Assembly: GCF_044324785.1 (NCBI RefSeq)
Contig: NZ_CP172127.1
Origin: Escherichia coli
GTDB lineage: Bacteria > Pseudomonadota > Gammaproteobacteria > Enterobacterales > Enterobacteriaceae
Length of the DNA: 64,000 bases
Direction: 5' to 3' (one strand)
Shown here: piece by piece, positions 1-64,000 of the stretch
How positions within the stretch are numbered: position 1 is the first letter of the stretch
Layout of the letters: each line of letters opens with the position of its first letter
Notes under the pieces: model-generated
The model's input: only the letters and a program-made list of their open reading frames with translations
What the model was told of the DNA's origin: nothing
Database searches by the model: none
Translations under genes and position numbers: made by a program

Positions 1-495
1 GCGGTGGTTGAAGGTCTGGAAGGATCGTTAAACGTACCGGTTAGCGAAACGGTGATGTGGACTAATAACATCACTTATATGCTGAAGAGTGAAAACAAAA
101 CCACGGGCGACCGTTTGTCGATCATCCCGGAGTATACGTTGAACTCAACGCTGAGCTGGCAGGCACGGGAAGATTTGTCGATGCAAACAACCTTCACCTG
201 GTACGGCAAGCAGCAGCCGAAGAAGTACAACTATAAAGGTCAGCCAGCGGTTGGACCGGAAACCAAAGAAATCAGCCCGTACAGCATTGTTGGCCTGAGC
301 GCGACCTGGGATGTAACGAAGAATGTCAGTCTGACCGGCGGCGTGGACAACCTGTTCGACAAACGTTTGTGGCGTGCGGGTAATGCCCAGACCACAGGCG
401 ATCTGGCAGGAGCCAACTATATCGCCGGTGCCGGGGCATATACCTATAACGAGCCGGGACGTACGTGGTATATGAGCGTAAACACTCACTTCTGA
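1..495 (+). CDS. fepA: Ferrienterobactin TonB-dependent outer-membrane receptor FepA, C-terminal fragment (gene starts upstream of window)
   Basis: ORF 4..495 is open to the window edge; translation ends ...GRTWYMSVNTHF, typical TonB-dependent receptor C-terminal barrel with terminal aromatic residue; followed by entD as in the E. coli ent/fep cluster. Confidence 0.8.
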   Translation, partial: AVVEGLEGSLNVPVSETVMWTNNITYMLKSENKTTGDRLSIIPEYTLNSTLSWQAREDLSMQTTFTWYGKQQPKKYNYKGQPAVGPETKEISPYSIVGLSATWDVTKNVSLTGGVDNLFDKRLWRAGNAQTTGDLAGANYIAGAGAYTYNEPGRTWYMSVNTHF

Positions 496-506
496 TGCTA
501 ACGCTT

Positions 507-529
507 CCTCCCCCGATATTTGGGGGAGG
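507..529 (+). terminator. GC-rich hairpin (CCTCCCCC-loop-GGGGGAGG) between fepA and entD; possible attenuator/terminator
   Basis: Perfect 8-bp inverted repeat seen directly in sequence 12 nt after the fepA stop; no strong U-tract, so only a weak terminator. Confidence 0.3.
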
Positions 530-544
530 AATAATATAGTTGAC

Positions 545-1165
545 ATGAAAACTACGCATACCGCCCTCCCCTTTGCCGGACATACGCTGCATTTTGTTGA
601 GTTCGATCCGGCGAGTTTTCGCGAGCAGGATTTACTCTGGCTGCCACACTACGCACAACTGCAACACGCTGGACGTAAACGTAAAACAGAGCATTTAGCT
701 GGACGAATCGCTGCTGTTTATGCCTTGCGGGAATATGGCTATAAATATGTGCCCGCTATCGGCGAGCTACGCCAACCTGTGTGGCCTGCGGAGGTATACG
801 GCAGTATTAGCCACTGCGGGACTACGGCATTAGCCGTGGTATCTCGTCAACCGATTGGCATTGATATCGAAGAGATTTTCTCTGTACAAACCGCAAGAGA
901 ATTGACAGACAACATTATTACACCAGCAGAACACGAGCGACTCGCAGAATGCGGTTTAACCTTTTCTCTGGCGCTAACACTGGCATTTTCCGCCAAAGAG
1001 AGCGCATTTAAGGCATCGGAGAGACAAACTGATGCAGGATTTCTGGATTATCAGATAATTAGCTGGAATAAACAGCAGATCATCATTCGACTAGAGGATG
1101 AGCAGTTTGCTGTGCACTGGCAGATAAAAGAAAAAATAGTCATAACGCTGTGCCAACACGATTAA
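545..1165 (+). CDS. entD: Enterobactin synthase phosphopantetheinyl transferase EntD
   Basis: 206-aa ORF immediately downstream of fepA; sequence recognised as EntD (4'-phosphopantetheinyl transferase family). Confidence 0.8.
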   Translation: MKTTHTALPFAGHTLHFVEFDPASFREQDLLWLPHYAQLQHAGRKRKTEHLAGRIAAVYALREYGYKYVPAIGELRQPVWPAEVYGSISHCGTTALAVVSRQPIGIDIEEIFSVQTARELTDNIITPAEHERLAECGLTFSLALTLAFSAKESAFKASERQTDAGFLDYQIISWNKQQIIIRLEDEQFAVHWQIKEKIVITLCQHD

Positions 1166-1286
1166 TTGACGACATCTGGTACGATTCGCCCGCAGCCATC
1201 ACCGACCACGGGCGAAAGTGTAAAGCAGGTGCCTTACCACCCTGACCTGACAACCGGATATGCGGGGATTACTCCCCGCACAACGG

Positions 1287-1439
1287 CTACTTCTTCGGTT
1301 CGTAAGCGAGAACAGCCTTAAACTCAATATTACGTTCCTTCACCGTAAACTCACACAGCGAGTCTCCGACCAGAAGCGTAAATCCCAGTACCGTCAAACA
1401 CAGCACTATGACTGCCACAAGGGCATATTTCGTCAGCAT
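1287..1439 (-). CDS. hokE: Hok-family type I toxin (HokE-like), copy 1, 50 aa
   Basis: C-terminal 50 aa of ORF 1287..1583(-): [50 protein letters not shown]; single TM helix, conserved Hok-family Cys; longer in-frame upstream ORF resembles the overlapping mok arrangement. Confidence 0.75.
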
Positions 1440-1788
1440 GTTTATATTGCCTCCATGCGAAGAAGGGACTACCATCCAAATTGTCTGGTTTGGAGTGGCA
1501 GCCCCAGGGTTGATAGAAATATCTCCTGGGGCTTCATCTTTCCAGACCTCAGAGTAAACCTGAAACCGGAAAGCTTCAGGCACCCGCCGTTATCTTACCC
1601 TTCCTTAGCAAAATATCTGTTTATTTATACAGTGAGTCCTGTTTCGGACTTCTGTCGGCAAAACTCATCATTGCTCTTAAAACGAAATCGCCCGCAGCCA
1701 TTGCTGACCGCGGGCGAAAGTGTAAAACAGGTGCCTTACCACCCTAACCTGACAACCGGATATGCGGGGATTACTCCCCGCACAACGG

Positions 1789-1941
1789 CTACTTCTTCGG
1801 TTCGTAAGCGAGAACAGCCTTAAACTCAATATTACGTTCCTTCACCGTAAACTCACACAGCGAGTCTCCGACCAGAAGCGTAAATCCCAGCACCGTCAAA
1901 CACAGCACTATGACTGCCGCAAGGGCATATTTCGTCAGCAT
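1789..1941 (-). CDS. hokE: Hok-family type I toxin (HokE-like), copy 2, 50 aa (V8A relative to copy 1)
   Basis: C-terminal 50 aa of ORF 1789..1977(-): [50 protein letters not shown]; lies in the second copy of the tandem repeat. Confidence 0.7.
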
Positions 1942-2375
1942 GTTTATATTGCCTCCATGCGAAGAAGGGACTACCATCCAAATTGTTTGGGTTTGGAGTG
2001 GCAGCCCCAGGGTTGATAGAAATATCGTCCTGGGGCTTCATCTTTCCAGACCTCAGAGTAAACCTGAAACCGGAAAGCTTCAGACACCCGCCGTTATCTT
2101 ACCCTTCCTTAGCAAAATAGCTGTTTATTTATACAGTAAGTCCTGTTTCGGACTTCTCAATCCTCATTTGATCAACTGAAGCTGAACCCGTTTTTTTCTG
2201 CATGCCTCAATCGTCAAAATTCTTCGCCACCAGTCCGCACTGCCATAACTTGTCATATTGCAAAATGTAGCCAATTTGCTTCAGTCACCATCACCAAAAA
2301 AAAGAAACATTCCAGAACTTCCGCATCTCGCCCAGTCGCTCCCACTTCTATACTGAATAGAAAACGCCAACATAA

Positions 2376-3503
<1,128 letters not shown>

Positions 3504-3568
3504 GCCGGGAATTGCCTTACAGAAGAATATCCCTGACAATGGTGTTTTAACTTACATTTAACAATGTT

Positions 3569-3817
3569 ATGAAACACCCTTTAGAAACCTTGACCACCGC
3601 AGCAGGCATTTTGCTGATGGCTTTCCTTTCTTGCCTGCTGCTGCCCGCCCCCGCACTGGGGCTGACGCTGGCACAAAAACTGGTGACCATGTTCCATCTG
3701 ATGGATCTTAGCCAGCTTTACACTTTATTGTTTTGTCTGTGGTTTTTAGTGCTGGGCGCTATTGAGTATTTTGTTCTGCGCTTTATCTGGCGACGCTGGT
3801 TCTCGCTGGCGGATTAA
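3569..3817 (+). CDS. ybdJ: Small inner-membrane protein YbdJ (DUF1158)
   Basis: 82-aa hydrophobic ORF between ybdK and ybdF, same length and order as K-12. Confidence 0.65.
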
Positions 3818-3881
3818 ACGTCGATTATCGCCGTACTTCGCGGCATACTTTGCTTATTCTCCTTCGCCTAAAGGAACGTTT

Positions 3882-4250
3882 ATGGATAAGCAATCACTGC
3901 ACGAAACGGCGAAACGCCTGGCCCTTGAGTTACCCTTTGTCGAGCTTTGCTGGCCTTTTGGCCCGGAGTTCGATGTTTTTAAAATTGGCGGCAAGATTTT
4001 TATGCTGTCGTCAGAGCTGCGCGGCGTCCCCTTTATCAATCTGAAGTCCGATCCACAAAAATCCCTGTTAAATCAGCAAATATACCCGAGCATCAAGCCA
4101 GGGTATCACATGAATAAAAAGCACTGGATTTCAGTGTATCCCGGCGAGGAAATCTCCGAAGCGTTACTTAGCGATCTGATCAACGATTCGTGGAATCTGG
4201 TGGTTGATGGTCTGGCTAAACGCGATCAAAAAAGAGTGCGTCCAGGCTAA
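3882..4250 (+). CDS. ybdF: Conserved protein YbdF (DUF419)
   Basis: ORF 3762..4250; internal ATG at 3882 preceded by AAGGAA gives 122 aa ([12 protein letters not shown]...), matching K-12 YbdF length. Confidence 0.65.
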
Positions 4251-4343
4251 AGCGGAAATCTATAGCGCATTTTTCTCGCTTACCATTTCTCGTTGAACCT
4301 TGTAATCTGCTGGCACGCAAAATTACTTTCACATGGAGTCTTT

Positions 4344-4997
4344 ATGGATATCATTTCTGTCGCCTTAAAGCGTCATTCCACTAAGGCATTTGATGCCAGC
4401 AAAAAACTTACCCCGGAACAGGCCGAGCAGATCAAAACTCTCCTGCAATACAGCCCATCCAGTACCAACTCCCAGCCGTGGCATTTTATTGTTGCCAGCA
4501 CGGAAGAAGGTAAAGCGCGTGTTGCCAAATCCGCTGCCGGTAATTACGTGTTCAACGAGCGTAAAATGCTTGATGCCTCGCACGTCGTGGTGTTCTGTGC
4601 AAAAACCGCGATGGACGATGCCTGGCTGAAGCTGGTTGTTGACCAGGAAGATGCCGATGGCCGCTTTGCCACGCCAGAAGCGAAAGCCGCGAACGATAAA
4701 GGTCGCAAGTTCTTCGCTGATATGCACCGTAAAGATCTGCATGATGATGCGCAGTGGATGGCAAAACAGGTTTATCTCAACGTCGGTAACTTCCTGCTCG
4801 GCGTGGCGGCTCTGGGTCTGGACGCGGTACCCATCGAAGGTTTTGACGCCGCCATCCTCGATGAAGAATTTGGTCTGAAAGAGAAAGGCTACACCAGTCT
4901 GGTGGTTGTTCCGGTAGGTCATCACAGCGTTGAAGATTTTAACGCTACGCTGCCGAAATCTCGTCTGCCGCAAAACATCACCTTAACCGAAGTGTAA
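4344..4997 (+). CDS. nfsB: Oxygen-insensitive NAD(P)H nitroreductase NfsB
   Basis: ATG at 4344 preceded by GGAG; 217 aa [31 protein letters not shown]..., recognised as NfsB. Confidence 0.85.
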
Positions 4998-5005
4998 TTC
5001 TCTCT

Positions 5006-5023
5006 TGCCGGGCATCTGCCCGG
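5006..5023 (+). terminator. Hairpin GCCGGGCA-TCTGCCCGGC downstream of nfsB; likely terminator
   Basis: Inverted repeat seen 9 nt after the nfsB stop, followed by TATTTCCCC. Confidence 0.4.
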
Positions 5024-5056
5024 CTATTTCCCCTCAGATTCTCCTGATTTGCATAA

Positions 5057-6352
<1,296 letters not shown>

Positions 6353-6360
6353 TTAAAAAA

Positions 6361-6390
6361 ACCGCTCTCATCGAATGGATGAGAGCGGAC
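6361..6390. terminator. Bidirectional hairpin (CCGCTCTCATC-GAATG-GATGAGAGCGG) between convergent ybdG and pheP
   Basis: 11-bp perfect inverted repeat seen in sequence between two convergent genes, flanked by A-run and T-run. Confidence 0.5.
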
Positions 6391-6419
6391 ATCGTTTTGT
6401 CGGATGTAGCGTGAATGCC

Positions 6420-7796
6420 TTATTTCCGACGCAGCGTTTTAAATGCTACAAACAGGAATACAATCCACACCGGCAGCAGAATCGCTGACAAGCGCATATC
6501 ATCCATCGTGCACATCAGCAGCAAAATCATGCCGAGGAAAGCGATGCAGAGATAGTTGCCGAACGGATAGAGCAGCGCCTTAAACTGTGTTTCACGTCCC
6601 TGACGTCGCATCGCCGCGCGAAAACGCAGATGCGCCAGGCAGATCATAATCCAGTTCAATAGCAGCGTTGCTACCACCAGCGCCATCAGCAGACCAAACG
6701 CTTTTTGCGGCAGCAGATAGTTGATTAACACCACCAGCGAAGTGATGGCTCCGGAAAGCATCAGCGAGTTAATCGGCACACCGCGACGGCTGACGCGAGT
6801 CAAAAACTTCGGCGCATTACCCTGCACAGAAAGGCCAAACAGCATGCGGCTGTTAGAGTAAACCCCGCTGTTATACACTGACAGCGATGCTACCAGAATG
6901 ACGAAGTTCAGCGCAGAAGCTACCACGTTGCTGTCGAGATTATGGAAAATCATCACAAACGGGCTACTGTTGGATTTCACTTCCACCCACGGATAGAGCG
7001 CCAGTAAAACCACCAGTGAACCGATGTAAAACAGCAGGATGCGATACACCACCTGATTTACCGCTTTTGGAATGCTTTTTTCCGGATCGCGCGCTTCAGC
7101 GGCAGTAATCCCAATCAGCTCCAGACCGCCGAAGGAGAACATAATTACCGCCAGCGACAAAATCAGCCCATTCCAGCCGGTGGCGAAGAAACCACCGTAG
7201 CGCCAGAGGTTGTCGATACTGGCTTTCTCGCCGCCGTGACCAGAAAACAGCAGCCACAGGCCAAAGCCGATCATACCGATGATTGCCAGCACTTTAATCA
7301 GCGCAAACCAGAACTCGGTTTCGCCATATAAGCGCACGTTCACCAGGTTAACGGCGTTGATGATAATAAAGAAGGCGGCAGCCCAAATCCACGTTGGAAC
7401 ATCCGGGAACCAGTACTGCATATAGATGCCCGCAGCGGTCAGCTCTGCCATTCCCACCAGCACGAACATTACCCAGTAGTTCCAGCCAGAGAGGAAGCCC
7501 GCAAACGGTCCCCAGTATTTATAGGCAAAGTGGGCAAATGAACCGGATACCGGCTCTTCGACCACCATCTCGCCGAGCTGGCGCATAATCAGGAAAGCGA
7601 TGATCCCGGCGACGCCGTAGCCCAGCAATACAGCCGGACCCGCCATCTGAATCGCCGGGCCAATGCCAAGAAACAGACCAGTACCAATTGCGCCACCCAG
7701 CGCAATCAGTTGAATATGACGGTTATGTAATCCGCGATGAAGCGTCGGCTCTTGATTCGACGCAGTATCTTCCGATACGGTTGACGCGTTTTTCAC
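6420..7796 (-). CDS. pheP: Phenylalanine-specific permease PheP (APC family)
   Basis: ORF 6420..7832(-); GTG at 7796 gives 458 aa VKNASTVSEDTASNQEPTLHRGLHNRHIQ..., matching PheP. Confidence 0.8.
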   Translation of the reverse strand: MKNASTVSEDTASNQEPTLHRGLHNRHIQLIALGGAIGTGLFLGIGPAIQMAGPAVLLGYGVAGIIAFLIMRQLGEMVVEEPVSGSFAHFAYKYWGPFAGFLSGWNYWVMFVLVGMAELTAAGIYMQYWFPDVPTWIWAAAFFIIINAVNLVNVRLYGETEFWFALIKVLAIIGMIGFGLWLLFSGHGGEKASIDNLWRYGGFFATGWNGLILSLAVIMFSFGGLELIGITAAEARDPEKSIPKAVNQVVYRILLFYIGSLVVLLALYPWVEVKSNSSPFVMIFHNLDSNVVASALNFVILVASLSVYNSGVYSNSRMLFGLSVQGNAPKFLTRVSRRGVPINSLMLSGAITSLVVLINYLLPQKAFGLLMALVVATLLLNWIMICLAHLRFRAAMRRQGRETQFKALLYPFGNYLCIAFLGMILLLMCTMDDMRLSAILLPVWIVFLFVAFKTLRRK

Positions 7797-7897
7797 GCCT
7801 TTCCCCTGTGTGTCTTTTTTGTTGAGGGGCACCTTTTAACATTTAGTGCCCATCGTCGCAAGACACAATCCACACGGTTAAACCGGGTATCCTGCTT

Positions 7898-10800
7898 TTA
7901 TTTACGTACCCGATGTCGGTGCAGCCACATCAGCTTATACGCCGCCGGGATAATAAACAGCGACAGCAAAGGCGCGGTGATCATGCCGCCAATCATCGGC
8001 GCGGCAATCCGGCTCATCACCTCTGAACCTGCTCCCGTCCCCCACAGAATCGGCAGCAGACCGGCGATAATCACCGCCACCGTCATCGCTTTCGGGCGCA
8101 CGCGCAGGACCGCGCCGTGATATAACGCCTCATCCAGCTTCTGCTCACTGAATGTTTGCGGATTATTCAACGACGGCTCGGCCTCTATAGCGTGACGTAA
8201 ATACATCAGCATCACCACGCCAAATTCGGCGGCGACCCCGGCAAGGGCGATAAAGCCGGTGCCCGTTGCCACAGAAAGATGAAAGCCCATCCACCACAGC
8301 AACCAGATTCCGCCCACCAGCGCAAACGGTACGCTGCTGATAATCAGCAACGCTTCGCCCACCCGACGGAACGCCAGATACAACAGCACGAAGATGATCA
8401 TCAACGTCATCGGCACCATGAGTTTCAGCTTATGGTTGGCGCGCTCCAGTAGCTCGAACTGCCCGGAGAATGCCACGCTGGTACCCGGTTTTAACTGCAC
8501 TTTTTCAGCTATCGCTTTTTGCAGATCGTGAACCACCGACACCATGTCACGATCGCGGGCATCGATATAAATCCAGCTCGTCGGGCGCGCATTCTCGGTT
8601 TTCAGCATCGACGGTCCGGTAGAGACTTTAACGTCAGCCACGTCTGCCAGGGTGATTTGCTGCTTCATCGGCGTCAGAATCGGCAACTGGCGCAACGCCT
8701 GCGGACTATCGCGCCAGCTTTGCGGATAACGCAGATTAATTGGATAACGGGCAATCCCTTCCACCGTTTCGCCAACCATCGCCCCGCCCACCGCAGAAGT
8801 CACAAACAATTGCACATCTGCCACCGTCATACCGTAACGCGCGGCTTTTTCACGGTTAATCTCAACGTTGATATAGCGCCCACCTTCCAGACGCTCGGCA
8901 AGCGCAGAAGCTACGCCTGGCACCGTTCGCGCCACTTCTTCAATTTGCTCCGCCATCGCGTCGATATCCGCCAGCACAGTGCCGGAAACTTTAATGCCGA
9001 TGGGGCTTTTAATGCCAGTCGAGAGCATATCAATACGGTTACGAATTGGCGGCACCCACAGATTCGCCAGCCCCGGCAGCCGCACGGTGTTATCCAGTTC
9101 CTCGATGATTTTGTCCATCGTCATGCCAGGCCGCCACTGATCTTGTGGCTTAAGCTGGATAGTCGTTTCTACCATCTCCAGTGGAGCTGAATCGGTGGCG
9201 GTTTCCGCTTTCCCGGTTTTGCCAAATACCCGCGCCACTTCCGGTACGCTCATAATCAGCTTGTCGGTTTTTTGCAGCATGCTCGCCGCCTCTGCTGCGG
9301 AAATCCCCGGCAGCGTCGATGGCATATACAACAAGTCGCCTTCATTGATCTGCGGTAAAAATTCCCCGCCAACTTTATTGAGCGGCCAGAGAACCGTCAG
9401 CACCGAAAGCGCTGCCACCAACAGCGTGGTTTTCGGCCAGTGCAGTACTTTCAGCAACAGCGGATGATAAACACGAATCAAAAAGCGATTGAGCGGGTTA
9501 CTGCTTTCCGGCGGAATTTTGCCACGGATCCAGTAGCCCATCAGGATCGGGATCACTACGATCGCCAGTAGCGCCGCGCCCGCCATCGCATAGGTTTTGG
9601 TGAACGCCAGCGGGCCAAACAGACGACCTTCCTGCCCTTCCAGGGTGAAGATCGGGATAAACGACAGCGTGATAATCAGCAGACTGATAAACAGCGCCGG
9701 CCCCACTTCAACAGATGCATCGGTGATCACCTGCCAGCGCGTTTTATTATCCAGCGTGGCGTCAGGATGCTGGTGCTGCCACTCTTCCAGCCGTTTATGC
9801 GCATTCTCGATCATGACGATAGCGGCATCGACCATCGCCCCGACGGCAATCGCAATACCGCCCAGCGACATAATATTGGCGTTCAGTCCCTGAAAGTGCA
9901 TGACAATAAAAGCAATACACAACCCCAGCGGCAACGAAATAATCGCCACCAGCGCCGAGCGCACATGCCAGAGAAACAGCGCACAGACTACCGCCACCAC
10001 AATAAACTCTTCCAGCAACTTGCCGCTGAGGTTGTCGATGGCGCGGTCAATGAGCTGACTGCGATCGTATGTTGTAACTATCTCCACGCCTTCCGGCAGA
10101 CTGCTTTTCAGCGTTTCCAGTTTGTCCTTCACGGCGGCGATCACTTCACGGGCGTTTTTGCCGGAACGCAGGATCACCACCCCGCCCGCCACTTCGCCTT
10201 CGCCGTTCAGTTCGGCAATGCCCCGGCGCATCTCCGGGCCAACCTGGACCTTCGCAACATCACGCAGATAAACGGGCACGCCATTTTCACTGGCTTTTAA
10301 AACGATGTGATTAAAGTCGTCAAGCGTTTGCAGATAGCCGCTGGCGCGCACCATATATTCCGCTTCCGCCAGTTCGATCGACGAACCGCCCGCTTCCTGG
10401 TTTGAAGCATCCAGCGCGCTTTTTACTTCGGCGAGACTGATGCCATACTGCGCCAGGCGCTGAGGATCGATAACCACCTGATACTCTTTCACCACACCGC
10501 CCACCGACGCCACTTCCGCAACGTCAGGGATGGTTTTTAGCTCATATTTGAGAAACCAGTCCTGCAATGAGCGTAAATCGGCCAGATCGTGCTTACCGCT
10601 GCGATCCACCAGTGCATATTCATAGATCCAGCCAACACCCGTGGCATCTGGCCCCAGCTCGGCGCTGACTCCCGCAGGCAGCTTACCCTGTACCTGGTTG
10701 AGGTACTCCAGCACCCGCGAGCGCGCCCAGTATGGATCGGTGCCATCTTCGAAAATAACATACACATAAGAGTCGCCAAACTGCGAGAAACCACGCACAG

Positions 10801-11041
10801 TCTTCGCGCCAGGCACCGACAACATCGTGGTGGTTAGCGGATAAGTCACCTGATTTTCAACGATTTGCGGTGCCTGACCGGGATAGCTGGTTTTAATAAT
10901 CACCTGCACATCGGAGAGATCCGGCAGCGCATCCACTGGCGTGTTAATGATGGTCCAGGTGCCCCAGATACTCAGAAACAACGCGCCCATCAGCACCAGA
11001 AAACGGTTCGCCACCGAGCGACGAATAATCCATTCAATCAT
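7898..11041 (-). CDS. cusA: Cu(I)/Ag(I) efflux RND transporter CusA
   Basis: 1047-aa RND pump ORF; recognised sequence; follows cusB and cusF. Confidence 0.9.
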
Positions 11042-11052
11042 TGGTTATTCCC

Positions 11053-12276
11053 TCAATGCGCATGGGTAGCACTTTCAGAGCGCATCCGCTCCAGTGCGCC
11101 AGAAATATTGGCTTCGGAATCAATCAGGAACAGGCCGCTGGAAACCACCTTTTCACCTTCCGCCAGACCAGAGCGTAACGCGGTGACGCCTTGCGATGCC
11201 TGGAAAACGGCAACGCGTTTCGGTACAAAGCGCCCGTCGGCATCAACGGTAATCACCCGCTGTTCGTTGCCGGTATCAATCAGCGCCTGTGACGGAATGA
11301 GCAGCATCGGTTCGCTAGCGGTATTGAGTTGCAACCAGGCGTTCATTCCCGGTTTTAGCGCCTCGTCGGCGTTGTCGACTTCCAGACGCAGCTGCAGCGT
11401 GCGGGTCGCGGCATCCACGCCGGGTAGCAGGGTCCATTTGCGAATGGTGAGTGTTTTATCCGGTCGCGCCGGAACGGTGAGCGTAAACTGCGGGGCATCT
11501 TTCACCAGCCAGGCGATGGACTCCGGGATCGCTGCAGTGACCCACACCGGGTCCATACCCTGAATTTTCGCGACCACGTTATCTTTGGCGATATTCATAC
11601 CCGCACGCAGATCAAACGCGGTGATCACGCCATCAATGGGCGCTTTGAGCGTAAAGCGAGTCTGGATTTTTTGCGTGGCGATCAGGCGGCGAATATCCGC
11701 CTCCGGCATTCCCGCCAGTCTCAGCCGCTCAAGAATGCCTTCAGTCTGGGTCGCCGTACCGCCGGTTTCGCGCAGCAGTAAATACTCACTCTGCGCTTCC
11801 ACCCAGTCGGGAATGGTCAGGTCGAGAAGCGGCGCGCCCTTTTGCACTTTATCGCCCACGGTAAGCGGATACACCTTGTCGATAAACCCGGCGGCGCGGG
11901 CCTGCACAATGGCATACTGATACTCGTTGTAACTGACATTCGCCGGGAAACTCTGGGCAAAAGTCAGCGGCCCGCGCGTGACGGTAGCCGTTTTCACCCC
12001 CAGATTCTGCGTCTGAGTCGGGTCAATGCGCACACCAGACGCAGAACTCTCTTCATCGGCATATTTCGGCACCAGATCCATATCCATAAACGGCGATTTA
12101 CCTGGTTTATCGAACCGCGTATTGGGATACATCGGGTCGTACCAGAATAAGACTTTACGTTCTGCGGTCGACGTTTTTTCTGCGGGCAGTTCAGCCCGGT
12201 CAAACCAGGTAAAACCTGCCGCAGAAATAATACCGCCCGCGATCATGCTGCCGATAATAAGCGCGATTTTTTTCAT
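11053..12276 (-). CDS. cusB: Cu(I)/Ag(I) efflux membrane fusion protein CusB
   Basis: 407-aa ORF between cusF and cusA; MFP family. Confidence 0.9.
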   Translation of the reverse strand: MKKIALIIGSMIAGGIISAAGFTWFDRAELPAEKTSTAERKVLFWYDPMYPNTRFDKPGKSPFMDMDLVPKYADEESSASGVRIDPTQTQNLGVKTATVTRGPLTFAQSFPANVSYNEYQYAIVQARAAGFIDKVYPLTVGDKVQKGAPLLDLTIPDWVEAQSEYLLLRETGGTATQTEGILERLRLAGMPEADIRRLIATQKIQTRFTLKAPIDGVITAFDLRAGMNIAKDNVVAKIQGMDPVWVTAAIPESIAWLVKDAPQFTLTVPARPDKTLTIRKWTLLPGVDAATRTLQLRLEVDNADEALKPGMNAWLQLNTASEPMLLIPSQALIDTGNEQRVITVDADGRFVPKRVAVFQASQGVTALRSGLAEGEKVVSSGLFLIDSEANISGALERMRSESATHAH

Positions 12277-12291
12277 CTCATTAAACCTGGG

Positions 12292-12624
12292 TTACTGGCT
12301 GACTTTAATATCTTGTAATAAAGAAAGGCTGCCCTGCTGGACAAAATTAAACGCCACTTTGTCGCCGGTTTTAATTTCACTCATTTTCGTCTGCGGGGTG
12401 ATAGTAAAGCGCATGGTCATCTCCGGCCAGTTCACGGCAGCAATCGGATCGTGATGGATGGTGATTTTTTTGCTTTCCAGATCAACACCTTTTACCACGC
12501 CAGTGGCGCTAATAACCTGCGGTTGTACTTCGCTCATGGTTTCATGATGATGTTCGTTAGCCTGGGCATTAAAGCCAATAACGGTAAACAGACTGAACAT
12601 TGCGACTTGCAGTGCTTTTTTCAT
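12292..12624 (-). CDS. cusF: Periplasmic Cu(I)/Ag(I) metallochaperone CusF
   Basis: 110-aa ORF with signal peptide and His-rich region (ANEHHHETMSE). Confidence 0.9.
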   Translation of the reverse strand: MKKALQVAMFSLFTVIGFNAQANEHHHETMSEVQPQVISATGVVKGVDLESKKITIHHDPIAAVNWPEMTMRFTITPQTKMSEIKTGDKVAFNFVQQGSLSLLQDIKVSQ

Positions 12625-12647
12625 TTATTCTCTCCTGGAGTTAAAAA

Positions 12648-14030
12648 TTATTGCTGCCAACCGCCGCCTAAGGCGGTATATAAAGAAATTTCGTTAACCT
12701 GACGGGCATAATTCAGGTCAAGTAAAGTTTGTCGGGTTGCAAATAAAGAACGCTCAGCATCCAGCACTTCCAGATAACTTACCGCGCCGTGCTGATATAA
12801 TGCCCGCGCCCGTTGCAAAGTAATTTGCAGCGACGCCAGATAACGCTGCTGGGCGCTAATTTGATCGTTCAGGCTTTGACGTAATGCCAGCGCATCTGCC
12901 ACTTCTTTAAAGGCGTTCTGGATTTTCTGTTCATAATTCACCACCGACTGCTGCTGGCGAATTTCGGCGATATCCAGATTGGCCTGGTTACGTCCGGCAT
13001 TAAAAATGGGGATCTCAATTTTGGGTATAAAATTCCACATCCCGCTGCTGGCGTTAAATAATGACGACAGATCGCTGCTGGCGGTTGATATTCCGCTGGT
13101 CAGGCTTATAGATGGGAAAAATGCCGCGCGTGCGGCCCCAATATTGGCATTAGCCGCCATTAACGCGTGTTCAGCTTCCATAATATCCGGGCGCTGCAAT
13201 AAGATTTGCGACGACAAGCCCGCCGGTAATTGAACGCTTTGCAGGCTGTCGCTGTTTACTGTCTGCGCTTGCGGCAGCTTGCCGTAGCTTCCCAATAACA
13301 GTTGCAATGCATTATTCGCCTGCGCCAGTTCCCCCTGACGTTTAGCGATGTCGCTGCGGGTACTTTCAATCACCCCGCGAGCCTGTTCCAGCGCCAGAAC
13401 ATTACTGCTACCTGTCAACAGTTGTTTTTCGACAAACGCATATGACTGCTGATAATTACGCAGCGTTTCTTCGGCTATTTGCAATTGCGCATACGCCAGC
13501 TGCTGATTGAAATAGCTTTGCGCGACATTAGAAACCAGCAGAATATGCACCGCGCGCTGGGCTTCCTCAGTGGCTAAATAATTTTGTCGTTCGGCTTCGC
13601 TCATGTTCTTTAAGCGACCGAAAAAATCGAGATCAAAGCTGGCGTTAAGGCCGGTCGAGAACTCCCGCGTCGTGGCTGAATCGCCTTTAAGATTGCCGCT
13701 CCAGCTGCCGCTGCCCTCGCCATTGAGCTGTGGGTAGCGGTCGGCATCGGTCAGACGATATTGCGCCCGCGCTTCCTGCACTTTCAGCGTCGCCATGCGC
13801 AAATCCCGGTTATTCACCAGCGCCTCGCTAATCAGCATCTTCACCTGGTTATCAACAAAAAAGGTGCGCCAGCCCGCGTTCTGGTAGTTATCTGCTGCGT
13901 TAACCAGGCCGTTCTGGTTGAGTGAGAACTGCTGCGGCACGGGCATTGCCGGGCGCTGATAATCCGGTGCCAGTGAACAACCGGTTAGCGCAAGGGCCAC
14001 ACAAAATGGCAGAAGTTTACAAGGAGACAT
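12648..14030 (-). CDS. cusC: Cu(I)/Ag(I) efflux outer-membrane factor CusC
   Basis: 460-aa ORF starting MSPCKLLPFCVALALTGC (lipobox); OMF family; first gene of cusCFBA. Confidence 0.9.
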   Translation of the reverse strand: MSPCKLLPFCVALALTGCSLAPDYQRPAMPVPQQFSLNQNGLVNAADNYQNAGWRTFFVDNQVKMLISEALVNNRDLRMATLKVQEARAQYRLTDADRYPQLNGEGSGSWSGNLKGDSATTREFSTGLNASFDLDFFGRLKNMSEAERQNYLATEEAQRAVHILLVSNVAQSYFNQQLAYAQLQIAEETLRNYQQSYAFVEKQLLTGSSNVLALEQARGVIESTRSDIAKRQGELAQANNALQLLLGSYGKLPQAQTVNSDSLQSVQLPAGLSSQILLQRPDIMEAEHALMAANANIGAARAAFFPSISLTSGISTASSDLSSLFNASSGMWNFIPKIEIPIFNAGRNQANLDIAEIRQQQSVVNYEQKIQNAFKEVADALALRQSLNDQISAQQRYLASLQITLQRARALYQHGAVSYLEVLDAERSLFATRQTLLDLNYARQVNEISLYTALGGGWQQ

Positions 14031-14099
14031 AGGCTCATAATTTCTGGTGATTTTATGCCGCCAACTTTACTCGCCAGGCTCTGATTTTCCGGTGACAGG

Positions 14100-14121
14100 A
14101 AAATGACAAAATTGTCATTTT
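14100..14121. promoter_or_regulatory. CusR box (AAAATGACAAAATTGTCATTTT) in the divergent cusC/cusR promoter region
   Basis: Perfect palindrome seen in the 156-bp cusC-cusR intergenic region; matches the known CusR operator as I recall it. Confidence 0.75.
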
Positions 14122-14186
14122 GCCAATAAGCGATTGCCATCTGATCCCGCTACTCTAGAATTGCCCGGGCAACATGCGGAGGAAAT

Positions 14187-14870
14187 ATGAAACTGTTGAT
14201 TGTCGAAGATGAAAAGAAAACCGGAGAATACTTGACCAAAGGGTTAACCGAAGCCGGTTTTGTGGTCGATTTGGCCGACAATGGGCTGAATGGCTACCAT
14301 CTGGCGATGACCGGTGATTATGACCTGATAATCCTCGATATTATGCTGCCGGACGTGAACGGCTGGGATATCGTGCGCATGTTGCGCTCCGCCAATAAAG
14401 GGATGCCGATTCTGTTGCTTACCGCGCTTGGCACCATTGAACATCGCGTCAAGGGGCTGGAGTTGGGGGCCGATGACTATCTGGTGAAGCCGTTCGCTTT
14501 TGCTGAACTGCTGGCGCGGGTGCGCACTCTCCTGCGGCGCGGGGCGGCGGTGATTATCGAAAGTCAGTTTCAGGTTGCCGATCTGATGGTCGATCTCGTC
14601 AGCCGCAAAGTCACCCGCAGCGGCACGCGCATCACTCTGACCAGTAAAGAATTTACTCTGCTGGAGTTTTTCCTTCGCCATCAGGGCGAAGTGCTGCCCC
14701 GCTCGCTTATCGCCTCGCAGGTATGGGACATGAATTTCGACAGCGACACTAACGCCATTGATGTGGCGGTGAAGCGGCTACGCGGCAAAATCGACAACGA
14801 CTTTGAGCCGAAGCTGATTCAAACCGTGCGCGGCGTGGGTTACATGCTTGAGGTGCCGGATGGTCAGTAA
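14187..14870 (+). CDS. cusR: Copper-responsive two-component response regulator CusR (OmpR family)
   Basis: 227-aa [23 protein letters not shown]..., receiver plus winged-helix domains. Confidence 0.9.
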
Positions 14871-16308
14871 GCCATTTCAGCGCCCGTTTTCGCTGGCAAC
14901 CCGCCTGACCTTTTTTATCAGCCTGGCCACCATCGCGGCGTTTTTCGCCTTTGCATGGATCATGATCCACTCAGTAAAAGTGCATTTTGCCGAGCAGGAT
15001 ATTAATGATTTAAAAGAGATTAGCGCCACACTCAAGCGCGTTCTTAATCATCCCGAAGAGACACAAGCCCGACGCTTAATGACGCTGGAAGATATCGTCA
15101 GTGGTTATTCCAACGTGTTGATTTCCCTGGCAGATAGCCACGGTAAAACGGTATATCACTCCCCCGGTGCGCCCGATATCCGCGAGTTTGCACGTGATGC
15201 CATACCCGATAAAGACGCGCGGGGCGGCGAGGTGTATCTCCTTTCCGGCCCGACAATGATGATGCCGGGCCACGGTCACGGGCATATGGAACACAGCAAC
15301 TGGCGGATGATTAACTTGCCGATTGGCCCGTTGGTGGACGGCAAACCGATTTATACGCTCTACATCGCGCTTTCGATCGATTTTCATCTTCATTACATAA
15401 ATGATTTGATGAATAAACTTATTATGACCGCATCGATCATCAGCATCCTGATCGTCTTTATCGTGCTATTGGCGGTACATAAAGGTCACGCGCCGATCCG
15501 CAGCGTCAGCCGTCAAATCCAGAATATCACCTCGAAAGATCTCGACGTTCGCCTTGACCCGCAGACCGTGCCGATTGAGCTGGAACAGTTGGTACTGTCG
15601 TTCAACCATATGATCGAGCGTATTGAGGATGTCTTTACCCGCCAGTCCAATTTCTCAGCGGATATCGCCCACGAAATTCGTACACCAATTACGAATCTCA
15701 TAACGCAAACGGAAATCGCCCTCAGCCAGTCGCGCAGCCAGAAGGAGCTGGAAGATGTGCTCTACTCTAATCTCGAAGAGCTGACGCGAATGGCGAAAAT
15801 GGTCAGCGATATGTTGTTTCTCGCCCAGGCCGATAACAACCAGTTAATCCCCGAAAAGAAAATGCTCAACCTGGCGGATGAAGTCGGCAAAGTGTTCGAT
15901 TTTTTCGAGGCGTTAGCGGAAGATCGCGGCGTGGAGTTGCGGTTTGTTGGTGACGAGTGTCAGGTTGCGGGCGATCCGCTGATGTTGCGTCGGGCGTTAA
16001 GCAACCTGCTTTCGAACGCCCTGCGTTATACGCCACCCGGAGAGGCAATTGTTGTGCGCTGCCAGACGGTCGATCACCAGGTGCAAGTTACCGTCGAAAA
16101 CCCCGGTACGCCCATTGCGCCCGAGCACTTACCGCGATTGTTTGACCGTTTCTATCGCGTTGACCCCTCCCGTCAGCGAAAAGGCGAAGGTAGCGGCATT
16201 GGTCTGGCGATAGTGAAATCGATAGTTGTCGCGCATAAAGGCACGGTTGCGGTAACGTCAGATGCGCGGGGGACAAGGTTTATGATCAAACTACCGGAGA
16301 AAGGTTAA
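14860..16308 (+). CDS. cusS: Copper-sensing histidine kinase CusS
   Basis: ORF 14848..16308; ATG at 14860 ([19 protein letters not shown]...) overlaps the cusR stop; two TM segments, HAMP/HisKA/HATPase_c. Confidence 0.85.
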
Positions 16309-17051
16309 TTAGTTAGTTCAAACTCAAAGAGTGATGTATCGCCTTCTGTTATTATTTATCAATAAAACAGGGAAGACCTTATTGGTCGTCTGAAATCGAA
16401 GGTTATTCATTTTCGGATATTTACGAGATATTTAGATATGCAATTTAATCAAATTCGTGTTTCTACCAATTGTAGAGCACAATGCTATTACTAAATTTTC
16501 ATCACTATAAAAGAATCGGCTATAATATAAAGCGCAGTCAGGCATCATTAATCTCTATATTATTCACACAATCTATTTATCAAGTGAATTTGATAAATTC
16601 CTAATTTAAAATATTCACTATTAAGCCAGCGTCTAACGACGTTAAGATGGCAATGTGCAGATCATGTTATCAGGGTGGGGCGGTAGCGTATATTCCTTAT
16701 ACAAACCATCATTCATTTCAATAATATTTATTGAGTTATTTATTATTGTGAATAAAAAGACATTACAAATATTGGTTTAACTTTGCATATCAGGTGTTTT
16801 TTTGTTACTCGATGTAATATACGAGCCTGTCCTTAATAACATCGTGAACCCGTCAGTTGAGTTTGTGATTATTTTGTTGACTCAACAGCCCCCCGTTTCT
16901 CTGAAGTAAAATCCCGGACAAAATTCTCACATAACCATGACACTTTTCTGATATTCCCCGGTAACGCCTGAAGCCGGCCCGCTTATCTCATTACCCGACA
17001 TGTTGTACATGCAATATGTGCGGATTATTATTCATTTTCACGGAGGTTGCT

Positions 17052-18953
17052 ATGTCAACCGGATTACGTTTCACACTGGAAGTGGACGGCCTGCCACCGG
17101 ACGCTTTTGCGGTGGTCTCCTTTCATCTCACCCAGTCACTCTCTTCACTTTTTTCCCTAGACCTTTCTCTGGTCAGTCAGCAGGTTCTCTCCCTTGAATT
17201 TGCGCAGGTGCTGGACAAAATGGCCTACCTGACGGTATGGCAGGGCGATGACGTACAGCGCCGGGTGAAAGGCGTGGTGACCTGGTTTGAACTCGGGGAG
17301 AACGACAAAAACCAGATGCTGTACAGCATGAAGGTGCGCCCGCCGCTGTGGCGGGCAGGACTGCGTCAGAACTTCCGTATCTTCCAGAACGAGGACATCA
17401 GAAGCATCCTCGGCACCATACTGCAGGAAAACGACGTCACGGAGTGGAGCCCGCTGTTCAGCGAGCCGCATCCTTCCCGTGAGTTTTGTGTCCAGTACGG
17501 TGAAACCGATTACGACTTTCTCTGCCGGATGGCAGCGGAGGAAGGCATCTTCTTCTATGAGGAGCACGCGCAGAAAAGTACCGACCAGAGTCTGGTGCTG
17601 TGCGACACGGTCCGCTATCTGCCGGAGTCCTTTGAAATCCCCTGGAACCCGAACACCCGTACCGAGGTGAGCACCCTCTGCATCAGCCAGTTCCGCTACA
17701 GCGCACAAATCCGTCCTTCCTCCGTGGTGACCAAAGACTACACCTTTAAACGCCCCGGCTGGGCCGGGCGTTTTGACCAGGAAGGCCAGCATCAGGATTA
17801 CCAGCGCACACAGTATGAAGTGTATGACTGGCCGGGGCGTTTCAAGAGCGCCCACGGGCAGAACTTTGCCCGCTGGCAGATGGACGGCTGGCGAAACAAC
17901 GCAGAAACCGCGCGGGGAATGAGCCGCTCGCCGGAGATATGGCCGGGACGGCGAATTGTGCTGACGGAGCATCCGCAGGCGAACCTGAACCGGGAATGGC
18001 AGGTGGTGGCGAGCGAACTGCACGGCGAACAGCCGCAGGCGGTGCCGGGACGGCGGGGCGCGGGGACGGCGCTGGAGAACCAGTTTGTGGTAATCCCGGC
18101 AGACCGGACGTGGCGGCCACAGCCGAAGCCAAAGCCGTCAGTGGACGGTCCACAGAGCGCCGTCGTGACGGGGCCTGCGGGAGAGGAAATCTTCTGCGAC
18201 GAGCATGGCCGGGTGCGGGTGAAATTCAACTGGGACCGCTATAACCCGGCCAACCAGGACAGCTCGTGCTGGATACGGGTGGCGCAGGCGTGGGCGGGGC
18301 CGGGATTTGGCAACCTGGCGATACCGCGCGTGGGTCAGGAGGTCATTGTGGACTTCCTCAACGGCGACCCAGACCAGCCCATCATCATGGGCCGCACCTA
18401 TCACCAGGAAAACCGCACCCCCGGCAGCCTGCCGGGAACGAAGACGCAGATGACCATCCGCTCCAAAACATATATGGGCAGCGGGTTTAACGAGCTGAAG
18501 TTTGACGATGCAACAGGGAAAGAACAGGTCTACATCCACGCGCAGAAGAACATGGATACCGAGGTGCTCAACGACCGTACCACCACCGTAAAACACGATC
18601 ACCGCGAAACCGTAAAAAATGACCAGACGGTCACGATCCAGGAAGGTAACCGCCTTCTTACGGTGGCAAAAGGCCACAAAATCACAGGCGTACTAAAAGG
18701 GTCCTTATCTGAGGATGTCTTTCAGGACAGAGGCACGATTGCCGGTTCAGTGCATGTTGACGCTGTAAACAATGGTGGCGAAGGCGACGGTATACAGGCT
18801 TATACGGCGATTAAGCAAATTATGCTGGCCGTGGAGGAAAGCAAAATTGCGCTGACGCCGGATGGCATTCAGCTACAGGTCGGGGAATCGACGGTAATCA
18901 GGCTGTCGAAGGATGGCATCACCATCGTGGGCAGTTCTGTTTTCATCAACTGA
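17052..18953 (+). CDS. vgrG: Type VI secretion spike protein VgrG (Rhs-element-associated)
   Basis: ATG at 17052 after GGAGG; 633 aa MSTGLRFTLEVDGLPPDAFAVV... with gp27-like N-terminal and gp5-like beta-helix regions; directly upstream of DUF1795 and rhs genes. Confidence 0.8.
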   Translation: MSTGLRFTLEVDGLPPDAFAVVSFHLTQSLSSLFSLDLSLVSQQVLSLEFAQVLDKMAYLTVWQGDDVQRRVKGVVTWFELGENDKNQMLYSMKVRPPLWRAGLRQNFRIFQNEDIRSILGTILQENDVTEWSPLFSEPHPSREFCVQYGETDYDFLCRMAAEEGIFFYEEHAQKSTDQSLVLCDTVRYLPESFEIPWNPNTRTEVSTLCISQFRYSAQIRPSSVVTKDYTFKRPGWAGRFDQEGQHQDYQRTQYEVYDWPGRFKSAHGQNFARWQMDGWRNNAETARGMSRSPEIWPGRRIVLTEHPQANLNREWQVVASELHGEQPQAVPGRRGAGTALENQFVVIPADRTWRPQPKPKPSVDGPQSAVVTGPAGEEIFCDEHGRVRVKFNWDRYNPANQDSSCWIRVAQAWAGPGFGNLAIPRVGQEVIVDFLNGDPDQPIIMGRTYHQENRTPGSLPGTKTQMTIRSKTYMGSGFNELKFDDATGKEQVYIHAQKNMDTEVLNDRTTTVKHDHRETVKNDQTVTIQEGNRLLTVAKGHKITGVLKGSLSEDVFQDRGTIAGSVHVDAVNNGGEGDGIQAYTAIKQIMLAVEESKIALTPDGIQLQVGESTVIRLSKDGITIVGSSVFIN

Positions 18954-18980
18954 TTCACTCAGATTAACAGGGAGTATTTT

Positions 18981-19442
18981 ATGCAGTTCACTTTTAATGA
19001 AGGTCATATTCAGCTGCCATCGCAATGGCAGGATCAGTCGATGCAGGTCCTGGTGTCCACAGATAACAGTGGCATCAACCTGGTCATTACCCGCGAACCC
19101 GTTCCACAGGGAACCCTGACACCAGAACTGTACCAGGAAACGCTGGCGCTGTACCAGGGCAAACTTGATGGGTACACCGAACATGCCTGCCGGGAAATCA
19201 CTCTGGCAGAGGCCCCGGCCTGGCTGCTGGATTATTCCTGGAACGGTCCGGAAGATGAAGGGAATCAGGGGCGGATTAGCCAGATAGCCGTATTCCAGCG
19301 GCGTGGAGATACGCTGCTGACCTTCACTTTCAGCACCTCCTTATCCCTGAAGAACAGTCAAAAGACGATGCTGCTGGAGGTGATAAAGAGCTTCACCCCG
19401 TTGCCACCGGAGAATGACATCCAAAAGGACCAGCCGCGCTGA
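18981..19442 (+). CDS. DUF1795-family (EagR-like) effector-associated chaperone
   Basis: 153-aa ORF between vgrG and a prePAAR-containing rhs gene, the canonical position of Eag chaperones; assignment is by size and context. Confidence 0.55.
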   Translation: MQFTFNEGHIQLPSQWQDQSMQVLVSTDNSGINLVITREPVPQGTLTPELYQETLALYQGKLDGYTEHACREITLAEAPAWLLDYSWNGPEDEGNQGRISQIAVFQRRGDTLLTFTFSTSLSLKNSQKTMLLEVIKSFTPLPPENDIQKDQPR

Positions 19443-19461
19443 CATAAACGAGGGATAACAC

Positions 19462-22400
19462 ATGAGTGAAGGACCAGGCGGGCCACAGGGAGCGACCGCA
19501 GGCGGTACGCTGGCAATGCGAATGCTGTCACAGCAGGCGATGGTCGCCAGCCAGATGAAACGGGCAGCCAACGACAAAGCCATTGCACAGATGTTGGCAT
19601 CAAAAAAGTCTGGCCCCCCCGCCGCCAGGCTGGGCGATGAAATTCAGCACAAGAGTTTTTTGGGGGCGCTGGCAGGGGCCGTGCTGGGGGCGATAGTGAC
19701 CATCGCAGAAGGTTGCCTGATTATCGCCGCCTGTGCCACCGGCCCTTATGCGCTGGTTCTGGTGCCTGCGCTGATGTATGCCAGCTATAAGGCGAGTGAT
19801 TATGTGGAGGAGAAACAGAACCAGCTTGAATCCTGGATAAACAGCTTTTGTGACAAGGACGGGGCCATCAATACTGGTTCTAAAAATGTAAACATTAACG
19901 GAAAGCCCGCTGCCAGGGCCGCCGTCACACTTCCCCCTCCTCCCCTGACTGAAGCAATACCCTCTCCACCACAGGGGGAACCTTCATGGGGGGATATTGC
20001 CACTGACCTGCTTGAATCGGCAGCGGAAAAAGCAGTGCCACTGGCGAAGGCCTGGGGGAACGCTGTTATCACCCTGACGGACAGCAATGCCAGTTTTATG
20101 GATCGCTTATGTGCAGGCACATCGCTTCTGTTTCCCTACGGCCCGGTATTAATGGAGTTTGCCACCATGGTGGGCGGGCGTGGCGAAATCAAAAAAGACG
20201 TGGATTTCCCGGAAGCCGGTGAAGACACGGCGCTCTGCGACAAGGAGACTAAACCGCCGAGGATAGCCCAGGGCAGCAGCAACGTCTTCATCAACAATCA
20301 GCCTGCCGCGCGCAAGGGCGACAAACTGGAGTGCAGCGCGGCAATCGTGGAAGGTTCGCCGGACGTCTTTATTGGGGGTGAGCAGGTCACCTATCTGGAT
20401 ATCCAGCCGGAGTTCCCGCCGTGGCAGAGAATGATCCTGGGGGGAATAACGATAGCCAGCTATCTTCTGCCGCCAGCGGGACTGCTGGGAAAAATGAAGA
20501 ATCTGGCGAGACTCGGCAAACTGGGAAACCTGCTGGGGAAAAGCGGGAAGCTGCTGGGCGCAAAACTCGGCGCATTGCTGAGCAGAACAAAAAATGCCCT
20601 GAAAAATACGTATAACGTCCTGAAAAAGTTTATCAAAGATCCGGTTGACCCGGTAACCGGCGCGTACTGCGACGAACGTACCGACTTCACCCTGGGCCAG
20701 ACCCTCCCCCTCTCCTTCACCCGTTTCCACAGTTCTGTACTGCCACTGCATGGCCTGACGGGCGTGGGCTGGAGCGACTCCTGGAGCGAATACGCCTGGG
20801 TGCGTGAACAGGGAAACCGGGTGGATATCATCAGCCAGGGAGCCACGCTGTACTTTGCCTTCGACGGAGACAGTGATACGGCGGTTAACCCGTATCACGC
20901 CCAGTATATCCTGCGCCGCCGCGACGATTACCTGGAGCTGTTCGACCGTGATGCCCTGAGCAGCCGCTTCTTTTATGACGCCTTTCCGGGAATGCGCCTG
21001 CGCCACCAGGTGACCGGCGATACCAATGATGACCGCCTGGCACACAGCCCCGGTGACCGGATGTACATGCTGGGCGGAATGAGTGACACCGCCAGCAACC
21101 GCATCACGTTTGAGCGCGACAGTCAGTACCGGATCACGGGTGTCAGTCACACCGACGGGATCCGGCTTAAACTGACGTACCACGCCAGCGGCTACCTGAA
21201 AGCCATTCACCGCACGGATAACGGCATACAGACGCTGGCGACCTACGAACAGGACGAACGGGGACGGCTGACAGAAGCGGATGCGCGGCTGGACTACCAC
21301 CTGTTTTATGAGTACGACGATGCGGACCGGATCATCCGCTGGTCCGATAACGACCAGACGTGGAGCCGTTTCACCTACGATGCACAGGGCCGGTGCGTGA
21401 CCGTCACCGGGGCGGAAGGCTATTACAACGCCACGCTGGACTATGGTGACGGCTGCACTTCCGTGACGGACGGCAAGGGCATTCACCGTTATTACTATGA
21501 TCCTGACGGCAATATCCTGCGGGAAGACGCGCCGGACGGCAGTACCACCACGTATGAATGGGATGAATTCCATCACCTGCTGGCCCGCCACTCCCCTGCC
21601 GGACGGGTGGAGAAATTTGAATACAACGCCGTACACGGTCAGTTAAGCCGTTACACGGCGGCAGACGGCGCGGTGTGGCAGTACCGCTATGATGAGCGCG
21701 GCCTGCTCAGCAACATCACCGACCCTGCCGGGCAGACGTGGACACAGCAGTGTGATGAACGCGGCCTGCCGGTAAGTCTGGTGTCGCCACAGGGCGAAGA
21801 GACCCGGCTGGCGTACACGCCACAGGGGCTGCTGTCGGGGATATTCCGCCAGGATGAACGGCGTCTGGGCATAGAGTACGACCACCACAACCGGCCGGAA
21901 ACACTCACCGACGTGATGGGCCGTGAACACCACACCGAATACAGCGGTCACGACCTGCCGGTGAAGATGCGCGGCCCCGGCGGTCAGTCAGTGCGGTTAC
22001 AGTGGCAGCAGCACCATAAACTGAGTGGCCTTGAGCGGGCAGGAACCGGCGCGGAAGGATTCCGCTACGACCGCCACGGCAACCTGCTGGCGTACACGGA
22101 CGGTAACGGCGTTGTCTGGACAATGGAATACGGCCCGTTCGATTTGCCGGTGGCGCGAACGGACGGTGAAGGCCACCGCTGGCAGTACCGCTACGATAAA
22201 GACACGCTGCAACTGACAGAAGTCATCAATCCGCAGGGTGAGTCATACCGTTATATTCTCGACAACTGTGGCCGGGTGACGGAAGAGCGTGACTGGGGCG
22301 GCGTGGTCTGGCGTTACCGCTATGACGCCGATGGCCTGTGTACCGCCAGGGTTAACGGCCTGGAGGAAACTATCCTCTACAGCCGGGACGCCGCAGGCCG

Positions 22401-24324
22401 CCTGGCAGAAGTCATCACCCCGGAAGGCAAAACGCAGTATGCGTATGACAAATCCGGCAGGCTGACGGGTATCTTCAGCCCGGACGGCACATCACAGCGC
22501 ACCGGCTACGACGAACGCGGGCGGGTGAATGTCACCACTCAGGGCAGACGGGCCATTGAGTACCACCACCCCGATGAACACACCGTTATCCGCTGTATCC
22601 TGCCACCGGAAGATGAACGCGACAGACACCCCGGTGAATCCCTGCTGAAAACCACCTACCGCTACAACGCCGCCGGAGAACTGACGGAGGTTATCCTGCC
22701 GGGGGATGAGACGCTGACGTTCAGCCGTGATGAGGCAGGACGTGAAGTGCTCCGGCACAGTAACCGGGGTTTTGCCTGTGAACAGGGCTGGAATGCAGCC
22801 GGTCAGCTTACCAGCCAGCGCGCCGGATTTTTCCCGGCGGAAGCCACATGGGGCGGACTGCTCCCCTCACTGGTGCGGGAGTACCGTTACGACAGCGCGG
22901 GCAATGTGTCGGCTGTCACCAGCCGGGAAGACTACGGACGGGAAACACGGCGGGAGTACCGGCTGGACCGGAACGGCCAGGTCACAACGGTGACAGCCTC
23001 AGGCACCGGGCTGGGCTATGGCGAAGGCGACGAGACTTATGGCTATGACAGCTGCGGCTACCTGAAGGCGCAGTCTGCGGGCAGGCACCGGATAAGTGAA
23101 GAGACTGACCAGTATGCCGGAGGCCACCGGCTGAAACAGGCCGGAAACACGCAGTATGACTATGACGCCGCAGGCCGGATGGTCAGCCGCACCAGACACC
23201 GTGACGGCTACCGCCCGGAAACAGAGCGGTTCCGGTGGGACAGCCGGGACCAGCTGACCGGGTATTGCAGCGCACAGGGGGAGCAGTGGGAATACCGCCA
23301 CGACGCCAGCGGCAGGCGGACGGAAAAACGCTGCGACCGGAAGAAAATCCGTTTTACGTACCTGTGGGACGGCGACAATATTGCGGAAATCCGGGAATAC
23401 CGCGATGATAAACTGTACAGCGTACGGCACCTGGTGTTTAACGGCTTTGAGCTGGTAAGCCAGCAGTGCAGCCGGGTACGGCAGGCGCATCCGTCCGTGG
23501 CCCCGCAGTGGGTGACGCGAACGAATTATGCGGTGAGCGACCTGACAGGCCGCCCGCTGATGCTCTTTAACAGTGAAGGTAAAACCGTCTGGCGGCCGGG
23601 ACAGACCAGCCTGTGGGGGCTGGCACTCAGCCTGCCCGCAGACACCGGCTACCCGGACCCGCGCGGGGAACTGGACCCGGAAGCCCCCCCCGGCCTGCTG
23701 TATGCGGGACAGTGGCAGGATACGGAATCGGGGCTGTGCTATAACCGGTTCCGGTATTACGAGCCGGAAACCGGAATGTACCTGGTGAGTGATCCGCTGG
23801 GGTTGCAGGGAGGTGAGCAGACTTACCGGTATGTGCCTAATCCTTGTGGGTATGTTGATCCGCTGGGGCTGGCAAAAACCAGTATTATAAAATCTTCTAC
23901 AGGCAAAATCCCACAAGGGTTAACAAAAAGCGAATTTGAGATTTTTTCAAAAAAATTAAAGGATGTATTAGCCCGAGAGGGAATCTCGACAGAGAATGTG
24001 TTTGTACATGGCAGTAGAGCCAGAGGAGATGCTGTATCAGGTGTTTCAGATATTGATATAAAAGTGATCCTTAGTGATAAAGATTTTGGTGCCTTTGCAG
24101 CAAGACGTATTGCTGAGTCCTCAGGAAGGACTCGAAATTTAATCAGGAAGGCCGTTGCTAAAAATCAAAAAATAAATTCAAGAGGAATTTCTAAAACTTT
24201 TGAATCTACTGTATGGGATGAGGTTTTCACTACCTTACCAAAAGGTGAGTTTTCAAGCATTCAAGTTTCTGTTATGACCAAAACTTCACCATTCAACACT
24301 AATCCGAGTATTATATTACCATGA
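19462..24324 (+). CDS. rhs: Rhs-family polymorphic toxin: prePAAR motif + TM helices + PAAR domain + YD-repeat shell + DPxGL boundary + 150-aa C-terminal nucleotidyltransferase-like toxin domain
   Basis: 1620-aa ORF; N-terminal AARLGDEIQH (AARxxDxxxH prePAAR) then hydrophobic helices; PAAR region GSSNVFINNQPAARKGDKLECSAAIVEGSPDVFIGG; many YD repeats; core ends VSDPLGLQGGEQTYRYVPNPCGYVDPLGL; C-terminal domain is much more AT-rich and contains VHGSRARGDAVSGVSDIDIKV. Confidence 0.9.
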   Translation: MSEGPGGPQGATAGGTLAMRMLSQQAMVASQMKRAANDKAIAQMLASKKSGPPAARLGDEIQHKSFLGALAGAVLGAIVTIAEGCLIIAACATGPYALVLVPALMYASYKASDYVEEKQNQLESWINSFCDKDGAINTGSKNVNINGKPAARAAVTLPPPPLTEAIPSPPQGEPSWGDIATDLLESAAEKAVPLAKAWGNAVITLTDSNASFMDRLCAGTSLLFPYGPVLMEFATMVGGRGEIKKDVDFPEAGEDTALCDKETKPPRIAQGSSNVFINNQPAARKGDKLECSAAIVEGSPDVFIGGEQVTYLDIQPEFPPWQRMILGGITIASYLLPPAGLLGKMKNLARLGKLGNLLGKSGKLLGAKLGALLSRTKNALKNTYNVLKKFIKDPVDPVTGAYCDERTDFTLGQTLPLSFTRFHSSVLPLHGLTGVGWSDSWSEYAWVREQGNRVDIISQGATLYFAFDGDSDTAVNPYHAQYILRRRDDYLELFDRDALSSRFFYDAFPGMRLRHQVTGDTNDDRLAHSPGDRMYMLGGMSDTASNRITFERDSQYRITGVSHTDGIRLKLTYHASGYLKAIHRTDNGIQTLATYEQDERGRLTEADARLDYHLFYEYDDADRIIRWSDNDQTWSRFTYDAQGRCVTVTGAEGYYNATLDYGDGCTSVTDGKGIHRYYYDPDGNILREDAPDGSTTTYEWDEFHHLLARHSPAGRVEKFEYNAVHGQLSRYTAADGAVWQYRYDERGLLSNITDPAGQTWTQQCDERGLPVSLVSPQGEETRLAYTPQGLLSGIFRQDERRLGIEYDHHNRPETLTDVMGREHHTEYSGHDLPVKMRGPGGQSVRLQWQQHHKLSGLERAGTGAEGFRYDRHGNLLAYTDGNGVVWTMEYGPFDLPVARTDGEGHRWQYRYDKDTLQLTEVINPQGESYRYILDNCGRVTEERDWGGVVWRYRYDADGLCTARVNGLEETILYSRDAAGRLAEVITPEGKTQYAYDKSGRLTGIFSPDGTSQRTGYDERGRVNVTTQGRRAIEYHHPDEHTVIRCILPPEDERDRHPGESLLKTTYRYNAAGELTEVILPGDETLTFSRDEAGREVLRHSNRGFACEQGWNAAGQLTSQRAGFFPAEATWGGLLPSLVREYRYDSAGNVSAVTSREDYGRETRREYRLDRNGQVTTVTASGTGLGYGEGDETYGYDSCGYLKAQSAGRHRISEETDQYAGGHRLKQAGNTQYDYDAAGRMVSRTRHRDGYRPETERFRWDSRDQLTGYCSAQGEQWEYRHDASGRRTEKRCDRKKIRFTYLWDGDNIAEIREYRDDKLYSVRHLVFNGFELVSQQCSRVRQAHPSVAPQWVTRTNYAVSDLTGRPLMLFNSEGKTVWRPGQTSLWGLALSLPADTGYPDPRGELDPEAPPGLLYAGQWQDTESGLCYNRFRYYEPETGMYLVSDPLGLQGGEQTYRYVPNPCGYVDPLGLAKTSIIKSSTGKIPQGLTKSEFEIFSKKLKDVLAREGISTENVFVHGSRARGDAVSGVSDIDIKVILSDKDFGAFAARRIAESSGRTRNLIRKAVAKNQKINSRGISKTFESTVWDEVFTTLPKGEFSSIQVSVMTKTSPFNTNPSIILP

Positions 24325-24671
24325 AGAAAAAAGATATTAGATTTGCAATATCCATTAACTCCAACTTAAGTAAGATAGAATTAATGGAAAAAATTAAAAA
24401 TATAATCCCAGGGCTTATTGAAATAACTTCCAGTGCATTAAGAGAAGAAAAAAACATGGTAGTTATTGAAGAAAATGATCTTTATGACCCTATAAAAGCA
24501 GAGGGAGCTGATGGATGGATGTATTATAAATTCATATTATCCATATTCCCATTAAAGGGAGTGGAAACAACATTAGAATATCAACGGGAATTATCTTTTC
24601 TTTTCTTAAAGAAAATAAAAGATGCGGGCCTGTTGGGTGAACTTATATGCGAGGATGATTTTCATGACTGA
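24321..24671 (+). CDS. Putative cognate immunity protein (RhsI) for the Rhs C-terminal toxin
   Basis: 116-aa AT-rich ORF whose ATG overlaps the rhs stop (ATGA); position and composition typical of Rhs immunity genes; no recognisable domain. Confidence 0.6.
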   Translation: MKKKDIRFAISINSNLSKIELMEKIKNIIPGLIEITSSALREEKNMVVIEENDLYDPIKAEGADGWMYYKFILSIFPLKGVETTLEYQRELSFLFLKKIKDAGLLGELICEDDFHD

Positions 24672-24729
24672 TGACCTCTACATATATCCTCAGTTCGTGG
24701 CTGGTATTACATGATCTGACAGGGAAAGA

Positions 24730-24883
24730 TCGTGGCGAAATCAAAAAAGACGTGGATTTCCCGGAAGCCGGTGAGGACACGGCGCTCTGCGACAAGGAGA
24801 ACAAACCACCGAGGATAGCCCAGGGCAGCAGCAACGTCTTCATCAACAATCAGCCTGCCGCACGCAAAGGGGACAAACTGCAG
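24730..24883 (+). pseudogene. Displaced 154-bp fragment of the rhs PAAR-encoding region
   Basis: Near-identical to main rhs 20177-20329 (GEIKKDVDFPEAGEDTALCDKE.KPPRIAQGSSNVFINNQPAARKGDKL); preceded by CAGGGAAAGATC at 24718-24729 and truncated by the IS left end at 24881. Confidence 0.8.
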
Positions 24884-26171
24884 GGAAAGATCACGTAACG
24901 CTGCTTTTTTGTACTAAATAATTCGCATTTTATGTTTAAAAATTGAGATATTCCTCATTACCTAAAGCTGTTTTTTATTGCTTATACATGATCAAATACT
25001 CCTTACATAATTAAGGAGAACAAAATGGAACTTAAAAAATTGATGGAACATATTTCTGTTATCCCCGATTACAGACAAGCATGGAAAGTAGAACATAAAT
25101 TGTCAGATATTCTACTGTTGACTATTTGCGCCGTCATTTGTGGTGCAGAAGGCTGGGAAGATATAGAGGATTTTGGTGAAACACATCTCGATTTTTTGAA
25201 GCAATATGGTGATTTTGAAAATGGTATTCCTGTCCACGATACCATTGCCAGAGTTGTATCCTGTATCAGTCCTGCAAAATTTCACGAGTGCTTTATTAAC
25301 TGGATGCGAGATTGCCATACTTCAGATGATAAAGACGTTATTGCAATCGATGGAAAAACACTCCGGCATTCTTATGACAAGAGTCGCCGCAGGGGAGCGA
25401 TTCATGTCATTAGTGCGTTCTCAACAATGCACAGTCTGGTCATCGGACAGATCAGGACGGATGAGAAATCTAATGAGATTACAGCTATCCCAGAACTTCT
25501 TAACATGCTGGATATTAAAGGAAAAATCATCACAACTGATGCGATGGGTTGCCAGAAAGATATTGCAGAGAAGATACAAAAACAGGGCGGTGATTATTTA
25601 TTCGCTGTAAAAGGAAATCAGGGGCGGCTTAATAAAGCCTTTGAGGAAAAATTCCCACTGAAAGAATTAAATAATCCAGAGCATGATAGTTACGCAATTA
25701 GTGAAAAGAGTCACGGCAGAGAAGAAATCCGACTTCATATTGTTTGCGATGTCCCTGATGAACTTATTGATTTCACGTTTGAATGGAAAGGGCTGAAGAA
25801 ATTATGCATAGCAGTCTCCTTTCGCTCAATAATAGCAGAGCAAAAGAAAGAGCCAGAAATGACGGTCAGATATTATATCAGTTCTGCTGATTTAAACACA
25901 GAAAAGTTCGCCACAGCAATCCGAAACCACTGGCACGTGGAGAATAAGCTGCACTGGCGTCTGGATGTGGTAATGAATGAAGACGACTGCAAAATAAGAA
26001 GAGGAAATGCAGCAGAATTATTTTCAGGGATACGGCACATCGCTATTAATATTTTGACGAATGATAAGGTATTCAAGGCAGGGTTAAGACGTAAGATACG
26101 AAAAGCAGCTATGGACAGAAACTACATGGCGTCAGTCCTTGCGGGGAGCGGGCTTTCGTAATCTTTCCCTG
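24881..26171 (+). mobile_element. ISAs1-family insertion sequence (Rhs H-repeat element), copy 1, ~1.29 kb
   Basis: Terminal inverted repeats CAGGGAAAGAT... (left) and ...ATCTTTCCCTG (right); contains a 378-aa transposase ORF; second copy at 31026-32315. Confidence 0.8.
25025..26161 (+). CDS. ISAs1-family transposase (H-repeat-associated protein, YhhI/YdcC/YbfD-like)
   Basis: 378-aa [40 protein letters not shown]...; recognised as the H-rpt protein family of Rhs elements. Confidence 0.85.
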
Positions 26172-26174
26172 GAC

Positions 26175-26396
26175 ATGACGATTATTGTTCGTTCAAATCC
26201 GAGTAAAGCCGCTATTCTTGAAGAATTTTTACATGGTACACAAGAGAAACTAGGAATAGCTGAAAAATTAGGACGTTATGGACTAGGGAGTGCAGAAACG
26301 CACGTTAAGGATTTCATGATAAGACACAAAAAAATGCTTGGGTTATCTGATGAGGATGTAGCAATACTCAAAATATTGAAAGACAAGGGGTTGTGA
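26175..26396 (+). CDS. Hypothetical small protein (73 aa from MTIIV...); possibly the remnant C-terminus of a toxin domain truncated by the IS
   Basis: ORF 26139..26396 continues in frame across the IS right end; first ATG after the IS at 26175; AT-rich; stop overlaps next ORF start (ATGA). Confidence 0.3.
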   Translation: MTIIVRSNPSKAAILEEFLHGTQEKLGIAEKLGRYGLGSAETHVKDFMIRHKKMLGLSDEDVAILKILKDKGL

Positions 26397-26683
26397 TGAA
26401 TATAATTCTGCCGATAAAAGATATATTTATTATTGCGGGAAACATAGTTTTTAGCGTTTTATACAATGAACATATTGAGTTCCCATGCCGCTGCCAATTA
26501 CTATCTTCAAATTCTGAAGTTATGCAAGAGTTATATATTGAAAAAGAGTTATTTATTAAACGCACTACAGAAAATGATTGTCGTGCTTTAGTGTTAAGAG
26601 GAACATTGGAATACTTATTTGATGAAATTATTGCTGGCGATTGTGCATTGGCCTTATTACAAAAAGAAATAAAAAAAGATTAA
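26393..26683 (+). CDS. Hypothetical AT-rich protein, candidate orphan immunity protein
   Basis: 96-aa ORF translationally coupled to the upstream ORF by ATGA overlap; very AT-rich; no recognisable domain. Confidence 0.35.
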   Translation: MMNIILPIKDIFIIAGNIVFSVLYNEHIEFPCRCQLLSSNSEVMQELYIEKELFIKRTTENDCRALVLRGTLEYLFDEIIAGDCALALLQKEIKKD

Positions 26684-26895
26684 TCCAATATGTAGAACTG
26701 GACAATACCCATCTTTTAACAATGAACTTCGTAATTTTTATCTTAGAAATAATGCTACATTATATGAGGTATATCATGAAGTAATTCATGCCAAGCAATT
26801 TGCGAAAATATTTCTATCGGAGGTGCTGATGCACCATCTAATATGAGACTTATGGATATAATGACACATACAACTCATCATAAATATTACAGGCC

Positions 26896-27264
26896 TTGGG
26901 AATGATAAATAAAATAGTGAAAAAAATGTTGGTTTCATATAGCCCTAAGAAACCGGAGTCTAGGGGCGGGGATTTTGTTATTCCGTTGTTTTTTAATGAG
27001 AAAGTTTCTTTTTTTAGCATAAAAAGTGGCAAGCCAGTGCGATATGGTCTTATGGTATTTACAGGGAAAGTAATTACCATAGATGATATTCTTAGTAAAG
27101 TTCGTTTTCCTGATGTTATGAATGAGCAAAATATTCAACCGTTAATTGACTTTATTAATAACATTAGCGATTTTAAAATAGGGGATGTTATTGAAATTGA
27201 TGATAATGGTAAATTGAAAGTTGTGCCAAAATCAGCAGGACACCCTGTGAGTAAATTGCCATGA
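26896..27264 (+). CDS. Hypothetical AT-rich protein, candidate orphan immunity protein
   Basis: 122-aa ORF immediately upstream of the orphan rhs fragment; AT-rich; no recognisable domain. Confidence 0.35.
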   Translation: MGMINKIVKKMLVSYSPKKPESRGGDFVIPLFFNEKVSFFSIKSGKPVRYGLMVFTGKVITIDDILSKVRFPDVMNEQNIQPLIDFINNISDFKIGDVIEIDDNGKLKVVPKSAGHPVSKLP

Positions 27265-27289
27265 TACTTAAGGGGCCTGATTTTCTGTT

Positions 27290-30051
27290 TTTGCCAGTGG
27301 GACGAATACCATCACCTGCTGGCGAGGCTGTCTCCGGCAGGACGGCTGGAAAAGTTTGACTATCATCTGACACTCGGTCAGTTAAGCCGTTACACGGCGG
27401 CAGACGGCGCGGAGTGGCAGTACCGCTATGATGAGCGCGGCCTGCTCAGCAACATCACCGACCCTGCCGGGCAGACGTGGACACAGCAGTGCGATGAACG
27501 CGGCCTGCCGGTGAGTCTGGTGTCGCCACAGGGCGAAGAGACCCGGCTGGCGTACACCGCTCAGGGGCTGCTGTCGGGGATATTCCGCCAGGATGAACGG
27601 CGTCTGGGCATAGAGTACGACCACCACAACCGGCCGGAAACACTCACCGACGTGATGGGCCGTGAACACCACACCGAATACAGCGGTCACGACCTGCCGG
27701 TGAAGATGCGCGGCCCCGGCGGTCAGTCAGTGCGCTTACAGTGGCAGCAGCACCATAAACTGAGCGGCATTGAACGTGCTGGAACCGGCGCGGAAGGATT
27801 TCGCTATGACCGCCACGGCAACCTGCTGGCCTGGACGGACGGCAACGGTGTTGACTGGACAATGGAATACGGCCCGTTTGATTTGCCGGTGGCGCGAACG
27901 GACGGTGAAGGCCACCGCTGGCAGTACCGCTACGATAAAGACACGCTGCAACTGACAGAAGTCATCAATCCGCAGGGCGAGTCATACCGTTATATTCTCG
28001 ACAACTGTGGGCGGGTGACGGAAGAGCATGACTGGGGCGGCGTGGTCTGGCGTTACCGCTATGACGCCGATGGTCTGTGTACCGCCAGGGTTAACGGCCT
28101 GGAGGAAACCATCCTCTACAGCCGGGACGCCGCAGGCCGCCTGGCAGAAGTCATCACCCCGGAAGGGAAAACGCAGTATGCGTATGACAAATCCGGCAGG
28201 CTGACGGGTATCTTCAGCCCGGACGGCACATCACAGCGCACCGGCTACGACGAACGCGGGCGGGTGAATGTCACCACTCAGGGCCGACGGGCCATTGAAT
28301 ACCACCACCCCGATGAACACACCGTCATCCGCTGTATCCTGCCACCGGAAGATGAACGCGACAGACACCCCGGTGAATCCCTGCTGAAAACCACCTACCG
28401 CTACAACGCCGCCGGAGAACTGACGGAGGTTATCCTGCCGGGGGATGAGACGCTGACGTTCAGCCGTGATGAGGCAGGACGTGAAGTGCTCCGGCACAGT
28501 AACCGGGGTTTTGCCTGTGAACAGGGCTGGAATGCAGCCGGTCAGCTTACCAGCCAGCGCGCCGGATTTTTCCCGGCGGAAGCCACATGGGGCGGACTGC
28601 TCCCCTCACTGGTGCGGGAGTACCGTTACGACAGCGCGGGCAATGTGTCGGCTGTCACCAGCCGGGAAGACTACGGACGGGAAACACGGCGGGAGTACCG
28701 GCTGGACCGGAACGGCCAGGTCACAACGGTGACAGCCTCAGGCACCGGGCTGGGCTATGGCGAAGGCGACGAGACTTATGGCTATGACAGCTGCGGCTAC
28801 CTGAAGGCGCAGTCTGCGGGCAGGCACCGGATAAGTGAAGAGACTGACCAGTATGCCGGAGGCCACCGGCTGAAACAGGCCGGAAACACGCAGTATGACT
28901 ATGACGCCGCAGGCCGGATGGTCAGCCGCACCAGACACCGTGACGGCTACCGCCCGGAAACAGAGCGGTTCCGGTGGGACAGCCGGGACCAGCTGACCGG
29001 GTATTGCAGCGCACAGGGGGAGCAGTGGGAATACCGCCACGACGCCAGCGGCAGGCGGACGGAAAAACGCTGCGACCGGAAGAAAATCCGTTTTACGTAC
29101 CTGTGGGACGGCGACAATATTGCGGAAATCCGGGAATACCGCGATGATAAACTGTACAGCGTACGGCACCTGGTGTTTAACGGCTTTGAGCTGGTAAGCC
29201 AGCAGTGCAGCCGGGTACGGCAGGCGCATCCGTCCGTGGCCCCGCAGTGGGTGACGCGAACGAATTATGCGGTGAGCGACCTGACAGGCCGCCCGCTGAT
29301 GCTCTTTAACAGTGAAGGTAAAACCGTCTGGCGGCCGGGACAGACCAGCCTGTGGGGGCTGGCACTCAGCCTGCCCGCAGACACCGACTACCCGGACCCG
29401 CGCGGGGAGCTGGACCCGGAAGCCGACCCCGGCCTGCTGTATGCAGGACAGTGGCAGGATACGGAATCAGGGCTGTGCTATAACCGGTTCCGGTACTACG
29501 AGCCGGAAACCGGAATGTACCTGGTGAGTGATCCGCTGGGGTTGCAGGGGGGTGAGCAGACTTACCGGTATGTGCCGAATCCTTTAAGATATAAAGATTT
29601 CTATGGGCTTAGTAAGAGTTCAATAATAACGAGAGGAAAGAATGCTGGTCATGGCTATGCAGCCAGCGTTACACCTGGAGGCAAAGGTACGGTGTTGGCT
29701 GGTCACGGAGGATCAAAATTTGGCGATAAAATGATTATACCAGAAGGCGTATCGATAACGATGCCGAGAGATGGTATTAAAATATCAGATATGACTGGAA
29801 AATTACTGGAATCTGGTAATGTGGATGATATAATTAAAGCTGCAAGTAATAATCCTCGTGTAGCTAGCGATCTTGAAGGTTGGGTTACTTATTTGCCCGG
29901 CACTGAAATCCCTGATTATATTTTAAAACCACCCACCAATCTTAACATACTGGAAAATTCAGTAACGGTGAACACTTCAACTTATTTATCTCAAATGGTA
30001 AATGCTGGTCAAGGTAATGTAATCTGGGCTGCATGCACCGAATTTTTTTAA
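27290..30051 (+). pseudogene. rhs: Orphan rhs module: 3' part of the rhs core (no in-frame start; reading frame opens at 27255) fused to an alternative ~155-aa C-terminal toxin domain
   Basis: Homology to main rhs begins ~27290 (main 21565) and is near-identical from 27385; frame has a stop at 27252-27254 and no ATG until 27511; core ends ...DPLGLQGGEQTYRYVPNP then diverges (LRYKDFYGLSKSSIITRGKNAGHGYAAS...). Confidence 0.8.
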
Positions 30052-30065
30052 CGCGGGGTAATCGT

Positions 30066-30548
30066 ATGTATTTTAAAGATGATACTGACTATACATATTT
30101 CCTTCCTAATGAATATTTTTTACACGGGGTGAAAAATGTGGGCTGGATAGACAGAGAACACCCCTTCACAAAAGGGATTAGTGACGCTGAATTTATTGAA
30201 AAGTTAAAAGCAATAATTCTAACAGAGAATGAAGCAACTTGTTTTTCAGTTAATAAAATAAGAGGATTTCACAAATGTAATTTTTGCAATAGTGAAATGA
30301 TAACAATAACCGATGGAAGAAAAAAAGGATACCTTGGCATGAGTGAAATATGGATTCCATCCATCCACCATAATGAGTATTACGCGTTTCCTTCATTAAT
30401 TTTCCATTATATAACATCTCACATGTATAGACCACCAGAGGACTTTATTGTATCTGTTTTAAACTTGAATTTAAGCGAGAGTTTTTGCGCTCAAAACATA
30501 TATGACAATAAAATTAAGGAATTAAAAATAGACTTCTGGTTTCGTTAA
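30066..30548 (+). CDS. Putative immunity protein for the orphan Rhs C-terminal domain
   Basis: ATG at 30066, 15 bp after the orphan rhs stop; 160 aa, AT-rich, contains CNFCN and His-rich segment; no recognisable domain. Confidence 0.5.
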   Translation: MYFKDDTDYTYFLPNEYFLHGVKNVGWIDREHPFTKGISDAEFIEKLKAIILTENEATCFSVNKIRGFHKCNFCNSEMITITDGRKKGYLGMSEIWIPSIHHNEYYAFPSLIFHYITSHMYRPPEDFIVSVLNLNLSESFCAQNIYDNKIKELKIDFWFR

Positions 30549-30567
30549 AGCTGGTAATTTAACTTAT

Positions 30568-30660
30568 CGGGAATACCGCTATGATGGCAGTTTCAGACGG
30601 ACGGAGAAATGCTGTCAGCAAAAAGACTTCCGCTTCGCGTATCTGTGGGGCATGGGGATA
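30568..30660 (+). pseudogene. Short fragment of a divergent rhs core 3' region
   Basis: Translates to EYRYDGSFRRTEKCCQQKDFRFAYLWG, resembling but not identical to the resident core EYRHDASGRRTEKRCDRKKIRFTYLWDG. Confidence 0.5.
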
Positions 30661-30726
30661 ATTTATCTTCATCAATTGATATATTGATTAATGGCAAGGA
30701 GGCCATTGAAATTCCGTAAGGCCAAC

Positions 30727-30912
30727 TTGATATGACGCCTGGCACACAGCCCCGGTGACCGGATGTATATGCTGGGCGGGATGAGCGACACCGCCAGCAA
30801 CCGCATCACGTTTGAGCGCGACAGCCAGTACCGGATCACGGGTGTCAGTCACACCGACGGGATCCGGCTTAAACTGACGTACCACGCCAGCGGCTACCTG
30901 AAAGCCATTCAC
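30727..30912 (+). pseudogene. Rhs core fragment (copy of main rhs ~21040-21225) truncated by an IS left end
   Basis: Encodes RLAHSPGDRMYMLGGMSDTASNRITFERDSQYRITGVSHTDGIRLKLTYHASGYLKAIHR, near-identical to the main rhs; followed by CAGGGAAAGATCACG at 30915. Confidence 0.8.
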
Positions 30913-30914
30913 CG

Positions 30915-31025
30915 CAGGGAAAGATCACGTAACGCTGCTTTTTTGTACTAAGCAATTCGCATTTTATGTTCAGTATTTGAGATACTCCTTATAACACAAA
31001 CCTGTTTTTCATAGCTTATATATGT
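30915..31025 (+). repeat. Partial duplicate of the ISAs1 left end (~110 bp) upstream of the complete copy 2
   Basis: CAGGGAAAGATCACGTAACGCTGCTTTTTTGTACTAA... matches the IS left end, then a second left end begins at 31026. Confidence 0.7.
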
Positions 31026-32315
31026 AGGAAAAGATCACGTAACGCTCCTTTTTTGTACTAAATAATTCGCATTTTATGTTTAAAAATTGAGATATTCCTC
31101 ATTACCTAAAGCTGTTTTTTATTGCTTACACATGATCAAATACTCCTTACATAATTAAGGATAACAAAATGTAACTTAAAAAATTGATGGAACATATTTC
31201 TATTATCCCCGATTACAGACAAGCCTGGAAAGTGGAACATAAATTATCGGATATTCTACTGTTGACTATTTGTGCCGTTATTTCGGGTGCAGAAGGTTGG
31301 GAAGATATAGAGGATTTTGGGGAAACACATCTCGATTTTTTAAAACAATATGGTGATTTTGAAAATGGTATTCCTGTTCACGATACCATTGCCAGAGTTG
31401 TATCCTGTATCAGCCCTGCAAAATTTCACGAGTGCTTTATTAACTGGATGCGAGATTGCCATACTTCAGATGATAAAGACGTCATCGCAATTGATGGAAA
31501 AACACTCCGGCATTCTTATGGCAAGAGTCGCCGCAGGGGAGCGATTCATGTCATTAGTGCGTTCTCAACAATGCACAGTCTGGTCATCGGACAGATCAGG
31601 ACGGATGAGAAATCCAATGAAATTACAGCTATCCCTGAACTTCTTAACATGCTGGATATTAAAGGAAAAATCATCACAACTGATGCAATGGGTTGCCAGA
31701 AAGATATTGCAGAGAAGATACAAAAACAGGGCGGTGATTATTTATTCGCTGTAAAAGGAAATCAGGGGCGGCTTAATAAAGCCTTTGAGGAAAAATTTCC
31801 ACTGAAAGAATTAAATAATCCAGAGCATGACAGTTACGCCATTAGTGAAAAGAGTCACGACAGAGAAGAAATCCGTCTTCATATTGTTTGCGATGTCCCT
31901 GATGAACTTATTGATTTCACGTTTGAATGGAAAGGACTGAAGAAATTATGCGTGGCAGTCTCCTTTCGGTCAATAATAGCAGAACAAAAGAAAGAGCCAG
32001 AAATGACGGTCAGATATTATATCAGTTCTGCTGATTTAACCGCAGAGAAGTTCGCCACAGCAATCCGAAACCACTGGCACGTGGAGAATAAGCTGCACTG
32101 GCGTCTGGACGTGGTAATGAATGAAGACGACTGCAAAATAAGAAGAGGAAATGCAGCAGAATTATTTTCAGGGATACGGCACATCGCTATTAATATTTTG
32201 ACGAATGATAAGGTATTCAAGGCAGGGTTAAGACGTAAGATGCGAAAAGCAGCCATGGACAGAAACTATCTCGCGTCAGTCCTTGCTGGGAGCGGGCTTT
32301 CGTAATCTTTCCCTG
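31026..32315 (+). mobile_element. ISAs1-family insertion sequence (H-repeat element), copy 2, direct orientation relative to copy 1
   Basis: Same terminal sequences as copy 1 (left GGAAAAGATCACG, right ATCTTTCCCTG); transposase ORF inside. Confidence 0.8.
31187..32305 (+). CDS. ISAs1-family transposase (H-repeat protein), copy 2
   Basis: 372 aa from ATG 31187; the upstream ATG of copy 1 is followed here by TAA (ATGTAA), so this copy starts at the internal Met; a few substitutions relative to copy 1. Confidence 0.8.
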
Positions 32316-32502
32316 CGTTAACCGCCCCTCCTTGACACCACGCTTTTGTCTACATTCTACGCAAACGGCAACTTTTATAACCAGTGTAAAAATAACGTGC
32401 CGCAATAGTCATACCTATTAATGGTAAAAAGCTGTCACAATTCATAAAAAACCTTAATATACGCCACCCTAAACATAACCAGCGTTAATGTAAGGTTTTT
32501 GT

Positions 32503-34740
32503 GTGGACTGGCTTCTTGATGTTTTTGCTACCTGGCTCTACGGCTTAAAAGTAATCGCGATAACGTTAGCGGTCATCATGTTCATCAGCGGGCTGGACGA
32601 TTTTTTTATTGATGTCGTCTACTGGGTACGCCGCATTAAACGCAAGTTGAGTGTTTATCGCCGCTACCCGCGAATGAGTTACCGCGAACTGTATAAACCA
32701 GATGAAAAACCGTTAGCGATTATGGTTCCGGCGTGGAATGAAACGGGCGTCATCGGCAATATGGCCGAGCTGGCGGCGACCACGCTCGACTATGAAAACT
32801 ATCATATCTTTGTTGGCACCTACCCCAACGACCCCGATACTCAGCGTGATGTTGACGAAGTGTGCGCTCGCTTCCCAAACGTGCATAAGGTAGTCTGCGC
32901 GCGTCCTGGCCCCACCAGCAAAGCCGACTGCCTGAACAACGTGCTGGACGCCATCACCCAGTTTGAGCGTAGCGCCAATTTCGCTTTCGCTGGTTTTATT
33001 CTGCATGACGCCGAAGACGTAATTTCACCGATGGAATTGCGTTTGTTCAACTATCTGGTCGAGCGTAAAGATCTGATTCAGATCCCGGTATACCCATTCG
33101 AACGCGAATGGACGCACTTCACCAGCATGACTTACATTGATGAGTTTTCAGAACTGCATGGCAAAGATGTTCCGGTGCGTGAAGCCCTCGCCGGACAGGT
33201 GCCCAGCGCAGGCGTCGGCACCTGTTTCAGCCGCCGCGCCGTGACCGCACTGTTAGCTGACGGTGACGGTATTGCTTTCGACGTGCAGAGTCTTACTGAA
33301 GATTACGACATTGGTTTCCGCCTGAAAGAAAAAGGTATGACGGAAATTTTTGTCCGTTTTCCGGTGGTGGACGAAGCCAAAGAACGCGAGCAGCGTAAAT
33401 TTTTACAGCACGCGCGGACGTCAAACATGATCTGCGTGCGCGAATATTTCCCTGATACCTTTTCGACTGCGGTTCGACAAAAATCTCGCTGGATCATCGG
33501 CATTGTTTTCCAGGGCTTTAAAACCCATAAATGGACCTCCAGCCTGACGCTGAACTACTTTCTCTGGCGCGACCGCAAAGGGGCAATCAGTAACTTTGTC
33601 AGCTTCCTCGCGATGCTGGTGATGATCCAGCTTTTGCTGTTACTGGCGTATGAAAGTTTGTGGCCCGATGCCTGGCATTTCCTTTCTATTTTCAGCGGCA
33701 GCGCATGGTTAATGACCCTGCTGTGGCTAAACTTTGGTTTGATGGTTAACCGCATCGTGCAGCGGGTGATTTTTGTCACTGGCTACTACGGTCTGACGCA
33801 GGGGCTGCTATCTGTCCTGCGTCTTTTCTGGGGCAACCTGATTAACTTCATGGCCAACTGGCGCGCGTTAAAACAGGTACTTCAACACGGCGATCCACGT
33901 CGCGTCGCGTGGGATAAAACAACGCATGACTTCCCCAGCGTGACTGGCGATACCCGCTCGTTGCGCCCGTTAGGCCAAATTCTGCTGGAAAATCAGGTCA
34001 TCACTGAAGAACAACTCGATACAGCACTGCGTAATCGCGTCGAAGGTCTACGCCTGGGCGGTTCAATGCTGATGCAGGGGCTGATTAGCGCCGAACAGCT
34101 GGCACAGGCGCTGGCAGAGCAAAACGGCGTGGCGTGGGAGTCGATCGACGCCTGGCAGATCCCTTCATCACTGATTGCCGAAATGCCGGCCTCCGTGGCG
34201 CTGCATTATGCAGTGCTGCCGCTGCGTCTGGAAAATGATGAGTTAATTGTCGGCAGTGAAGATGGTATTGACCCGGTTTCGCTGGCGGCCCTGACGCGTA
34301 AAGTCGGACGCAAAGTGCGTTACGTCATTGTTCTGCGCGGACAAATTGTCACGGGGTTACGTCACTGGTATGCACGCCGACGCGGTCACGATCCGCGGGC
34401 AATGTTGTACAATGCGGTTCAGCATCAGTGGCTCACGGAACAGCAGGCCGGTGAAATCTGGCGGCAATATGTGCCGCATCAGTTCCTGTTCGCCGAAATA
34501 CTGACCACGCTCGGTCATATTAATCGTTCAGCAATTAACGTGTTGTTATTGCGCCATGAACGCAGTTCTCTGCCGCTCGGCAAGTTTTTGGTCACCGAAG
34601 GCGTTATCAGCCAGGAAACGTTGGATCGCGTCCTGACAATTCAACGCGAATTACAAGTTTCGATGCAATCACTATTACTCAAAGCAGGTTTAAACACAGA
34701 ACAGGTTGCGCAACTGGAGTCCGAAAATGAAGGAGAATAA
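32503..34740 (+). CDS. nfrB: Bacteriophage N4 adsorption protein B (inner-membrane glycosyltransferase family 2, c-di-GMP binding)
   Basis: 745-aa ORF beginning at GTG 32503 (MDWLLDVFATWLYGLKV...); recognised as NfrB. Confidence 0.85.
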   Translation: MDWLLDVFATWLYGLKVIAITLAVIMFISGLDDFFIDVVYWVRRIKRKLSVYRRYPRMSYRELYKPDEKPLAIMVPAWNETGVIGNMAELAATTLDYENYHIFVGTYPNDPDTQRDVDEVCARFPNVHKVVCARPGPTSKADCLNNVLDAITQFERSANFAFAGFILHDAEDVISPMELRLFNYLVERKDLIQIPVYPFEREWTHFTSMTYIDEFSELHGKDVPVREALAGQVPSAGVGTCFSRRAVTALLADGDGIAFDVQSLTEDYDIGFRLKEKGMTEIFVRFPVVDEAKEREQRKFLQHARTSNMICVREYFPDTFSTAVRQKSRWIIGIVFQGFKTHKWTSSLTLNYFLWRDRKGAISNFVSFLAMLVMIQLLLLLAYESLWPDAWHFLSIFSGSAWLMTLLWLNFGLMVNRIVQRVIFVTGYYGLTQGLLSVLRLFWGNLINFMANWRALKQVLQHGDPRRVAWDKTTHDFPSVTGDTRSLRPLGQILLENQVITEEQLDTALRNRVEGLRLGGSMLMQGLISAEQLAQALAEQNGVAWESIDAWQIPSSLIAEMPASVALHYAVLPLRLENDELIVGSEDGIDPVSLAALTRKVGRKVRYVIVLRGQIVTGLRHWYARRRGHDPRAMLYNAVQHQWLTEQQAGEIWRQYVPHQFLFAEILTTLGHINRSAINVLLLRHERSSLPLGKFLVTEGVISQETLDRVLTIQRELQVSMQSLLLKAGLNTEQVAQLESENEGE

Positions 34741-37699
34741 CCTTAATCGCGTCATCGGATGGTCTGGTTTACTGCTGACGTCTTTATTGAGTACCAGCGC
34801 ACTCGCAGACAATATCGACACCAGCGCAGAAGAGCTGGGGCTGAGCGATTATCGCCATTTTGTTATTTATCCCCGTCTCGATAAGGCGCTGAAGGCACAG
34901 AAAAATAACGACGAAGCAACCGCCATCCGCGAATTTGAATATATACACCAGCAGGTGCCGGATAATATTCCGCTGACTTTATACCTTGCGGAAGCCTATC
35001 GCCATTTTGGTCATGATGCCCGGGCGCGGCTGTTGCTTGAGGATCAACTGAAACGTCATCCAGGAGATGCCCGACTTGAGCGCAGTCTGGCGGCTATTCC
35101 AGTTGAAGTGAAAAGCGTTACGACTGTTGAAGAACTGCTTGCCCAGCAAAAATCGTGCGACGCTGCGCCGACCCTGCGTTGTCGCAGTGAAGTCGGGCAG
35201 AATGCCCTGCGGCTGGCACAATTACCTGTCGCCAGAGCGCAACTGAACGATGCGACGTTTGCTGCATCGCCGGAAGGAAAAACGCTGCGAACCGATCTGC
35301 TGCAACGCGCAATCTACCTGAAACAATGGTCCCAGGCAGATACGCTATACAATGAAGCACGCCAGCAGAACACATTAAGCGCGGCAGAACGCCGTCAGTG
35401 GTTTGACGTGCTTCTTGCCGGGCAGCTGGACGATCGGATCCTGGCGCTGCAATCACAGGGGATCTTCACCGATCCGCAGTCATATATTACTTACGCGACC
35501 GCGCTGGCTTATCGTGGCGAAAAAGCACGCCTCCAGCGTTATCTCATTGAAAATAAGCCGCTGTTTACCACGGACGTACAAGAGAAAAGTTGGCTCTATC
35601 TGTTATCTAAATACAGCGTCAACCCCGTTCAGGCGTTGGCGAATTATACGGTACAGTTTGCCGATAACCGCCAGTATGTTGTTGGCGCGACGCTACCGGT
35701 GCTGTTAAAAGAAGGTCAGTACGACGCAGCGCAAAAACTGCTCGCCACCCTCCCCGCCAATGAAATGCTTGAGGAGCGTTATACCGTTAGCGTAGCGACC
35801 CATAACAAGGCTGAAGCTCTGCGTCTGGCACGATTGCTGTATCAGCAAGAACCGGCAAATCTTACCCGCCTGGATCAACTGACCTGGCAACTGATGCAGA
35901 ACGAGCAGTCACGCGAAGCTGCCGATTTATTGCTGCAACGCTATCCTTTCCAGGGCGATGCGCGTGTCAGCCAGACTTTAATGGCGCGACTGGCGTCTCT
36001 GCTGGAAAGTCATCCTTACCTGGCAACTCCGGCGAAAGTGGCAATTTTATCGAAACCCTTACCGCTGGCAGAGCAACGTCAGTGGCAAAGTCAGTTGCCG
36101 GGTATTGCAGATAATTGCCCGGCAATAGTTCGCTTGCTGGGCGATATGTCGCCTTCCTACGATGCCGCCGCCTGGAACCGTCTGGCAAAGTGTTATCGGG
36201 ACACGCTACCCGGTGTGGCGTTGTATGCATGGCTTCAGGCCGAACAACGACAACCGAACGCCTGGCAACATCGTGCGGTAGCCTATCAGGCGTATCAGGT
36301 TGAAGACTACGCCACCGCACTGGCGGCCTGGCAGAAAATCAGTCTTCACGACATGAGCAATGAGGATCTGCTTGCTGCTGCCAATACCGCCCAGGCGGCA
36401 GGAAATGGTGCGGCTCGCGATCGCTGGCTTCAGCAGGCAGAACAACGTGGGCTGGGAAACAATGCCCTCTACTGGTGGCTGCATGCGCAACGTTACATTC
36501 CTGGTCAGCCGGAACTCGCACTGAACGATCTCACGCGCTCAATCAATATTGCGCCTTCTGCCAACGCTTACGTTGCGCGGGCGACAATTTATCGCCAACG
36601 TCATAATGTCCCGGCGGCGGTGAGTGATTTGCGCGCCGCTCTGGAACTGGAACCGAATAATAGCAACACCCAGGCAGCGCTTGGTTACGCCTTGTGGGAT
36701 AGCGGTGATATCGCACAGTCGCGGGAAATGCTCGAACAGGCGCATAAAGGGCTACCGGACGATCCGGCACTTATCCGACAACTGGCCTACGTGAACCAGC
36801 GTCTGGATGACATGCCTGCGACGCAGCACTACGCCCGGCTGGTGATTGATGACATTGATAATCAGGCGCTGATAACCCCACTGACCCCAGAGCAAAATCA
36901 GCAACGCTTCAATTTCCGCCGTCTGCATGAGGAGGTCGGTCGCCGCTGGACGTTCAGTTTCGATTCTTCTATCGGCTTGCGTTCCGGCGCAATGAGTACC
37001 GCTAACAATAATGTCGGCGGCGCAGCACCAGGGAAAAGCTATCGTAGCTACGGGCAACTGGAAGCCGAGTACCGCATCGGACGCAATATGCTGCTGGAAG
37101 GCGACCTGCTCTCGGTTTACAGCCGCGTATTTGCCGATACCGGAGAAAACGGGGTGATGATGCCGGTGAAAAATCCGATGTCCGGCACCGGTCTGCGCTG
37201 GAAGCCGCTGCGCGATCAGATCTTTTTCCTCGCCGTCGAACAGCAGTTGCCGCTGAACGGGCAAAATGGCGCATCCGATACCATGCTGCGCGCCAGCGCC
37301 TCATTCTTTAATGGCGGCAAATACAGCGACGAATGGCACCCGAACGGTTCAGGCTGGTTTGCCCAAAACCTGTACCTCGATGCGGCGCAATATGTCCGCC
37401 AGGATATTCAGGCGTGGACGGCAGACTATCGCGTAAGCTGGCATCAGAAGGTGGCGAACGGACAGACTATTGAGCCTTACGCTCACGTTCAGGACAACGG
37501 TTATCGTGATAAAGGCACTCAGGGCGCGCAGCTTGGCGGTGTCGGGGTCCGCTGGAATATCTGGACCGGCGAGACGCACTACGACGCCTGGCCGCACAAA
37601 GTCAGTCTCGGCATCGAATATCAACATACCTTTAAGGCGATTAATCAACGTAACGGAGAGCGCAACAACGCGTTTCTCACCATCGGAGTGCACTGGTAA
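34727..37699 (+). CDS. nfrA: Bacteriophage N4 adsorption protein A (outer-membrane TPR-repeat protein)
   Basis: ATG at 34727 (MKENNLNRVIGWSGLLLTS...) overlapping the nfrB stop; 990 aa. Confidence 0.85.
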   Translation: MKENNLNRVIGWSGLLLTSLLSTSALADNIDTSAEELGLSDYRHFVIYPRLDKALKAQKNNDEATAIREFEYIHQQVPDNIPLTLYLAEAYRHFGHDARARLLLEDQLKRHPGDARLERSLAAIPVEVKSVTTVEELLAQQKSCDAAPTLRCRSEVGQNALRLAQLPVARAQLNDATFAASPEGKTLRTDLLQRAIYLKQWSQADTLYNEARQQNTLSAAERRQWFDVLLAGQLDDRILALQSQGIFTDPQSYITYATALAYRGEKARLQRYLIENKPLFTTDVQEKSWLYLLSKYSVNPVQALANYTVQFADNRQYVVGATLPVLLKEGQYDAAQKLLATLPANEMLEERYTVSVATHNKAEALRLARLLYQQEPANLTRLDQLTWQLMQNEQSREAADLLLQRYPFQGDARVSQTLMARLASLLESHPYLATPAKVAILSKPLPLAEQRQWQSQLPGIADNCPAIVRLLGDMSPSYDAAAWNRLAKCYRDTLPGVALYAWLQAEQRQPNAWQHRAVAYQAYQVEDYATALAAWQKISLHDMSNEDLLAAANTAQAAGNGAARDRWLQQAEQRGLGNNALYWWLHAQRYIPGQPELALNDLTRSINIAPSANAYVARATIYRQRHNVPAAVSDLRAALELEPNNSNTQAALGYALWDSGDIAQSREMLEQAHKGLPDDPALIRQLAYVNQRLDDMPATQHYARLVIDDIDNQALITPLTPEQNQQRFNFRRLHEEVGRRWTFSFDSSIGLRSGAMSTANNNVGGAAPGKSYRSYGQLEAEYRIGRNMLLEGDLLSVYSRVFADTGENGVMMPVKNPMSGTGLRWKPLRDQIFFLAVEQQLPLNGQNGASDTMLRASASFFNGGKYSDEWHPNGSGWFAQNLYLDAAQYVRQDIQAWTADYRVSWHQKVANGQTIEPYAHVQDNGYRDKGTQGAQLGGVGVRWNIWTGETHYDAWPHKVSLGIEYQHTFKAINQRNGERNNAFLTIGVHW

Positions 37700-38590
37700 A
37701 TGCGTAAGTTCATTTTCGTATTGCTGACACTGCTTTTGGTCAGCCCTTTTTCCTTTGCGATGAAAGGTATTATCTGGCAACCACAAAACCGTGATAGTCA
37801 GGTTACCGATACCCAGTGGCAGGGGCTGATGAGTCAGTTACGTTTGCAAGGCTTCGATACCCTGGTTTTGCAATGGACCCGTTACGGCGATGCATTCACC
37901 CAGCCAGAACAGCGCGCGTTATTGTTTAAGCGTGCCGCAGCTGCGCAACAGGCTGGCCTGAAGCTGATTGTCGGGCTGAACGCCGATCCGGAATTTTTTA
38001 TACACCAGAAACAGTCATCCGCGGCGCTGGAAAGCTATCTTAATCGCCTGCTGGCTGCCGATCTCCAGCAAGCCAGATTATGGAGCGCCGCGCCTGGCGT
38101 AACGCCGGATGGCTGGTACATCAGCGCGGAAATTGACGACCTGAACTGGCGTAGCGAAGCCGCCCGTCAGCCTTTGCTAACATGGTTAAACAACGCGCAG
38201 CGGCTGATTAGCGATGTTTCAGCAAAACCGGTTTATATCAGTAGTTTTTTCGCCGGAAACATGTCGCCCGATGGCTATCGCCAACTGCTGGAACACGTTA
38301 AAGCAACCGGCGTTAATGTCTGGGTACAGGATGGCAGCGGCGTGGATAAACTTACTGCTGAACAGCGTGAACGTTATCTACAGGCCAGCGCCGATTGCCA
38401 AAGCTCCGCCCCAGCAAGCGGCATTGTTTATGAACTGTTTGTCGCCGGCAAAGGCAAAACCTTTACAGCGAAACCGAAACCGGATGCAGAGATCGCCTCG
38501 CTGTTAGCGAAACGTTCCTCTTGCGGTAAAGACACGCTCTATTTCTCTCTGCGCTATTTGCCCGTCGCACACGGCATTCTCGAGTATTAA
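37700..38590 (+). CDS. ybcH: Conserved secreted protein YbcH (DUF4434)
   Basis: 296-aa ORF with signal peptide, starts one base after the nfrA stop; K-12 order nfrA-ybcH-envY. Confidence 0.75.
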   Translation: MRKFIFVLLTLLLVSPFSFAMKGIIWQPQNRDSQVTDTQWQGLMSQLRLQGFDTLVLQWTRYGDAFTQPEQRALLFKRAAAAQQAGLKLIVGLNADPEFFIHQKQSSAALESYLNRLLAADLQQARLWSAAPGVTPDGWYISAEIDDLNWRSEAARQPLLTWLNNAQRLISDVSAKPVYISSFFAGNMSPDGYRQLLEHVKATGVNVWVQDGSGVDKLTAEQRERYLQASADCQSSAPASGIVYELFVAGKGKTFTAKPKPDAEIASLLAKRSSCGKDTLYFSLRYLPVAHGILEY

Positions 38591-38600
38591 ATCCCTTCCA

Positions 38601-38627
38601 GGTAAGTCGGGTACGACCTGACTTACC
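38601..38627 (+). terminator. Hairpin GGTAAGTCGGGT-ACG-ACCTGACTTACC downstream of ybcH
   Basis: Inverted repeat seen 10 nt after the ybcH stop; weak U-tract. Confidence 0.35.
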
Positions 38628-38772
38628 ACTTTCGCTCTCGTCAGAATTCCATCAAGATTAATTGCTAAAAAGCATGCTAAAGAAAGAAGATCGTTATCGG
38701 CGAACGGGCCGATCACTCATGCAGGAAGCATAGATCCTTTGAGCGGAGTTTCTGATATCTGAGGAGTGCGAA

Positions 38773-39534
38773 ATGCAATTGAGCAGCAGTGAACCTTGCG
38801 TGGTGATCCTGACCGAAAAAGAGGTAGAGGTAAGCGTTAATAACCATGCCACGTTTACCCTTCCGAAAAATTACCTGGCCGCCTTCGCGTGCAACAATAA
38901 CGTCATTGAACTCTCAACGTTAAATCACGTATTAATCACCCACATCAACCGCAACATCATCAACGATTATCTGTTGTTTTTAAATAAGAACTTAACCTGT
39001 GTAAAGCCCTGGTCGCGGCTGGCTACCCCGGTTATCGCTTGTCATAGCCGTACACCGGAAGTGTTCCGGCTAGCCGCCAACCACAGCAAGCAGCAACCCA
39101 GCAAACCCTGCGAAGCGGAGTTGACGCGCGCATTGCTTTTTACCGTATTGTCTAACTTTCTTGAGCAATCGCGGTTTATTGCCCTACTGATGTATATCTT
39201 ACGCAGCAGCGTCCGCGACAGCGTCTGCCGCATTATTCAAAGCGATATTCAGCATTACTGGAATCTGCGAATTGTCGCCAGTTCGCTATGTTTAAGCCCC
39301 AGCCTGCTCAAAAAGAAATTAAAAAACGAAAATACCAGCTATAGCCAGATTGTCACAGAGTGTCGTATGCGTTACGCCGTACAGATGTTATTGATGGATA
39401 ACAAAAATATCACTCAGGTAGCGCAATTATGTGGCTATAGCAGCACGTCGTACTTTATCTCTGTTTTTAAGGCGTTTTACGGCCTGACACCGTTGAATTA
39501 TCTCGCCAAACAGCGACAAAAAGTGATGTGGTGA
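38773..39534 (+). CDS. envY: AraC-family porin thermoregulatory transcriptional regulator EnvY
   Basis: 253-aa ORF with C-terminal AraC-type HTH; recognised as EnvY. Confidence 0.8.
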   Translation: MQLSSSEPCVVILTEKEVEVSVNNHATFTLPKNYLAAFACNNNVIELSTLNHVLITHINRNIINDYLLFLNKNLTCVKPWSRLATPVIACHSRTPEVFRLAANHSKQQPSKPCEAELTRALLFTVLSNFLEQSRFIALLMYILRSSVRDSVCRIIQSDIQHYWNLRIVASSLCLSPSLLKKKLKNENTSYSQIVTECRMRYAVQMLLMDNKNITQVAQLCGYSSTSYFISVFKAFYGLTPLNYLAKQRQKVMW

Positions 39535-39579
39535 AGGGCAAAGCGGAAACGGATAAGACGGGCATAAATGAAGAAGAAA

Positions 39580-39624
39580 TGGCGCGCCCTGCAGGATTCG
39601 AACCTGCGGCCCACGACTTAGAAG
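39580..39624 (-). tRNA. argU: 3'-terminal 45 nt of tRNA-Arg(UCU) argU (anticodon loop through CCA): prophage attachment-site remnant (attR-like), not a complete tRNA
   Basis: Reverse complement reads CTTCTAAGTCGTGGGCCGCAGGTTCGAATCCTGCAGGGCGCGCCA, matching the 3' part of argU as I recall it; upstream sequence does not continue the tRNA. Confidence 0.7.
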
Positions 39625-40046
39625 TTCCTAGAACGACATTTTAAGTCAACAACTTACCGCGCCATCTCTGCGCTCACACGTCCCACTACCTCAAAACATG
39701 TAAAGCCTTGCAAGCCATTGTGAGGCCTTATGTGTCTCAGTTTTGTCCCTCTTTTTTGTACCAAAAAACATAGCAATTGAGGATAAACCTCATGCTATTT
39801 TCGCTTATATGCCTCTAAAGGCATGGCGCTTAAATAGATAAAAACACCACAAAAGCATAAAAAACCACACAGTAAAACCGCAACATAAAACAATAACAGA
39901 TAATTAAACCAAAAACAGATAGCGCATTGTGATAATCATTCAATACTAAACAAAATATAAACAGTGGAGCAATATGTAATTGACTCATTAAGTTAGATAT
40001 AAAAAATACATATTCAATCATTAAAACGATTGAATGGAGAACTTTT

Positions 40047-41000
40047 ATGCGGGCGAAACTTCTGGGAATAGTCCTGACAACCCCTATTGCGATCAGCTCT
40101 TTTGCTTCTACCGAGACTATATCGTTTACTCCTGACAACATAAATGCGGACATTAGTCTTGGAACTCTGAGCGGAAAAACAAAAGAGCGCGTTTATCTAG
40201 CTGAAGAAGGAGGCCGAAAAGTCAGTCAACTCGACTGGAAATTCAATAACGCTGCAATTATTAAAGGTGCAATTAATTGGGATTTGATGCCCCAGATATC
40301 TATTGGGGCTGCGGGCTGGACTACTCTCGGCAGCCGGGGTGGCAATATGGTCGATCAGGACTGGATGGATTCCAGTAACCCCGGAACCTGGACAGATGAA
40401 AGTAGGCACCCTGATACACAACTCAATTATGCTAACGAATTTGATCTGAATATCAAAGGCTGGCTCCTCAACGAACCCAATTACCGCCTGGGACTCATGG
40501 CCGGATATCAGGAAAGCCGTTATAGCTTTACAGCCAGAGGTGGTTCCTATATCTACAGTTCTGAGGAGGGATTCAGAGATGATATCGGCTCCTTCCCGAA
40601 TGGAGAAAGAGCAATCGGCTACAAACAACGTTTTAAAATGCCCTACATTGGCTTGACTGGAAGTTATCGTTATGAAGATTTTGAACTCGGTGGCACATTT
40701 AAATACAGCGGCTGGGTGGAATCATCTGATAACGATGAACACTATGACCCGGGAAAAAGAATCACTTATCGCAGTAAGGTCAAAGACCAAAATTACTATT
40801 CTGTTGCAGTCAATGCAGGTTATTACGTAACACCTAACGCAAAAGTTTATGTTGAAGGCGCATGGAATCGGGTTACGAATAAAAAAGGTAATACTTCACT
40901 TTATGATCACAATGATAACACTTCAGACTACAGCAAAAATGGTGCAGGCATAGAAAACTATAACTTCATCACTACTGCTGGTCTTAAGTACACCTTTTAA
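40047..41000 (+). CDS. ompT: Outer-membrane protease OmpT (omptin family)
   Basis: 317-aa ORF MRAKLLGIVLTTPIAISSFA...; recognised as OmpT. Confidence 0.9.
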   Translation: MRAKLLGIVLTTPIAISSFASTETISFTPDNINADISLGTLSGKTKERVYLAEEGGRKVSQLDWKFNNAAIIKGAINWDLMPQISIGAAGWTTLGSRGGNMVDQDWMDSSNPGTWTDESRHPDTQLNYANEFDLNIKGWLLNEPNYRLGLMAGYQESRYSFTARGGSYIYSSEEGFRDDIGSFPNGERAIGYKQRFKMPYIGLTGSYRYEDFELGGTFKYSGWVESSDNDEHYDPGKRITYRSKVKDQNYYSVAVNAGYYVTPNAKVYVEGAWNRVTNKKGNTSLYDHNDNTSDYSKNGAGIENYNFITTAGLKYTF

Positions 41001-41230
41001 CAACGTTAAATAGATTTTCTCCCCGGTGGTATTGTATCGCCCCGGGGAATTTGTTTACCGTTAAGAGCAACAATATCCCCTAAACTTGTAAGCATTTAAC
41101 CTGCCTCCTAACGTGTAAGCTCTTACCACAACACTAGACTCAATATATTCAAATTCGCTATGCCGTGACATCATTTAACACCTTGTAATTCATCGCCATA
41201 ATTGATTTAATTCACAAATAAAACTATAAC

Positions 41231-41899
41231 ATGGTGAAATTGATGAAAAAAAACACAGATGATGGGGCTAAAATTTACACACCACTTACCCTAAAGCTTT
41301 ATGACTGGTGGGTTTTGGGAGTATCAAATCGGCTTGCATGGGGATGTCCTACAAAGGAACACCTTCTTCCACACTTTCTGGAACATTTAGGTAACAACCA
41401 TCTGGATATTGGTGTTGGAACTGGGTTTTACCTTACTCACGTACCTGAGAGTAGTCTGATATCTTTAATGGATTTGAACGAAGCTAGCCTGAACGCGGCA
41501 TCTACAAGGGCTGGGGAATCAAAAATTAAACATAAAATTAGCCATGATGTTTTTGAACCTTATCCCGCGGCGTTACATGGCCAATTTGATTCCATTTCCA
41601 TGTTTTACCTTCTTCACTGCCTGCCTGGAAATATATCTACAAAAAGCTGTGTAATACGCAATGCGGCGCAGGCCTTAACTGACGATGGAACTCTATACGG
41701 AGCCACAATTCTTGGCGATGGAGTTGTGCACAATAGCTTCGGTCAAAAACTGATGCGCATTTACAATCAGAAAGGCATCTTTTCAAACACAAAAGATTCC
41801 GAAGAAGGCTTAACACATATACTCTCAGAGCATTTCGAGAATGTTAAAACCAAGGTTCAAGGTACTGTAGTAATGTTTTCCGCTTCAGGGAAAAAATAG
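41231..41899 (+). CDS. Class I SAM-dependent methyltransferase (intact counterpart of the K-12 DLP12 ybcY pseudogene, by position)
   Basis: 222-aa ORF with glycine-rich SAM-binding motif DIGVGTGFY; ybcY assignment is from context only. Confidence 0.55.
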   Translation: MVKLMKKNTDDGAKIYTPLTLKLYDWWVLGVSNRLAWGCPTKEHLLPHFLEHLGNNHLDIGVGTGFYLTHVPESSLISLMDLNEASLNAASTRAGESKIKHKISHDVFEPYPAALHGQFDSISMFYLLHCLPGNISTKSCVIRNAAQALTDDGTLYGATILGDGVVHNSFGQKLMRIYNQKGIFSNTKDSEEGLTHILSEHFENVKTKVQGTVVMFSASGKK

Positions 41900-42403
41900 C
41901 ATCCAACCGCAGCACGTTCTTGCATACGCCGTGTCTGCGGTTTAATTTTCACTCTCAAATATTGTAGTTAAGTACAATCATGATTCTTTGGACTATATAA
42001 ATTTTCTTGTAATTAGTTCTTTAGCCGAAATTTTAAAACAATTATTTATTCAAGGGATGGACTCTATTAGGAACTATCTCAAAAACATGAATAACCACCA
42101 TCTTACGATTGAATTATTTTACAGAGTATTCTTATTGAGAAAAACAACAGCAGGTACACCAAATAATATAGAAATGTAAATTTAGGTTCATTAATCTTTT
42201 GAGTTACAACCTAAACTTTCCGTTAATCACTAAGATATCAATAGATTATACTCACTGAGCGCACGTTTTTTACAATTATTATTTCTCACATCAAAATGCG
42301 CATACCAATCTGTTATTTGACACTTTCTTATTTGTTACTAGAGTTAATTGGGTGCTGACAAGGCACATGTTATTTACAATTTGAAAATCAGAGGAGAAAT
42401 GAT

Positions 42404-42586
42404 ATGACCGAACATCGTGGCGGTGCAGGTAATTTCGCTGAAGATCGACAAAAAGCTTCTGACGCTGGTCGTAAAGGCGGCCAACATAGTGGCGGTAATT
42501 TTAAAAACGATCCACAAAGAGCATCAGAAGCAGGGAAAAAAGGTGGTCAGAATAGCCATGGTGGCGGCCGTAAATCTGACTCTTAA
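42404..42586 (+). CDS. KGG-repeat general stress protein (YciG/YmdF family)
   Basis: 60-aa ORF with repeated RKGGQ.SGGNF / KKGGQNSHGG motifs. Confidence 0.6.
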   Translation: MTEHRGGAGNFAEDRQKASDAGRKGGQHSGGNFKNDPQRASEAGKKGGQNSHGGGRKSDS

Positions 42587-42616
42587 TTTATTACCCCCTA
42601 CATTCGTGAATAACTG

Positions 42617-42638
42617 AAGCTAACTGCGAGCCTACGGG
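42617..42638 (+). promoter_or_regulatory. Intercistronic hairpin (CTGCGAGCC-TAC-GGGCTCGCAG) between the yciG-like and yciF-like genes
   Basis: Perfect 9-bp inverted repeat seen in sequence; no U-tract, so more likely an mRNA-stabilising or processing structure than a terminator. Confidence 0.4.
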
Positions 42639-42658
42639 CTCGCAGTGAAAACTCTGGA

Positions 42659-43165
42659 GTGATTATGCAAATTAAATCTGTTGAAGATATCTTCATCCAC
42701 TTATTATCGGATACATACAGCGCTGAGAAACAACTAACAAAGGCACTGTCTAAACTTAGTCGCTCTGCATATAGTGATAAATTAACCGCTGCTTTTCAGT
42801 CACATCTTGATGAGACACATGGTCAAATTGAACGCATCGATCAGGTTGTTGATTCTGAAGATGGTCTTAAATTGAAAAGAATTAAGTGTGCCGCAATGGA
42901 AGGACTTATCGAAGAGGCGAATGAGGTAATTGAAAGCACTGATAAAAATGAAGTACGTGATGCAGCATTGATTGCTGCAGCACAAAAAGTAGAGCACTAT
43001 GAAATTGCCAGTTATGGCACTTTGGTAACACTCGCTGAGCAATTAGGATATAAAAAAGCGGCTAAACTCCTGAAAGAAACACTGGAAGAGGAAAAAGCTA
43101 CTGATGTCAAATTAACAGATCTGGCATTTAATAACGTTAATAAAAAAGCTCAGGATAACTCCTGA
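42659..43165 (+). CDS. Ferritin-like DUF892 protein (YciF-like)
   Basis: 168-aa ORF containing SVEDIFIHLLSDTYSAEKQLTKAL, resembling YciF. Confidence 0.65.
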   Translation: MIMQIKSVEDIFIHLLSDTYSAEKQLTKALSKLSRSAYSDKLTAAFQSHLDETHGQIERIDQVVDSEDGLKLKRIKCAAMEGLIEEANEVIESTDKNEVRDAALIAAAQKVEHYEIASYGTLVTLAEQLGYKKAAKLLKETLEEEKATDVKLTDLAFNNVNKKAQDNS

Positions 43166-43201
43166 ACTATAGACTTCAATTTCTTTTAGGATAAACAGAT
43201 T

Positions 43202-43708
43202 ATGAATAGAATTGAACATTACCATGACTGGCTTCGTGATGCACATGCGATGGAGAAACAAGCTGAAAAAATGCTTGAGTCTATGGCCAGCCGGATAGAA
43301 AACTATCCAGAGTTACGTTCCAGAATTGAGCAGCACATTAGCGAAACAAAGAACCAGCTTTCACAGCTTGAAAGCATACTTGATCGTAATAATATTTCGC
43401 GCTCTGTCATTAAAGACTCTATGAGTCAAATGGCCGCGTTTGGGCAATCCATTGGTGGAATTTTTCCATCTGATGAAATTGTCAAAGGTTCGATCAGTGG
43501 CTATGTGTTCGAACAATTTGAAATTGCGTGTTACACATCTCTTCTCGCAGCAGCCAAAAATGCGGGTGATACAGCCTCAGTACCCATTATTGAAGCAATT
43601 CTTAATGAAGAAAAACAAATGGCTGAATGGCTTCTTAACCATATTCCTGACACCACTGAACAATTCATGGTCAGATCTGAAATTGATGGAGTTGAAGCCA
43701 AAAAATAA
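43202..43708 (+). CDS. Ferritin-like DUF892 protein (YciE-like)
   Basis: 168-aa ORF paralogous to the upstream gene (WLRDAHAMEKQAEKMLE...); same operon. Confidence 0.65.
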   Translation: MNRIEHYHDWLRDAHAMEKQAEKMLESMASRIENYPELRSRIEQHISETKNQLSQLESILDRNNISRSVIKDSMSQMAAFGQSIGGIFPSDEIVKGSISGYVFEQFEIACYTSLLAAAKNAGDTASVPIIEAILNEEKQMAEWLLNHIPDTTEQFMVRSEIDGVEAKK

Positions 43709-43726
43709 TTCTTTTGAGGAGGCATT

Positions 43727-44617
43727 ATGTTTAGACACGTGAAAAAACTTCAATATACAGTACGTGTAAGTGAGCCAAACCCAGGCTTGGCTAATCTACT
43801 TTTAGAACAATTCGGCGGGCCACAGGGTGAGCTTGCAGCAGCATGCCGATACTTCACTCAAGGCTTAAGTGATGAAGATGCAGGCCGAAGGGATATGCTG
43901 ATGGACATAGCAACAGAAGAACTAAGTCATCTCGAAATTATTGGTTCTCTTGTTGGTATGCTCAACAAAGGTGCAAAAGGAGCACTTGCTGAAGGAACTG
44001 AGAATGAAGCTGAGCTTTACCGTTCCTTAACTCAAAATGGCAATGACAGCCATATAACTTCTCTCCTCTACGGAGGAGGCCCAGCATTAACTAATTCAGC
44101 TGGAGTACCCTGGACTGCAGCTTATGTTGATACTATTGGCGAAGTCACGGCCGATCTTCGTTCAAATATTGCAGCTGAAGCTCGGGCAAAGATCATTTAC
44201 GAACGTCTCATTAATGTTACTGATGATCCTGGAGTAAAAGACACTCTGGCATTTTTAATGACCAGGGAAGCAGCACACATGCTTTCATTTGAAAAAGCAT
44301 TACATTCAATTCGTAACACCTTTCCACCAGGGAAATTACCACCAATTGAGAAATACAAAAACGTATATTACAACATGTCAGAAGGTGAAGACGTCAGAGG
44401 TAGTTGGAACAGTGATGAAAACTTTGACTATGTTTCCGATCCAGTTCCAGCGGTTGACGGTGGGGATGGGAAGGCCTCGATAAATCTTTCGACCAAGCAA
44501 GAAGCTATGATAAAAGCTATGGCAACAAGGTTGAAATCCCATGAAGACATCAATCCTGTCACTGGCGCTGAGCTTGCTGAAGGAGAACCACAAACAAAGA
44601 TAAATAGTAAAAACTAA
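43727..44617 (+). CDS. Non-haem manganese catalase (KatN-like)
   Basis: 296-aa ORF with Mn-catalase-like segments (EELSHLEIIG, ARAKIIYERLI, REAAHMLSFEKAL); operon structure mirrors Salmonella yciGFE-katN. Confidence 0.65.
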   Translation: MFRHVKKLQYTVRVSEPNPGLANLLLEQFGGPQGELAAACRYFTQGLSDEDAGRRDMLMDIATEELSHLEIIGSLVGMLNKGAKGALAEGTENEAELYRSLTQNGNDSHITSLLYGGGPALTNSAGVPWTAAYVDTIGEVTADLRSNIAAEARAKIIYERLINVTDDPGVKDTLAFLMTREAAHMLSFEKALHSIRNTFPPGKLPPIEKYKNVYYNMSEGEDVRGSWNSDENFDYVSDPVPAVDGGDGKASINLSTKQEAMIKAMATRLKSHEDINPVTGAELAEGEPQTKINSKN

Positions 44618-44707
44618 TTATCTTCTGGTATTTAGCTATCCCTCATAAGTTAATTGCCGCTGAGATATCCTAAGCTCTAGCCTCTGAAAATACATTTATA
44701 TTTCGAA

Positions 44708-44736
44708 GCCCGCGATATTTTAAGCGGGCTTTTATT
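44708..44736. terminator. Rho-independent terminator (GCCCGC-loop-GCGGGC + TTTTATTTT) between the convergent catalase operon and tfa
   Basis: Hairpin plus U-tract on the + strand after the catalase stop; sits 1 nt from the tfa stop on the other strand. Confidence 0.6.
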
Positions 44737-45318
44737 TTAAACTTCTGGTATTACAGGCCACTCAATATCAGGTGCAGTTGATGTATCAACACGGTTCAGC
44801 AACACCCGATACTTCTTCCAGGCTTCCAGCAACGAGTTTTCTTCCTCCGTTGCGATCTCCAGATCTACAGCATCCTGAAGTGGCGCAATATGCTCACTGG
44901 CTACCTGCATCAGGCTGTTTTTTGTTTCTTCCACCTCCCGGATCCGGAACAGTTTTTCTGCTTCTGCATCTTTCACCCAGGCTGTGCCGTTCCACTTCTG
45001 AAACTCCCCTTCCGGCGATAACCAGGTAACATTTTCCGGTAACGGACCGAGTTCAGAAATAAATAACGCGTCCCCTGACGCTACGTCATAAACCGTTTTA
45101 CCCCGATGATCTTCAACGAGATGCCACGATGCCTCATCACTGTTGAAAACAGCCACGAAGCCTGCCGGAATATCTGGCGGTGCAATATCGGTACTGTTTG
45201 CTGGCAGACCTGTATGAGGCGGAATATATGCATCACCTTCACCAATAAATTCATTAGTTCCGGCCAGCAGATTATAAATTTTTATGGTCCGTGGTTGTTC
45301 ACTCATTCTGAATGCCAT
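44737..45318 (-). CDS. tfa: Tail fibre assembly protein Tfa (lambda-type)
   Basis: 193-aa [37 protein letters not shown]..., recognised as lambda Tfa; downstream of stf. Confidence 0.85.
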
Positions 45319-48300
45319 TATGCAAGCCTCACAATATAGTTAAATGCGATGTTTTTGACGGTGTTTTCCGCGTTACCAGCAGCGTTAACGGTGATGGTGT
45401 GTCCATGTGAACCAATTGCAACGGAGTGCGTGTGTGCACCAATACCGACAGTATGTGCATGTGCGCCTGCGCTTGCAGCAGTGCCGGACAGCGAGTGGGT
45501 ATGAGCACCATCTGATGATGTCTTCCCTGCATTACGAGTCTGGCCACTACCGCTTGTTGTGCTCATAATCCCCGCGCTTAGATTTGAAATCGCGGTATAA
45601 CCATTAGGGAAAATGCTCGTGTTCGTGCCACCAAATGCACCGGAACTCTTGTGTTGGTGCGCACCGGCACTATTTGCAGTCCCGCTAATACTATGGGTAT
45701 GCGCCCCGGTGTTATTCGTGGATTTGGTTCCGTAATCAAACGACGATGTGTTTTTCGTCCCCAAATCCGTACTGGATGCGCTGGCGCTGTGGGTGTGCGA
45801 TTTAATGCCGTCCTGTTCCTGAGACAATACGGCCCGACCACTGGCAGGTTTGCCCTTAATCGTCCAGCCACGCATATCAGGGATCACGCCTGACGGATAA
45901 GCGGCTGCAAGTTTCGGGTAAGCAGATTTGTCAAAAGTCTGCCCCTGCATCAGGGCATAACCAGACGGAACGGTATCTGATGGCCACGGGATTGGTGCGC
46001 CGACTGGGTAGCTTTCTGGTGGAAGATTTTTCGAGGTATAAACTTCTGCCCAGTCTTCCTCAAAACCATAACCGTCTCTTGAAGAACGGTAGAACAGACC
46101 ACCATTTCTGTAATGCGCCTTCATCTGCAAGGTCCGGCAACTTCCGACTCCGGTATAGAAGTTAACCAGAATATAGCTGTCGCCAGAGCGGGTGACATTG
46201 TAAGCGCCTGATTCGGCATTCCAGGGAACGCCACCATCCGCATCGGCATATGTATCCGTTGCCCTTCTGGCAAAAGCAGCCACATGCGCGGCGGTTAAAG
46301 TAATATCTTTGGAACCATCAAACTCAACACCAGAAACCAGTCTTGGCGTTTGTAGCTTTGTTGCTGTTAATGCATTACCGTTCAGACTTGCGGACAGTTT
46401 GGTTCCAATAACCAGTTCGCCGGTTGCGTTATCAATAGCAAACGGTCTTAATGTATTCCAGCCACCATAAACATCACCTTGATTGGTAAGCAGCAGGTAA
46501 GTTTTAGCGCCATCATTACGCCATAATGCACCATACTCCCCACCTATCATTCGAATCTGATTACCACCACGCGCTACAATTTCGTCTGTGGCAAAAAGTT
46601 TTTTGCACGACAAGTTATCGTTAACGATTAACGAATGAGACTCATAAAAACCACGCCCACTCTTAAAATCAAGGATAACGTCCGCCGCGATACATTCAGT
46701 CGCTGGATTTGTTGCCCCAAACTTATAGGTCGTATCATTAACAATGAGATCAGCACCAGGTGCGGATATTGACAGGCCATCTTCGATAAACGCAAAAACA
46801 GGGAAAGCAGCGCCATCAACATAGAACACAGAGCGCAAATCATCGCCCTTATTACTCATCATTATTGAGTGGATGGCTCGTTCATTGTTTTGATATTGCC
46901 AGAACATTCCATAAGCATAACGCCCCCTGTAAGTCCAGCCACCAGGCATAACAAATCCGTTAAACTCGCAGTTATTCATCGGATCGCCTGCGGTTCGCGT
47001 TGCCGTGGTGATAATGACCCTTGATGCCAGTTCGCTTACTGAGCCAGCAGAACGCATAACAACAACAGGGTAATATTTTCCAGATGTTGCACCTGCAGGA
47101 GCGTTAACCAGCACATAACGCATACCACGCTTATCAGCAAAGTCTGTTTTACTGACCGCGTTAATGTTGTTCAGGAAGCGTCCCTTATCGGGTATATCAG
47201 CGCCGTTCTGGTCTTTCTGCAGACGTTTCTCTGCATTGTCATAGGCTGATTTTACTGCCTTTGGCGTTGCCGCCAGCGTTTCAGACGTACTGTTGGTCGC
47301 ACTGCTGAGCTGTACTATCCCCTTTTTCGTCGTGCTCGCATCCTCAAGCGCCACGGCGGATGCAATATCCTCTGCCCGTTTTGCCGCTGTCTCGGCGCGC
47401 GTTGCCGCGGATTCCGCCGTACTTTTGCTCTGTGCTGCCGCCGTCGCACTGCCAGCTGCCTCTGTCGCCTTCGTGGATGCTGTCGTGGCGCTGCCCTTCG
47501 CTGCGGACGCTTGTCTGGTCGCCTCATCTTTTGAAGCAGACGCCGATGATGCCGATGACGCCGCCGAACTGGCGGACGATGCGGCAGCCGTTTTTGAGGA
47601 TTCTGCGCTGGTTTCCGACGCTTTCGCGTTCGTCTCGGATGTCTTCGCTGCGGATGCAGACCTCTCTGCTACCGCAGCCTGTTCAGTGGCTTCGCCAGCC
47701 TTCGTTGTGGCTGCTGAGGCGGCCGATGCTGCGCTTTCTGCCGATTTCCCGGCGGTGGTGGCACTGGCTGCGGCCTCCTCCGCTTTGGCTGACGCCTCTC
47801 GGGCTGATGATGCAGCGGTAGTTTCTGAACCTGCCGCAGCTGAGGCGCTCTGTTCCGCTGCCGTTTCAGAAGACCTGGCGTTTGTCTCGGACGTTTTTGC
47901 CGCCTTCGCAGAATTTGCTGCCGCCGTTGCCGAGGAAGCTGCACTACCGGCGCTTGATAATGCGTTCGTTTCTGATGATTTTGCCGCCTCTTTTGAAGCC
48001 GCCGCATCCCTGGCTGAGGTGGTAGCTTCTGACGCCTTTGTGGTCGCGGTGGATGCAGAAGTGGCTGCTAATTGTTGTGACGCTGCCGCATTCGTTTCTG
48101 ACGTTTTCGCCGCACCGGCACTGGTAGCCGCCGCGCTTTTTGAGGACTCTGCAGCGGCAGCACTTTTTGATGCCTCAGAGGCTTTTGCTGATGCCGTTCC
48201 TGCGCTGGAAAAAGCCTCCTGAGCCGACGTCGCGGCCTGTCCGGCTGACGTGCTGGCTGCGCGTGCTGAGTCTGCAGCATCAGTCGCATGGGTTGCCGCC

Positions 48301-48725
48301 TCACGGGCAGATGTGCTGGCATCGCTGGCTGACTTCTTCGCGGCTGCCGTGTTCTGTGCCACTGCGGACGCGTTACGCGCCACCTCTTCCACCATCAGTT
48401 CAAAACGGCGCAGTGCCTCCGGACGGGCATCCTCCTCCGTCATGGCACCGAGAAAATCATTCAGCGTACCGGGTTGAGAATCTTCATACACGGTGATGGT
48501 CCCGGCATGTGACGGCGGGAAGCCTTCCACCAACAGAATAACGCTGTACTGACCGTACTCAACGTCCATGCTGTAACGCCCGGCTTCATCCGGATTTTCT
48601 GAGGCCAGTGTGTTCACCACCACCGTGGTGCTGTTACGTTTTGCTTTCAGCTGGATTGTGCAGTTCTGTACCGGTTTTCCTGTGCCGTCTTTCAGTACAC
48701 CTGAAATCTTTACTGCCATATTCAC
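45318..48725 (-). CDS. stf: Side tail fibre protein Stf (lambda-type) with long Ala/Ser/Thr-rich repeat region
   Basis: 1135-aa ORF; N-terminus [30 protein letters not shown] matches lambda Stf; ~370 residues of tail-fibre repeats; conserved C-terminal region. Confidence 0.85.
47285..48395 (-). repeat. Low-complexity tail-fibre repeat array within stf
   Basis: Encoded protein is almost entirely A/S/T/E/K repeats; the GC-rich repeats generate long spurious antisense ORFs (e.g. 47293..48222 +). Confidence 0.7.
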
Positions 48726-48727
48726 CC

Positions 48728-48760
48728 CACAAAAAAGCCCGCCAGAACCGGCGGGCTGTC
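48728..48760 (-). terminator. Rho-independent terminator downstream of lom (minus strand)
   Basis: Minus strand reads GCCCGCCGGTTCTGGCGGGC followed by TTTTTTGTGGGG. Confidence 0.6.
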
Positions 48761-48783
48761 ATAACACTGTGTTACCTGGCTAA

Positions 48784-49383
48784 TCAGAACTTATAACCGA
48801 CGCCCACGATGAAACCGGCAGTGCGCCAGTCGCCACTGCCGGAGCCTTCATAAGCAATATCAATAGCCACGGATTCGGTCGGGTTAAACTGCACGCCAGC
48901 TCCCCACGCCAGAGAGGTGTTACTGTGGCGAGCGTCATCACTTCCGGTCAGCACGTCGTGCGTTTTTCCCTTGTTGTCAGTTACGCGGAGATAATCCCCG
49001 GAAAAAGTCGACACACGGCTGTAAGCCACGCCTGCCATCGCATACGCGCTGAACCATTCATTCACGCGTACAGACGGCCCCGCCATCACGCTGAACCAGC
49101 GGTTACGAACGGAATCTTCATGCCAGCGGGTATCGCTGTAATGGGTCAGCTGGCGATTCTTGTCTCCTGCATAGCTGAAAGACGTCACCATCCCCAGTGT
49201 GTCCGTAAACTCATAACGGTATTTCACGTTAATCCCGTTCAGATCATCGCTGCCGGGAACGTTCGTCGAGACATGAAGATACCCTGCGCTCAGCGTGGAC
49301 TGATGTTCAGACGCCCATGCAGGCGCACCGGATACGGCCAGACAAATGGCTGCGGACAAAATGGCGGCATAAAGTTTACGCAT
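48784..49383 (-). CDS. lom: Outer-membrane protein Lom (Ail/Lom family)
   Basis: 199-aa ORF with signal peptide and beta-barrel pattern, ends with terminal F; position between J and stf as in lambda. Confidence 0.85.
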   Translation of the reverse strand: MRKLYAAILSAAICLAVSGAPAWASEHQSTLSAGYLHVSTNVPGSDDLNGINVKYRYEFTDTLGMVTSFSYAGDKNRQLTHYSDTRWHEDSVRNRWFSVMAGPSVRVNEWFSAYAMAGVAYSRVSTFSGDYLRVTDNKGKTHDVLTGSDDARHSNTSLAWGAGVQFNPTESVAIDIAYEGSGSGDWRTAGFIVGVGYKF

Positions 49384-49407
49384 AATTACCTCTCGCTTTT
49401 CTGCAAT

Positions 49408-49435
49408 AAAAAAGGCACCATTTCTGGTGCCCTTA
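49408..49435 (-). terminator. Hairpin + U-tract downstream of J (minus strand)
   Basis: Minus strand reads GGCACCAGAAATGGTGCC followed by TTTTTTATT. Confidence 0.5.
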
Positions 49436-49452
49436 TATGTGTTATAACAATT

Positions 49453-52400
49453 TCAACGAATACTGATGCCGGAAGCGGCTTTTTTGGTCACAATCACCGT
49501 ACAGTCGGTGATATTACCTGCCCACTGATTGCCTTTATGGAAAACCTTAAACTCCAGAGTGACGCTTCCCCTGCCACTAGGCATATCAATAACCGCACTG
49601 TAGCTACCGGGAATGGCCCCTTTAGTTTCTCTGGATGCGATTAATACACCGTTTTTGCGAACTTCAAAACCATAACCCGTGTATCTTGTACCTCCCGGGT
49701 TATTACCACTTCCCGGATCGCTATACGCTATTCCGTTAAAGATAATGGGCGGAATAATGATTTGACGGTCAAAGTTATGATCATCGCTGATGGTGACTGT
49801 AACCGTCCCGTTTGGTGTTTCCGTGTTACCCCACGTACCAGCCTGTTTCGGAAATGATTTGGATACAGCTTTAACGAAGTCACCTCTGACCTGAGTCGCC
49901 TCCAGCATGCCCTTAATCGTACAGTTCTGGTTAATCGTGACATTGTTGAGCGTTCCTGAGTTCGCATTCACACTACCACTGATATCCGCATTTTTAGCGG
50001 TCAGCTTTCCGTCTGATGTCAGGGAAAATACCGGAGGACTGCCACCGCTGGTAATGGTGGGGGCTGTCAGGCGCTTCAGGAACACGTCGTTCATGAATAT
50101 CTGGTTGCCCTGCGCCACAAACATCGGCGTTTCATTCCCGTTTGCCGGGTCAATAAACGCGATACGGTTAGCGGCAACCAGAAACTGGCTCAGCTTGCCT
50201 TCCTCCGTGTCCTCCATGCTGAGGCCAATACCCGCGACATAATGTTTGCCGTCTTTGGTCTGCTCAATTTTGACGCCCCACATGGCATTCCATTTATCGT
50301 TAGCGTCCTTCCACTCTTTCGAAAACTCATCCAGTCTGCTGGCGTTATCCTCCGTCAGATCAACTTTTTCCAGCAGCGCTTTACCGAGATGGGATTCGGT
50401 TATCTTGCCTTTGAAAAAATCCAGGTAACCTTCCGCATCATCGCTCGCCCGACCGACGGCCTCCACGAATGCCGATTTGCCAACGGTGTTCACACTGCGG
50501 ATATAAAAGTAATAATCATGGCCCGGTTTGATATTGATACTGGCGGCTATCCAGTACAGCGCCGTACCAAGATAGCGGGCTGTGGTTTCAACCTGCCTGA
50601 TATCGGTAATCCGCTTTTCCGAGAACCAGAACTCAAACTGTACCGTCGGGTCATAAACGGCAAGATGCGGCGTGGCGGTTATCTGAAAATAGCCCGGCGT
50701 CAGCTCAATCCTCGACGGTGCTGCCGGTGCGGCAATCCGGAACGATACCGACGCCGGATCGCCCTGCTGCCCCCACGCATTTACCGCCCGGACTGTCAGC
50801 CTGTAGTTCCCCAGCGCCAGTTGCGTGAAGCGGTATGTGGTTTCCGTCGTCCGGGCCGTGCTGACCAGCCGCTCACTGCCGTCATCCGCTGTTACGGTCA
50901 GACGGAGCAGGAAGCTCACGCCCTTCACCACCTTCGGCGTGTCCCAGCGCGCCAGCACCTGATATTCCCCGCTGTCTGCGGTGACTTCGGCGGTCAGGTG
51001 CTGCACCGCTGGCGGCGTGACACCATTCACCGTGCCGCTCTGGTCGCCGTCAAAGTGCGCCCCGTTATCCACGATGGCTTCTTTTTCCGGTACATGCTGC
51101 ACGGCAGTGATGGCATACGTGCCGTCATCGTTCTCACGGATACTCACACAGCGGAACAGGCGCTGACGCAACGTCGGCAACTTCAGCCCCCACACACTGT
51201 ATTCTGCAACGCCGTCAGGAACCCGGTTCACTTTCACCTTAAGTCCGTCGGTGACGGACTGAACCTCCACGCTGACCGGATTACCACTTCCGTCAACCAG
51301 GCTTATCAGCGTGGTACCGGAGGATGGCAGCGTGATTTCACGGTCGAGCGTCAGCGTCCGGGTCTGGCTGTTCACCGCCAGCACGCGACCACCGGTGCTG
51401 ATACCGGCATAGTCATCATCGCAGATTTCAATGACATCGCCCGGTACATGGCGAAGCCCTTCAGCACCCACGCTGAAATCCACGGTCTGCGTCTCCAGCA
51501 GTTCCGTTTTAATCAGCCACAGCCCGGCGCGGTGTGCCTGCCCCCGGCTGGTACAGCCAAAGGCATCCATCTTCGTGACATTACGACCGTAACGGGCAAT
51601 GGCCTGCGTATCTTCAACAAGCTCTGTCGCCGTCTCCCAGCCGTTGTTCGGGTCAATCCAGTTCACCTCAACGGCATTATGGCGGTCCTTCAGGGCGCTG
51701 AAGCTGTAGCGGAACGGCGCGCCATCATCCGGCATCACCACATTACTGCGGTTATAGGTCCACACCTTATCTGATGGTCGGTCCTGCACGAACGTCAGCG
51801 TCTGCCCGTTCCATACCGGCATACAGCGCATCGCCGAGCAGAAATCACTGAGCACATCCCACGCCTTACGCTGCGTGGTCAGGTAGGCATTACAGGTGAT
51901 GCGCGGCTCCGTGCCGCCAAAACCGTCCGGCACTGACTGGTCGCAGTACTGGCCGATGACATACAGCGCCCATTTATCCACATCCGCCGCACCAAGACGT
52001 TTCCCCATGCCGTAGCGCGGGTGGGTCAGCATATCCCACAGACACCAGGCCGGGTTGTTGCTGTATGCCGGCTTAAACGTTCCGTCACAGATACCGCTGT
52101 ATTGCCGCGTCTGCGGGTTATAGTTCGACGGCACCTGCAGAATGCGCCCGCGAAGATGATAATTACGGCTCACCTGCTGGCTGCCGAACTGCTCCGAGTC
52201 CACCTGCACGCCGACCAGTGCCGTGTTCGGGTAGCACTGTTTCACATCGATGATTTCGGTGTATGACGACCAGAGCGTTTTGTTCTGCAGCTGGTCTGTG
52301 GTGCTGTCCGGCGTCATCCTGCGCATCCGGATATTAAACGGGCGCGGCGGCAGGCTACCCACCACCACCGAGGCCAGATACTGCGAGGTGGTTTTGCCCT

Positions 52401-52866
52401 TAATGGTGATGTCTTTTTCCGTCACCCAGCCACCGTTACGTTGTATCTGAACCAGCAGACGGACTTCCGACGGATTCCTGTCACCCTTTGAGGTGGTTTC
52501 CACCAGTGCCTGTACACCGAAGGTAAAGCGCAGACGGTCGATGTTTGCAGACGTAATGGTGCGGGTGATCGGCGTGTCATATTTCACTTCCGTACCCAGC
52601 ACCGTCTCGGAGCCGGAGGATTCAAACCCCTCCGGCGGTGTCTGCTCCTGCTCACCGGCACGGAACACCACCGTGACACCGGAGATGTTGGTATTCCCCT
52701 CAGTGTCCAGCACCGGCGTACTGTTCAGCAGCACGCTTTTTAATCCATCCACCGGACCTTCAACCGGCCCTTCGCTGATGGCATCGATCACACTCAGCAA
52801 CTGCGTGGACTTCAGGTTGTCCTTCGCTTCGCGCGGGGTATGCCCCTTACTGCTTCCTTTACCCAT
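49453..52866 (-). CDS. J: Tail tip host-specificity protein J (central tail fibre)
   Basis: 1137-aa [40 protein letters not shown]..., recognised as lambda gpJ. Confidence 0.9.
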
Positions 52867-52926
52867 TCCTCACGCTCCATAAATGACAAAACCGCCCGCA
52901 GGCGGTTTCACATAAAACATTTTGCA

Positions 52927-53598
52927 TCAGCAACCAATCACCACAACCTGACCACCGTCCCCTTCGTCTGCCGTGCTGATCTCCTGAGAAACCACGCGTG
53001 ACCCCACGCGCATTTCCCCGTACAGAACAGGCAGAACATTGCCCTGGGCAACCATGTTATCCAGTGAGGAGAAATAGGTGTTCTGCTTACCGTTATCCGT
53101 TGTCTGTATACGGGGAGTTCTGGCTTTCGGTGCCAGCATCTGCGCCACACCACCGAGCACCATACTGGCACCGAGAGAAAACAGGATGCCGGTCATACCA
53201 CCGGCCCCAATGGCTGCCCCCCATGCTGCAAGGGTGGCTCCGGCGGTAAAGAATGATCCGGCAATGGCGGCAGCCCCCAGGACAATCTGGAATACGCCAC
53301 CTGACTTGGCCCCGGCGACTCTGGGAACAATATGAATTACAGCGCCATCAGGCAGAGTCTCATGTAACTGCGCCGTTAACCCGGACGTGCTGACGTCCCG
53401 CCCGGCAATCCGTACCTGATACCAGCCGTCGCTCAGTTTCTGACGAAACGCCGGGAGCTGTGTGGCCAGTGCCCGGATGGCTTCAGCCCCCGTTTTCACA
53501 CGAAGGTCGATGCGGCGACCAAATCGTTGTAAATCCCCGTAAAGGCAGATGCGCGCCATGCCCGGTGACGCCAGAGGGAGTGTGTGCGTCGCAGCCAT
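52927..53598 (-). CDS. I: Tail assembly protein I
   Basis: 223-aa ORF with Gly/Ala-rich hydrophobic C-terminal half, lambda gpI-like; overlaps K by ~100 bp. Confidence 0.85.
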   Translation of the reverse strand: MAATHTLPLASPGMARICLYGDLQRFGRRIDLRVKTGAEAIRALATQLPAFRQKLSDGWYQVRIAGRDVSTSGLTAQLHETLPDGAVIHIVPRVAGAKSGGVFQIVLGAAAIAGSFFTAGATLAAWGAAIGAGGMTGILFSLGASMVLGGVAQMLAPKARTPRIQTTDNGKQNTYFSSLDNMVAQGNVLPVLYGEMRVGSRVVSQEISTADEGDGGQVVVIGC

Positions 53599-54239
53599 TT
53601 GTCGGTGTACCTCTCTCGTTTGCTCAGTTGTTCAGGAATATGGTGCAGCAGCTCGCCGTCGCCGCAGTAAATTGCGGCGTGATTCGGCACTGATGAACCA
53701 AAACAGCACAGCAGCACATCGCCCGGCTGTGCCGCTGACAACGGCACCTGATACAGCCCCGTCGCCTCCAGATTATCCAGATAGAGATTCTGGCCGTTAC
53801 GCCACCAGTCATCCTCACGATGAAAGTCCGGCATCTCAATCCCCGCCAGATGATAAGCATCCCGGAACAGTGTGTAACAGTCCGTCACACCGTGCTCAAA
53901 GCGCCGCCCGGTGAGATGCGGCACACAGCGGAACTTATGAATCGTCCCCCGGCAGACCAGCCACCACGGCAAATCACTCTGCACCTGCAGCCGCCGGTCG
54001 GCCTCACTCAGCCAGGGCAGACCACCGGGGTGGCTGTGGACCAGCGCCACAATCTCACCCTGCATTTCTGCCTGCAGCCAGTCTTCCGGCGACATACGGA
54101 AATACGCCTCCGGCTCACCGGAGATATTCACGCAGGGGAAATATCTTTCCCCCTCCGGCGTGCTTACCACGAAGCCGCACGACTCCGCTGGCGCACATCG
54201 CCGGGCGTGCGCCAGAATCGCTGATTCTGTCTGTGTCAT
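53496..54239 (-). CDS. K: Tail assembly protein K (MPN/JAB + NlpC/P60 domains)
   Basis: 247-aa ORF with HSHP JAB-like motif and NlpC/P60-like C-terminal region; lambda gpK-like. Confidence 0.85.
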   Translation of the reverse strand: MTQTESAILAHARRCAPAESCGFVVSTPEGERYFPCVNISGEPEAYFRMSPEDWLQAEMQGEIVALVHSHPGGLPWLSEADRRLQVQSDLPWWLVCRGTIHKFRCVPHLTGRRFEHGVTDCYTLFRDAYHLAGIEMPDFHREDDWWRNGQNLYLDNLEATGLYQVPLSAAQPGDVLLCCFGSSVPNHAAIYCGDGELLHHIPEQLSKRERYTDKWLRRTHSLWRHRAWRASAFTGIYNDLVAASTFV

Positions 54240-54244
54240 GGGAT

Positions 54245-54943
54245 TTACTGCGAAAGTTTGTTAATGGAAAGGAAGCCGCCAAAGTTGCCGACGTTATTGC
54301 GGAACTTACAACCGCTCAGGCATTTGCTGCATTTATCCTTCGTGATATCGGACGTTGGCTGGTCATATTCATCCGCGACAGCCGGACCGCTATAACCGCA
54401 CTCGTCACCGCGATAGGTCCAGGTGCAGGTGTTGGCCAGCATGATACGTCCCGGAAAAACAGCGCCATCCGTTTCCGTCGGCGTGGACAGTACAAAGGAG
54501 GCACTCACCGCGCTCAGTTCGCTGCACTGCTCAATGCGCCAGCGGCTGATCACCTCCTGCTCCGGATCGGCGTAACTGTTTCCGTTGACGAAGTTCACCG
54601 CATCCAGAAAACGGGCGTAAACCTTACGCCGGACCACCGTTCCGCCGACCAGACTCTGCATATCTTCCGCCATCCCGGTGACCATACCGTACAGGTTAGA
54701 AACCGTCAGCGTGGGGCGCGTACTGGTGCCTTTGCCATTCAGTTCAAAACCGCTCCCCTGAATGGGATACGGCTGATACTGTCGCCCCTGCCAGGTGACC
54801 GGCTCACCTTTTTCGTTCTGCTCATTACAGAAAAAATAACGTTCTCCACCGACCTCTGTCAGGTCGATTTCCCAGAGCACCACGCTGGCCGACTGCTCCG
54901 CACGGGTGCATTCATTCAGTGTTTCCTGCCGGATATCCTGCAT
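54245..54943 (-). CDS. L: Minor tail protein L
   Basis: 232-aa ORF MQDIRQETLNECTRAEQSASVVLWEIDL..., lambda gpL-like. Confidence 0.85.
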   Translation of the reverse strand: MQDIRQETLNECTRAEQSASVVLWEIDLTEVGGERYFFCNEQNEKGEPVTWQGRQYQPYPIQGSGFELNGKGTSTRPTLTVSNLYGMVTGMAEDMQSLVGGTVVRRKVYARFLDAVNFVNGNSYADPEQEVISRWRIEQCSELSAVSASFVLSTPTETDGAVFPGRIMLANTCTWTYRGDECGYSGPAVADEYDQPTSDITKDKCSKCLSGCKFRNNVGNFGGFLSINKLSQ

Positions 54944-55272
54944 CAGTTCACCACCTGTTCAAACTCTGCGCTGAACTCAACACGCAGCATACTGACCCGC
55001 GACGACCATTTTGCGCAGGTCACCTTTATCTGCCGCCACTCATAAGGCGGCGTCCACAGAAAGGATTTCCAGCCCCCGTGCTCTTCCAGAAACGACTCCA
55101 GTACCGTGGCCTCCTCACGGGGGACAGAAAGCGTCACGCTGTACGTTTTCAGGTTGGCATTCAGCCCGGCAGGCGCTCGCTGAGAATAGCCATCACCAAA
55201 GCGCACCTTTCTTACAGAAGGGACCGAAGCCACATCCATACCGGGTTTCACTTTCCAGCGGAAGGTCTTCAT
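54943..55272 (-). CDS. M: Minor tail protein M
   Basis: 109-aa ORF MKTFRWKVKPGMDVASVPSVRKVRFGDGYSQ..., lambda gpM-like. Confidence 0.85.
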   Translation of the reverse strand: MKTFRWKVKPGMDVASVPSVRKVRFGDGYSQRAPAGLNANLKTYSVTLSVPREEATVLESFLEEHGGWKSFLWTPPYEWRQIKVTCAKWSSRVSMLRVEFSAEFEQVVN

Positions 55273-57830
55273 CGTCCACCTCCGGAGAACAGGCCACCAT
55301 CACGCATCTGTGTCTGAATTTCATCACGGGCACCCTTGCGGGCCATGTCATACACCGCCTTCAGAGCAGCCGGACCTATCTGCCCGTTCGTGCCGTCGTT
55401 GTTAATCACCACATGGTTATTCTGCTCAAACGTCCCGGACGCCTGCGACCGGCTGTCTGCCATGCTGCCAGGTGTACCGACATAACCGCCGGTGGCATAG
55501 CCGCGCATCAGCCGGTAAAGATTCCCCACGCCAATCCGGCTGGTTGCCTCCTTCGTGAAGACAAACTCACCACGGTGAACAATCCCCGCTGGCTCATATT
55601 TGCCGCCGGTTCCCGTAAATCCTCCGGTTGCAAAATGGAATTTCGCCGCAGCGGCCTGAATGGCTGTACCGCCTGACGCGGATGCGCCGCCACCAACAGC
55701 CCCGCCAATGGCGCTGCCGATACTCCCGACAATCCCCACCATTGCCTGCTTAAGCAGAATTTCTGTCATCATGGACAGCACGGAACGGGTGAAGCTGCGC
55801 CAGTTCTGCTCACTGCCGGTCAGCATCGCCGCCATATTCTGTGCAATACCATCAAAGGTCTGCGTGGCTGCACTTTTTACCTGCGACATACTGTCCGTGG
55901 CGCTCTCTTCCCACTCACTCCAGCCGGACTTCAGGCCTGCCATCCAGTTCCCGCGAAGCTGGTCTTCAGCCGCCCAGGTCTTTTTCTGCTCTGACATGAC
56001 GTTATTCAGCGCCAGCGGATTATCGCCATACTGTTCCTTCAGGCGCTGTTCCGTGGCTTCCCGTTCTGCCTGCCGGTCAGTCAGCCCCCGGCTTTTCGCA
56101 TCAATGGCGGCCCGTTTTGCCCGTTGCTGCTGTGCGAATTTATCCGCCTGCTGCGCCAGCGCGTTCAGGCGCTCCTGATACGTAACCTTGTCGCCAAGTG
56201 CAGCCAGCTGGCGTTTGTACTCCAGCGTCTCATCTTTATGCGCCAGCAGGGATTTCTCCTGTGCAGACAGCTGGCGACGTTGCGCCGCCTCCTCCAGTAC
56301 CGCGAACTGACTCTCCGCCTTCCACAAATCCCGGCGCTGCTGGCTGATTTTCTCATTTGCTCCGGCATGCTTCTCCAGCGTCCGGAGTTCTGCCTGAAGC
56401 GTCAGCAGGGCAGCATGAGCACTGTCTTCCTGACGATCGCCCGCAGACACCTTCACGCCGGACTGTTTCGGCTTTTTCAGCGTCGCTTCATAATCCTTTT
56501 TCGCCGCCGCCATCAGCGTGTTGTAATCCGCCTGCAGGATTTTCCCGTCTTTCAGTGCCTTGTTCAGTTCTTCCTGACGGGCGGTATATTTCTCCAGCGG
56601 CGTCTGCAGCCGTTCGTAAGCCTTCTGCGCCTCTTCGGTATATTTCAGCCGTGACGCTTCGGTATCGCTCTGCTGCTGCGCATTTTTGTCCTGTTGAGTC
56701 TGCTGCTCAGCCTTCTTTCGGGCGGCTTCAAGCGCAAGACGGGCCTTTTCACGATCATCCCAGTAACGCGCCCGCGCTTCATCGTTAACAAAATAATCAT
56801 CCTTGCGCAGATTCCAGATGTCGTCTGCTTTCTTATACGCAGCCTCTGCCTTAATCAGCATCTCCTGCGCGGTATCAGGACGACCAATATCCAGCACCGC
56901 ATCCCACATGGATTTGAATGCCCGCGCAGTCCTGTCTGCCCAGGTCTCCAGCGTGCCCATGTTCTCTTTCAGGCGGCGGGTCTGGTCATCAAACCCTTTC
57001 GTTGCGGCCTCGTTCGCCGCCTGCAATGCCCCGGCTTCATCGCCGGAACGCTGCAACTGAGCAACATACGCAATCTGCTCCGCCGTCACGTTATGGAACT
57101 GGCGAGCCATCGCCGTCAGCCCCGACGTCGGGTCTGTGGTCAGCTTCCCGAAGGCTTCAGCGACCTTGTCCACCTCCACGCCGGATGCAGAGGAGAAACG
57201 CGCCACACTCTGGCTGATGGACGCAATCTGAGCCTCACCGCTTACCCCCGCCTTAACCAGTGCGCTGAGTGACTCGCTGGTCTGGTTAAACGTCAGCCCT
57301 GCCGCCTGCCCGGCTCTGGACAGGACCAGCATACGATCTGCCGTCAGTCCCGCCTGATTGCCGGAAAGGACCAGCGTTTTGTTGAAATCGGACAGGGTTG
57401 AGTTGCCCTGATACCAGGCATACGCCAGCGCACCGGTCGCCACCGCCAGCGAGGTGGCCCCCACCATCGGCAGGGTGATCGCACCGGCAAGCCCCCTGAA
57501 CATGGGGATCATCCCGCCGAAGGAGTCCTTCACCTGCCCCCCCTGTTGCAGCAGGATCAGCCACGGACTTTGCCCGCCTGCAAGCTGCGTGGCCACGTCG
57601 GTGAACTGTGCAGGCAGCATACGCATGGCGGCTTTATACTGCCCGACGGAAATCCCCGCTTTCTGTGCAGCCAGCGCCTGTCGGCTCAGCGACTGTTCAA
57701 CGACTGCCGCTGTTTTTTTCGCATCACTTTCCGTACCGGAAAAATGACGCCTGACTCTGGCCATCTGCTCGTCAAATCTGGCCGCATCCAGACTCAAATC
57801 AACGACCAGATCGCCTACCGGTTCAGCCAT
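55269..57830 (-). CDS. H: Tail tape-measure protein H
   Basis: 853-aa ORF, coiled-coil-rich with Gly-rich C-terminal region; lambda gpH-like by sequence and position. Confidence 0.9.
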   Translation of the reverse strand: MAEPVGDLVVDLSLDAARFDEQMARVRRHFSGTESDAKKTAAVVEQSLSRQALAAQKAGISVGQYKAAMRMLPAQFTDVATQLAGGQSPWLILLQQGGQVKDSFGGMIPMFRGLAGAITLPMVGATSLAVATGALAYAWYQGNSTLSDFNKTLVLSGNQAGLTADRMLVLSRAGQAAGLTFNQTSESLSALVKAGVSGEAQIASISQSVARFSSASGVEVDKVAEAFGKLTTDPTSGLTAMARQFHNVTAEQIAYVAQLQRSGDEAGALQAANEAATKGFDDQTRRLKENMGTLETWADRTARAFKSMWDAVLDIGRPDTAQEMLIKAEAAYKKADDIWNLRKDDYFVNDEARARYWDDREKARLALEAARKKAEQQTQQDKNAQQQSDTEASRLKYTEEAQKAYERLQTPLEKYTARQEELNKALKDGKILQADYNTLMAAAKKDYEATLKKPKQSGVKVSAGDRQEDSAHAALLTLQAELRTLEKHAGANEKISQQRRDLWKAESQFAVLEEAAQRRQLSAQEKSLLAHKDETLEYKRQLAALGDKVTYQERLNALAQQADKFAQQQRAKRAAIDAKSRGLTDRQAEREATEQRLKEQYGDNPLALNNVMSEQKKTWAAEDQLRGNWMAGLKSGWSEWEESATDSMSQVKSAATQTFDGIAQNMAAMLTGSEQNWRSFTRSVLSMMTEILLKQAMVGIVGSIGSAIGGAVGGGASASGGTAIQAAAAKFHFATGGFTGTGGKYEPAGIVHRGEFVFTKEATSRIGVGNLYRLMRGYATGGYVGTPGSMADSRSQASGTFEQNNHVVINNDGTNGQIGPAALKAVYDMARKGARDEIQTQMRDGGLFSGGGR

Positions 57831-58661
57831 ACCGGACTCCTCCTGCGATCCCTTCTGATACTGTCATCAGCATTACGTCATCCTCCGTCATGTCCGCCAC
57901 ATCCGGGGAAGCGGGGATAACTTCATTCCCGTCCGGGCCAAAGCGGACACCTCCGGCAAGCCCTGCCGCTTTCTGCATCAGCACATCATCTTCAGGCTCT
58001 TCGTCAGCCTCGCGCCGGTTCAGCAGACTGAAATCCAGCGGATGCATATCCGGATCGCTGAAAAACAGGCTGAGCACGGTGTACGTCAGCCCGGAAAAGT
58101 GCATATCCAGCAGAACATCATGAAAATAATGGGTACTGTAAAAGCGGTGCCAGTCGGCATACTCCGTGGATGACATCCCGGCAAGCATGGCACGCCAGTC
58201 GGGTCGCCCCATCTCACGCGCCAGTTTCAGGGCAAAACTCAGCTCACCGTCGAACACTTTCCCGCAGAAACAGGCTCTGCGGGCCCGGCGTCCTCTGTCT
58301 GTTCAGGGGCATTATTCACCACAAACTCATACATACCAGACAGCCGGTACACCACGTTTTCAGCATGAGAAATTGCCTCCGTGGGCCAGGTGGTAAGCAC
58401 TTCCTGCTCAATCTGTTTAACGGCTTCATTCATGGACGGCATCTGCGTCTTCTGCGGATGGTTATGCCACAGGGACATCGCCACCAGAAACGCGCCGGTT
58501 CTGATGGCGTCTTCCACAGTAAACTTCCGGTTGCTGTCTGACTCCGCCTGTTCTGCCTGCCGTTTCATCAGGGCGAGATGCTCAATGCGCTGCAGGGCTG
58601 ACAGTTCAGAAAGCGTGACGGTCACACCGTTATGTTCAAATGATTCGGTTTTCAGGAACAT
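57823..58661 (-). CDS. G-T: Tail assembly chaperone G-T fusion produced by programmed -1 ribosomal frameshift
   Basis: G frame (58239..58661) and overlapping -1 frame ORF (57823..58257); slippery heptamer G GGA AAG at 58257..58263 (minus strand) in the last codons of G, as in lambda. Confidence 0.75.
58239..58661 (-). CDS. G: Tail assembly chaperone G
   Basis: 140-aa ORF MFLKTESFEHNGVTVTLSELSALQRIEHLALMKRQ..., lambda gpG. Confidence 0.85.
   Translation of the reverse strand: MFLKTESFEHNGVTVTLSELSALQRIEHLALMKRQAEQAESDSNRKFTVEDAIRTGAFLVAMSLWHNHPQKTQMPSMNEAVKQIEQEVLTTWPTEAISHAENVVYRLSGMYEFVVNNAPEQTEDAGPAEPVSAGKCSTVS
58257..58263 (-). promoter_or_regulatory. Programmed -1 frameshift slippery site GGGAAAG (G/G-T)
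   Basis: Heptamer in X XXY YYZ register of the G frame (codons GCG GGA AAG), 6 codons before the G stop. Confidence 0.7.
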
Positions 58662-58676
58662 CGCTGACTCTCCGGA

Positions 58677-59417
58677 TTAACTGGCGGTGACGGTAATTTC
58701 TGCAACCGCAGCAAACTCACCATTACCGGATACAACCGGAATGTTGACCTTGCCTGCAGCAACGCCGTTCACGGTGATGGTCATACCACTGACCGACACG
58801 GTGGCTTTTGTTTTATCCGCAGACACCGCACGAAAGCTCTTGTCGGTTACGCCCTCCGGCTGGAAGGCCACGGTCAGCGTGGTGCTCTGCCCTTTCACCA
58901 CCGAGGTGCTGGCAGGCGTCACGGTCATGCCGGTTGCCGCTGTTACCGTGCTGCGATCTTCTGCCATCGACGGACGTCCCACATTGGTGACTTTCACCGT
59001 GCGGGTGATCACTTCCTTCGCCGTCACCGCCTTACCGATACTGCTGACCCAGCCACGGAACACATCGACCGTGCCGTTCGGGAAGCGGATTTTATAGGCA
59101 CGGGTATCGCCTTCATTAAACCACGCCAGCAGCGCCTGCTGCCCCTGCTCTCCGGGCATCCACGCCAGCGTGAAGCTGGTATCTCCGGCAGATTTCTGCC
59201 CCTGCCCGGTCGCAGTCCAGTCTGCATCTTCATCATCGAGATAGCTGTCGTCATAGGACTCAGCGGTCAGTTCGCCGGGCGTCAGGTCTTTAACTTTTGC
59301 CAGACGCGACCAGTCAACGTCTGAAAGCGGATTCGCATAAGGGTCACCGCTCCCCTTATAAACCCACAGGGTGGTCCCGGCACCTTTCACCGGCATTGTA
59401 GGATTTGGTACAGGCAT
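58677..59417 (-). CDS. V: Major tail tube protein V (with C-terminal Ig-like Big_2 domain)
   Basis: ORF 58677..59447; ATG at 59417 gives 246 aa [31 protein letters not shown]..., lambda gpV. Confidence 0.9.
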
Positions 59418-59424
59418 AGCGTCC

Positions 59425-59820
59425 TCACATTTCATAGGTAATGACATAAGTCAGATCGGCTGAACTCCACAGGCCCGCATCATCGTCGCGCCGGTAGTCA
59501 TAGCCGCTGGCCACCATACTGGTGATCAAATCTGACAGTGCCGGGATATCGCTCATCACCGGATAAATCCGGGACTCCATCCACGCATCCAGCTCTGAAT
59601 CCGGCACCTGAGCAGGCAGGAAAACTTCGATATGCAGCTCCGCCTGCCAGGTATCGCTGTCCAGCTCTTCGCCCGTGTATTCAGCGCCGGTGAGATAAAC
59701 GGCAACTGCCGGAAAATCCGCCTCATCAAAAACAGCGGGGCGACCATCAAAAAACGTCGCCCCGGTGTCATGCTTCTCCAGTGCATCCAGTACGGCTGCA
59801 CGGAGTTCAGTATGTTTCAT
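59425..59820 (-). CDS. U: Tail terminator protein U
   Basis: 131-aa [36 protein letters not shown]..., lambda gpU. Confidence 0.9.
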
Positions 59821-60395
59821 CGCTTTATTACCATCCTCAGTTGATGCTGCAGCGCATAGCCCAGCTCTTTCGGAAGACGTTCACGCCGTATCCGCTCAAT
59901 ATTTTGTTTAAACGCCGTGGTCAGCGGCTCCGCCATCGGGATTTTCACCACATCAATGGGGTAACGGTTTTTCCCGGCCACACGCTGCATGACATGCCAC
60001 CGGCCATTTTTCAGTTGCTGAATAAACGCGCCGGGAATACGACGGTTACCCACCACAAGCACGCTGCCGCCACCTTTCAGGGATGAACGCTGCCCCTTTT
60101 TACGACGCCTGCGGCGCGAAAGGACAACCCGCGCATTACCCAGCTTGATTACGGGCAAATCCCCCCGGTTAACTTTGATTCTGGCCTGCGGATTTTTGAC
60201 CGTGGCCCTTTTCAGCCTGGCCCTTTCCTTTACCAGTTTCCGGCGTACCTTTGTCTCACGGGCAACCTGTGACGCCGACTGCGATATCGCGGATGAAGCA
60301 ACGCGGTTAATGGCCATTGCGGCGGCACCAGGCACCGCCGTTTTGCTGATACGGCTGAGGTTTTCAACGGCCTGCTCAAGACCTTTTATGGCCAT
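59817..60395 (-). CDS. Z: Tail completion protein Z
   Basis: 192-aa ORF MAIKGLEQAVENLSRISKTAVPGAAAMAINR..., lambda gpZ. Confidence 0.85.
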   Translation of the reverse strand: MAIKGLEQAVENLSRISKTAVPGAAAMAINRVASSAISQSASQVARETKVRRKLVKERARLKRATVKNPQARIKVNRGDLPVIKLGNARVVLSRRRRRKKGQRSSLKGGGSVLVVGNRRIPGAFIQQLKNGRWHVMQRVAGKNRYPIDVVKIPMAEPLTTAFKQNIERIRRERLPKELGYALQHQLRMVIKR

Positions 60396-60406
60396 ACATC
60401 CCCCTT

Positions 60407-60760
60407 TCAGCGGCGACGGTTAACGGCAGGCGGTACGCCCCGTCCAAGCCAGAGATGACAACTTCCGCCATCATCCGGCGAAACCCGATCTACCCAGAAA
60501 TTTTCCTCACCGATGGTCAGCGTGTCTCCACGCCGCAGCTGCCGCACCTCATCAGTCCGGACAAACAGGGACGGGCTGGAGCCTTCAACGCGCACGCCCT
60601 GTCCGGCATAGCTGATATTTTCAGGGTCATCAAAAACACCACGTATCACCGCACCTGACTGCTCACCGGATGTAATGGTGGCTGACGTTCCCATGTACCC
60701 GCGTATCGTTTCATCGGCGCGGGCAATGGCAGCATCGAACAGGTTATCGAAATCAGCCAC
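60407..60760 (-). CDS. FII: Head-tail joining protein FII
   Basis: 117-aa ORF MADFDNLFDAAIARADETIRGYMGTSATITSG..., lambda gpFII. Confidence 0.85.
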   Translation of the reverse strand: MADFDNLFDAAIARADETIRGYMGTSATITSGEQSGAVIRGVFDDPENISYAGQGVRVEGSSPSLFVRTDEVRQLRRGDTLTIGEENFWVDRVSPDDGGSCHLWLGRGVPPAVNRRR

Positions 60761-60771
60761 AGCGCCTCCCG

Positions 60772-61170
60772 TTATTGCATTCTGGCCAGGCCGCGCTCTG
60801 TCATTTCGGCTGCCACACCGGCAGAGACACGAAACGCCGTTCCCGGCAGCACAAATGCCACAGGTTCATCCCGCGTGGCGTGAAGTGCATCAGTATGCAG
60901 CTTCACCAGTGCCACGACCGTGACCAGTTCAGACGTATCCAGAATCACGGTATCCGGCTGCGCTGATCCCACCTCATTTTCATGTCCGGTCAGCACATTT
61001 TCCCGGCTGAGAGGGGTGTCCTGACCGGCAGTTTCATCCGTGTCATCAAGCTCCTCTTTCAGCTCTGCCACACGGAGCGCCAGTTCTTCTTTCGTCCCCG
61101 TCAGGCTGACATCACGGTTCAGTTGTTCACCCAGCGAGCGGAGACGGGCAATCAGTTCATCTTTCGTCAT
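60772..61170 (-). CDS. FI: DNA packaging protein FI
   Basis: ORF 60772..61209; ATG at 61170 gives 132 aa MTKDELIARLRSLGEQLNRDVSLTGTKEELALRVAELKEE..., lambda gpFI. Confidence 0.85.
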   Translation of the reverse strand: MTKDELIARLRSLGEQLNRDVSLTGTKEELALRVAELKEELDDTDETAGQDTPLSRENVLTGHENEVGSAQPDTVILDTSELVTVVALVKLHTDALHATRDEPVAFVLPGTAFRVSAGVAAEMTERGLARMQ

Positions 61171-61211
61171 GGACTCCTCCACAGAGAAACAATGGCCCCG
61201 AAGGGCCATGA

Positions 61212-62237
61212 TTACGCCAGTTGTACGGACACGAACTCATCAGGGTCAGCCAGCAGCATCAGCGGTGCTGACTGAATCATGGTGAACTCACGCGCCGGAT
61301 CGCCGGTGGTCACCCAGTTTTTCGGGTAACGGGCAGAGGCGTTAATGCCTTCGCGCTGTGCGTCCGCATCCTGAATGCAGCCATAGGTGCGCAGACCGCG
61401 TGCCTGAGTGTTCCCCAGCACCATCGTGTTGTCCGGCAGGAAGTTCTTTTTGACGCCGTTTTCCACGTACTGTCCGGAATACACGACGATGGCCACATCG
61501 CCATACATCCCCTTATAGGACACCGCTTTGCCCAGGTCTTTCACCGCTGTCTCCAGCTCGGAATTAGAGCCACGACGGGTATCCAGCTTCTCCTTGACGG
61601 CTTTGAAGGAACGGAACAGCGCCCAGCCTTTCGGATCGAACACGATGATATTCACCACACCGCTGGCGTTCAGCGCGTAGGCTTCGATATCGTCGGTCGG
61701 GTCATACGTGGACTTGTCACGCTTGCTCCACTCCGTGCCGCCGGACTGCGTGATGTTATTCTCCTCACTGCGGCCCATATCCACCTCAACCGGATCGAAG
61801 GCTTCACCGGTCATGGTGTATTTGCCCTTAAGCACGGCAGAAACTGCCTGCATCTCTTCGACCTGAGCAATGGCCAGCTCTTCGTCACGCATGTTCTGCA
61901 TGATGATGCGACGGCGGCGGTAAGCCGGGTCCGCCAGATTCTGCGGATCTTCATCCGGCAGGCGACGCAGGGTCATCTGCGGATTCACTTCATGCTTCGG
62001 CTTGACATATCCCGGCGTAAATTCAGAGGTGGAGCCGCCACGGGAACGGATAACCTCACCGGAAACAATCGGCGAAACGTACAGCGCCATGTTTACCAGT
62101 CCCGGAATTTGTGAGAGATAGACTTTCTCCGTGGTGAAGGGATAGCTCTCACGGAAAAAGAGACGCAGAAACAGCGGATCAAACTTAAATTTCTGCTCAT
62201 TTGCCGCCAGCAGTTGGGCGGTTGTGTACATCGACAT
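61212..62237 (-). CDS. E: Major capsid protein E
   Basis: ORF 61212..62264; ATG at 62237 gives 341 aa MSMYTTAQLLAANEQKFKFDPLFLRLFFRESYPF..., lambda gpE. Confidence 0.9.
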   Translation of the reverse strand: MSMYTTAQLLAANEQKFKFDPLFLRLFFRESYPFTTEKVYLSQIPGLVNMALYVSPIVSGEVIRSRGGSTSEFTPGYVKPKHEVNPQMTLRRLPDEDPQNLADPAYRRRRIIMQNMRDEELAIAQVEEMQAVSAVLKGKYTMTGEAFDPVEVDMGRSEENNITQSGGTEWSKRDKSTYDPTDDIEAYALNASGVVNIIVFDPKGWALFRSFKAVKEKLDTRRGSNSELETAVKDLGKAVSYKGMYGDVAIVVYSGQYVENGVKKNFLPDNTMVLGNTQARGLRTYGCIQDADAQREGINASARYPKNWVTTGDPAREFTMIQSAPLMLLADPDEFVSVQLA

Positions 62238-62292
62238 AAAAAAATCCCGTAAAAAAAGCCGCACAGGCGGCCTTTAGTGATGAAGGGTAAAG

Positions 62293-62625
62293 TTAAACGA
62301 TGCTGATTGCCGTTCCGGCAAACGCGGTCCGTTTTTTCGTCTCGTCGCTGGCAGCCTCCGGCCAGAGCACATCCTCATAACGGAACGTGCCGGACTTGTA
62401 GAACGTCAGCGTGGTGCTGGTCTGGTCAGCAGCAACCGCAAGAATGCCAACGGCAGCACCGTCGGTGGTGCCATCCCACGCAACCAGCTTACGGCTGGAG
62501 GTGTCCAGCATCAGCGGGGTCATTGCAGGCGCTTTCGCACTCAATCCGCCGGGCGCGGTTGCGGTATGAGCCGGGTCACTGTTGCCCTGCGGCTGGTAAT
62601 GGGTAAAGGTTTCTTTGCTCGTCAT
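62293..62625 (-). CDS. D: Head decoration protein D
   Basis: ATG at 62625 gives 110 aa [41 protein letters not shown]..., lambda gpD. Confidence 0.9.
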
Positions 62626-62634
62626 AAACATCCC

Positions 62635-63954
62635 TTACACTGGTGTGTTCAGCAAATCGTTAACGGCATCAGATGCCGGGTTACCTGCAGCCAGCGGTGC
62701 CGGTGCCCCCTGCATCAGACGATCCAGCGCAGTGTCACTGCGCGCCTGTGCACTCTGTGGTGCTGCGGCCAGAATGCGGCGGGCCGTTTTCACGGTCATA
62801 CCGGGGGTTTCTGCCAGCACGCGTGCCTGTTCTTCGCGTCCGTGAGCCTCCTCACAGTTGAGGATCCCCATAATGCGGCTGTTTTCTGCCGCAACCGCTG
62901 CGGTGATCTGCGCGTTCACGTCCGGCTGCGCCGCGCTGGCGTTCTCGCCCTCCGTCGCTGGCACCACGTCAGTAACGTCAGCCTGCGAAGCAGTGGCTGA
63001 AACAGTTGTTGATTGAGTCTCTTTGGTCATTCGCCCTCCTGAGAGACGGGATTTACGTGCAACCAGTGCATCACGCATGACGGTGATCGCATCGGTGCTG
63101 TTAACAAGTTCATCAGCCAGTCCGGCATCAATGGCCTCCTGACCGCTGTACACTGCAGCCTCGGTATCCAGCACAGCCTGCACGGACAGGCCGGTATATG
63201 CCGACACCTTCTGCGCAAACATCTGGCGGGTTGCGTCCATCCGGGACTGCAGTGTCTCCCGGACGTCATCCGGAAGATGGCTGTAGGGGTTGCCATCCAC
63301 CTTATGGCTGCCGCTGTAAATCAGCGTGATTTCCACACCCTGTTTCTCCAGCGCAGCACCGTAATTACTGTGAGCCATCATGACGCCGATGGAGCCTGTC
63401 CGGGCGGTCTGCGTGACCAGACGCCGGGAGGCGGCACTGGCAAGCAACTGACCTGCACTGCAGTTCATGTCGTTGGCAAGCGCCCATACCGGTTTTATGT
63501 CACGCACACGGGCGATGATGTCAGCGCAGTCAAATGCCCCCGCCACCATCCCGCCGGGCGTGTCCATATCGAGCAGAATGCCGTCCACCATCGGATCGCT
63601 GGCAGCCTGTTGCAGACGGGCGATAATGCCGTTGTAACCGGTCATCCCCGAGTACGGCTGCAGCGCCCGCGTCCGGCTGACCAGCGTGCCGGACACCGGC
63701 AGCACGGCGATGCCGTTCATGACCTGATAACTGCGGGCCTGTCGTGGTCCGTCATCATCACCGGATAATGCCAGCGTCGCGAGTGCCTCCTGGGCAGTCA
63801 GGCTGTCGCCGGACACCGCATCCGTCAGGCTGCTGATCCCAAGCTGGCCTGCAAGCGCACAAAAGAAAACCCGCGCATAGGCGGGTTCAAGCATCAGCGG
63901 CTCATTAAAGGCCATGCTGGCAATATGCGGGAGATTACGCAGCTCTGCTGTCAC
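62635..63954 (-). CDS. C: Head protease / scaffold protein C (Nu3 nested in frame)
   Basis: ORF 62635..63993; GTG at 63954 gives 439 aa VTAELRNLPHIASMAFNEPLMLEPAYARVFFCALAG..., lambda gpC (ClpP-like S49 peptidase); the 3' end of the upstream portal gene B presumably runs off the window. Confidence 0.85.
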   Translation of the reverse strand: MTAELRNLPHIASMAFNEPLMLEPAYARVFFCALAGQLGISSLTDAVSGDSLTAQEALATLALSGDDDGPRQARSYQVMNGIAVLPVSGTLVSRTRALQPYSGMTGYNGIIARLQQAASDPMVDGILLDMDTPGGMVAGAFDCADIIARVRDIKPVWALANDMNCSAGQLLASAASRRLVTQTARTGSIGVMMAHSNYGAALEKQGVEITLIYSGSHKVDGNPYSHLPDDVRETLQSRMDATRQMFAQKVSAYTGLSVQAVLDTEAAVYSGQEAIDAGLADELVNSTDAITVMRDALVARKSRLSGGRMTKETQSTTVSATASQADVTDVVPATEGENASAAQPDVNAQITAAVAAENSRIMGILNCEEAHGREEQARVLAETPGMTVKTARRILAAAPQSAQARSDTALDRLMQGAPAPLAAGNPASDAVNDLLNTPV

Positions 63955-64000
63955 TCTTCTCCTCCTCTGTTGATTGTCGCAGCCCGGATTCAAATGCTGC

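Follow-up and report, generated by a model that had tools for sequence, protein, structure and literature searches.

Two tandem, non-identical hokE/sokE units between entD and ybdK in Escherichia coli

Results

Organization of the hokE/sokE locus

The window analyzed here is a stretch of 64,000 nucleotides of Escherichia coli DNA (RefSeq assembly GCF_044324785.1, contig NZ_CP172127.1). The genes around the locus are ordered fepA-entD-hokE-ybdK-ybdJ-ybdF-nfsB, which is the hokE position of E. coli, and the entD–ybdK interval was found to carry two hokE/sokE units in direct tandem, both on the minus strand. As delimited by repeat blocks, alignment and blastn unit mapping, copy 1 on the entD side spans 1186-1653 (468 nt) and copy 2 on the ybdK side spans 1688-2157 (470 nt). 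The repeat search returned three pairs of direct-repeat blocks, 1186-1485/1688-1987 (97%), 1487-1523/1990-2026 (100%) and 1524-1653/2028-2157 (98%); since the start-to-start spacings of these contiguous blocks were 502, 503 and 504 nt, they represent two copies of a single unit, offset by two 1-nt indels. Pairwise and multiple alignment of the copies gave 12 substitutions besides these two indels, that is, 14 differences. Between the units lies a 34-nt spacer (1654-1687, assigned to neither strand), which is outside the repeat and which, on the hok-sense strand, gives a U-rich tail after the terminator hairpin of copy 2. A tandem doubling of the hokE locus had been proposed in the first-pass annotation, with a self-comparison suggested as its check; the repeat search and the alignment both show the two-unit structure. 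Tandem Repeats Finder reported no repeat at the locus, because the repeat period exceeds the 500 nt that this program takes at most. The record closest to the window, E. coli strain N3 (99.9% identity), has the identical two-copy arrangement, and no IS element was found at the window locus. It is very probable that the window holds the chromosomal type I toxin-antitoxin locus hokE/sokE in its common two-copy form.

Hok coding sequences

Each unit contains a complete 50-aa Hok open reading frame on the minus strand, as had been noticed at first reading, and the sole difference between the two products is V8A. The copy-1 coding sequence (1287-1439, minus strand, V8) has the same sequence as the entD-side HokE that RefSeq lists for N3 and other strains (WP_000956465.1), and that of copy 2 (1789-1941, minus strand, A8) is identical to K-12 HokE (WP_000956455.1). 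Position between entD and ybdK, identity of copy 2 with K-12 HokE and the single residue by which copy 1 departs from it identify both as hokE orthologues. Family membership, for which a profile search had been proposed, was confirmed with the copy-1 frame, the one scanned: it matched Pfam HOK_GEF (PF01848) along the whole 42-position model (1-42) with E=2.5e-8. Against NCBIfam, matches were obtained to the HokA and Hok-family models (E=1e-10 to 1e-13), with scores below the curated cut-offs (49 vs 89 bits and 40 vs 73 bits).

The 50-aa frame was kept in all 36 units that were aligned and in 15 further units; within the 36, hok showed 15 synonymous and 10 non-synonymous variants, with a pN/pS of 0.22. 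V8 and A8 were considered as fixed markers of copy 1 and copy 2 and were dropped, since str131 and Z135-1 have the two states the other way round and in PS1Phumofeces1 and M1/5 both copies have the same state. K-12 HokE is reported to be toxic when overexpressed (bioRxiv 10.1101/2025.08.07.668861).

Leader, antisense gene and predicted folding of the hok mRNA

Rfam model RF01794 ("sok", gathering score 59) matched both copies over its full length (1-157) on the hok-sense strand, with 83.7 bits (E=3e-18) for copy 1 and 77.9 bits (E=1e-16) for copy 2. Because these matches are on the hok-sense strand and reach the hok AUG, they mark the hok mRNA leader, which on the minus strand would begin at 1585 in copy 1 and reach the hok start (1431-1585), and would begin at 2089 in copy 2 (1933-2089). 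Three elements lie in the copy-1 leader: the closing sequence at its 5' end (GGGUGCCU), the hairpin targeted by Sok and the Shine-Dalgarno sequence of hok.

The antisense genes were located on the plus strand by alignment to MG1655 sokE (b4835, 60 nt), whose annotation places it opposite hokE, starting 44 nt before the hok AUG. Sok-1 is predicted as a 59-nt RNA at 1483-1541, preceded by a -35 element TTGCCT (1447-1452) and a -10 element TACCAT (1470-1475); Sok-2 is predicted as a 61-nt RNA at 1985-2045, with the -35 and -10 elements at 1949-1954 and 1972-1977. The promoter TTGCCT-17-TACCAT is 100% identical to that of K-12 in both copies. Judged from sequence, both putative sok genes have their own promoter, a terminator hairpin with a U-tail and an overlap with the leader. 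A consensus promoter scan called no sigma-70 site, and the starts of Sok and hok were placed by homology only, from sokE as annotated in MG1655 and from the Rfam model. A weak Rfam match to mir-1990 (E=0.63) fell on the Sok terminator hairpin and was rejected as chance.

Minimum-free-energy folds were computed for the full-length RNAs of copy 1 (400 nt) and copy 2 (402 nt), with folding z-scores of -6.7 and -7.3, respectively. In both, nucleotides 1-8 were predicted to pair with AGGCACCU, just upstream of the terminal hairpin; the 5' closing octamer is GGGUGCCU in copy 1 and GGGUGUCU in copy 2. The modeled closure is of the tac/fbi type, as in the hok mRNA family.

Differences between the two copies

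The mok-like frame differs strongly between the copies. It begins with an AUG at unit position 117 (1537 in copy 1 and 2041 in copy 2), and in copy 2 it runs for 62 codons (1853-2041, minus strand), overlapping hok in the +1 frame and ending inside it. In copy 1, one nucleotide is missing from the loop of the Sok terminator hairpin and another from that of the Sok target hairpin (alignment columns 131 and 167); the mok-like frame is shifted in consequence, comprises only 22 codons plus stop (1469-1537, minus strand) and leaves 30 nt between its end and the hok AUG. An overlapping mok-like frame had been attributed to each copy; this holds for copy 2 and fails for copy 1. Among the units compared, the frame was found with 62 codons (+1 frame), with 83 codons in the hok frame (carriers include K-12, E2348/69 and E. 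albertii) or with 22 or 17 codons, and it is not conserved. As judged from the Rfam alignment and the R1 sequence, the mok-like start is covered by the 3' end of Sok and is not at the position homologous to that of plasmid R1. Since the AUG is off the R1-homologous position and the frame varies among units, mok-dependent coupling may not apply to hokE. Either translation of the mok-like frame matters without its product, or the coupling in hokE works differently.

A GC-rich 3' hairpin in each copy, noted at the outset, was found again at 1186-1215 and 1688-1717 (minus strand). The copy-1 hairpin is a 13-pair structure of terminator type identified by folding, without a U-tract, and has an fbi-like element AAGGCACC at about 1228-1235; the copy-2 hairpin, identified by terminator scan and folding, is followed by TTTCGTTTTA and has the fbi-like AAGGCACC at about 1730-1737. 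A T-run after the hairpin is found in copy 2 only, where the spacer supplies it, and the copy-1 hairpin was not called as a terminator. The predicted antisense RNAs also differ, at nucleotides 3-7 in the 5' recognition end (GUCUGG-UUUGG in Sok-1 vs GUUUGGGUUUGG in Sok-2) and at one loop nucleotide. The pair appears to consist of two related but non-identical modules. A doubled dosage of toxin, and presumably of Sok, had been expected at first reading; given the different Sok 5' alleles and the different translational set-up of copy 1, simple dosage doubling is uncertain.

Putative LexA boxes upstream of both transcripts

A search with the LexA-box pattern CTG-N10-CAG gave two matches against zero expected. 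The predicted boxes lie on the minus strand at 1615-1634 in copy 1 (CACTGTATAAATAAACAGAT) and 2119-2138 in copy 2 (TACTGTATAAATAAACAGCT), each 30-49 nt upstream of the likely mRNA start. hokE has been listed among LexA-box genes (PMC2826370, PMC1891008 and PMC11228462, the last with a heterology index of 4.9). In the RNA-seq data of PMC11228462 (2024), AZT did not induce hokE in K-12 (0.47-fold). Published accounts of SOS induction of hokE disagree, and the K-12 data are mixed.

Comparison with K-12

MG1655 carries a single hokE, and IS186B begins 19 nt after its stop codon; both the single K-12 copy with IS186 and the lack of an IS in the window had been stated at first reading and proved correct. 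The K-12 locus (hokE/sokE, b4415/b4835) resembles the window in its entD–ybdK position, in a Hok identical to that of copy 2, in the identical sok promoter and in the retained LexA box, and over the shared part its unit is 98% identical to the window unit. The K-12 unit, however, is split by IS186B at unit positions 80-91, within the 3' UTR hairpin GGGGAGTAATCCCC and with a target duplication of about 12 bp, so that the closing element and terminator are separated from the gene, whereas both window units are intact and free of IS elements. In K-12 the mok-like AUG opens an 83-codon frame in frame with hok, unlike the 22 and 62 codons of the window copies. IS186 at the K-12 insertion site was also seen in copy 1 of 2017.18.02CC, in copy 2 of CB6886, and in 1008S13 and HE_100-10.

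Distribution and age of the two-copy form

To count double loci, flanked BLAST queries were unsuitable, as the joined pieces of a single-copy genome can cover 98% of such a query; junction and coding-sequence queries were used instead. The junction query was 105 nt across copy 1, spacer and copy 2 and was counted at >=80% coverage, single-copy genomes matching only 41% of it. By this measure the copy 1-spacer-copy 2 junction is present in 2,507 of the 5,426 complete E. coli genomes (46%), and all nine junction-positive records that were inspected had two units, in one case with IS186 splitting copy 2. The hok coding-sequence query matched 7,961 places in 5,374 records, and its matches suggest that some genomes may have 3-4 copies. 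When 40 records were sampled evenly, 17 were colinear with the window over both copies, the RefSeq annotation reading "hokE (x2)". Thus a comparison with K-12 and other strains, suggested at first reading, shows a single copy in K-12 and a two-copy form that is common elsewhere. RefSeq already annotates the two-copy hokE locus, and tandem hok islets have been described in general terms; a literature search returned nothing relevant to hokE duplication or to hokE with IS186.

The double locus was also found in E. whittamii, Escherichia sp. MOD1-EC7003 and the divergent "E. coli" SCPM-O-B-8794, and single units were found in E. albertii and Escherichia sp. E1V33, with one genome examined per species. 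The 34-nt spacer recurs unchanged in O157:H7 FRIK1989, 2011C-3911 and 13E0780 and with four differences in p11A (ST131 type); it is present in MOD1-EC7003, and a 60-nt query of spacer plus flank matched E. whittamii at 96.7%. A spacer this close to invariant among strains points to a single origin of the duplication. Derivation of the spacer from either flank of a single-copy locus was considered, and the one resemblance seen was a weak one to the flank on the ybdK side. Between species, entD has diverged more than the hok units (about 86% vs 96% for E. whittamii).

We then asked how near the window copies are to each other and to those of other strains, using 36 aligned units (28 distinct). 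Copy 1 has six or seven differences from copy 2 of strain 7/2 and from copy 1 of EC7003 and of PS1Phumo, and copy 2 has nine differences from copy 2 of PS1Phumo, compared with the 14 that separate the two window copies. PS1Phumofeces1 has the same allele pair as the window in the same order. As each window copy is nearer to copies in other strains than to its neighbor, the pair consists of old shared alleles and not of a recent copy.

These data bear directly on two other explanations of the pair. An expansion of a single hokE locus into two during assembly is extremely unlikely: nothing in the sequence speaks for it, the copies carry 14 fixed differences, two of them indels, and the same arrangement recurs in N3 and in thousands of complete genomes. 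A recent duplication, or an ongoing homogenizing gene conversion in the source strain, would take the 97% identity of the copies as a sign of youth or of concerted evolution, and in its favor the 14 differences in the window are fewer than the 25-26 of O157 or B1 strains. Alleles also change position between strains, as with the reversed V8/A8 of str131 and Z135-1 and with the "alpha" leader type, which is copy 1 in some strains and copy 2 in others, so that exchange between copies or strains does occur. Nevertheless, the same junction spacer, shared by 46% of the E. coli genomes and by further Escherichia species, the nearer relatives of each window copy elsewhere and the shared allele pair of PS1Phumofeces1 make this reading very improbable for the window. 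The first-pass annotation had taken the near-identity to mean a recent event or ongoing gene conversion; the former is contradicted by the junction frequency, the other Escherichia lineages and the nearer relatives elsewhere, and of the latter only exchange at the population level seems to take place, the window copies not being homogenized. The sequence comparisons make the duplication an ancient one, polymorphic in Escherichia, and neither recent nor specific to this strain.

Variability of the Sok 5' end and its target loop

Nucleotide diversity along the units peaked at unit positions 151-180, where it was 0.18 compared with 0.033 in the coding sequence. The peak is flanked by invariant sequence, with pi = 0 at unit positions 191-230, which hold the sok promoter and the hok Shine-Dalgarno sequence and start. 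Positions 151-180 form the loop and upper stem of a 16-pair leader hairpin and are the exact complement of the first ~20 nt of Sok. Across alleles this target hairpin is 96% paired, with two compensatory changes of A-U to G-C pairs. Two different alleles of the target loop were present in each of the 22 genomes in which both copies could be read, a count that comes from related genomes with about 9-10 independent allele combinations.

Pairing predictions were made for the window alleles. For the first 9 nt of Sok they gave -13.2 to -13.5 kcal/mol with the cognate target and -4.3 and -8.7 kcal/mol in the crossed combinations; for 22-nt duplexes the crossed values were -39 kcal/mol and the cognate values -46 and -49 kcal/mol. 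The diversity pattern fits selection for copy-specific recognition, and it also fits a relaxed constraint on the loop together with an old duplication.

Discussion

The two-copy form that we find in the window is of little consequence by itself, as it occurs in nearly half of the sequenced E. coli and is already annotated. It does make K-12, with one copy broken by IS186, an unusual case and a poor reference for chromosomal hok loci. Studies of hokE in SOS induction, persistence and TadA editing of Tyr46 should allow for two non-identical copies in many natural strains.

By homology with hok/sok of plasmid R1, a working scheme can be proposed for each ~470-nt unit. The unit would comprise a promoter region with a LexA box, a hok mRNA of ~400 nt encoding the 50-aa Hok membrane toxin and a convergent Sok gene of ~60 nt, whose transcript would cover the mok-like start site and the leader target hairpin. 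As in R1, the full-length hok mRNA would be folded shut and untranslated, trimming at the 3' end would let it refold, and Sok would bind the leader and block mok/hok translation. LexA would add SOS control of hok transcription.

Whether both copies work in this manner may be questioned. Copy 1 could be a decaying, non-functional relic beside copy 2 as the only working module, and its 22-codon mok-like frame with a stop 30 nt before the hok AUG, its terminator hairpin without a U-tract and the repeated insertion of IS186 into hokE units would all agree with decay, as would the statement that chromosomal hok loci were inactive for post-segregational killing where tested (bioRxiv 10.1101/2025.08.07.668861, introduction). 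Single-copy strains, however, including the outgroup E. albertii, also have the flank without a U-tract and a non-classical frame (83 codons, in frame), so that these traits of copy 1 are not clearly degenerate, and a ribosome halting 13 nt before the hok Shine-Dalgarno sequence could, we infer, still open that site. Moreover, the Hok frame is intact in every unit examined (pN/pS 0.22), the sok promoter and the hok Shine-Dalgarno sequence and start are invariant (pi = 0), and the copy-1 RNA has as strong a fold as copy 2 (z = -6.7). On balance we think it rather unlikely that copy 1 is a relic.

Another possibility is that diversifying selection on the Sok 5' end and target loop keeps the copies under separate control and limits cross-repression. 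The diversity peak between invariant flanks, the two different target-loop alleles in 22 of 22 two-copy genomes and the weaker predicted pairing of the crossed seeds speak for it. Against it, the 22 genomes are phylogenetically related, which makes their agreement statistically weak, and the region is a hairpin loop within a non-conserved reading frame, where relaxed constraint could explain the diversity. The window Sok RNAs also differ by just one substitution and one indel at the 5' end and one loop nucleotide, and the crossed 22-nt duplexes are still strong. We think such selection rather unlikely, and the fuller proposal, in which it maintains the units as distinct specificity variants with each Sok preferring its own hok mRNA, seems unlikely to us. 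Sibling antisense RNAs discriminate between targets in Sib/Ibs, and those of hokE may do so. Were the proposal true, the two units would act as toxin switches linked to SOS, each tuned on its own and with differing mok arrangements (62, 22 or 83 codons), and not as a redundant duplicate; and if the loop reflects selection for specificity, the locus would lend itself to studying, in a compact natural setting, how an antisense RNA distinguishes its target from a sibling.

Coming back to the two-copy locus as found, it can be placed among known systems. With hok/sok (parB) of plasmid R1 the window units share a Hok/Gef toxin, a leader that fits the Rfam model of the family, a short antisense RNA in convergent orientation, whose terminator hairpin precedes CUUCAUCUUU, and the predicted 5'-3' closure of the mRNA; unlike R1, they are chromosomal, have a LexA box and lack a conserved mok frame. 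In ldr/rdl, ibs/sib, zorO-orzO/zorP-orzP and the hok "islets", as in the window, toxin and antisense RNA are duplicated together in one intergenic region and the copy number varies with the strain (PMC2887945). About the islets it has been reported that 10% of Hok genes lie in groups of 2-6 copies that arise by local duplication (bioRxiv 10.1101/2025.08.07.668861). The window is one instance of this tandem type I toxin-antitoxin pattern and shows no essential difference from it. The SOS-induced type I toxins tisB/istR-1, dinQ/agrB and symE/symR resemble hokE in having a LexA box before the toxin transcript and an antisense RNA with its own promoter (PMC2826370), but they belong to other toxin families and follow another mRNA folding scheme.

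Junctions, insertions and copy number of the hokE units

In strains of the p11A/ST131 type, genes for an SDR oxidoreductase and an ABC transporter were found in place of the flank on the entD side (comparison locus L006, 2456-2521; also L018, L020, L027, L028 and L030), and the breakpoint of this flank coincided exactly with the boundary of the repeat unit (…GGTT|TCGCCCGC). The edge of the unit at the terminator hairpin is thus a recurrent junction, which is joined to the entD flank, to the spacer between the two copies or to the SDR-ABC island. IS186 was inserted in the hok 3′ UTR, within the GGGGAGTAATCCCC hairpin (unit positions 80-91), and the same site was occupied in several arrangements, namely the single unit of K-12, copy 1 (entD side) of 2017.18.02CC and copy 2 (ybdK side) of CB6886 (comparison loci L002, 1073-1163 and 2501-2890; L024, copy 1; L029, copy 2; L007; L022). 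Besides IS186, strain 1008S13 carried IS150 within the hok leader.

In the complete E. coli genome set, matches to the hokE CDS were obtained at up to four places per genome in some genomes. The surplus copies outnumbered the genomes with the copy 1-spacer-copy 2 junction by about 80, and this excess suggests that some genomes carry triplications or dispersed copies of hokE.

Conservation and features of the units

When window positions 545-2157 were compared with E. whittamii (L013) and E. albertii (L010), the hok units were 93-96% identical, versus 84-86% for the adjacent entD gene; the units, though mostly non-coding, thus exceed neighbouring entD in cross-species conservation. E. whittamii has about 860 bp of additional sequence between copy 2 and ybdK. 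Within E. coli, window 1000-2500 showed an identity of only 95-96% to most genomes, and only 3 of 5,420 records, strain N3 included, reached at least 99%; the window would therefore derive either from a lineage that is uncommon or from a recombinant segment.

Each hokE unit contained one LexA (SOS) box on the minus strand, a feature absent from the first-pass annotation; the copy-2 box (2119-2138) matched the TACTG consensus better than the copy-1 box (1615-1634, CACTG...CAGAT). A-to-I editing of hokE mRNA has been reported to yield Cys46 (bioRxiv 10.1101/2025.08.07.668861). The Tyr46 codon (minus strand, 1302-1304 in copy 1 and 1804-1806 in copy 2, within CTTACGAA) retained its TACG context in both copies, and the surrounding stretch (unit positions 351-370) was invariant in all units.

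The Rfam family RF01794 (‘sok antitoxin’) matched the hok-sense strand at window 1431-1585 and 1933-2089, with the match ending at the hok AUG; here RF01794 is a model of the hok leader, not of the antisense RNA's own strand. An 89-aa ‘hypothetical protein’ antisense to hok is called by RefSeq/PGAP in many genomes (e.g., WP_009008364.1 and WP_077557409.1), frequently with a frameshift flag. The corresponding regions (1910-2179 and 1408-1557 on the plus strand of the window; 1909-2170 and 2411-2680 in comparison locus L001) overlap both sok and the hok leader, and the call is probably spurious.

Follow-up and report, generated by a model that had tools for sequence, protein, structure and literature searches.

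A vgrG-eagR-rhs cargo island with a rare nucleotidyltransferase-like tip between cusS and nfrB of Escherichia coli

In Escherichia coli K-12 MG1655 the genes cusS and nfrB are adjacent, with a spacer of 149 bp, and the question raised by the 64-kb stretch of E. coli DNA analysed here (the window) is what the ~16.07 kb that separates them in it (about 16282-16299 to 32362) represents. We consider it very probable that this block is the E. coli vgrG-eagR-rhs cargo island at nfrB-cusS (rhs locus 4, or the rhsF/rhsG island of EHEC), with a tip toxin delivered by a T6SS. The initial annotation had given the two genes as neighbors in K-12 and had drawn a ~16-kb island at 16310-32340; comparison of the K-12 spacer with the window bears this out, the junctions falling within ~30 bp of those bounds. 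The left junction lies inside the last codons of cusS (14860..16308; NF007345 CusS, 983 bits; on the + strand, like all features below): several differences from K-12 appear from ~16282 and all K-12 homology is gone past the Leu-Pro codons at ~16299. The last ~8 codons are unlike the K-12 allele, K-12 CusS having the C-terminus ...GTRFVITLPA* whereas CusS of the window ends in another peptide. The right junction is at 32362/32363, where the K-12 match restarts at caaacggcaac, ahead of nfrB (32503..34740; NF008411, 1333 bits). Read from this alignment, the block is an insertion relative to K-12. Within it, GC content alternates as sharply as had been noted: vgrG and the rhs core are at ~0.56-0.65, whereas tips, immunity genes and IS copies are at ~0.31-0.44.

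All components named at first sight were recovered, namely a leader, vgrG, a DUF1795 gene, a prePAAR/PAAR rhs gene with immunity gene, rhs fragments, two ISAs1 copies, small ORFs and an orphan tip/immunity module, and profile HMM searches matched the expected families. The AT-rich leader 5' of vgrG (16309..17051, GC ~36%), recognized by its composition and contiguous with cusS in 2,694 genomes, is presumed to be a promoter or regulatory region. Its 3' 475 bp (16574-17050) are ~90% identical to the DNA upstream of vgrG at the yncH-vgrG-rhs locus; searches of the leader yielded neither an Rfam family nor a terminator, and its promoter-like matches were not above shuffled background. The vgrG gene (17052..18953) is intact and encodes a T6SS spike protein of 633 aa, which spans nearly the whole TIGR03361 model (positions 1-512 of 513, 628 bits versus a cut-off of 186) and has the gp27-like hub, OB-fold and gp5-like trimerization domains of TssI (Pfam Phage_GPD, Phage_base_V and Gp5_trimer_C). 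It is followed by an intact gene for an EagR-type chaperone of the DUF1795/DcrB family (18981..19442, 153 aa; Pfam DcrB PF08786, E 3.2e-26), 99% identical to the O157 homologue that was named EagR in PMC7216683. The genes are packed on one strand, with gaps of 27 nt between vgrG and the chaperone gene and 19 nt between the latter and rhs, and with a 4-nt overlap of rhs and its immunity gene. This tight order of vgrG, chaperone, rhs and immunity gene fits the effector-delivery module, dependent on a T6SS encoded elsewhere, that the initial annotation had proposed.

The rhs gene itself (19462..24324) encodes an intact, full-length class I prePAAR/PAAR Rhs effector of 1620 aa, with Pfam matches to prePAAR_I, PAAR_motif and DUF6531 and with YD repeats (233 bits, 9 stretches) and Rhs_assc_core (67.7 bits). 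The prePAAR_I match (aa 54-99, E 6e-5) contains AARLGDEIQH, which conforms to the class I motif AARxxDxxxH, and PAAR_motif covers aa 261-310 (E 2.3e-10). Together with hydrophobic segments at ~aa 63-106 and ~aa 324-342 (19-aa windows starting at aa 63-88 and aa 324), these make up the complete class I architecture of prePAAR, transmembrane region, PAAR and second hydrophobic region, and the Eag (DUF1795) gene lies directly upstream of rhs and 3' of vgrG, as expected of a cognate chaperone. DPLG at aa 1444 and aa 1466, with 18 residues between them, form the DPxG-(18)-DPxG motif of Rhs polymorphic toxins, and the toxin tip begins at ~aa 1470. The classical RhsA-E-type RHS core (NCBIfam NF041261) does not apply, the protein scoring 152.8 bits against a cut-off of 2000 and at the C-terminal end of the model only; this agrees with the placement of the locus in clade IV, not clade I, by Jackson et al. 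Frameshifts that might have been missed at first were not seen in vgrG, the chaperone gene or rhs: the first two match their annotated counterparts in O157:H7 PA20 and O121 RM8352 exactly in length (1902 and 462 nt), and rhs is 4863 nt long versus 4851 and 4830 nt, respectively, in these strains.

The attached tip (23875..24324, ~150 aa) has a minimal-nucleotidyltransferase (MNT) fold with an intact GSR...DxD motif, in agreement with the Pol-beta-type signature hG[GS]x(9-13)Dh[DE]h on an alpha-beta-alpha-beta-alpha-beta core. The later strand carries no invariant acidic residue in our alignment (A1), in which S137 is nearly invariant instead and the third carboxylate usual in Pol-beta-type enzymes has no obvious conserved counterpart. 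On every carrier (Rhs, CdiA/TPS and others) the MNT-type tip is C-terminal. The cognate immunity gene (24321..24671, 116 aa), whose start overlaps the rhs stop codon, was assigned by homologous 116-aa genes that come after the same tip on other carriers, with 65% identity in the case of an Rhs fragment and 26% (E 3e-10) in that of a CdiA protein, and the toxin-immunity linkage is conserved. The complete MNT tip occurs in 1 complete genome only, that of strain N3, and another 139 complete genomes keep the tip tail and immunity gene alone as orphan immunity. The fold and the GS...DxD nucleotide-binding motif are shared with the MNT proteins of HEPN-MNT modules (HI0073, MntA) and with ANT aminoglycoside nucleotidyltransferases, at only ~17-23% sequence identity; these are antitoxins or resistance enzymes inside the producer, whereas here the fold takes the place of the toxin in Rhs and CdiA proteins and is paired with an immunity protein of its own.

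Downstream, a 150-bp piece of the rhs PAAR region (24731..24880; PAAR match, 95.3% identical to 20179-20328) is cut by the first ISAs1/ISEc1 (H-rpt) copy (24881..26171; transposase 25025-26161, NF033564, 417 bits), where O121 has a longer DUF6531 fragment. The second copy (31025..32315; NF033564, 412 bits) forms the right island edge, with 47 bp of island DNA between it and the K-12 homology at 32363, and the same edge carries an ISAs1 copy in O157, O121 and N3. The two copies are 96.2% identical, with terminal inverted repeats GGGAAAGAT...ATCTTTCCC. An AT-rich array (26139..27264) holds ORFs 26139-26396 and 26393-26683, a HExxH zincin-tip remnant (26685-26843) 82% identical to the metallopeptidase tip of O157 RhsG, and a 122-aa ORF (26896-27264); it gave no Pfam or NCBIfam matches and is presumably what remains of tips that were displaced together with their immunity genes. 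Next comes an orphan rhs (27298..30051), in which 2.29 kb of 3' core, 97.4% identical to 21559-23845, is joined to a different tip with an Stv domain (Pfam PF21527, E 1.1e-12, model positions 2-121 of 121, at the C-terminus). It has neither a PAAR domain nor a proper start codon, is open in frame from 27265 with its first start, GTG, at 27511, and can be described as a promoter-less 3' rhs copy. AGHGG and AACTE in this tip hold candidates, by inspection of the sequence, for the conserved His and Cys of Stv, which have been proposed to be a catalytic dyad (bioRxiv 10.1101/2022.08.23.504947). Here DFYG replaces the second DPxG, and given this replacement cleavage may be absent were the tip fused to the full gene. 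In 57 other genomes the Stv immunity gene (30033..30548, 171 aa; Pfam DUF7919, E 1.6e-32) persists next to a toxin of which just the final part is left. A 190-bp rhs core fragment (30732..30920; 96.8% identical to 21029-21218) abuts a partial ISAs1 end (~30911-31024), ~85% identical to the left end of the IS. The DNA 3' of rhs would form a record of past tip replacements, comprising the Stv tip on its 2.3 kb core, the zincin remnant, the immunity genes and the ISAs1-truncated rhs pieces. The core is present as two direct repeats of 97.4% identity, and recombination between them could remove ~5.7 kb and place the Stv tip on the full-length gene.

The island has known counterparts, and the same architecture is found at the cusS-nfrB site of O157:H7, O121 and N3. 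It corresponds to E. coli rhs locus 4, clade IV, of Jackson et al. (2009, BMC Genomics 10:584, PMC2935791, Table 3), occupied in 7/20 strains of that study and used there as the E. coli model of C-terminal tip displacement (Figure 5 text): site and flanking genes are the same, and a full rhs precedes a GC-poor stretch in which detached core fragments and tips lie. That work is older than the T6SS, EagR and prePAAR framework, and neither the attached MNT tip nor the displaced Stv tip was identified among the tips it discusses. In EHEC O157:H7 the counterpart is vgrG-eagR-rhsF-rhsFI-rhsG-rhsGI (z0707-z0702, ECs0603-ECs0607, S-loop 44; PMC7216683, PMC7618764). The order is that of the window, running from cusS through leader, vgrG (1902 nt), DcrB/DUF1795 gene (462 nt), full rhs, immunity gene, orphan rhs with tip and ISAs1 to nfrB, and the window is collinear with O157 PA20 at 93-97% nucleotide identity, with protein identities of 96% for VgrG, 99% for EagR and 95% for the Rhs core. 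The attached tip of O157 is different, being described as nuclease-like (PMC7618764), and its orphan tip is a zincin metallopeptidase where the window has the Stv domain, the zincin surviving only as the HExxH fragment. Beyond what O157 has, the window carries another ISAs1 copy and additional remnants.

Class I prePAAR Rhs effectors with Eag (DUF1795) chaperones, such as Pseudomonas protegens RhsA-EagR1 and Salmonella Rhs1, were reportedly described by Ahmad et al. in 2020. These share with the Rhs of the window the AARxxDxxxH motif, transmembrane segments flanking PAAR, and an upstream DUF1795 gene with cognate vgrG. Following what is established for this class, the DUF1795 chaperone would cover the N-terminal transmembrane segments of Rhs, the prePAAR/PAAR domain would sit as a cap atop the cognate VgrG trimer, and the YD-repeat cage would hold the C-terminal tip until its release by cleavage at the DPLG-(18)-DPLG aspartyl-protease motif. 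A T6SS encoded elsewhere would drive the spike into adjacent bacteria, sibling cells being shielded by the product of the overlapping 116-aa gene. The MNT tip would most likely kill or arrest the recipient by modifying an essential macromolecule, a protein or the 3' end of an RNA, with a transferred nucleotide, probably AMP. A review (PMC6730261, citing Ma et al. 2017) gives vgrG and eagR as required. The T6SS content of the source genome lies outside the scope of the 64-kb window; the closest complete genome, that of strain N3, has a T6SS cluster ~360 kb away, with frameshifts annotated in several of its genes, possibly through assembly error. Delivery may be rare or conditional, since in EHEC the T6SS is H-NS-repressed and transcription of the rhsF/rhsG locus, which starts at internal promoters, does not depend on the T6SS (PMC7618764).

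Possibly, though we think it unlikely, the main function of the locus does not need a T6SS and lies in intracellular modules, toxin-antitoxin-like or regulatory, in which internal 3' rhs core promoters express just tip and immunity, from the full gene and the orphan, with effects on the physiology of the producer or on stabilization of the locus. In O157 Sakai, starts inside rhsF and rhsG express tip-immunity pairs under T6SS repression, RhsGint is toxic and RhsFI binds sRNAs (PMC7618764); Salmonella Rhs elements are reported as type II TA modules (PMC7043789), and the orphan rhs of the window has a long open frame with the internal GTG start at 27511. The full delivery set of vgrG, chaperone, prePAAR/PAAR and cage is nevertheless intact, which would be unexpected were delivery dispensable, and the two functions are compatible side by side. 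We find it improbable that the island is a decaying relic with unused toxins, in which immunity genes alone are retained against attackers. The 139 and 57 genomes with only tip tail and immunity gene of the MNT and Stv tips, the IS-truncated rhs pieces and tip remnants, and the annotation of both N3 rhs genes as frameshifted point in that direction, but in the window nothing interrupts vgrG, eagR, the 1620-aa rhs or either immunity gene, their family matches are full-length, and the tip has kept its catalytic motif. That the whole island arrived recently, by lineage-specific horizontal insertion at a cusS-nfrB site of the K-12 type, is hardly credible: its absence from K-12, the GTDB E. coli representative and E. 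whittamii, its composition unlike the flanks and the ISAs1 at its edge would fit, but this is contradicted by homologous leaders joined to cusS in 2,694 of 5,426 complete E. coli genomes, by the O157 and O121 islands, by island alleles more diverged than the flanks (window versus O157, 93.3% across vgrG-rhs against 97-98%; most leaders in occupied genomes only ~83% identical to that of the window) and by the occupied strains already known in 2009, lineage-specificity being limited to the tip combination.

The cargo island at nfrB-cusS did not prove to be the ancestral state in most lineages, an outcome that the initial annotation had named as one that would overturn its reading; 2,338 of the 5,426 complete genomes have an empty K-12-type site, as do E. 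whittamii and the GTDB representative. With these numbers of occupied and empty sites, the island counts as a common polymorphism of presence and absence rather than as an unusual insertion. The initial reading therefore holds with two qualifications, namely that the island had already been described and that it is common in complete E. coli genomes. Neither new nor rare, it is lineage-specific only in its tip combination, and the rare tip, nucleotidyltransferase-like as judged by fold and motif, is its sole unusual part.

Alignment of the window to K-12 MG1655, in which nfrB (b0569) and cusS (b0570) are adjacent with a spacer of 149 bp, places both island junctions and bears out the insertion between these genes that the initial annotation had put at 16310–32340, its coordinates being off by at most ~30 bp. 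On the left, identity to K-12 starts failing at ~16282 and is gone beyond the Leu-Pro codons at ~16299, a position within the final codons of cusS, and on the right homology to the K-12 spacer is back at 32363 (caaacggcaac...), leaving ~16.07 kb of additional DNA relative to K-12. The C-terminal ending of CusS (window 16248–16308) differs with site occupancy, reading ...MIKLPEKG in the window, ...VIVLPERG in O157 and ...VITLPA in K-12 and E. whittamii (K-12 terminus ...GTRFVITLPA followed by the stop), and the island junction therefore falls inside the coding end of the sensor kinase gene. A flank gradient was sought as the mark of an old linked polymorphism, and sliding identities among window, K-12 and O157 revealed a junction-specific rise in divergence only over the final ~50 bp of cusS. 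The cus side (12648–16247) is patchily diverged, at 93–99% per 300 bp, and the nfr side (32363–36500) is less diverged, at 96–100%. Further along the window, downstream of envY and ompT (ompT 40047–41000), lambdoid prophage genes occupy 44737–64000 on the minus strand, among them those for tail tip protein J (49453–52866), the tape measure protein (55269–57830), an SppA-type protease (62635–63993) and a 1135-aa ORF lacking a family match that may be a tail fibre (45318–48725).

As an island, this insertion is a known and common feature of E. coli with nothing new about it. Jackson et al. (2009, PMC2935791) described rhs locus 4 as flanked by the 'N4 receptor nfrB' and the 'histidine kinase cusS'; it holds the one E. 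coli rhs that falls in clade IV, was carried by 7 of their 20 strains and is the only E. coli locus with strings of dissociated tips downstream. Those seven strains were used to show that resident tips are displaced by incoming ones, so that site, architecture and tip-displacement dynamics were all already described in 2009 (PMC2935791). The occupant of this site in O157:H7 consists of vgrG and a DcrB-related gene, a 1616-aa Rhs with an immunity gene, an orphan rhs bearing a zincin tip, and ISAs1. This O157:H7 island (z0707–z0702 / ECs0603–0607, S-loop 44) comprises rhsF, rhsFI, rhsG and rhsGI (PMC7216683, PMC7618764), and in EHEC it has been the subject of experiments (PMC7618764). Among 5,426 complete E. 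coli genomes, a homologous leader is joined to the cusS 3' end in 2,694 (criterion: a single place covering at least 80% of the 1,151-bp junction probe), whereas the K-12-type cusS–nfrB junction is uninterrupted in 2,338, and the island is thus a common presence/absence polymorphism; coverage of the full 18.2-kb query reaches 80% or more in 745. Window and O157 are 93.3% identical over vgrG–rhs and 97–98% identical in the flanks, most leaders are only ~83% identical to that of the window, and the island is either old or repeatedly exchanged.

The occupied arrangement did not emerge as the ancestral state of most E. coli lineages. Scanning species representatives with CusS yielded just three Escherichia loci, of which two, E. 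whittamii and the GTDB E. coli representative, are empty, and the third, Escherichia sp. MOD1-EC7003, lies on a contig that stops ~1.1 kb beyond cusS; the scan missed E. albertii, E. fergusonii, E. marmotae and E. ruysiae. As a sample for polarity, these outgroups are too thin. In Citrobacter neither nfrB nor vgrG occurs within 10 kb of cusS, and the C-terminal CusS peptides of this genus (...TRFILTLPKHAI) are somewhat nearer to the ending seen in K-12 than to that of island-type CusS, a weak hint that the empty site may be ancestral.

Within the island, profile searches recover the VgrG, DUF1795, PAAR and rhs parts and uphold the effector-module interpretation of the initial annotation. The 3' 475 bp of the leader (16574–17050) are ~90% identical to DNA just upstream of another vgrG, namely that of the yncG-yncH-vgrG-rhs locus of other E. 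coli, and this segment matches two or three places in most genomes, which points to a conserved vgrG upstream module common to vgrG–rhs islands at different sites, perhaps a promoter or silencing region. Promoter-like sites in the leader (6 versus 3.9 ± 2.0 in shuffles) were uninformative, a prediction scan found no terminators in the leader and an Rfam scan no families in 16000–32700. The vgrG product (17052–18953) matches the T6SS spike model TIGR03361 end to end (628 bits) with Phage_GPD, Phage_base_V and Gp5_trimer_C domains. It is followed by a DcrB/DUF1795 chaperone gene (18981–19442, E 3e-26) whose product is 99% identical to an O157 protein, the counterpart named EagR (PMC7216683). The 1620-aa Rhs (19462–24324) carries the class I prePAAR motif AARLGDEIQH, a PAAR domain with hydrophobic segments on both sides, DUF6531, nine YD-repeat stretches and an Rhs-associated core that terminates in the hyperconserved DPLG-(18)-DPLG. 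Against the classical RHS_core model it scores 153 bits, short of the 2000-bit cut-off, consistent with the clade IV assignment in the literature. The stop codon of rhs is overlapped by an immunity gene of 116 codons (24321–24671). No frameshift was found among the island genes. Compared with O157:H7 PA20 and O121 RM8352, vgrG and the chaperone gene are unchanged in length and rhs differs by no more than 33 nt. The alternating composition also holds by segment, with GC fractions of 0.36 in the leader, 0.54–0.65 in vgrG and the rhs core, 0.33 in the attached tip and its immunity gene, 0.61–0.64 in the orphan core and 0.34–0.42 in the second tip and its immunity gene.

What is new in the window's allele is the attached tip, which belongs to a small, uncharacterised family of putative toxins with the minimal nucleotidyltransferase (MNT) fold. 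This tip, the last ~150 residues of Rhs (aa ~1470–1620), gives weak matches to NTP_transf_2 and Polbeta and, in a PDB sequence search, marginal matches only (E 0.037); the AlphaFold model is confident (pLDDT 92.7). Other proteins known to have this fold are MNT antitoxins and enzymes of aminoglycoside resistance. When 1.84 billion representative proteins were searched exhaustively with HMMER, only 42 clusters emerged, with the domain C-terminal on every carrier and carriers of very different length. In an alignment of 24 members G51, S52, R53, D64 and D66, which make up the nucleotidyltransferase motif, are invariant. Among the carriers is a CdiA-like TPS/filamentous-haemagglutinin protein of 2,441 aa, preceded by a ShlB-type transporter gene; its tip is followed by a gene whose 116-aa product is homologous to the immunity protein of the window (26% identity, E 3e-10). 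Likewise, an Rhs-borne tip 79% identical to that of the window is followed by a gene 65% identical to its immunity gene (relatives' loci L077–L081; window counterpart 23875–24671). Because this linkage is conserved across two secretion systems, there is good evidence for a real toxin–immunity pair. The literature searched, with incomplete coverage, describes no Rhs, CdiA or T6SS toxin of MNT fold, and RelA/SpoT-like enzymes are the only nucleotidyltransferases named among polymorphic toxins by Zhang et al. (2012). A complete attached tip is found in one of the 5,426 genomes in addition to the window, and 139 other genomes hold only its last ~70 codons with the whole immunity gene (window 24107–24680); O121 RM8352 has this remnant within its own cusS–nfrB island, downstream of a different attached tip.

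Downstream of the immunity gene, self-comparison reveals a 150-bp PAAR-region fragment (24731–24880) truncated by a first ISAs1 copy (24881–26171). The stretch from this IS to the orphan core contains two small ORFs, an HExxH fragment and a 122-codon ORF. The fragment, an unannotated in-frame remnant at 26685–26843 with HEVIH (matching the zincin signature HExxH), shares 82% identity with the metallopeptidase (zincin) tip of O157 RhsG and is flanked by small ORFs without family match. Neither the small ORFs in 26139–27264 nor the 116-aa immunity protein has a Pfam or NCBIfam match. A repeated 3' rhs core of 2,287 bp (27298–29584), 97.4% identical to 21559–23845, then carries a different tip and a 171-codon gene, and is followed by a 190-bp core fragment (30732–30920) that abuts a partial IS end and by a second ISAs1 copy (31025–32315) 47 bp from the right junction. 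The orphan tip (29578–30051) is an Stv domain (PF21527, E 1e-12) containing AGHGG and AACTE, for which a PDB sequence search gave nothing meaningful, and the gene after it encodes a DUF7919 protein (E 2e-32), which may be the immunity family of the Stv tip. The Stv domain has been tied to expanding Shigella lineages and predicted to be a His-Cys dyad toxin (2026 version, bioRxiv 10.1101/2022.08.23.504947). Like the attached tip, the Stv tip of the window is complete in one genome, and 57 others have only its last part with the whole immunity gene (window 29956–30560). Having neither PAAR nor a proper start codon, the orphan rhs cannot be loaded on a spike. It could serve as a recombination reservoir, recombination of the two direct 2.29-kb repeats fusing the Stv tip to the full gene with deletion of ~5.7 kb. 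An internal promoter could likewise drive expression of the orphan, as shown for EHEC rhsG (PMC7618764). The locus is a clean, intact example in which all stages of tip turnover are found together.

Following the established model for class I prePAAR Rhs effectors, the Eag chaperone would hold the transmembrane segments of Rhs, prePAAR/PAAR would mount on the cognate VgrG and the YD cage would enclose the tip, which autoproteolysis at the DPxG motifs would free; a T6SS would fire the assembly into a neighbouring cell and the immunity protein would protect kin. A review (PMC6730261, citing Ma et al. 2017) states that E. coli Rhs tip delivery needs an upstream vgrG and eagR. No T6SS core genes lie within the 64-kb window. 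The closest complete genome (N3), the sole one of the 5,426 with both complete tips, is 98.6% identical over the locus and 100% over both tip–immunity stretches. Its T6SS genes (tssB, C, E, F, G, J, K, a DotU-type gene, tssH, tssA, tssM and two hcp) form a cluster at the yafV/aspV site ~360 kb away (L075, NZ_CP031609.1 4705001–4755000), together with another vgrG and a classical RHS core gene. In this cluster tssA and a VasL-domain gene are annotated as frameshifted, and since the same annotation applies to the rhs next to the cluster and to both rhs of the cusS locus, assembly error (indels) is plausible.

The MNT-fold tip is the only part of the locus deserving experimental follow-up. We see an even chance that its toxic activity is nucleotidyl transfer to an essential protein or RNA. 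Equally balanced is our confidence in the broader reading of an uncharacterised MNT-fold polymorphic toxin family that is borne by Rhs/T6SS, CdiA/T5SS and other carriers, is toxic to recipient cells because it nucleotidylylates an essential protein or RNA, is countered by a dedicated immunity family of ~116 aa, and in E. coli is very rare in armed form with a more widespread immunity gene. If this is true, the rarity of the armed tip against the 139 genomes with the immunity gene would suggest past or ongoing exposure to the toxin, and a toxin that transfers nucleotides and has a dedicated immunity protein would bring a further enzymatic mode of action to interbacterial toxins and tie these to the HEPN-MNT and MenT-type toxin–antitoxin enzymes.

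Follow-up and report, generated by a model that had tools for sequence, protein, structure and literature searches.

The AT-rich interval between cusS and vgrG in the window (the whole 64-kb stretch of Escherichia coli DNA analyzed here) is best read, with a probability of roughly three in four, as the control region that lies upstream of a T6SS auxiliary module gained by horizontal transfer: it appears to encode neither a protein nor a recognisable structured RNA, contains two sigma-70-type promoters facing vgrG and is most likely coated by H-NS. For a T6SS effector island of foreign origin this is nothing out of the ordinary, an AT-rich promoter region of the sort that H-NS targets. The preliminary description of this DNA, which had presented it as a non-coding leader with possible promoter elements and a typical target of H-NS, was largely right and requires two corrections, namely that the region is composite and that the best-documented vgrG start lies 14 nt from the ATG. 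The features discussed below are collected in Table 1.

Table 1. Coordinates of the interval, its putative control elements and the neighboring genes in the window
Feature	Position	Strand	Details
cusS, sensor kinase	14848-16308	+	ORF list, RefSeq annotation
AT-rich gene-free interval	16309-17051	unstranded	cusS on the left, vgrG on the right
Segment specific to the cusS locus	16309-16544 (about 237 bp)		31% GC; at no other locus
Conserved block	16545-16691	+	alleles A and B 88-98% identical, flanks about 70%
Distal promoter (putative)	16584-16612	+	-35 GTGAAT 16584-16589, 17-nt spacer, -10 TAAAAT 16607-16612
TTGATAAATT	16590-16599	+	in the distal promoter spacer; 9/10 match to the H-NS motif TCGATAAATT
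Most conserved core ATGGCAATGTGCAGATCATGTTATCAGGGTGGGGCGGTAGCGTAT	16647-16691	+	about 45 nt; +28 to +72 of the predicted distal transcript
Candidate small ORF MAMCRSCYQGGAVAYIPYTNHHSFQ, 25 aa	16647-16724	+	judged unlikely to be coding
Module-specific upstream DNA	16692-17051	+	about 90% identical to yncH-locus DNA upstream of vgrG
PhoB-box-like sequence	16936-16953	-	reverse complement TATCAGAAAAGTGTCATG; consensus 14/18
Proximal sigma-70 promoter (putative)	17003-17031	+	-35 TTGTAC/TGTACA, -10 TATTAT 17026-17031
vgrG, T6SS spike protein	17052-18953	+	protein start MSTGLRF; GGAGG at 17042-17046
DcrB-related (DUF1795) adaptor gene	18981-19442	+	ORF list, RefSeq annotation
PAAR-Rhs toxin gene, 1620 aa	19462-24324	+	ORF list, RefSeq annotation
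Island right end	32301-32360		right inverted repeat of ISAs1/ISEc1 up to 32315, then 45 bp

Composition, coding content and boundaries of the interval

The approximately 740-bp interval was correctly delimited in the preliminary description, with cusS ending at 16308 and the vgrG ATG at 17052. Its GC content is 34.5% (31% in 16309-16850 and 43.8% in the last 200 bp) vs 52.1% in cusS, 58.3% in vgrG and 51.8% in the 64-kb window, which confirms the strong AT-richness relative to the GC-richer flanks. Equally AT-rich windows of 743 nt make up 1.4% of the 64 kb, the others being the C-terminal tips of Rhs with their immunity genes and a region near 41.5 kb. The interval is 2.2-fold enriched in TpA steps, and the multiple A/T tracts noted earlier are real but modest, with 12 tracts of at least 4 nt vs 7.7 expected.

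The depletion of ORFs was likewise confirmed. The longest stop-free stretch comprises 44 codons, a length reached or exceeded in 99% of composition-matched shuffles (mean, 67.5 codons), and ORFs running from a start to a stop codon attain 35-41 aa at most. A RefSeq record with 98.8% identity to the query region has no annotated gene between CusS and the T6SS Vgr family protein.

The gene order in this part of the window is cusCFBA (on the minus strand), cusR, cusS, the interval, vgrG, the DcrB-related/DUF1795 gene and the PAAR-Rhs gene; to the right of the latter, orphan rhs fragments and two ISAs1-family elements are followed by nfrB and nfrA. The genes vgrG, DUF1795 adaptor, PAAR-Rhs toxin and immunity lie outside the core T6SS cluster, which is the organization of an auxiliary (orphan) vgrG-rhs module. 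The K-12 chromosome lacks the island and has 149 bp between cusS and nfrB. Homology to K-12 stops at about 16297, and the cusS-nfrB intergenic homology resumes at about 32361; therefore, the island is about 16 kb long. Its left junction, at about 16295-16300, falls within the final cusS codons, with the insertion about 10 bp after cusS, and for this reason the last six or so codons of cusS differ from those of K-12. Jackson 2009 lists the position between nfrB and cusS among the conserved Rhs loci. Having no counterpart in K-12 and occupying the cusS locus in 2418 of 5426 complete E. coli genomes, the vgrG-rhs island has the horizontal origin that had been ascribed to it.

Comparison of the genomes revealed two alleles of the island upstream DNA, 74-77% identical to each other: allele A, present in the window, and allele B. 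In the segment specific to the cusS locus, allele A (at least 99% identity) was found in 90 genomes and allele B (about 74% identity) in 2328. Of the strains with allele A, E. coli N3 and AF40 are 98.6-100% identical to the window in this region. Identity between the two alleles is about 93% in vgrG and about 70% over most of the upstream DNA, in which there are conserved patches (85-98%) at 16542-16700 (88-98%), 16741-16780, 16861-16900 and 17021-17060. From about 16545-16574 to 17051, the interval shows about 90% identity to a second locus, yncH, in the DNA that precedes vgrG/rhsE there. The yncH-locus copy is intact in O157:H7; in K-12 a remnant of it is left in front of the rhsE pseudogene, and this remnant keeps the module-specific DNA only as far as the equivalent of 16985. 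Judged from these comparisons, the interval is a composite of a cusS-locus segment and a part common to the yncH locus. Mosaic leaders, in which halves from the two loci are joined (L001 and L121), indicate that the cusS- and yncH-locus copies recombine.

Two promoters facing vgrG

Two sites in the interval have -35 and -10 elements in the sense orientation at the 16-18 nt spacing of sigma-70 promoters. Promoter prediction, proposed earlier as a check, gave a mixed result. The consensus scan did find the proximal promoter, as TGTACA-16-TATTAT (9/12) at 17004-17031, with a -10 hexamer matching the consensus at five of six positions. The number of sites in the interval was six vs 3.1 +/- 1.8 in shuffles, so that promoter prediction alone is not significant. 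The -35 hexamer of the distal site matches the consensus at only three of six positions.

Start sites have been mapped by Cappable-seq at both the yncH and cusS loci of O157:H7 EDL933 (PMC10469882; reference NZ_CP008957.1). At the yncH locus, a TSS at 2052061(-) is given for vgrG (EDL933_RS10715) in eight of the nine position columns of its table row (PMC10469882). It is located 14 nt before the ATG (CDS start, 2052047) and 7 nt after TATTAT. EDL933 and the window do not differ anywhere between TTGTACA and the ATG, these included. The equivalent position in the window is 17038; a proximal start would be expected at about this nucleotide, leaving a 14-nt 5' UTR with a strong Shine-Dalgarno sequence, GGAGG (17042-17046). 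At the cusS locus of EDL933, no canonical vgrG start is listed, and an orphan sense TSS on the vgrG strand is reported at 675571(-) (PMC10469882). This start lies 405 nt upstream of the vgrG ATG and 8 nt after TAAAAT, and the -35, spacer and -10 of its promoter are all identical to 16584-16612 in the window. The equivalent position is 16620, and the distal start is expected at this A.

Both sense starts are thus mapped 5'-triphosphate starts in homologues with identical promoter sequences, which bears out the earlier suggestion that the region contains a promoter. Since the window matches both mapped homologues, its allele combines the proximal and distal promoters, and we infer that they may be active in this strain. 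Allele B has lost 10 bp across the -35 and spacer of the proximal promoter, which would fit both the missing proximal start at the EDL933 cusS locus and the inactive operon start in Sakai. The intact proximal promoter sequence was found in about 3000 genomes, mostly at the yncH locus.

These positions change the meaning of the term "leader". It can be kept at most for distal transcripts, which would have up to 432 nt of leader and may reach vgrG. It does not apply to the whole 740 nt as one transcribed unit: the first 311 nt or so lie upstream of the distal start, and the best-documented start gives a 5' UTR of 14 nt.

It may be argued that the interval is an AT-rich spacer without function that came along with the island and that the mapped starts are spurious initiation, as is typical of such DNA. 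Indeed, of the five starts reported in the EDL933 homologues four are classed as orphan or antisense; the number of predicted promoter sites does not significantly exceed that in shuffles, and alleles A and B diverge more outside the block (about 30%) than in vgrG. Three of the four, at 675202, 675305 and 675709, are located on the opposite strand of the cusS-locus leader (PMC10469882); these antisense or orphan starts fit a promiscuous AT-rich DNA. However, the proximal start recurs in eight of nine columns, 7 nt after a 5/6 -10 box and just upstream of a strong ribosome-binding site; islands of 85-98% conservation are found inside a 70%-identical leader, and the block is retained across cargo types. 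We therefore consider an inert spacer unlikely and prefer the reading of the interval as a control region.

Searches for regulator motifs added little to the two promoters. In consensus scans for Fur, CRP, IHF, FNR, LexA, RcsAB, ArgR, Lrp and DnaA, none of the matches was better than in shuffles, including the best Fur match in the region (12/19). The PhoB-box-like sequence is marginal, as 7% of shuffles attain its score of 14/18; on the K-12 homologue, PhoB ChIP-seq gave a weak peak (Fitzgerald 2023). A sigma-54 promoter was considered and rejected: the core GG-N10-GC is a minimal match only, and the best consensus match (10/12) overlaps the vgrG ribosome-binding site.

A conserved block in front of different T6SS cargoes

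The block is the only unusual part of this otherwise ordinary control region and a mildly novel item. A 201-bp query spanning it (16560-16760) had matches in 5267 of 5426 complete E. coli genomes, in one to three places each. It is located upstream of at least four different types of T6SS cargo. At the ansP/yncG/yncH locus these are (i) vgrG-Rhs; (ii) PAAR-vgrG-DUF2169; (iii) two hypothetical genes followed by vgrG-DcrB-DUF6531; and (iv) an ISAs1 element followed by PAAR-Rhs, and the block precedes all four in the same orientation. Where vgrG or PAAR cargo follows, the core begins about 310-400 bp before the first gene. The block is also kept as a remnant abutted by ISEc1. Similarity across cargo types is graded: it is about 74-78% over the promoter part, reaches its peak in the core of about 45 nt and ends abruptly at GCGGTAGCGTAT (16680-16691). 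The core also contains the sole GATC of 16309-17051.

A scan of 100,044 species representatives revealed the core in Escherichia sp. E1V33 and one Citrobacter MAG only; six other matches, five of them alphaproteobacterial, look like chance. No copy of the block was found in the core T6SS cluster of EDL933, the similarity there being confined to the ribosome-binding site and start region of vgrG, and a shared T6SS regulatory motif was accordingly rejected. The conserved GTGAATTT motif was also rejected as a K-12 start site: the respective entries of Forrest 2022 are Bacillus subtilis coordinates.

We considered what may be conserved in the block. A structured cis-regulatory RNA (riboswitch, thermometer or attenuator) or a small RNA could be expected here, as the EDL933 sense start maps inside the block and the first 72 nt or so of the distal transcript would be the best-conserved part of the region. 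This explanation is highly improbable. In the Rfam covariance-model scan, which had been proposed as a check, no family reached its gathering score (the best matches had E = 0.41 and 3.7, with 17.8 and 16.9 bits vs gathering scores of 86.3 and 34). Folding energies lie near those of shuffled sequences (z = -0.1 to -2.3), and the fold of the alignment has an energy of -7.3 kcal/mol with a slightly unfavourable covariation term of +0.6. In addition, no intrinsic terminator was found in the interval, and no 3' end is listed in the region in the K-12 Term-seq tables (Adams 2021).

Conservation of the core could also be explained by a small protein or leader peptide of 25 aa. The frame is open with an in-frame ATG in 21 of 21 peptide forms (from the loci and the window), both allele-B substitutions within the core are synonymous in this frame, and the distal start would leave the ORF a 27-nt 5' UTR. 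Nevertheless, we regard translation as very unlikely. The peptides vary from 15 to 45 aa and have unrelated C-termini; between-type substitutions (about 3 synonymous vs about 8 nonsynonymous in a hand count of 21 variants) are about neutral, and the population singletons noticed in the C-terminal part are nonsynonymous. The ORF has no Shine-Dalgarno sequence, allele B opens an overlapping frame too, and the candidate is neither present in the K-12 small-ORF ribosome-profiling table (Stringer 2021) nor annotated in any RefSeq record inspected. The MAMCRSCYQGGAVAY... ORF was rejected on these grounds: its frame is kept, yet there is no sign of selection or translation. Thus, the earlier statement also holds with respect to a conserved small ORF: with neither purifying selection, nor a Shine-Dalgarno sequence, nor a profiling entry, the candidate probably does not account for the region.

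What remains is that the block represents the distal promoter together with its transcript start, kept at the left edge of exchangeable cargo. Selection on it may concern transcription, the nucleation of H-NS or recombination. It is possible, although we do not favor it, that the block is mainly a recombination or insertion junction, a fixed left anchor for ISAs1 (H-repeat) insertion and cargo exchange. Cargo would then be exchanged by IS-mediated or homologous events and promoter activity would be secondary; such a role is compatible with the main explanation. Several observations point to it. Homology between cargo types stops at one nucleotide run, GCGGTAGCGT(AT). Ends of ISAs1-family elements (CAGGGAAAGATYACG and related) abut the block in three independent configurations: at the CAGGG of the core in L007, where the IS end takes the place of the core from this point on, 5 nt after the core in L006 and L014, and directly after it in L058. 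The mosaic leaders L001 and L121 described above mix halves from the two loci, and the block outlives its cargo in K-12 and in L007-type remnants, which were found in about 780 genomes. On the other hand, no target-site duplication or recombinase site is recognisable, retention at an island edge can be passive, and the invariance of the core in the metagenome scan is partly imposed, as the scan pattern fixed part of it. The core is not a degenerate ISAs1/H-repeat inverted repeat (CAGGGAAAGATYACGWAA...) either, since it has only CAGGG in common with the ISEc1, ISEc26 and L058 ends.

A somewhat more speculative suggestion joins both roles. The block may be a portable, selectively maintained entry cassette of Escherichia T6SS auxiliary islands that provides for transcription of any cargo to its right, with the GCGGTAGCGTAT edge serving as a preferred docking point for ISAs1/H-repeat elements and allowing vgrG, PAAR and Rhs modules to be swapped at the cusS and ansP/yncH loci. 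If the block were such a shared promoter/leader and IS docking site, it would provide a handle on the exchange of T6SS effector modules at fixed hot spots and on the transcription and silencing of newly acquired cargo. The advance would be incremental, with no new kind of system, and we regard the block as a modest lead.

Probable silencing by H-NS

The interval has the properties of an H-NS target: it is AT-rich (34.5% vs 51.8% GC in the window), TpA-rich and part of variably present acquired DNA. By analogy with its homologues, the interval in this allele is probably silenced by H-NS, as had been supposed earlier, and H-NS silencing is the best-supported mechanism.

The closest evidence comes from the yncH-rhsE spacer of K-12. 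In genomic SELEX, this spacer was reported with an RpoD-holoenzyme "constitutive promoter" and an "HNS" flag in vitro (Shimada 2014). Position 1527862 (NC_000913.3), a PhoB peak shortly before rhsE, was flagged as lying in an H-NS-bound region, the flag being derived from the Kahramanoglou ChIP-seq data with explicit coordinate conversion (Fitzgerald 2023). H-NS-bound intervals at 1527343-1527787 were also reported (Forrest 2022); they would lie about 2 kb downstream if the coordinates are those of U00096.2, and GC content did not settle the coordinate version. It should be mentioned that the K-12 spacer is a paralogous copy at another locus, about 90% identical over 410 bp, and has no proximal promoter.

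Data from pathogenic strains point in the same direction. Deletion of hns in EDL933 derepresses the tested genes of the T6SS core cluster (Wan 2017). In EHEC Sakai the operon start of the orthologous S-loop 44 was inactive, and its authors, citing earlier work, state that H-NS represses T6SS expression. Silencing is incomplete at the EDL933 yncH locus, because the vgrG start there was detected in most conditions.

We infer from these homologues how the region might operate. H-NS filaments would cover both promoters, with nucleation possibly at TTGATAAATT in the distal promoter spacer, and the vgrG-rhs operon would stay off under laboratory conditions, while antisense and orphan starts would leak from the AT-rich DNA. 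The high-affinity motif of H-NS has the consensus TCGATAAATT. The match of TTGATAAATT to this motif is within chance for DNA of such AT-rich composition, 22% of shuffles reaching 9/10.

For annotators, the analysis shows where the vgrG-rhs operon probably starts and why it is likely to be silent in culture; it may also be useful for switching on the Rhs toxin module.

Comparison with known systems

The sci1 T6SS promoter of EAEC reportedly carries overlapping Fur boxes and Dam GATC sites. The core of the window resembles it in having a GATC next to GATCATGTTATC, which is loosely similar to a Fur half-site; it differs in having this single GATC and a best Fur match of 12/19, and we do not assign it to this type.

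S-loop 44 (vgrG1-rhsF-rhsFI-rhsG) of EHEC Sakai and EDL933 is the orthologous cusS-nfrB insertion with the same gene order, in which the operon start was reported to be inactive and the internal rhs promoters active. It differs in carrying allele B upstream, about 77% identical to the window, and in the EDL933 copy the proximal promoter has the 10-bp deletion and the spacer is shorter (593 bp).

The K-12 yncH-rhsE spacer, the source of the H-NS, RpoD genomic SELEX and PhoB ChIP data, is about 90% identical to 16574-16985 of the window, a stretch that takes in both the distal promoter region and the conserved block. It differs in being located at another locus, in the deletion of vgrG and the proximal promoter, and in having TGAAAT instead of TAAAAT at the equivalent of the distal -10. 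The K-12 RpoD-SELEX promoter, TTGACT-17-TATTAC, is degraded in the window (TTAACT, a longer spacer and TGTTAC, 16777-16808) and deleted in allele B; conserved in neither, it was rejected as a promoter of the window.

The interval also resembles the H-NS-silenced T6SS regions. The core cluster of EDL933 is likewise AT-rich upstream of foreign T6SS genes (Wan 2017), and the T6SS of Salmonella SPI-6 is, as far as it is described there, another H-NS-silenced AT-rich region of this kind (Brunet 2015, cited in Wan 2017). In contrast to these core clusters, the module in the window is an auxiliary (orphan) vgrG-rhs module, and its dependence on H-NS is putative. With H-NS-silenced T6SS loci it shares low or no laboratory expression, spurious bidirectional starts and a K-12 homologue bound by H-NS.

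Edges of the cusS-vgrG interval

The junction of the island with the conserved chromosome was found within the end of cusS (16286–16308), and the C-terminus of CusS in the window differs from that of K-12 (...TRFVITLPA, the K-12 form being read from its DNA). In the orthologous spacer of E. coli EDL933, three Cappable-seq starts (675202, 675305 and 675709) are oriented against vgrG; one of them, located only about 36 nt before the vgrG start codon (ATG), is directed back to cusS. Because of these opposite-strand starts, antisense transcription over cusS, initiated at the island edge, is possible.

Upstream of vgrG we also detected a PhoB-box-like sequence, which differs by one base in its K-12 homologue. 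A weak PhoB ChIP-seq peak (score 1, position 1527862) falls on this homologue; PhoB sites of such kind are, according to the authors of that study, mostly transcriptionally inert (Fitzgerald 2023).

In the locus-specific part of the interval, found only at the cusS locus, the motif CAGGGAAGACC (16368–16378) is similar to the beginning of the ISEc1 inverted repeat (first 12 nt, CAGGGAAAGATC), from which it departs by one deletion and one mismatch. The small hairpin from which both sub-threshold Rfam hits arise overlaps this motif, whose likeness to the ISEc1 repeat is probably due to chance.

ISAs1 elements and rhs duplications

Beside the main rhs gene, an ISAs1-end fragment, CAGGGAAAGATCG, is joined to a 153-bp duplicate of the rhs 5' part (24731–24883, 95% identity with 20179–20331), and a complete ISAs1 element follows directly, from 24881. 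This arrangement looks like the scar of an IS-mediated rearrangement within the island.

Further downstream we revealed an orphan rhs fragment (27511–30051) with its own AT-rich tip, a partial and a complete ISAs1 left end in tandem (30915 and 31025), and a second ISAs1 copy, which ends at 32315. Direct repeats of considerable length link this region to the main rhs gene (e.g., 21633–21932 and 27372–27671, 98% identity) and would make displacement of the C-terminal tip possible.

In L058, another sequence carrying the conserved core of the interval, the transposase gene of a distinct ISAs1-family element is broken into two ORFs. In seven metagenome contigs an element of this type stands immediately after the conserved core, and next to it comes a PAAR-Rhs gene that has no accompanying vgrG.

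Location of the features described
Feature	Sequence	Position	Motif
PhoB-box-like sequence	window	16936–16953	reverse complement TATCAGAAAAGTGTCATG
ISAs1-end fragment and rhs duplicate	window	24720–24895	
Region downstream of main rhs gene	window	26896–32315	
Spacer orthologous to the cusS-vgrG interval	EDL933 (L141)	675167–675759	
ISAs1-family element, distinct from the others	L058	6199–7516	ends CAGGGAAAAAGCATGAAAGCCC and CAGGGCGAAATCATGAAGGCCC

Prophage region

A lambdoid prophage region occupies 44737–63993. It contains two very similar long ORFs on the minus strand (45318–48725 and 49453–52866; 1135 and 1137 aa) and an ORF of 853 aa (55269–57830), the sizes of which resemble those of lambda J, present twice, and H, respectively.

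What the first reader, a model, noticed from the sequence alone, without database searches (positions are those of the whole stretch)
19462..20460. Rhs N-terminus combines a prePAAR motif, transmembrane helices and a PAAR domain next to a DUF1795 chaperone gene
Residues ~50-110 contain AARLGDEIQH (the AARxxDxxxH prePAAR motif) followed by hydrophobic helices (FLGALAGAVLGAIVTIAEGCLIIAACATGPYALVLVPALMYA), and a PAAR-like region around 20270-20400 (SSNVFINNQPAARKGDKLECSAAIVEGSPDVFIGG). The upstream 153-aa ORF is in the position of an Eag/DUF1795 chaperone. This architecture defines the chaperone-dependent class of membrane-anchored PAAR effectors loaded on VgrG, so this effector is predicted to require the 18981-19442 gene product for stability and secretion.
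Basis: partly seen in the sequence, partly recalled or inferred. Interest (0 to 1): 0.4.

Follow-up and report, generated by a model that had tools for sequence, protein, structure and literature searches.

The report
Known E. coli VgrG–EagR–Rhs effector module
The region encodes the loading end of a standard bacterial toxin that is fired at rival bacteria on a type VI secretion spike and is kept stable by a small chaperone gene next to it. The same E. coli island has already been described and tested by others, so it is ordinary.

Summary
The 1620-aa Rhs ORF (19462-24324) has AARLGDEIQH at residues 54-63, then a two-helix hydrophobic hairpin (about residues 65-107) and a PAAR domain (PF05488, 58.7 bits). 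The upstream 153-aa ORF is a DUF1795/DcrB-family Eag protein (PF08786, 97.9 bits). Its AlphaFold model matches EagT6 and SciW best. A VgrG gene lies immediately upstream.

It is not new. The same vgrG-eag-rhs island sits between cusS and nfrB in 2292 of 5426 complete E. coli genomes. In O157 Sakai (ECs_0607-0605) the Eag is 99.3% identical. Two papers cite Ma et al. 2017 as showing that vgrGO1 and eagR are needed to deliver the Rhs toxins of this type of island.

- The PAAR domain is in three pieces. A roughly 98-aa, mostly helical insertion (residues 156-253) is absent from most homologues.
- A hydrophobic helix follows PAAR and corresponds to a second EagR-binding site in Photorhabdus Rhs1.
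- Both Rhs self-cleavage motifs are present.
- The C-terminal toxin is a rare nucleotidyltransferase-like domain.

No core T6SS gene was identified in the window (not every ORF was searched).

The parts
17016..18953 (+). VgrG spike protein (645-aa ORF). The true start is probably the ATG at 17052, which gives a 633-aa protein as in the RefSeq homologues.
   Evidence: TIGR03361 E 1e-188; Phage_GPD, Phage_base_V and Gp5_trimer_C domains. 94.4% identical to Sakai ECs_0607, which starts MSTGLRF.
18981..19442 (+). Eag (EagR-type) chaperone of the DUF1795/DcrB family, 153 aa, with no signal peptide or lipobox.
   Evidence: PF08786 97.9 bits. phmmer hit to EagT6 6xrf, E 4e-5. AF2 model pLDDT 85.9; its top Foldseek hits are EagT6-Tse6NT and SciW, TM-score 0.61-0.73. 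pN/pS 0.04-0.08 against two other E. coli strains.
19462..24324 (+). Full-length class I prePAAR Rhs effector, 1620 aa.
   Evidence: RHS_repeat E 4e-76, PAAR, DUF6531, Rhs_assc_core and NTP_transf_2. An intact ORF.
19462..19620 (+). N-terminal leader (residues 1-53), predicted to be one long helix (residues 13-47). It is longer than in most homologues, where prePAAR starts at residue 3-9.
   Evidence: AF2; prePAAR positions in 88 homologues.
19621..19650 (+). prePAAR motif AARLGDEIQH (residues 54-63).
   Evidence: Regular-expression match. A54 and H63 invariant, A55/R56/D59 at least 90% conserved. PF25799 22.8 bits, below its cut-off.
19654..19782 (+). TMD region (residues about 65-107): two hydrophobic helices with a G68xxxG72xxxG76 glycine zipper. 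This is the predicted Eag-binding site.
   Evidence: Kyte-Doolittle profile. AF2 helices 66-91 and 94-127. G76 invariant. Aligns to the TMD1 region of Tre23/Rhs1.
19861..19926 (+). Middle piece of the PAAR domain (residues 134-155, GAINTGSKNVNINGKPAARAAV).
   Evidence: Alignment with 54 homologues; G134 invariant. Beta strands in the AF2 model with pLDDT 96-97.
19927..20220 (+). Lineage-specific insertion of about 98 aa within the PAAR domain (residues 156-253): a proline-rich linker followed by 2-3 amphipathic or hydrophobic helices. No known domain.
   Evidence: Gap in the alignment to Tre23. Most homologues align in two stretches, and the insertion site is clean in the alignment. AF2 helices 176-206, 212-223 and 228-237 with pLDDT 47-77. 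No Pfam or PDB hit. pN/pS 0.40.
20221..20397 (+). C-terminal piece of the PAAR domain (residues 254-312), including the invariant C259, R284 and C291.
   Evidence: PF05488 residues 261-310, E 6.5e-16. Invariant columns. pN/pS 0.04-0.07.
20398..20637 (+). Post-PAAR region (residues 313-392): the hydrophobic helix MILGGITIASYLLPPAGLLG followed by Gly/Lys-rich amphipathic helices. It corresponds to the second EagR-binding site in P. laumondii Rhs1.
   Evidence: Kyte-Doolittle mean 1.62 at residue 333. AF2 helices 320-335 and 338-350. Aligned to Tre23 residues 139-308. PMC8636562.
20638..20664 (+). Predicted N-terminal autocleavage motif D393-PVDPVTGA.
   Evidence: Aligns to DPIDVTTGQ in the deposited 7pq5 chain L. 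The paper's D288/P289 PVYVASGE signature was not matched to this stretch. Start of DUF6531.
23791..23871 (+). C-terminal aspartyl autoprotease signature: DPLGL (residues 1444-1448), 17 residues, DPLGL (1466-1470). Cleavage is predicted before A1471.
   Evidence: Regular-expression match. Rhs_assc_core TIGR03696. Motif definition from PMC8636562.
23872..24321 (+). C-terminal toxin domain (residues 1471-1620), a minimal Pol-beta-type nucleotidyltransferase fold (GS...DxD).
   Evidence: PF01909 28.7 bits against a cut-off of 21. Weak PDB hit 2rff. GC falls from about 0.61 to 0.34. The complete toxin-plus-immunity sequence is in only 1 of 5426 E. coli genomes. Only 4 database homologues.
24321..24671 (+). 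Presumed immunity gene (116 aa). Its start codon overlaps the rhs stop codon (ATGA).
   Evidence: Position. No Pfam hit. Retained as an orphan in 138 further genomes.
24731..24883 (+). 153-bp remnant copy of the PAAR-coding segment (a copy of 20179-20331, 94.8% identical), abutting ISEc1.
   Evidence: Self-BLAST. The 75-aa ORF 24671-24898 (which spans the 153-bp copy) hits PF05488. Annotated as a partial PAAR pseudogene in strain N3.
27298..30548 (+). Orphan Rhs core with an Stv-domain C-terminal cassette (ORF 27511-30051) and a DUF7919 ORF (30033-30548). It has no N-terminal loading module.
   Evidence: 97.4% repeat of 21559-23845. Pfam hits.

Best explanation
This is the loading and translocation module of a class I prePAAR Rhs effector in the conserved E. 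coli vgrG-eagR-rhs island, which lies between cusS and nfrB.

Shown here from sequence and models:
- vgrG, eag, rhs and a small downstream ORF form a tight co-directional cluster: gaps of 27 and 19 nt, then a 4-nt overlap.
- Rhs residues 54-63 carry the prePAAR motif, residues about 65-107 form a two-helix hydrophobic hairpin, and residues 134-155 plus 254-312 supply the rest of the PAAR fold.
- The 153-aa protein has the Eag fold.

Inferred from characterised homologues (Tse6/EagT6, Salmonella Rhs1/SciW, P. protegens RhsA/EagR1, P. laumondii Rhs1/EagR):
- An Eag dimer clamps the TMD hairpin, and probably also the post-PAAR hydrophobic helix, in the producer's cytoplasm. This keeps Rhs stable and off the producer's own membrane.
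- The prePAAR strand folds back to complete the split PAAR cone, with H63 as a zinc ligand alongside C259 and C291. The cone caps the gp5-like tip of the adjacent VgrG.
- A T6SS encoded elsewhere fires the spike.
- In the target cell the TMDs insert into the inner membrane. The Rhs cage self-cleaves at D393/P394 and after the second DPLGL, releasing the 150-aa nucleotidyltransferase-like toxin. The 116-aa downstream product protects sibling cells.
For: - Domain hits: PAAR 58.7 bits, DcrB/DUF1795 97.9 bits, RHS repeats E 4e-76, VgrG E 1e-188.
- The literal AARxxDxxxH motif and the hydropathy profile.
- phmmer: the Rhs N-terminus matches Tre23/Rhs1 7pq5 at E 4e-38, and the Eag matches EagT6 6xrf at E 4e-5.
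- The AF2 Eag model (pLDDT 85.9) has EagT6-Tse6NT and SciW-Rhs1 TMD complexes as its top PDB matches.
- The AF2 N-terminal model (pLDDT 77) places the prePAAR strand and both PAAR pieces at pLDDT 90-97.
- H63, C259, C291, G76 and R284 are invariant across 55 homologues.
- 7 of the 12 EagT6 residues that contact the TMD are identical or conservatively replaced, including L66 to L62 and Q102 to Q101 (alignment, PMC7773334).
- Purifying selection: pN/pS 0.04-0.24 for Eag, prePAAR-TMD and PAAR.
- Synteny and 92-99% protein identity with O157 Sakai ECs_0605 to ECs_0607.
- The island is present in 2292 of 5426 complete E. coli genomes.
- Literature: class definitions and chaperone dependence (PMC7773334); EagR needed for Rhs1 stability, with two binding sites (PMC8636562); vgrGO1 and eagR needed for Rhs-CT delivery in E. 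coli (Ma et al. 2017, as cited in PMC6730261 and bioRxiv 10.1101/2024.03.05.583533).
Against: - No core T6SS gene was identified in the 64-kb window, though the ORFs beyond the island were only partly identified, so whether this strain can fire the effector is unknown.
- Pfam prePAAR_I is just below its cut-off (22.8 against 25 bits).
- The position that is usually His in the CxxH zinc-ligand motif is Glu here (C259-D-K-E262).
- Foldseek of the whole N-terminal model against the PDB found PAAR proteins only weakly (E 0.07-0.3). The fold is split in sequence by the TMD and the insertion, which is the likely reason.
- The island carries IS elements and Rhs fragments, and the closest sequenced relative (strain N3) has its copy annotated as frameshifted.
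- Nothing was measured experimentally for this particular allele.
- Sources disagree on which E. coli T6SS uses this VgrG: T6SS1 in the bioRxiv paper, and 'resembles T6SS-2 VgrGs' in PMC7216683.
Confidence: 0.9

Rival explanations
1. The island is an inactive or repurposed relic in this strain. The genes are intact but are not used for T6SS delivery, either because the strain has no functional T6SS or because the operon is silent. In that case the Rhs toxin and immunity pair acts only inside the cell, as a toxin-antitoxin-like module, as reported for Salmonella RHS elements.
For: - No core T6SS gene was identified in the window.
- The island is littered with two ISEc1 copies, Rhs fragments and an orphan cassette.
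- The N3 homologue is annotated as a frameshifted pseudogene.
- PMC7043789 (listed) reports a toxin-antitoxin-like role for Salmonella Rhs.
- PMC7216683 notes that some O157 strains lack T6SS structural genes.
Against: - All four ORFs are intact with every functional motif preserved.
- There is strong purifying selection on Eag and PAAR (pN/pS 0.04-0.08).
- The operon spacing is tight and no convincing internal terminator was found.
- The island is kept in 42% of complete E. coli genomes.
- Delivery from homologous E. coli islands has been reported.
Confidence: 0.12
2. The effector does not behave as a simple class I protein with one TMD region and one Eag site. It has up to three chaperone- or membrane-interacting elements: the TMD hairpin, the helical insertion inside PAAR, and the post-PAAR helix. 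Its Eag stoichiometry and translocation mechanism would then differ from the Salmonella Rhs1/SciW model.
For: - The post-PAAR helix reaches the Kyte-Doolittle TM threshold (1.62), and the equivalent region in P. laumondii Rhs1 binds EagR.
- The insertion contains amphipathic and hydrophobic helices (hydrophobic moment 0.31-0.41; hydropathy up to 1.19).
- Unrelated insertions at the same loop in other lineages are also hydrophobic, for example P0039 and P0053.
Against: - The insertion is under weaker constraint (pN/pS 0.40).
- It is modelled with low confidence (pLDDT 47-77).
- It has no segment that passes a TM threshold.
- There are no binding data.
Confidence: 0.25
3. The 153-aa protein is a DcrB-like envelope protein unrelated to effector handling, and its position next to rhs is incidental.
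For: The Pfam family that matches is named DcrB, and RefSeq calls the protein 'DcrB-related'. Salmonella DcrB 6e8a also appears among the fold matches.
Against: - The N-terminus (MQFTFNEGHIQLPSQWQDQ) has no signal peptide or lipobox cysteine.
- The best sequence and structure matches are the EagT6 and SciW chaperones, not DcrB (E 1e-7 against 3e-4).
- The gene is conserved between vgrG and rhs.
- More than 90% of the related PAAR subgroup have a DUF1795 neighbour (PMC8651086).
Confidence: 0.02

Closest known systems
E. coli VgrGO1-EagR-Rhs-CT island (O157 Sakai ECs_0607/0606/0605; EDL933 vgrG1 z0707 island; Ma et al. 2017)
   Same: - Same chromosomal site (cusS to nfrB) and same gene order.
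- Eag 99.3% identical, VgrG 94.4%, Rhs N-terminal 400 aa 92% identical, including the 98-aa insertion.
- ISEc1 and orphan Rhs cassettes lie downstream in both.
   Different: Only the C-terminal toxin and immunity cassette differs. Here it is a nucleotidyltransferase-like toxin found complete in 1 of 5426 genomes. The orphan cassettes and IS copies downstream also differ.
Photorhabdus laumondii Rhs1 (Tre23) with EagR and VgrG (PDB 7pq5; PMC8636562)
   Same: - Best solved homologue of the N-terminus (E 4e-38).
- Same order of elements: leader, prePAAR, TMD1, PAAR, post-PAAR helix, N-terminal cleavage motif, Rhs cage, double DPLGL, toxin.
- The gene order vgrG-eagR-rhs-immunity is the same.
   Different: - The E. 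coli protein has a roughly 98-aa insertion between the second and third PAAR segments, and a 53-aa rather than roughly 30-aa leader.
- The toxin domain differs (ADP-ribosyltransferase there).
- The Photorhabdus locus is inside a T6SS cluster, whereas this one is a stand-alone vgrG island.
Salmonella Typhimurium Rhs1-SciW and P. protegens RhsA-EagR1 (class I prePAAR effectors; PMC7773334)
   Same: AARxxDxxxH motif, a single TMD region upstream of PAAR, an Rhs cage, and an adjacent Eag chaperone with the same fold (SciW Foldseek E about 1e-6, TM-score 0.61-0.70).
   Different: - SciW is not detectable by sequence from this Eag (no phmmer hit at E up to 10); identity in the structural alignment is only 13-15%.
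- Pfam prePAAR_I, which by its Pfam description ("Class I prePAAR effector Rhs1 motif") is named for Rhs1, scores just below threshold.
- Those proteins have prePAAR at the extreme N-terminus. Whether they carry an insertion in PAAR was not examined.
P. aeruginosa Tse6-EagT6 (class II prePAAR effector)
   Same: - Closest chaperone by sequence (EagT6, E 4e-5, 22% identity).
- The prePAAR motif and split-PAAR logic are the same.
- L66 and Q102, two of the residues that contact the TMD, are conserved.
   Different: Tse6 is small, has no Rhs cage, has a true second TMD region and carries the GxxxxGxxLxGxxxD motif. That motif is absent here.

Membership tests
Class I prePAAR T6SS effector (Ahmad et al. 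2020) | AARxxDxxxH prePAAR motif N-terminal to the TMD and PAAR | tested here: met
   AARLGDEIQH at residues 54-63. A54 and H63 invariant, A55/R56/D59 at least 90% conserved in 55 homologues.
Class I prePAAR T6SS effector (Ahmad et al. 2020) | Score above the gathering threshold of Pfam PF25799 (prePAAR_I) | tested here: not met
   22.8 bits against a cut-off of 25, E 1.2e-4, residues 54-99. This is a database threshold, not part of the published definition.
Class I prePAAR T6SS effector (Ahmad et al. 2020) | One region of TM helices between prePAAR and PAAR | tested here: met
   Kyte-Doolittle 19-residue means of 1.6 or more centred at 73-86 and 90-97. AF2 helices 66-91 and 94-127. No dedicated TM predictor was available.
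Class I prePAAR T6SS effector (Ahmad et al. 2020) | PAAR domain | tested here: met
   PF05488 58.7 bits against a cut-off of 27. phmmer hits to the PAAR proteins 4jiw and 4jiv. The Foldseek hits to PAAR structures are weak (E 0.07-0.3).
Class I prePAAR T6SS effector (Ahmad et al. 2020) | Large Rhs protein with YD repeats, and without the class II motif GxxxxGxxLxGxxxD | tested here: met
   1620 aa; RHS_repeat E 4e-76; YD_repeat_2x E 2.9e-71. No match to the class II motif by regular expression.
Class I prePAAR T6SS effector (Ahmad et al. 2020) | Three Zn ligands in PAAR, with the fourth (His) supplied by prePAAR | tested here: inconclusive
   H63, C259 and C291 are invariant, but the usual His of the CxxH motif is Glu262 here. 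That position also varies in other homologues. The model coordinates could not be inspected.
Class I prePAAR T6SS effector (Ahmad et al. 2020) | Eag-dependent stability and T6SS-dependent export | not testable with these tools
   Reported for E. coli VgrGO1 islands, as described by secondary sources that cite Ma et al. 2017; synteny with this island was checked only against Sakai. The primary paper was not available to read.
Eag / DUF1795 effector chaperone | PF08786 (DcrB/DUF1795) domain above threshold | tested here: met
   97.9 bits against a cut-off of 27.2, covering profile positions 1-127 of 127.
Eag / DUF1795 effector chaperone | Fold matches solved Eag chaperones | tested here: met
   AF2 pLDDT 85.9. 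Foldseek: 6xrf EagT6 E 1.2e-7, TM-score 0.65-0.73; 6xrb/6xrr SciW E about 1e-6. The high rmsd (about 8 Å) may reflect the domain-swapped dimer seen in the crystals.
Eag / DUF1795 effector chaperone | Conserved TMD-contacting residues (EagT6 I22, I24, S37, V39, S41, Q58, A62, L66, L98, Q102, F104, I113) | tested here: inconclusive
   From the phmmer alignment and the residue list in PMC7773334. L62 and Q101 are identical. M21, V23, V35, L113 and T37 are conservative replacements. N33 and T54 are polar but different. Y58, G97 and A103 differ. Positions are approximate at 22% identity.
Eag / DUF1795 effector chaperone | Cytoplasmic protein encoded next to its prePAAR effector | tested here: met
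   No signal peptide or lipobox in the sequence. The gene lies 19 nt upstream of rhs and 27 nt downstream of vgrG.
Eag / DUF1795 effector chaperone | Dimer that binds the effector TMD | not testable with these tools
   Only single-chain prediction was available.
T6SS Rhs polymorphic toxin | C-terminal aspartyl autoprotease: two DPLGL motifs 17 residues apart, preceding the toxin | tested here: met
   D1444PLGL, 17 aa, D1466PLGL, then A1471. TIGR03696 67.7 bits. Motif definition in PMC8636562.
T6SS Rhs polymorphic toxin | N-terminal cleavage motif (Asp-Pro followed by xVxxTGx) | tested here: met
   K-D393-PVDPVTGA aligns to DPIDVTTGQ in the deposited 7pq5 chain L. The paper's D288/P289 PVYVASGE signature was not matched to this stretch. 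Cleavage itself was not tested.
T6SS Rhs polymorphic toxin | Variable C-terminal toxin with lower GC content, followed by an immunity gene | tested here: met
   GC is 0.60-0.64 in the core and 0.34-0.39 from position 24000. NTP_transf_2 hit. An overlapping 116-aa ORF follows. Toxicity and immunity were not tested.
E. coli cusS-nfrB vgrG island (VgrGO1 / vgrG1) | Same insertion site, same gene order and near-identical VgrG, Eag and Rhs N-terminus | tested here: met
   Sakai locus ECs_0601 to ECs_0608. Identities of 94.4%, 99.3% and 92%. Strains SC423 and N3 have the same layout.
Functional T6SS effector | A T6SS core cluster in the same genome | not testable with these tools
   No core T6SS gene was identified in the 64-kb window; the ORFs beyond the island were not systematically searched. 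The rest of the genome was not available.

The most novel reading that the evidence does not exclude
The roughly 98-aa helical insertion (residues 156-253) sits in the PAAR loop just before the invariant C259. It would be a functional add-on rather than a neutral loop expansion: a third membrane-active or Eag-binding element close to the zinc site at the spike tip, acquired independently at the same loop in several Enterobacterales lineages (E. coli, Erwinia tracheiphila, Serratia microhaemolytica; shorter and unrelated inserts in a Salmonella, an Erwiniaceae strain and two metagenomic proteins). This would define a 'thrice-split PAAR' subclass of class I prePAAR effectors. No paper read here describes it.
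Probability: 0.2. Interest if true: 0.35.

Novelty: already known. Interest (0 to 1): 0.13.

Why it matters
It matters little as a discovery. The prePAAR-TMD-PAAR plus Eag architecture was defined in 2020, Escherichia was included in that survey, and secondary sources report that delivery from this type of E. coli island depends on VgrGO1 and EagR.

The result is useful for annotation. RefSeq labels the chaperone only 'DcrB-related protein' and the effector 'RHS repeat-associated core domain-containing protein', which hides the functional link between them.

Two details could be worth a specialist's time:
- The conserved insertion inside the PAAR domain of this very common E. coli effector family.
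- The rare nucleotidyltransferase-like toxin domain, whose target is unknown.

Tried and rejected
- Foldseek of the 400-aa N-terminal AF2 model against the PDB. PAAR proteins came top but only at E 0.07-0.3, so I used this as weak corroboration only.
- Pfam and PDB sequence searches of the insertion, the leader and the post-PAAR region on their own. Nothing scored better than E 0.016.
- A regular-expression search for the class II motif GxxxxGxxLxGxxxD. It was absent here and in all 150 representative homologues, so the class II reading was rejected.
- A sequence search for SciW starting from this Eag. There was no hit even at E up to 10; the relationship is visible only at the fold level.
- A check of whether strain N3 is the source genome. 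The C-terminal toxin and immunity region is 100% identical, but the rest of the island is 97.7% identical with 164 mismatches, so it is a different strain.
- A chimeric Eag-Eag-Rhs N-terminus AlphaFold run to model the complex. I considered it and did not run it, because no paired alignment was available and only the single-chain tool exists.
- A homologue search for the C-terminal toxin returned only 4 proteins, too few to build a profile.
- A literature search for nucleotidyltransferase toxins carried by Rhs proteins. Zhang et al. 2012, the only hit opened, discusses only RelA/SpoT-type toxins (one search listed the hits).


Full report
**Observation**

The window is E. coli chromosome. Positions 1-12000 match cusA/cusB, pheP and ybdG-ybdK at about 98% identity in essentially all complete E. 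coli genomes. An island lies between cusS (ending at 16308) and nfrB (starting at 32503). It begins with four co-directional ORFs:
- VgrG, 17016-18953.
- A 153-aa ORF, 18981-19442.
- A 1620-aa Rhs ORF, 19462-24324.
- A 116-aa ORF, 24321-24671.

The gaps between them are 27 and 19 nt, followed by a 4-nt overlap. A GAGGG ribosome-binding site precedes the rhs ATG. I found no convincing plus-strand terminator between the genes.

AARLGDEIQH is Rhs residues 54-63. The hydrophobic block is residues 66-107. The quoted PAAR-like stretch is residues 272-306.

**Domain evidence**

- PAAR: PF05488 scores 58.7 bits against a cut-off of 27.
- The 153-aa ORF: PF08786 (DcrB, formerly DUF1795) scores 97.9 bits against a cut-off of 27.2.
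- VgrG: TIGR03361 gives E 1e-188.
- Rhs repeats, DUF6531 and the Rhs-associated core are all strong hits.
- The dedicated Pfam prePAAR_I model scores 22.8 bits, just under its 25-bit cut-off. The literal motif is complete, and A54 and H63 are invariant in an alignment of 55 homologues drawn from a search of 1.8 billion representative proteins.
- Kyte-Doolittle 19-residue means reach 1.6 or more in two adjacent peaks, centred at 73-86 and 90-97. This is a two-helix hairpin forming a single TMD region.
- The class II signature GxxxxGxxLxGxxxD is absent.

These features fit the published definition of a class I prePAAR effector: large, Rhs-containing, with one TMD region upstream of PAAR (PMC7773334).

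**The chaperone**

By sequence the 153-aa protein matches EagT6 (6xrf and 1tu1, E 4e-5). SciW is not detected even at E up to 10. An AlphaFold model built from 24 homologues has a mean pLDDT of 85.9. Its best PDB matches are the EagT6-Tse6NT complex (E 1.2e-7), apo SciW and SciW bound to the Rhs1 TMD (about 1e-6), ahead of PsbP-type folds and Salmonella DcrB (3e-4).

The protein has no signal peptide or lipobox, unlike DcrB. Of the 12 EagT6 residues reported to contact the TMD (PMC7773334), L66 and Q102 are identical here (L62, Q101) and five more are conservatively replaced. The TMD carries a G68xxxG72xxxG76 zipper of the kind that fits those contacts.

Against two other E. coli alleles, pN/pS is 0.04-0.08 for Eag, 0.04-0.07 for the C-terminal PAAR piece and 0.16-0.24 for prePAAR-TMD. 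The genes are therefore under purifying selection.

The closest solved relative of the N-terminus is Photorhabdus laumondii Rhs1/Tre23 (7pq5, E 4e-38). It aligns in two blocks: query residues 48-155 to Tre23 27-139, and query 254-413 to Tre23 139-308. About 98 residues (156-253) are therefore inserted between the middle PAAR strand (…GKPAARAAV) and the conserved D…C259 segment.

Nearly all distant homologues show the same two-block alignment. In the multiple alignment the insertion site is clean. Homologous long inserts occur in Erwinia tracheiphila and Serratia microhaemolytica. Shorter, unrelated inserts at the same loop occur in a Salmonella, an Erwiniaceae strain and two metagenomic proteins.

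AlphaFold (pLDDT 77 overall) models three parts with different confidence:
- The prePAAR strand and both PAAR pieces, at pLDDT 90-97.
- The TMD, as helices 66-91 and 94-127.
- The insertion, as a proline-rich linker plus helices 176-206, 212-223 and 228-237, at lower confidence (pLDDT 47-77).

The insertion has no Pfam or PDB match. It evolves faster than the rest of the module but is still constrained (pN/pS 0.40).

After PAAR comes the hydrophobic helix MILGGITIASYLLPPAGLLG (Kyte-Doolittle 1.62). It corresponds to the post-PAAR region that forms a second EagR-binding site in the Photorhabdus protein (PMC8636562).

Both autoproteolysis signatures are present:
- D393-PVDPVTGA, which aligns to DPIDVTTGQ in the deposited 7pq5 sequence. 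The paper places the N-terminal cleavage signature at D288/P289 (PVYVASGE); I did not reconcile the two numberings.
- Two DPLGL motifs exactly 17 residues apart. This places the toxin start at A1471.

**Mechanism**

The shown steps are the gene arrangement, the motifs, the folds and the evolutionary constraint. The remaining steps are inferred from the characterised homologues:
- An Eag dimer grips the TMD hairpin, and probably the post-PAAR helix, in the producer's cytoplasm.
- prePAAR completes the split PAAR cone and supplies H63 to the zinc site alongside C259 and C291.
- The cone caps the adjacent VgrG.
- A T6SS encoded elsewhere fires the spike.
- The TMDs enter the target cell's inner membrane.
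- The Rhs cage self-cleaves and releases the toxin.

**Comparison with what is known**

The island is present in 2292 of 5426 complete E. coli genomes. In O157:H7 Sakai it occupies the same cusS-nfrB site as ECs_0607 (VgrG, 94.4% identical), ECs_0606 (Eag, 99.3%) and ECs_0605 (Rhs; 92% over the first 400 residues, insertion included). ISEc1 and an orphan Rhs lie downstream there too.

PMC7216683 describes a vgrG1 (z0707) island in EDL933 with a DUF1795 gene downstream of vgrG; I take this to be the same island and did not check EDL933 directly. PMC6730261 and bioRxiv 10.1101/2024.03.05.583533 report, citing Ma et al. 2017, that vgrGO1 and eagR are needed for delivery of the Rhs-CT toxins of the VgrGO1-type island. 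I could not read the primary paper. Escherichia was one of the genera in the original prePAAR survey. The finding is therefore already known, and the predicted chaperone dependence has already been reported for this type of island.

**Limits**

- No core T6SS gene was identified in the window, and ORFs outside the island were not systematically searched, so activity in this strain cannot be judged.
- Sources disagree on which E. coli T6SS uses this VgrG.
- The usual His of the CxxH zinc motif is Glu here. That position also varies in other homologues.
- No dedicated TM predictor or multimer modelling was available.

**Other features of the island**

- The C-terminal toxin (residues 1471-1620) hits NTP_transf_2 at 28.7 bits against a cut-off of 21, with a GS…DxD signature.
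- GC content falls from about 0.61 to 0.34 at the toxin.
- The complete toxin-plus-immunity sequence occurs in only one other complete E. coli genome, strain N3. A further 138 genomes keep just its 3' part together with the immunity gene.
- Only four homologues turned up in a 5.8-billion-protein search.
- Downstream lie a 153-bp copy of the PAAR-coding segment abutting ISEc1, a second ISEc1, a 190-bp Rhs fragment, and an orphan Rhs core (97.4% repeat) with an Stv-domain toxin and a DUF7919 ORF. This is the usual debris of Rhs cassette exchange.

**Verdict**

Novelty is 'already known' and interest is low. The only mildly novel thread is the conserved insertion inside the PAAR domain.

Noticed in passing
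window 19927-20220 (Rhs residues 156-253): A roughly 98-aa, mostly helical, proline-rich insertion splits the PAAR domain. It is absent from most homologues, including the solved Photorhabdus Rhs1. Related long inserts occur in Erwinia tracheiphila and Serratia microhaemolytica, and unrelated shorter inserts occur at the same loop in other lineages.
   Followed up: yes
window 23872-24671: The Rhs C-terminal toxin is a minimal Pol-beta-type nucleotidyltransferase-like domain (PF01909, 28.7 bits), followed by a 116-aa presumed immunity gene with no family hit. The complete pair is in 1 of 5426 complete E. coli genomes. 138 others keep only the 3' part plus the immunity gene. Only 4 database homologues were found (Pectobacterium, Proteus, and two of unstated origin (ENA and Logan records)).
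   Followed up: partly
window 24731-24883 and 30732-30920: Short remnants of the rhs 5' region lie next to the two ISEc1 copies (24879-26171 and 31023-32315). One is 153 bp, a copy of 20179-20331 that encodes part of PAAR. The other is 190 bp, a copy of 21029-21218.
   Followed up: partly
window 27298-30548: An orphan Rhs core (97.4% identical to 21559-23845) has no N-terminal loading module. It ends in an Stv 'putative adhesin' domain (PF21527) and is followed by a DUF7919 ORF. This is probably a spare toxin and immunity cassette.
   Followed up: partly
window 17016-17052: The longest vgrG ORF starts 12 codons upstream of the start used in RefSeq homologues (MSTGLRF…). The real start is probably 17052.
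   Followed up: partly
L002 (E. coli N3, NZ_CP031609.1) compared with window 17000-24700: Strain N3 shares the toxin and immunity segment at 100% identity, but the rest of the island is only 97.7% identical, and its rhs is annotated as a frameshifted pseudogene. This pattern is consistent with exchange of the C-terminal cassette between diverged islands.
   Followed up: partly
window 18981-19442: This E. coli Eag is detectable by sequence from Pseudomonas EagT6, the chaperone of a class II effector, but not from Salmonella SciW, the chaperone of a class I effector. Yet it serves a class I effector. Eag sequence similarity therefore does not track effector class.
   Followed up: no
window 44737-64000, minus strand: A run of minus-strand ORFs includes two of about 1135 aa (45318-48725 and 49453-52866) and many small ORFs. 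It may be a prophage tail region (a guess from ORF layout only, no search run). I did not examine it.
   Followed up: no

Follow-up and report, generated by a model that had tools for sequence, protein, structure and literature searches.

The window, a stretch of 64,000 nucleotides of Escherichia coli DNA (contig NZ_CP172127.1), harbors a vgrG gene, an Eag-type chaperone gene, a long rhs gene and a small ORF that follow one another on the plus strand. The vgrG gene (17016..18953) codes for a T6SS spike protein of 645 amino acids that would carry the Rhs effector. It matched the NCBIfam model TIGR03361 (VI_Rhs_Vgr) with an E-value of 1.2e-188, and its counterpart in the near-identical locus of E. 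coli N3 is annotated as VgrG. The adjacent gene (18981..19442) encodes a chaperone of 153 amino acids belonging to the DcrB/DUF1795 family (Pfam DcrB PF08786, E 7.3e-28), which is predicted to serve the N-terminal prePAAR/transmembrane part of Rhs. The rhs gene itself (19462..24324) is a single intact ORF coding for 1620 amino acids and comprises prePAAR, a transmembrane region, PAAR, DUF6531, the YD-repeat shell, the Rhs core and, at the C-terminus, a toxin domain (CT) with a nucleotidyltransferase (NTase) fold. Pfam matches were obtained for prePAAR_I (residues 54-99), PAAR (261-310) and DUF6531 (393-446), while NCBIfam models recognized YD repeats, RHS_core and Rhs_assc_core. A prePAAR with transmembrane helices, a PAAR domain, upstream Eag and VgrG genes as well as a YD-repeat shell and Rhs core closing in DPxG-x18-DPxG characterize class I prePAAR Rhs effectors of the T6SS, and all of them are present. 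T6SS core genes were not identified within the window.

The boundary between core and toxin is formed by two DPLGL copies at 23791-23805 (residues 1444-1448) and 23857-23871 (residues 1466-1470), whose spacing is exactly DPxG-x18-DPxG. Together they constitute a putative C-terminal autoproteolysis motif, DPLG-x18-DPLGL (23791..23871, plus strand, residues 1444-1470), at which the protein would be cut by analogy with established Rhs biology (e.g. PMC8636562). As the Rhs_assc_core model stops at residue 1470, the CT was defined as residues 1471-1620 (23872..24321, plus strand). GC content, at 0.60-0.68 in the core, drops to 0.37-0.38 across the CT and to 0.27-0.32 across the downstream ORF, suggesting that CT and immunity gene form an imported module. 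A preliminary description of the locus had noted a cleavage motif followed by a low-GC stretch of 150 final residues, and both are indeed found. The downstream edge of the cassette is marked by a displaced piece of the rhs 5′ (PAAR) region (24700..24898, plus strand), which translates to ...DVDFPEAGEDTALCDKENKPPRIAQGSSNVFINNQPAARKGDKL, shares 94-95% identity with the rhs 5′ region and is annotated as a partial PAAR pseudogene in N3. Delivery architecture and the gene order vgrG-eagR-rhs are identical to those of the E. coli vgrG-eagR-PAAR-Rhs-CT effector/immunity loci Rhs-CT1 to CT10 (Ma et al. 2017, reviewed in PMC6730261), which share with the window locus the orphan CT/immunity modules downstream. 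In contrast to the window CT, none of their tips is named as an NTase in that review.

The rhs stop codon overlaps by 4 bp (ATGA) with the start of an ORF of 116 codons (24321..24671, plus strand), an arrangement suggesting translational coupling. The preliminary description had reported this overlap correctly and had regarded the ORF as a candidate immunity gene. Conservation strengthened this proposal, since a homologue lies directly 3′ of the NTase CT in 11/11 loci examined, across delivery systems and often with a 4-bp overlap. The partner gene is thus obligatory in these loci. Four of the 11 had been left out when the immunity profile was built, and they were matched with E-values of 8.5e-40, 6e-20, 4e-17 and 1e-11. 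When the 116-amino acid protein was compared by hhalign with the CdiA- and PAAR-linked copies, probabilities of 97.6% and 96.4% were obtained. No Pfam, NCBIfam or PADLOC family matched the protein. Its family is marked by an invariant loop, N-x-D-[HY]-D. Its AF2 model (pLDDT 89) displays a generic alpha/beta fold that is KA1-like or CdiI-like but not HEPN. We therefore rejected a disguised HEPN-MNT pair, as neither an RX4-6H motif nor a Pfam match accompanies this fold.

The CT resides at the extreme C-terminus in 42/42 representative homologues, on a variety of scaffolds. These include CdiA with CdiB upstream, prePAAR-PAAR proteins, DUF4280 with PT-HINT, DUF4280 alone, RHS ends, CdiA/TPS, a LysM protein, WXG100/T7SS, WXG/LXG, eCIS/DUF4157, HecA and DUF637 proteins. 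Taxonomic breadth was judged from AFDB50 matches, as a scan of species-representative genomes with a narrower alignment gave a single locus. Searching with the CT alone, as proposed beforehand, thus recovered it on CdiA and several other carriers. The occurrence of one CT domain on differing delivery scaffolds is the portability typical of a polymorphic toxin tip. Since the CT is always C-terminal on toxin scaffolds and an immunity homologue follows in 11/11 loci, these comparisons of protein sequences strongly support the assignment of the CT as toxin and of the 116-amino acid product as its immunity protein.

The CT consists of 150 amino acids and represents an MNT-like minimal NTase into which a helical segment of some 45 residues is inserted. 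It matched Pfam NTP_transf_2 (PF01909) with an E-value of 3.6e-6, and the family profile matched the minimal NTase HI0073 in the PDB (E 2.4e-5). Its alpha-beta-alpha-beta-alpha-beta core can be superimposed on solved NTases, and the best structural matches were minimal NTases, not cyclases. The NTase reading given in the preliminary description, there founded on a signature peptide, is borne out by these matches and by five invariant residues in 36 homologues. The peptide, VFVHGSRARGDAVSGVSDIDIKV, is present; it spans 23998-24066 and not 24007-24069 as originally indicated, position 24007 being the His of HGS. On its own, the motif hG[GS]-x9-13-Dh[DE]h is not significant because translating the window in six frames yields four occurrences, two of which fall within Rhs repeats, and we dropped it as independent evidence. 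The combined evidence from profiles, structure and family conservation is far beyond chance. As judged from profile matches and the structural model, the tip is a genuine Pol-beta-superfamily nucleotidyltransferase by fold. The suggested comparison with NTase folds provided no profile or structural support for membership in the MenT/AbiEii or RelA/SpoT groups. In the CT, an AbiEii/DUF1814 profile match and the bilobed fold of about 300 amino acids are absent, and Pfam did not reveal a RelA_SpoT synthetase domain of the Tas1 or toxSAS type. Ntox47 was discarded as noise (Pfam E = 1).

The predicted active site (24010..24057, plus strand) comprises G47-S48-R49 and D60-I-D62 when A1471 is counted as CT residue 1 (G1517, S1518, R1519, D1530 and D1532 of the Rhs protein). 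D60 and D62 had been numbered correctly before, while the residues formerly called G48/S49 are G47/S48. These five positions are the only invariant columns in an alignment of 36 family members with 24-79% identity. V-H-G47-S48 ends the strand 43-46 of the AF2 model, as in an hG[GS] turn, and D60-I-D62 opens the strand 61-67, as in a Dx[DE] motif; G and S as well as both Asp residues are retained in 36/36 sequences. The spacing is x11 in the window CT (GS-x11-DID) and x10 in most family members. The alignment is further marked by the family-specific motifs IPQG[LF][ST] and SPF[ND]xGP, which flank the NTase core. The GSX10DXD motif of MntA binds ATP and two Mg2+ and is required for MntA activity (PMC7641770), and G47-S48-R49 and D60/D62 are its equivalents in the CT.

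The third metal-binding position deviates from this scheme. In the strand I130-Q131-V-S133 (24262..24270, plus strand), assigned from the family alignment and the AF2 strand order, Q131 occupies the place where the third carboxylate is expected. This carboxylate lies on a neighboring strand in related enzymes (D71 in MntA, D256 in pol beta), and Q131 would correspond to MntA D71 by strand order in the model rather than by coordinates. Column 131 contains Q in 23/36 and D in 13/36 sequences, while S133 is kept in 35/36. Strand 130-136 of the window CT provides no acidic residue at this position, and position 142 is Asn. Because neither Q131 nor N142 is acidic, the canonical triad is incomplete unless E111 substitutes. 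Across the family, E111 or D142 may stand in for the third carboxylate, and positions 111, 131 and 142 seem to covary.

Taken together, we propose that the locus encodes a T6SS-delivered Rhs polymorphic toxin whose NTase tip transfers an NMP, with an RNA 3′ end as the favored acceptor, and which is countered by the 116-amino acid immunity protein. We assign this proposal as a whole a probability of about 0.62. In the producing cell, the Eag chaperone would hold the prePAAR/transmembrane N-terminus, and PAAR would mount the Rhs protein on VgrG. The YD-repeat shell would enclose the CT, which would be freed by a cut at DPLG-x18-DPLGL. The liberated CT of 150 amino acids would bind NTP-Mg2+ via G47/S48/R49 and D60/D62 and move the NMP onto a hydroxyl of a target that is essential to the recipient. 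The acceptor would be, in order of preference, an RNA 3′ end, most likely that of tRNA, which would block translation, or a protein hydroxyl. The immunity protein most likely neutralizes the CT by binding. MenT and toxSAS/CapRel, which are NTase-superfamily bacterial toxins, act on tRNA 3′ ends, and to our knowledge all free-standing toxins of this superfamily known from bacteria act on tRNA. A basic CT (pI 10.05; family median 9.46) and an acidic immunity protein (pI 4.98) weakly hint at an RNA acceptor.

Within the same toxin/immunity architecture, the NTase might instead NMPylate, for instance AMPylate, an essential protein on one of its hydroxyl side chains. The nearest relatives in sequence and structure are MNT/MntA proteins, and MntA, the closest solved relative, uses its GSX10DXD motif to poly-AMPylate a tyrosine of HepT (PMC7641770), which argues against an RNA target. 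Moreover, the CT is very small and, unlike CCA, PAP and TUT enzymes, has no RNA-binding domain set apart from the NTase. DrrA/SidM and GS-ATase are cited as further AMPylators of proteins with an NTase fold (PMC7641770). The DrrA/SidM effector of the Legionella T4SS, a GS-ATase-like adenylyltransferase that modifies its target via a G-x11-DxD NTase domain, is secreted like the window CT, but differs from it by its eukaryotic host target (Rab1), NTase family, secretion system and the absence of an immunity protein. Against modification of a protein stand the strongly basic CT with its acidic partner, the tRNA targets of the bacterial toxins mentioned above and the lack of a HEPN-like partner or another obvious clue to a protein substrate. 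We regard this alternative as possible but rather unlikely.

It is improbable that the CT consumes or synthesizes nucleotides, thereby depleting NTPs or generating a toxic linear or cyclic nucleotide comparable to the (p)ppApp of Tas1 or the cyclic oligonucleotides of CD-NTases. Tas1 of P. aeruginosa offers a precedent, as this antibacterial T6SS effector also belongs to the wider Pol-beta NTase superfamily and has a cognate immunity protein (PMC11925235; PMC3482391). In addition, the GS...DxD region of the CT gave weak matches to CBASS/CD-NTase cyclase profiles from NCBIfam (E 0.0014) and PADLOC (down to E 6.9e-5), and CdnE/CdnD were among the PDB-search matches of the family. However, the cyclase matches span the universal motif only, and the domain of about 135 amino acids has no C-terminal lobe, the part that in CD-NTases builds the pocket for the acceptor nucleotide. 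Tas1 itself is an RSH-family pyrophosphokinase, a RelA/SpoT-like (p)ppApp synthetase, whereas the window CT resembles MNTs and has no RelA_SpoT match.

The module is intact in only 1/5426 complete E. coli genomes, and 138 complete genomes contain decayed orphan copies consisting of a 5′-truncated CT only, sometimes with a frameshifted immunity gene. The orthologous rhs of strain N3 is frameshifted. As N3 rhs is disrupted and most E. coli copies are remnants, the module is often non-functional in nature. Carriage by plasmids or phages was rejected, as tblastn against 72,556 plasmids and 50,697 phage records gave no match. A catalytically dead or non-toxic tip, either a degenerate NTase acting by binding alone or part of a decaying cassette without current function, would agree with these remnants and with Q131 and N142 in place of the acidic residues of other family members, but is very improbable, as the window ORF is intact over 1620 codons, the exact protein occurs on nine contigs in NCBI, GSR and DxD are invariant even in the Q131 clade, where E111 is likewise conserved, and the immunity partner is strictly retained, intact orphan copies included, which suggests continuing selection against a live toxin.

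Among known systems, the MNT/MntA group (HI0073; the HepT/MntA type VII TA antitoxins; PF01909) provided the best sequence-profile and structural matches to the CT, with which it shares GS-x10/11-DxD, the Arg following GS (GSR) and the small single-domain size class. The NCBIfam MntA model reached 16 bits at a cut-off of 60. MntA is a stand-alone antitoxin next to a HEPN (RX4-6H) toxin, whereas the window CT is a secreted toxin tip fused behind an Rhs cleavage motif, and its downstream partner has an unrelated alpha/beta fold. In comparison with MNT/MntA, the helical insertion of the CT lies between helix 3 and the third-carboxylate strand, which carries Gln. MenT/AbiEii proteins of TA and Abi systems, which nucleotidylate tRNA 3′ ends, are like the CT NTase-superfamily toxins countered by a cognate protein and can serve as a functional model for RNA targeting.

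Rhs, CdiA and LXG toxins are a main source of newly found antibacterial enzyme activities. Apart from antitoxins that counter HEPN toxins and enzymes that modify small molecules, no MNT-type minimal nucleotidyltransferases are known to us. Catalogues of Rhs/CdiA/LXG tips contain nucleases, deaminases, ADP-ribosyltransferases, NADases, RelA/SpoT-like enzymes and peptidases, while MNT-like NTases are not listed (PMC3482391, PMC11925235, PMC6730261). A full-text search of the openly accessible literature did not yield a characterized MNT-like polymorphic toxin. The toxin/immunity pair appears to be an uncharacterized family on many bacterial toxin-delivery systems, and for this reason its killing mechanism is probably one that is new among interbacterial toxins. 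We lean slightly towards the broader view that a widespread class of interbacterial toxins has adopted the MNT fold, together with an immunity family of its own, and is delivered by T5SS, T6SS, T7SS, eCIS-like and HINT-processed carriers of Proteobacteria, Bacteroidota, Firmicutes, Actinobacteria and Planctomycetes. Such toxins would kill by nucleotidylation of tRNA/RNA or an essential protein, an activity undescribed for polymorphic toxins, possibly with a non-canonical third ligand of the metal that 'roams' between D131, E111 and D142. With 266 codons for toxin and immunity protein together, E. coli as native host and unambiguous predicted active-site residues, the proposal is readily testable. 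If confirmed, the compact enzyme with a defined target might also become a tool, and the nucleotidylating tip would represent a new killing chemistry accompanied by a new immunity fold. The MNT fold would then serve conflict systems in two opposing roles, that of an antitoxin and that of a toxin.

The window region derives from a chromosomal island of E. coli flanked by cusS and nfrB, and was 98.7% identical across 25 kb to E. coli strain N3 (NZ_CP031609.1), rising to 100% across 23700-24900. A vgrG gene (17016-18953; TIGR03361, E 1e-188) precedes a DcrB/DUF1795-family gene for an Eag chaperone (18981-19442; Pfam E 7e-28) and rhs (19462-24324). The 1620-aa Rhs protein contains prePAAR_I (residues 54-99), PAAR (261-310) and DUF6531 (393-446) domains as well as YD repeats and an Rhs-associated core ending at residue 1470. 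Directly after rhs lies a 116-aa ORF (24321-24671), followed by a displaced piece of the PAAR-coding part of rhs, a gene for an ISAs1 transposase (25025-26161) and more orphan rhs material. The vgrG-eagR-PAAR-Rhs-CT layout was known before in E. coli and is the same at this locus (PMC6730261); the delivery system of the toxin is ordinary. Two antisense ORFs in the GC-rich rhs core (20149-21636, minus strand, 495 aa; 22999-23916, minus strand, 305 aa) are almost certainly compositional artefacts and not genes.

Two DPLGL motifs at 23791-23805 and 23857-23871, spaced exactly as DPxG-x18-DPxG, place the start of the C-terminal tip (CT; residues 1471-1620) at 23872, as proposed in the preliminary description. 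The fall in GC content described there was likewise found: values of 0.60-0.68 give way to 0.37-0.38 within the CT and 0.27-0.32 within the 116-aa ORF, which shares an ATGA overlap with rhs. The nucleotidyltransferase (NTase) motif peptide VFVHGS...IKV is present but spans 23998-24066 instead of 24007-24069, and its glycine and serine, previously numbered G48/S49, are G47/S48 of the CT. Taken alone the bare motif carries no significance, with four occurrences when the window is translated in all six frames. The proposed NTase fold was borne out by Pfam matches of the tip (NTP_transf_2, E 3.6e-6; Polbeta, E 5e-5), by a profile of 36 family members, which retrieved HI0073 first (1no5; E 2.4e-5), then 2rff and several MNT/MntA chains, and by an AF2 model of the CT calculated from the 36-member alignment (pLDDT 94, pTM 0.86). 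Matches in NCBIfam and PADLOC, to CBASS cyclase, CCA enzyme, MntA, ANT(4') and PDC-S09, were weak and all confined to the motif region. Some 45 extra residues (helices 85-98, 103-106 and 110-117) are inserted ahead of strand 130-136. On the basis of this sequence and structural evidence, the tip belongs to the MNT-like minimal NTases. Of the motif-bearing families named in the preliminary description, MNT proteins were thus matched and MenT/AbiEii were not; RelA/SpoT was likewise missing from the structural matches of the CT.

Searched exhaustively with HMMER, 1.84 billion representative proteins yielded 42 homologues, and in every one longer than the domain the NTase domain occupied the extreme C-terminus. 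In the alignment of 36 sequences (24-79% identity) the sole invariant residues were G47, S48, R49, D60 and D62, while G52, A54, F72, S133 and P145 were near-invariant; the family-specific motifs IPQG[LF][ST]xxxF and SPF[ND]xGP flank this core. MntA uses its GSX10DXD motif to bind two Mg2+ and the phosphates of ATP, D71 being the third ligand, and mutation of this motif abolished activity (PMC7641770). According to the model, Q131 of the window protein (24262-24264) lies on the strand equivalent in order to the MntA third-ligand strand, and this clade would therefore lack the third carboxylate at its canonical position. Column 131 is Q in 23 of 36 sequences and D in 13, and column 142 (24295-24297) has 19 D and 12 N. 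Where D142 is missing, E111 (24202-24204) is almost always present; the window protein combines Q131, E111 and N142, and E111 is invariant in its close clade. All but 2/36 sequences have an acid in at least one of the three positions. E111 may substitute for the third carboxylate in the Q131 clade. Acidic residues seem to roam among positions 111, 131 and 142 (raw counts, kinship ignored), which may mean that the third metal ligand has moved to compensate.

The CT also occurred on other toxin scaffolds: a 2441-aa CdiA/TPS protein preceded by a CdiB gene, a prePAAR-PAAR protein, PAAR-like DUF4280 proteins with and without a pretoxin-HINT domain, RHS core ends and a LysM protein of 1465 aa. An AFDB50 structure search (TM 0.7-0.86) added WXG100/T7SS, eCIS/DUF4157, HecA/DUF637 and Neisseria proteins. 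The hosts comprise Proteobacteria, Bacteroidota, Firmicutes, Actinobacteria, Planctomycetes and Chloroflexi, and all homologues are annotated either as 'nucleotidyltransferase domain-containing' or as uncharacterised. Judged by these sequence contexts, the NTase domain is a polymorphic-toxin tip.

The candidacy of the 116-aa ORF as immunity gene was strengthened by the presence of a homologue directly downstream of the NTase tip in 11/11 loci examined, frequently with a 4-bp overlap of the two genes. Identity was 66% in enterobacterial metagenome contigs (L003-L005), 45% in Pectobacterium orphan modules (L006/L007) and 21-24% in a PAAR locus (L008) and a CdiA locus (L009/L010), for which hhalign gave probabilities of 96.4% and 97.6%, respectively. 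Further homologues lie downstream of the tip in L013 and L015, and distant ones in L016, L018 and L019 (E 4e-17, 6e-20 and 1e-11, with a profile built without these three) and in L017 (E 1e-3, sequence cut by the contig end). Seven residues are invariant (F8, N45, N52, D56, G65, P77 and Q88), and the family has no model in Pfam, NCBIfam or PADLOC. The AF2 model (pLDDT 89) predicts a common alpha/beta fold like that of KA1 domains and a Burkholderia CdiI; a HEPN identity was rejected, as this fold is not HEPN. The pI is 4.98 for the acidic immunity protein and 10.05 for the basic toxin, whose family has a median of 9.46. An N-x-D-[HY]-D loop (N52...D56) and a [DE]G[WFY]x[YF][YF] motif (G65) are kept at 18-25% identity in the immunity alignment, and this polar conservation is unusually strong for an immunity protein. 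The loop could plug the invariant GSR/DxD pocket of the toxin, or the protein could have an enzymatic (reversal) role. Two metagenome contigs (L011 220-570, L012 305-655) carry a distant homologue without an upstream NTase tip, in L011 next to a DDE transposase gene, apparently an orphan immunity gene that stands alone.

A second, 5'-truncated rhs copy in the window (846-aa ORF, 27511-30051) ends in a different tip, called 'putative adhesin' in the N3 annotation. Its second DPxGL is replaced (…YVPNPLRYKDFYGL…), and its linker reads SKSSII, similar to AKTSII in the NTase tip. The end of this copy is overlapped by a candidate immunity gene, an ORF of 171 aa (30033-30548). Two ISAs1-family transposase genes (25025-26161 and 31184-32305), about 96% identical, flank these orphan CT/immunity modules, together with small ORFs at 26139-26683 and, by the N3 annotation, a zincin-like metallopeptidase toxin fragment. 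Because the ISAs1 pair brackets the orphan modules, this arrangement suggests shuffling of the array by IS elements.

Among 5426 complete E. coli genomes, N3 alone carries the whole cassette. The N3 rhs (L001 7766-12625) is split into several ORFs by frameshifts, while the window copy is a single intact ORF. Owing to these frameshifts, PGAP calls the N3 core a pseudogene and splits off the tip as a 108-aa 'nucleotidyltransferase domain-containing protein' of its own; automated annotation thereby conceals the toxin context in the sole complete genome with the whole toxin. The intact 1620-aa protein was found on 9 NCBI contigs and the exact immunity protein on 42. Another 138 of the 5426 genomes contain only a remnant starting mid-CT at window position 24107 (24107-24671; L002 3001-3565; L014 2501-3065). 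The immunity gene after it is intact in strain 2015C-3107 and frameshifted in strain 7/2 by single-base deletions within poly-A runs. This looks like an orphan immunity gene kept and then decaying after toxin loss. The NTase domain was not encoded in any of 72,556 plasmids or 50,697 phage records (tblastn). Directly after the immunity gene, the displaced 150-bp copy of the PAAR-coding region (24700-24898 versus ~20179-20328; 94-95% identical), whose junction is also found in remnant-bearing genomes, is probably a scar left when the CT/immunity cassette was displaced or installed by recombination.

All these results support an Rhs protein with T6SS effector architecture, whose cleavable tip combines an NTase fold with an invariant NTP/Mg2+ motif, occupies a portable toxin position and has an obligatory immunity partner. 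In the recipient cell, the tip would use an NTP to attach an NMP to a hydroxyl group on some essential molecule. The favoured acceptor would be an RNA 3' end, probably of tRNA, given the basic domain, the acidic immunity protein and the fact that other NTase-superfamily bacterial toxins, MenT and toxSAS/CapRel, target tRNA ends. NMPylation of a protein is a serious rival, being the activity of the nearest relatives of the tip, MntA (PMC7641770). A toxin acting through a nucleotide product, Tas1-like or CD-NTase-like, has a lower probability, and it is unlikely that the domain is dead.

Pfam lists neither the toxin domain nor the immunity family as a toxin family. The pair is also absent from the 2012 polymorphic-toxin catalogue, whose NTases are RelA/SpoT-like only (PMC3482391), from the 2025 T6SS effector review (PMC11925235) and from the E. 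coli Rhs-CT classification (PMC6730261), and no characterised member of the toxin family was found in the full-text literature accessible without subscription. Because of this absence, we rate the system as known delivery and immunity logic combined with an enzymatic warhead class that is new to the searchable, non-subscription literature.
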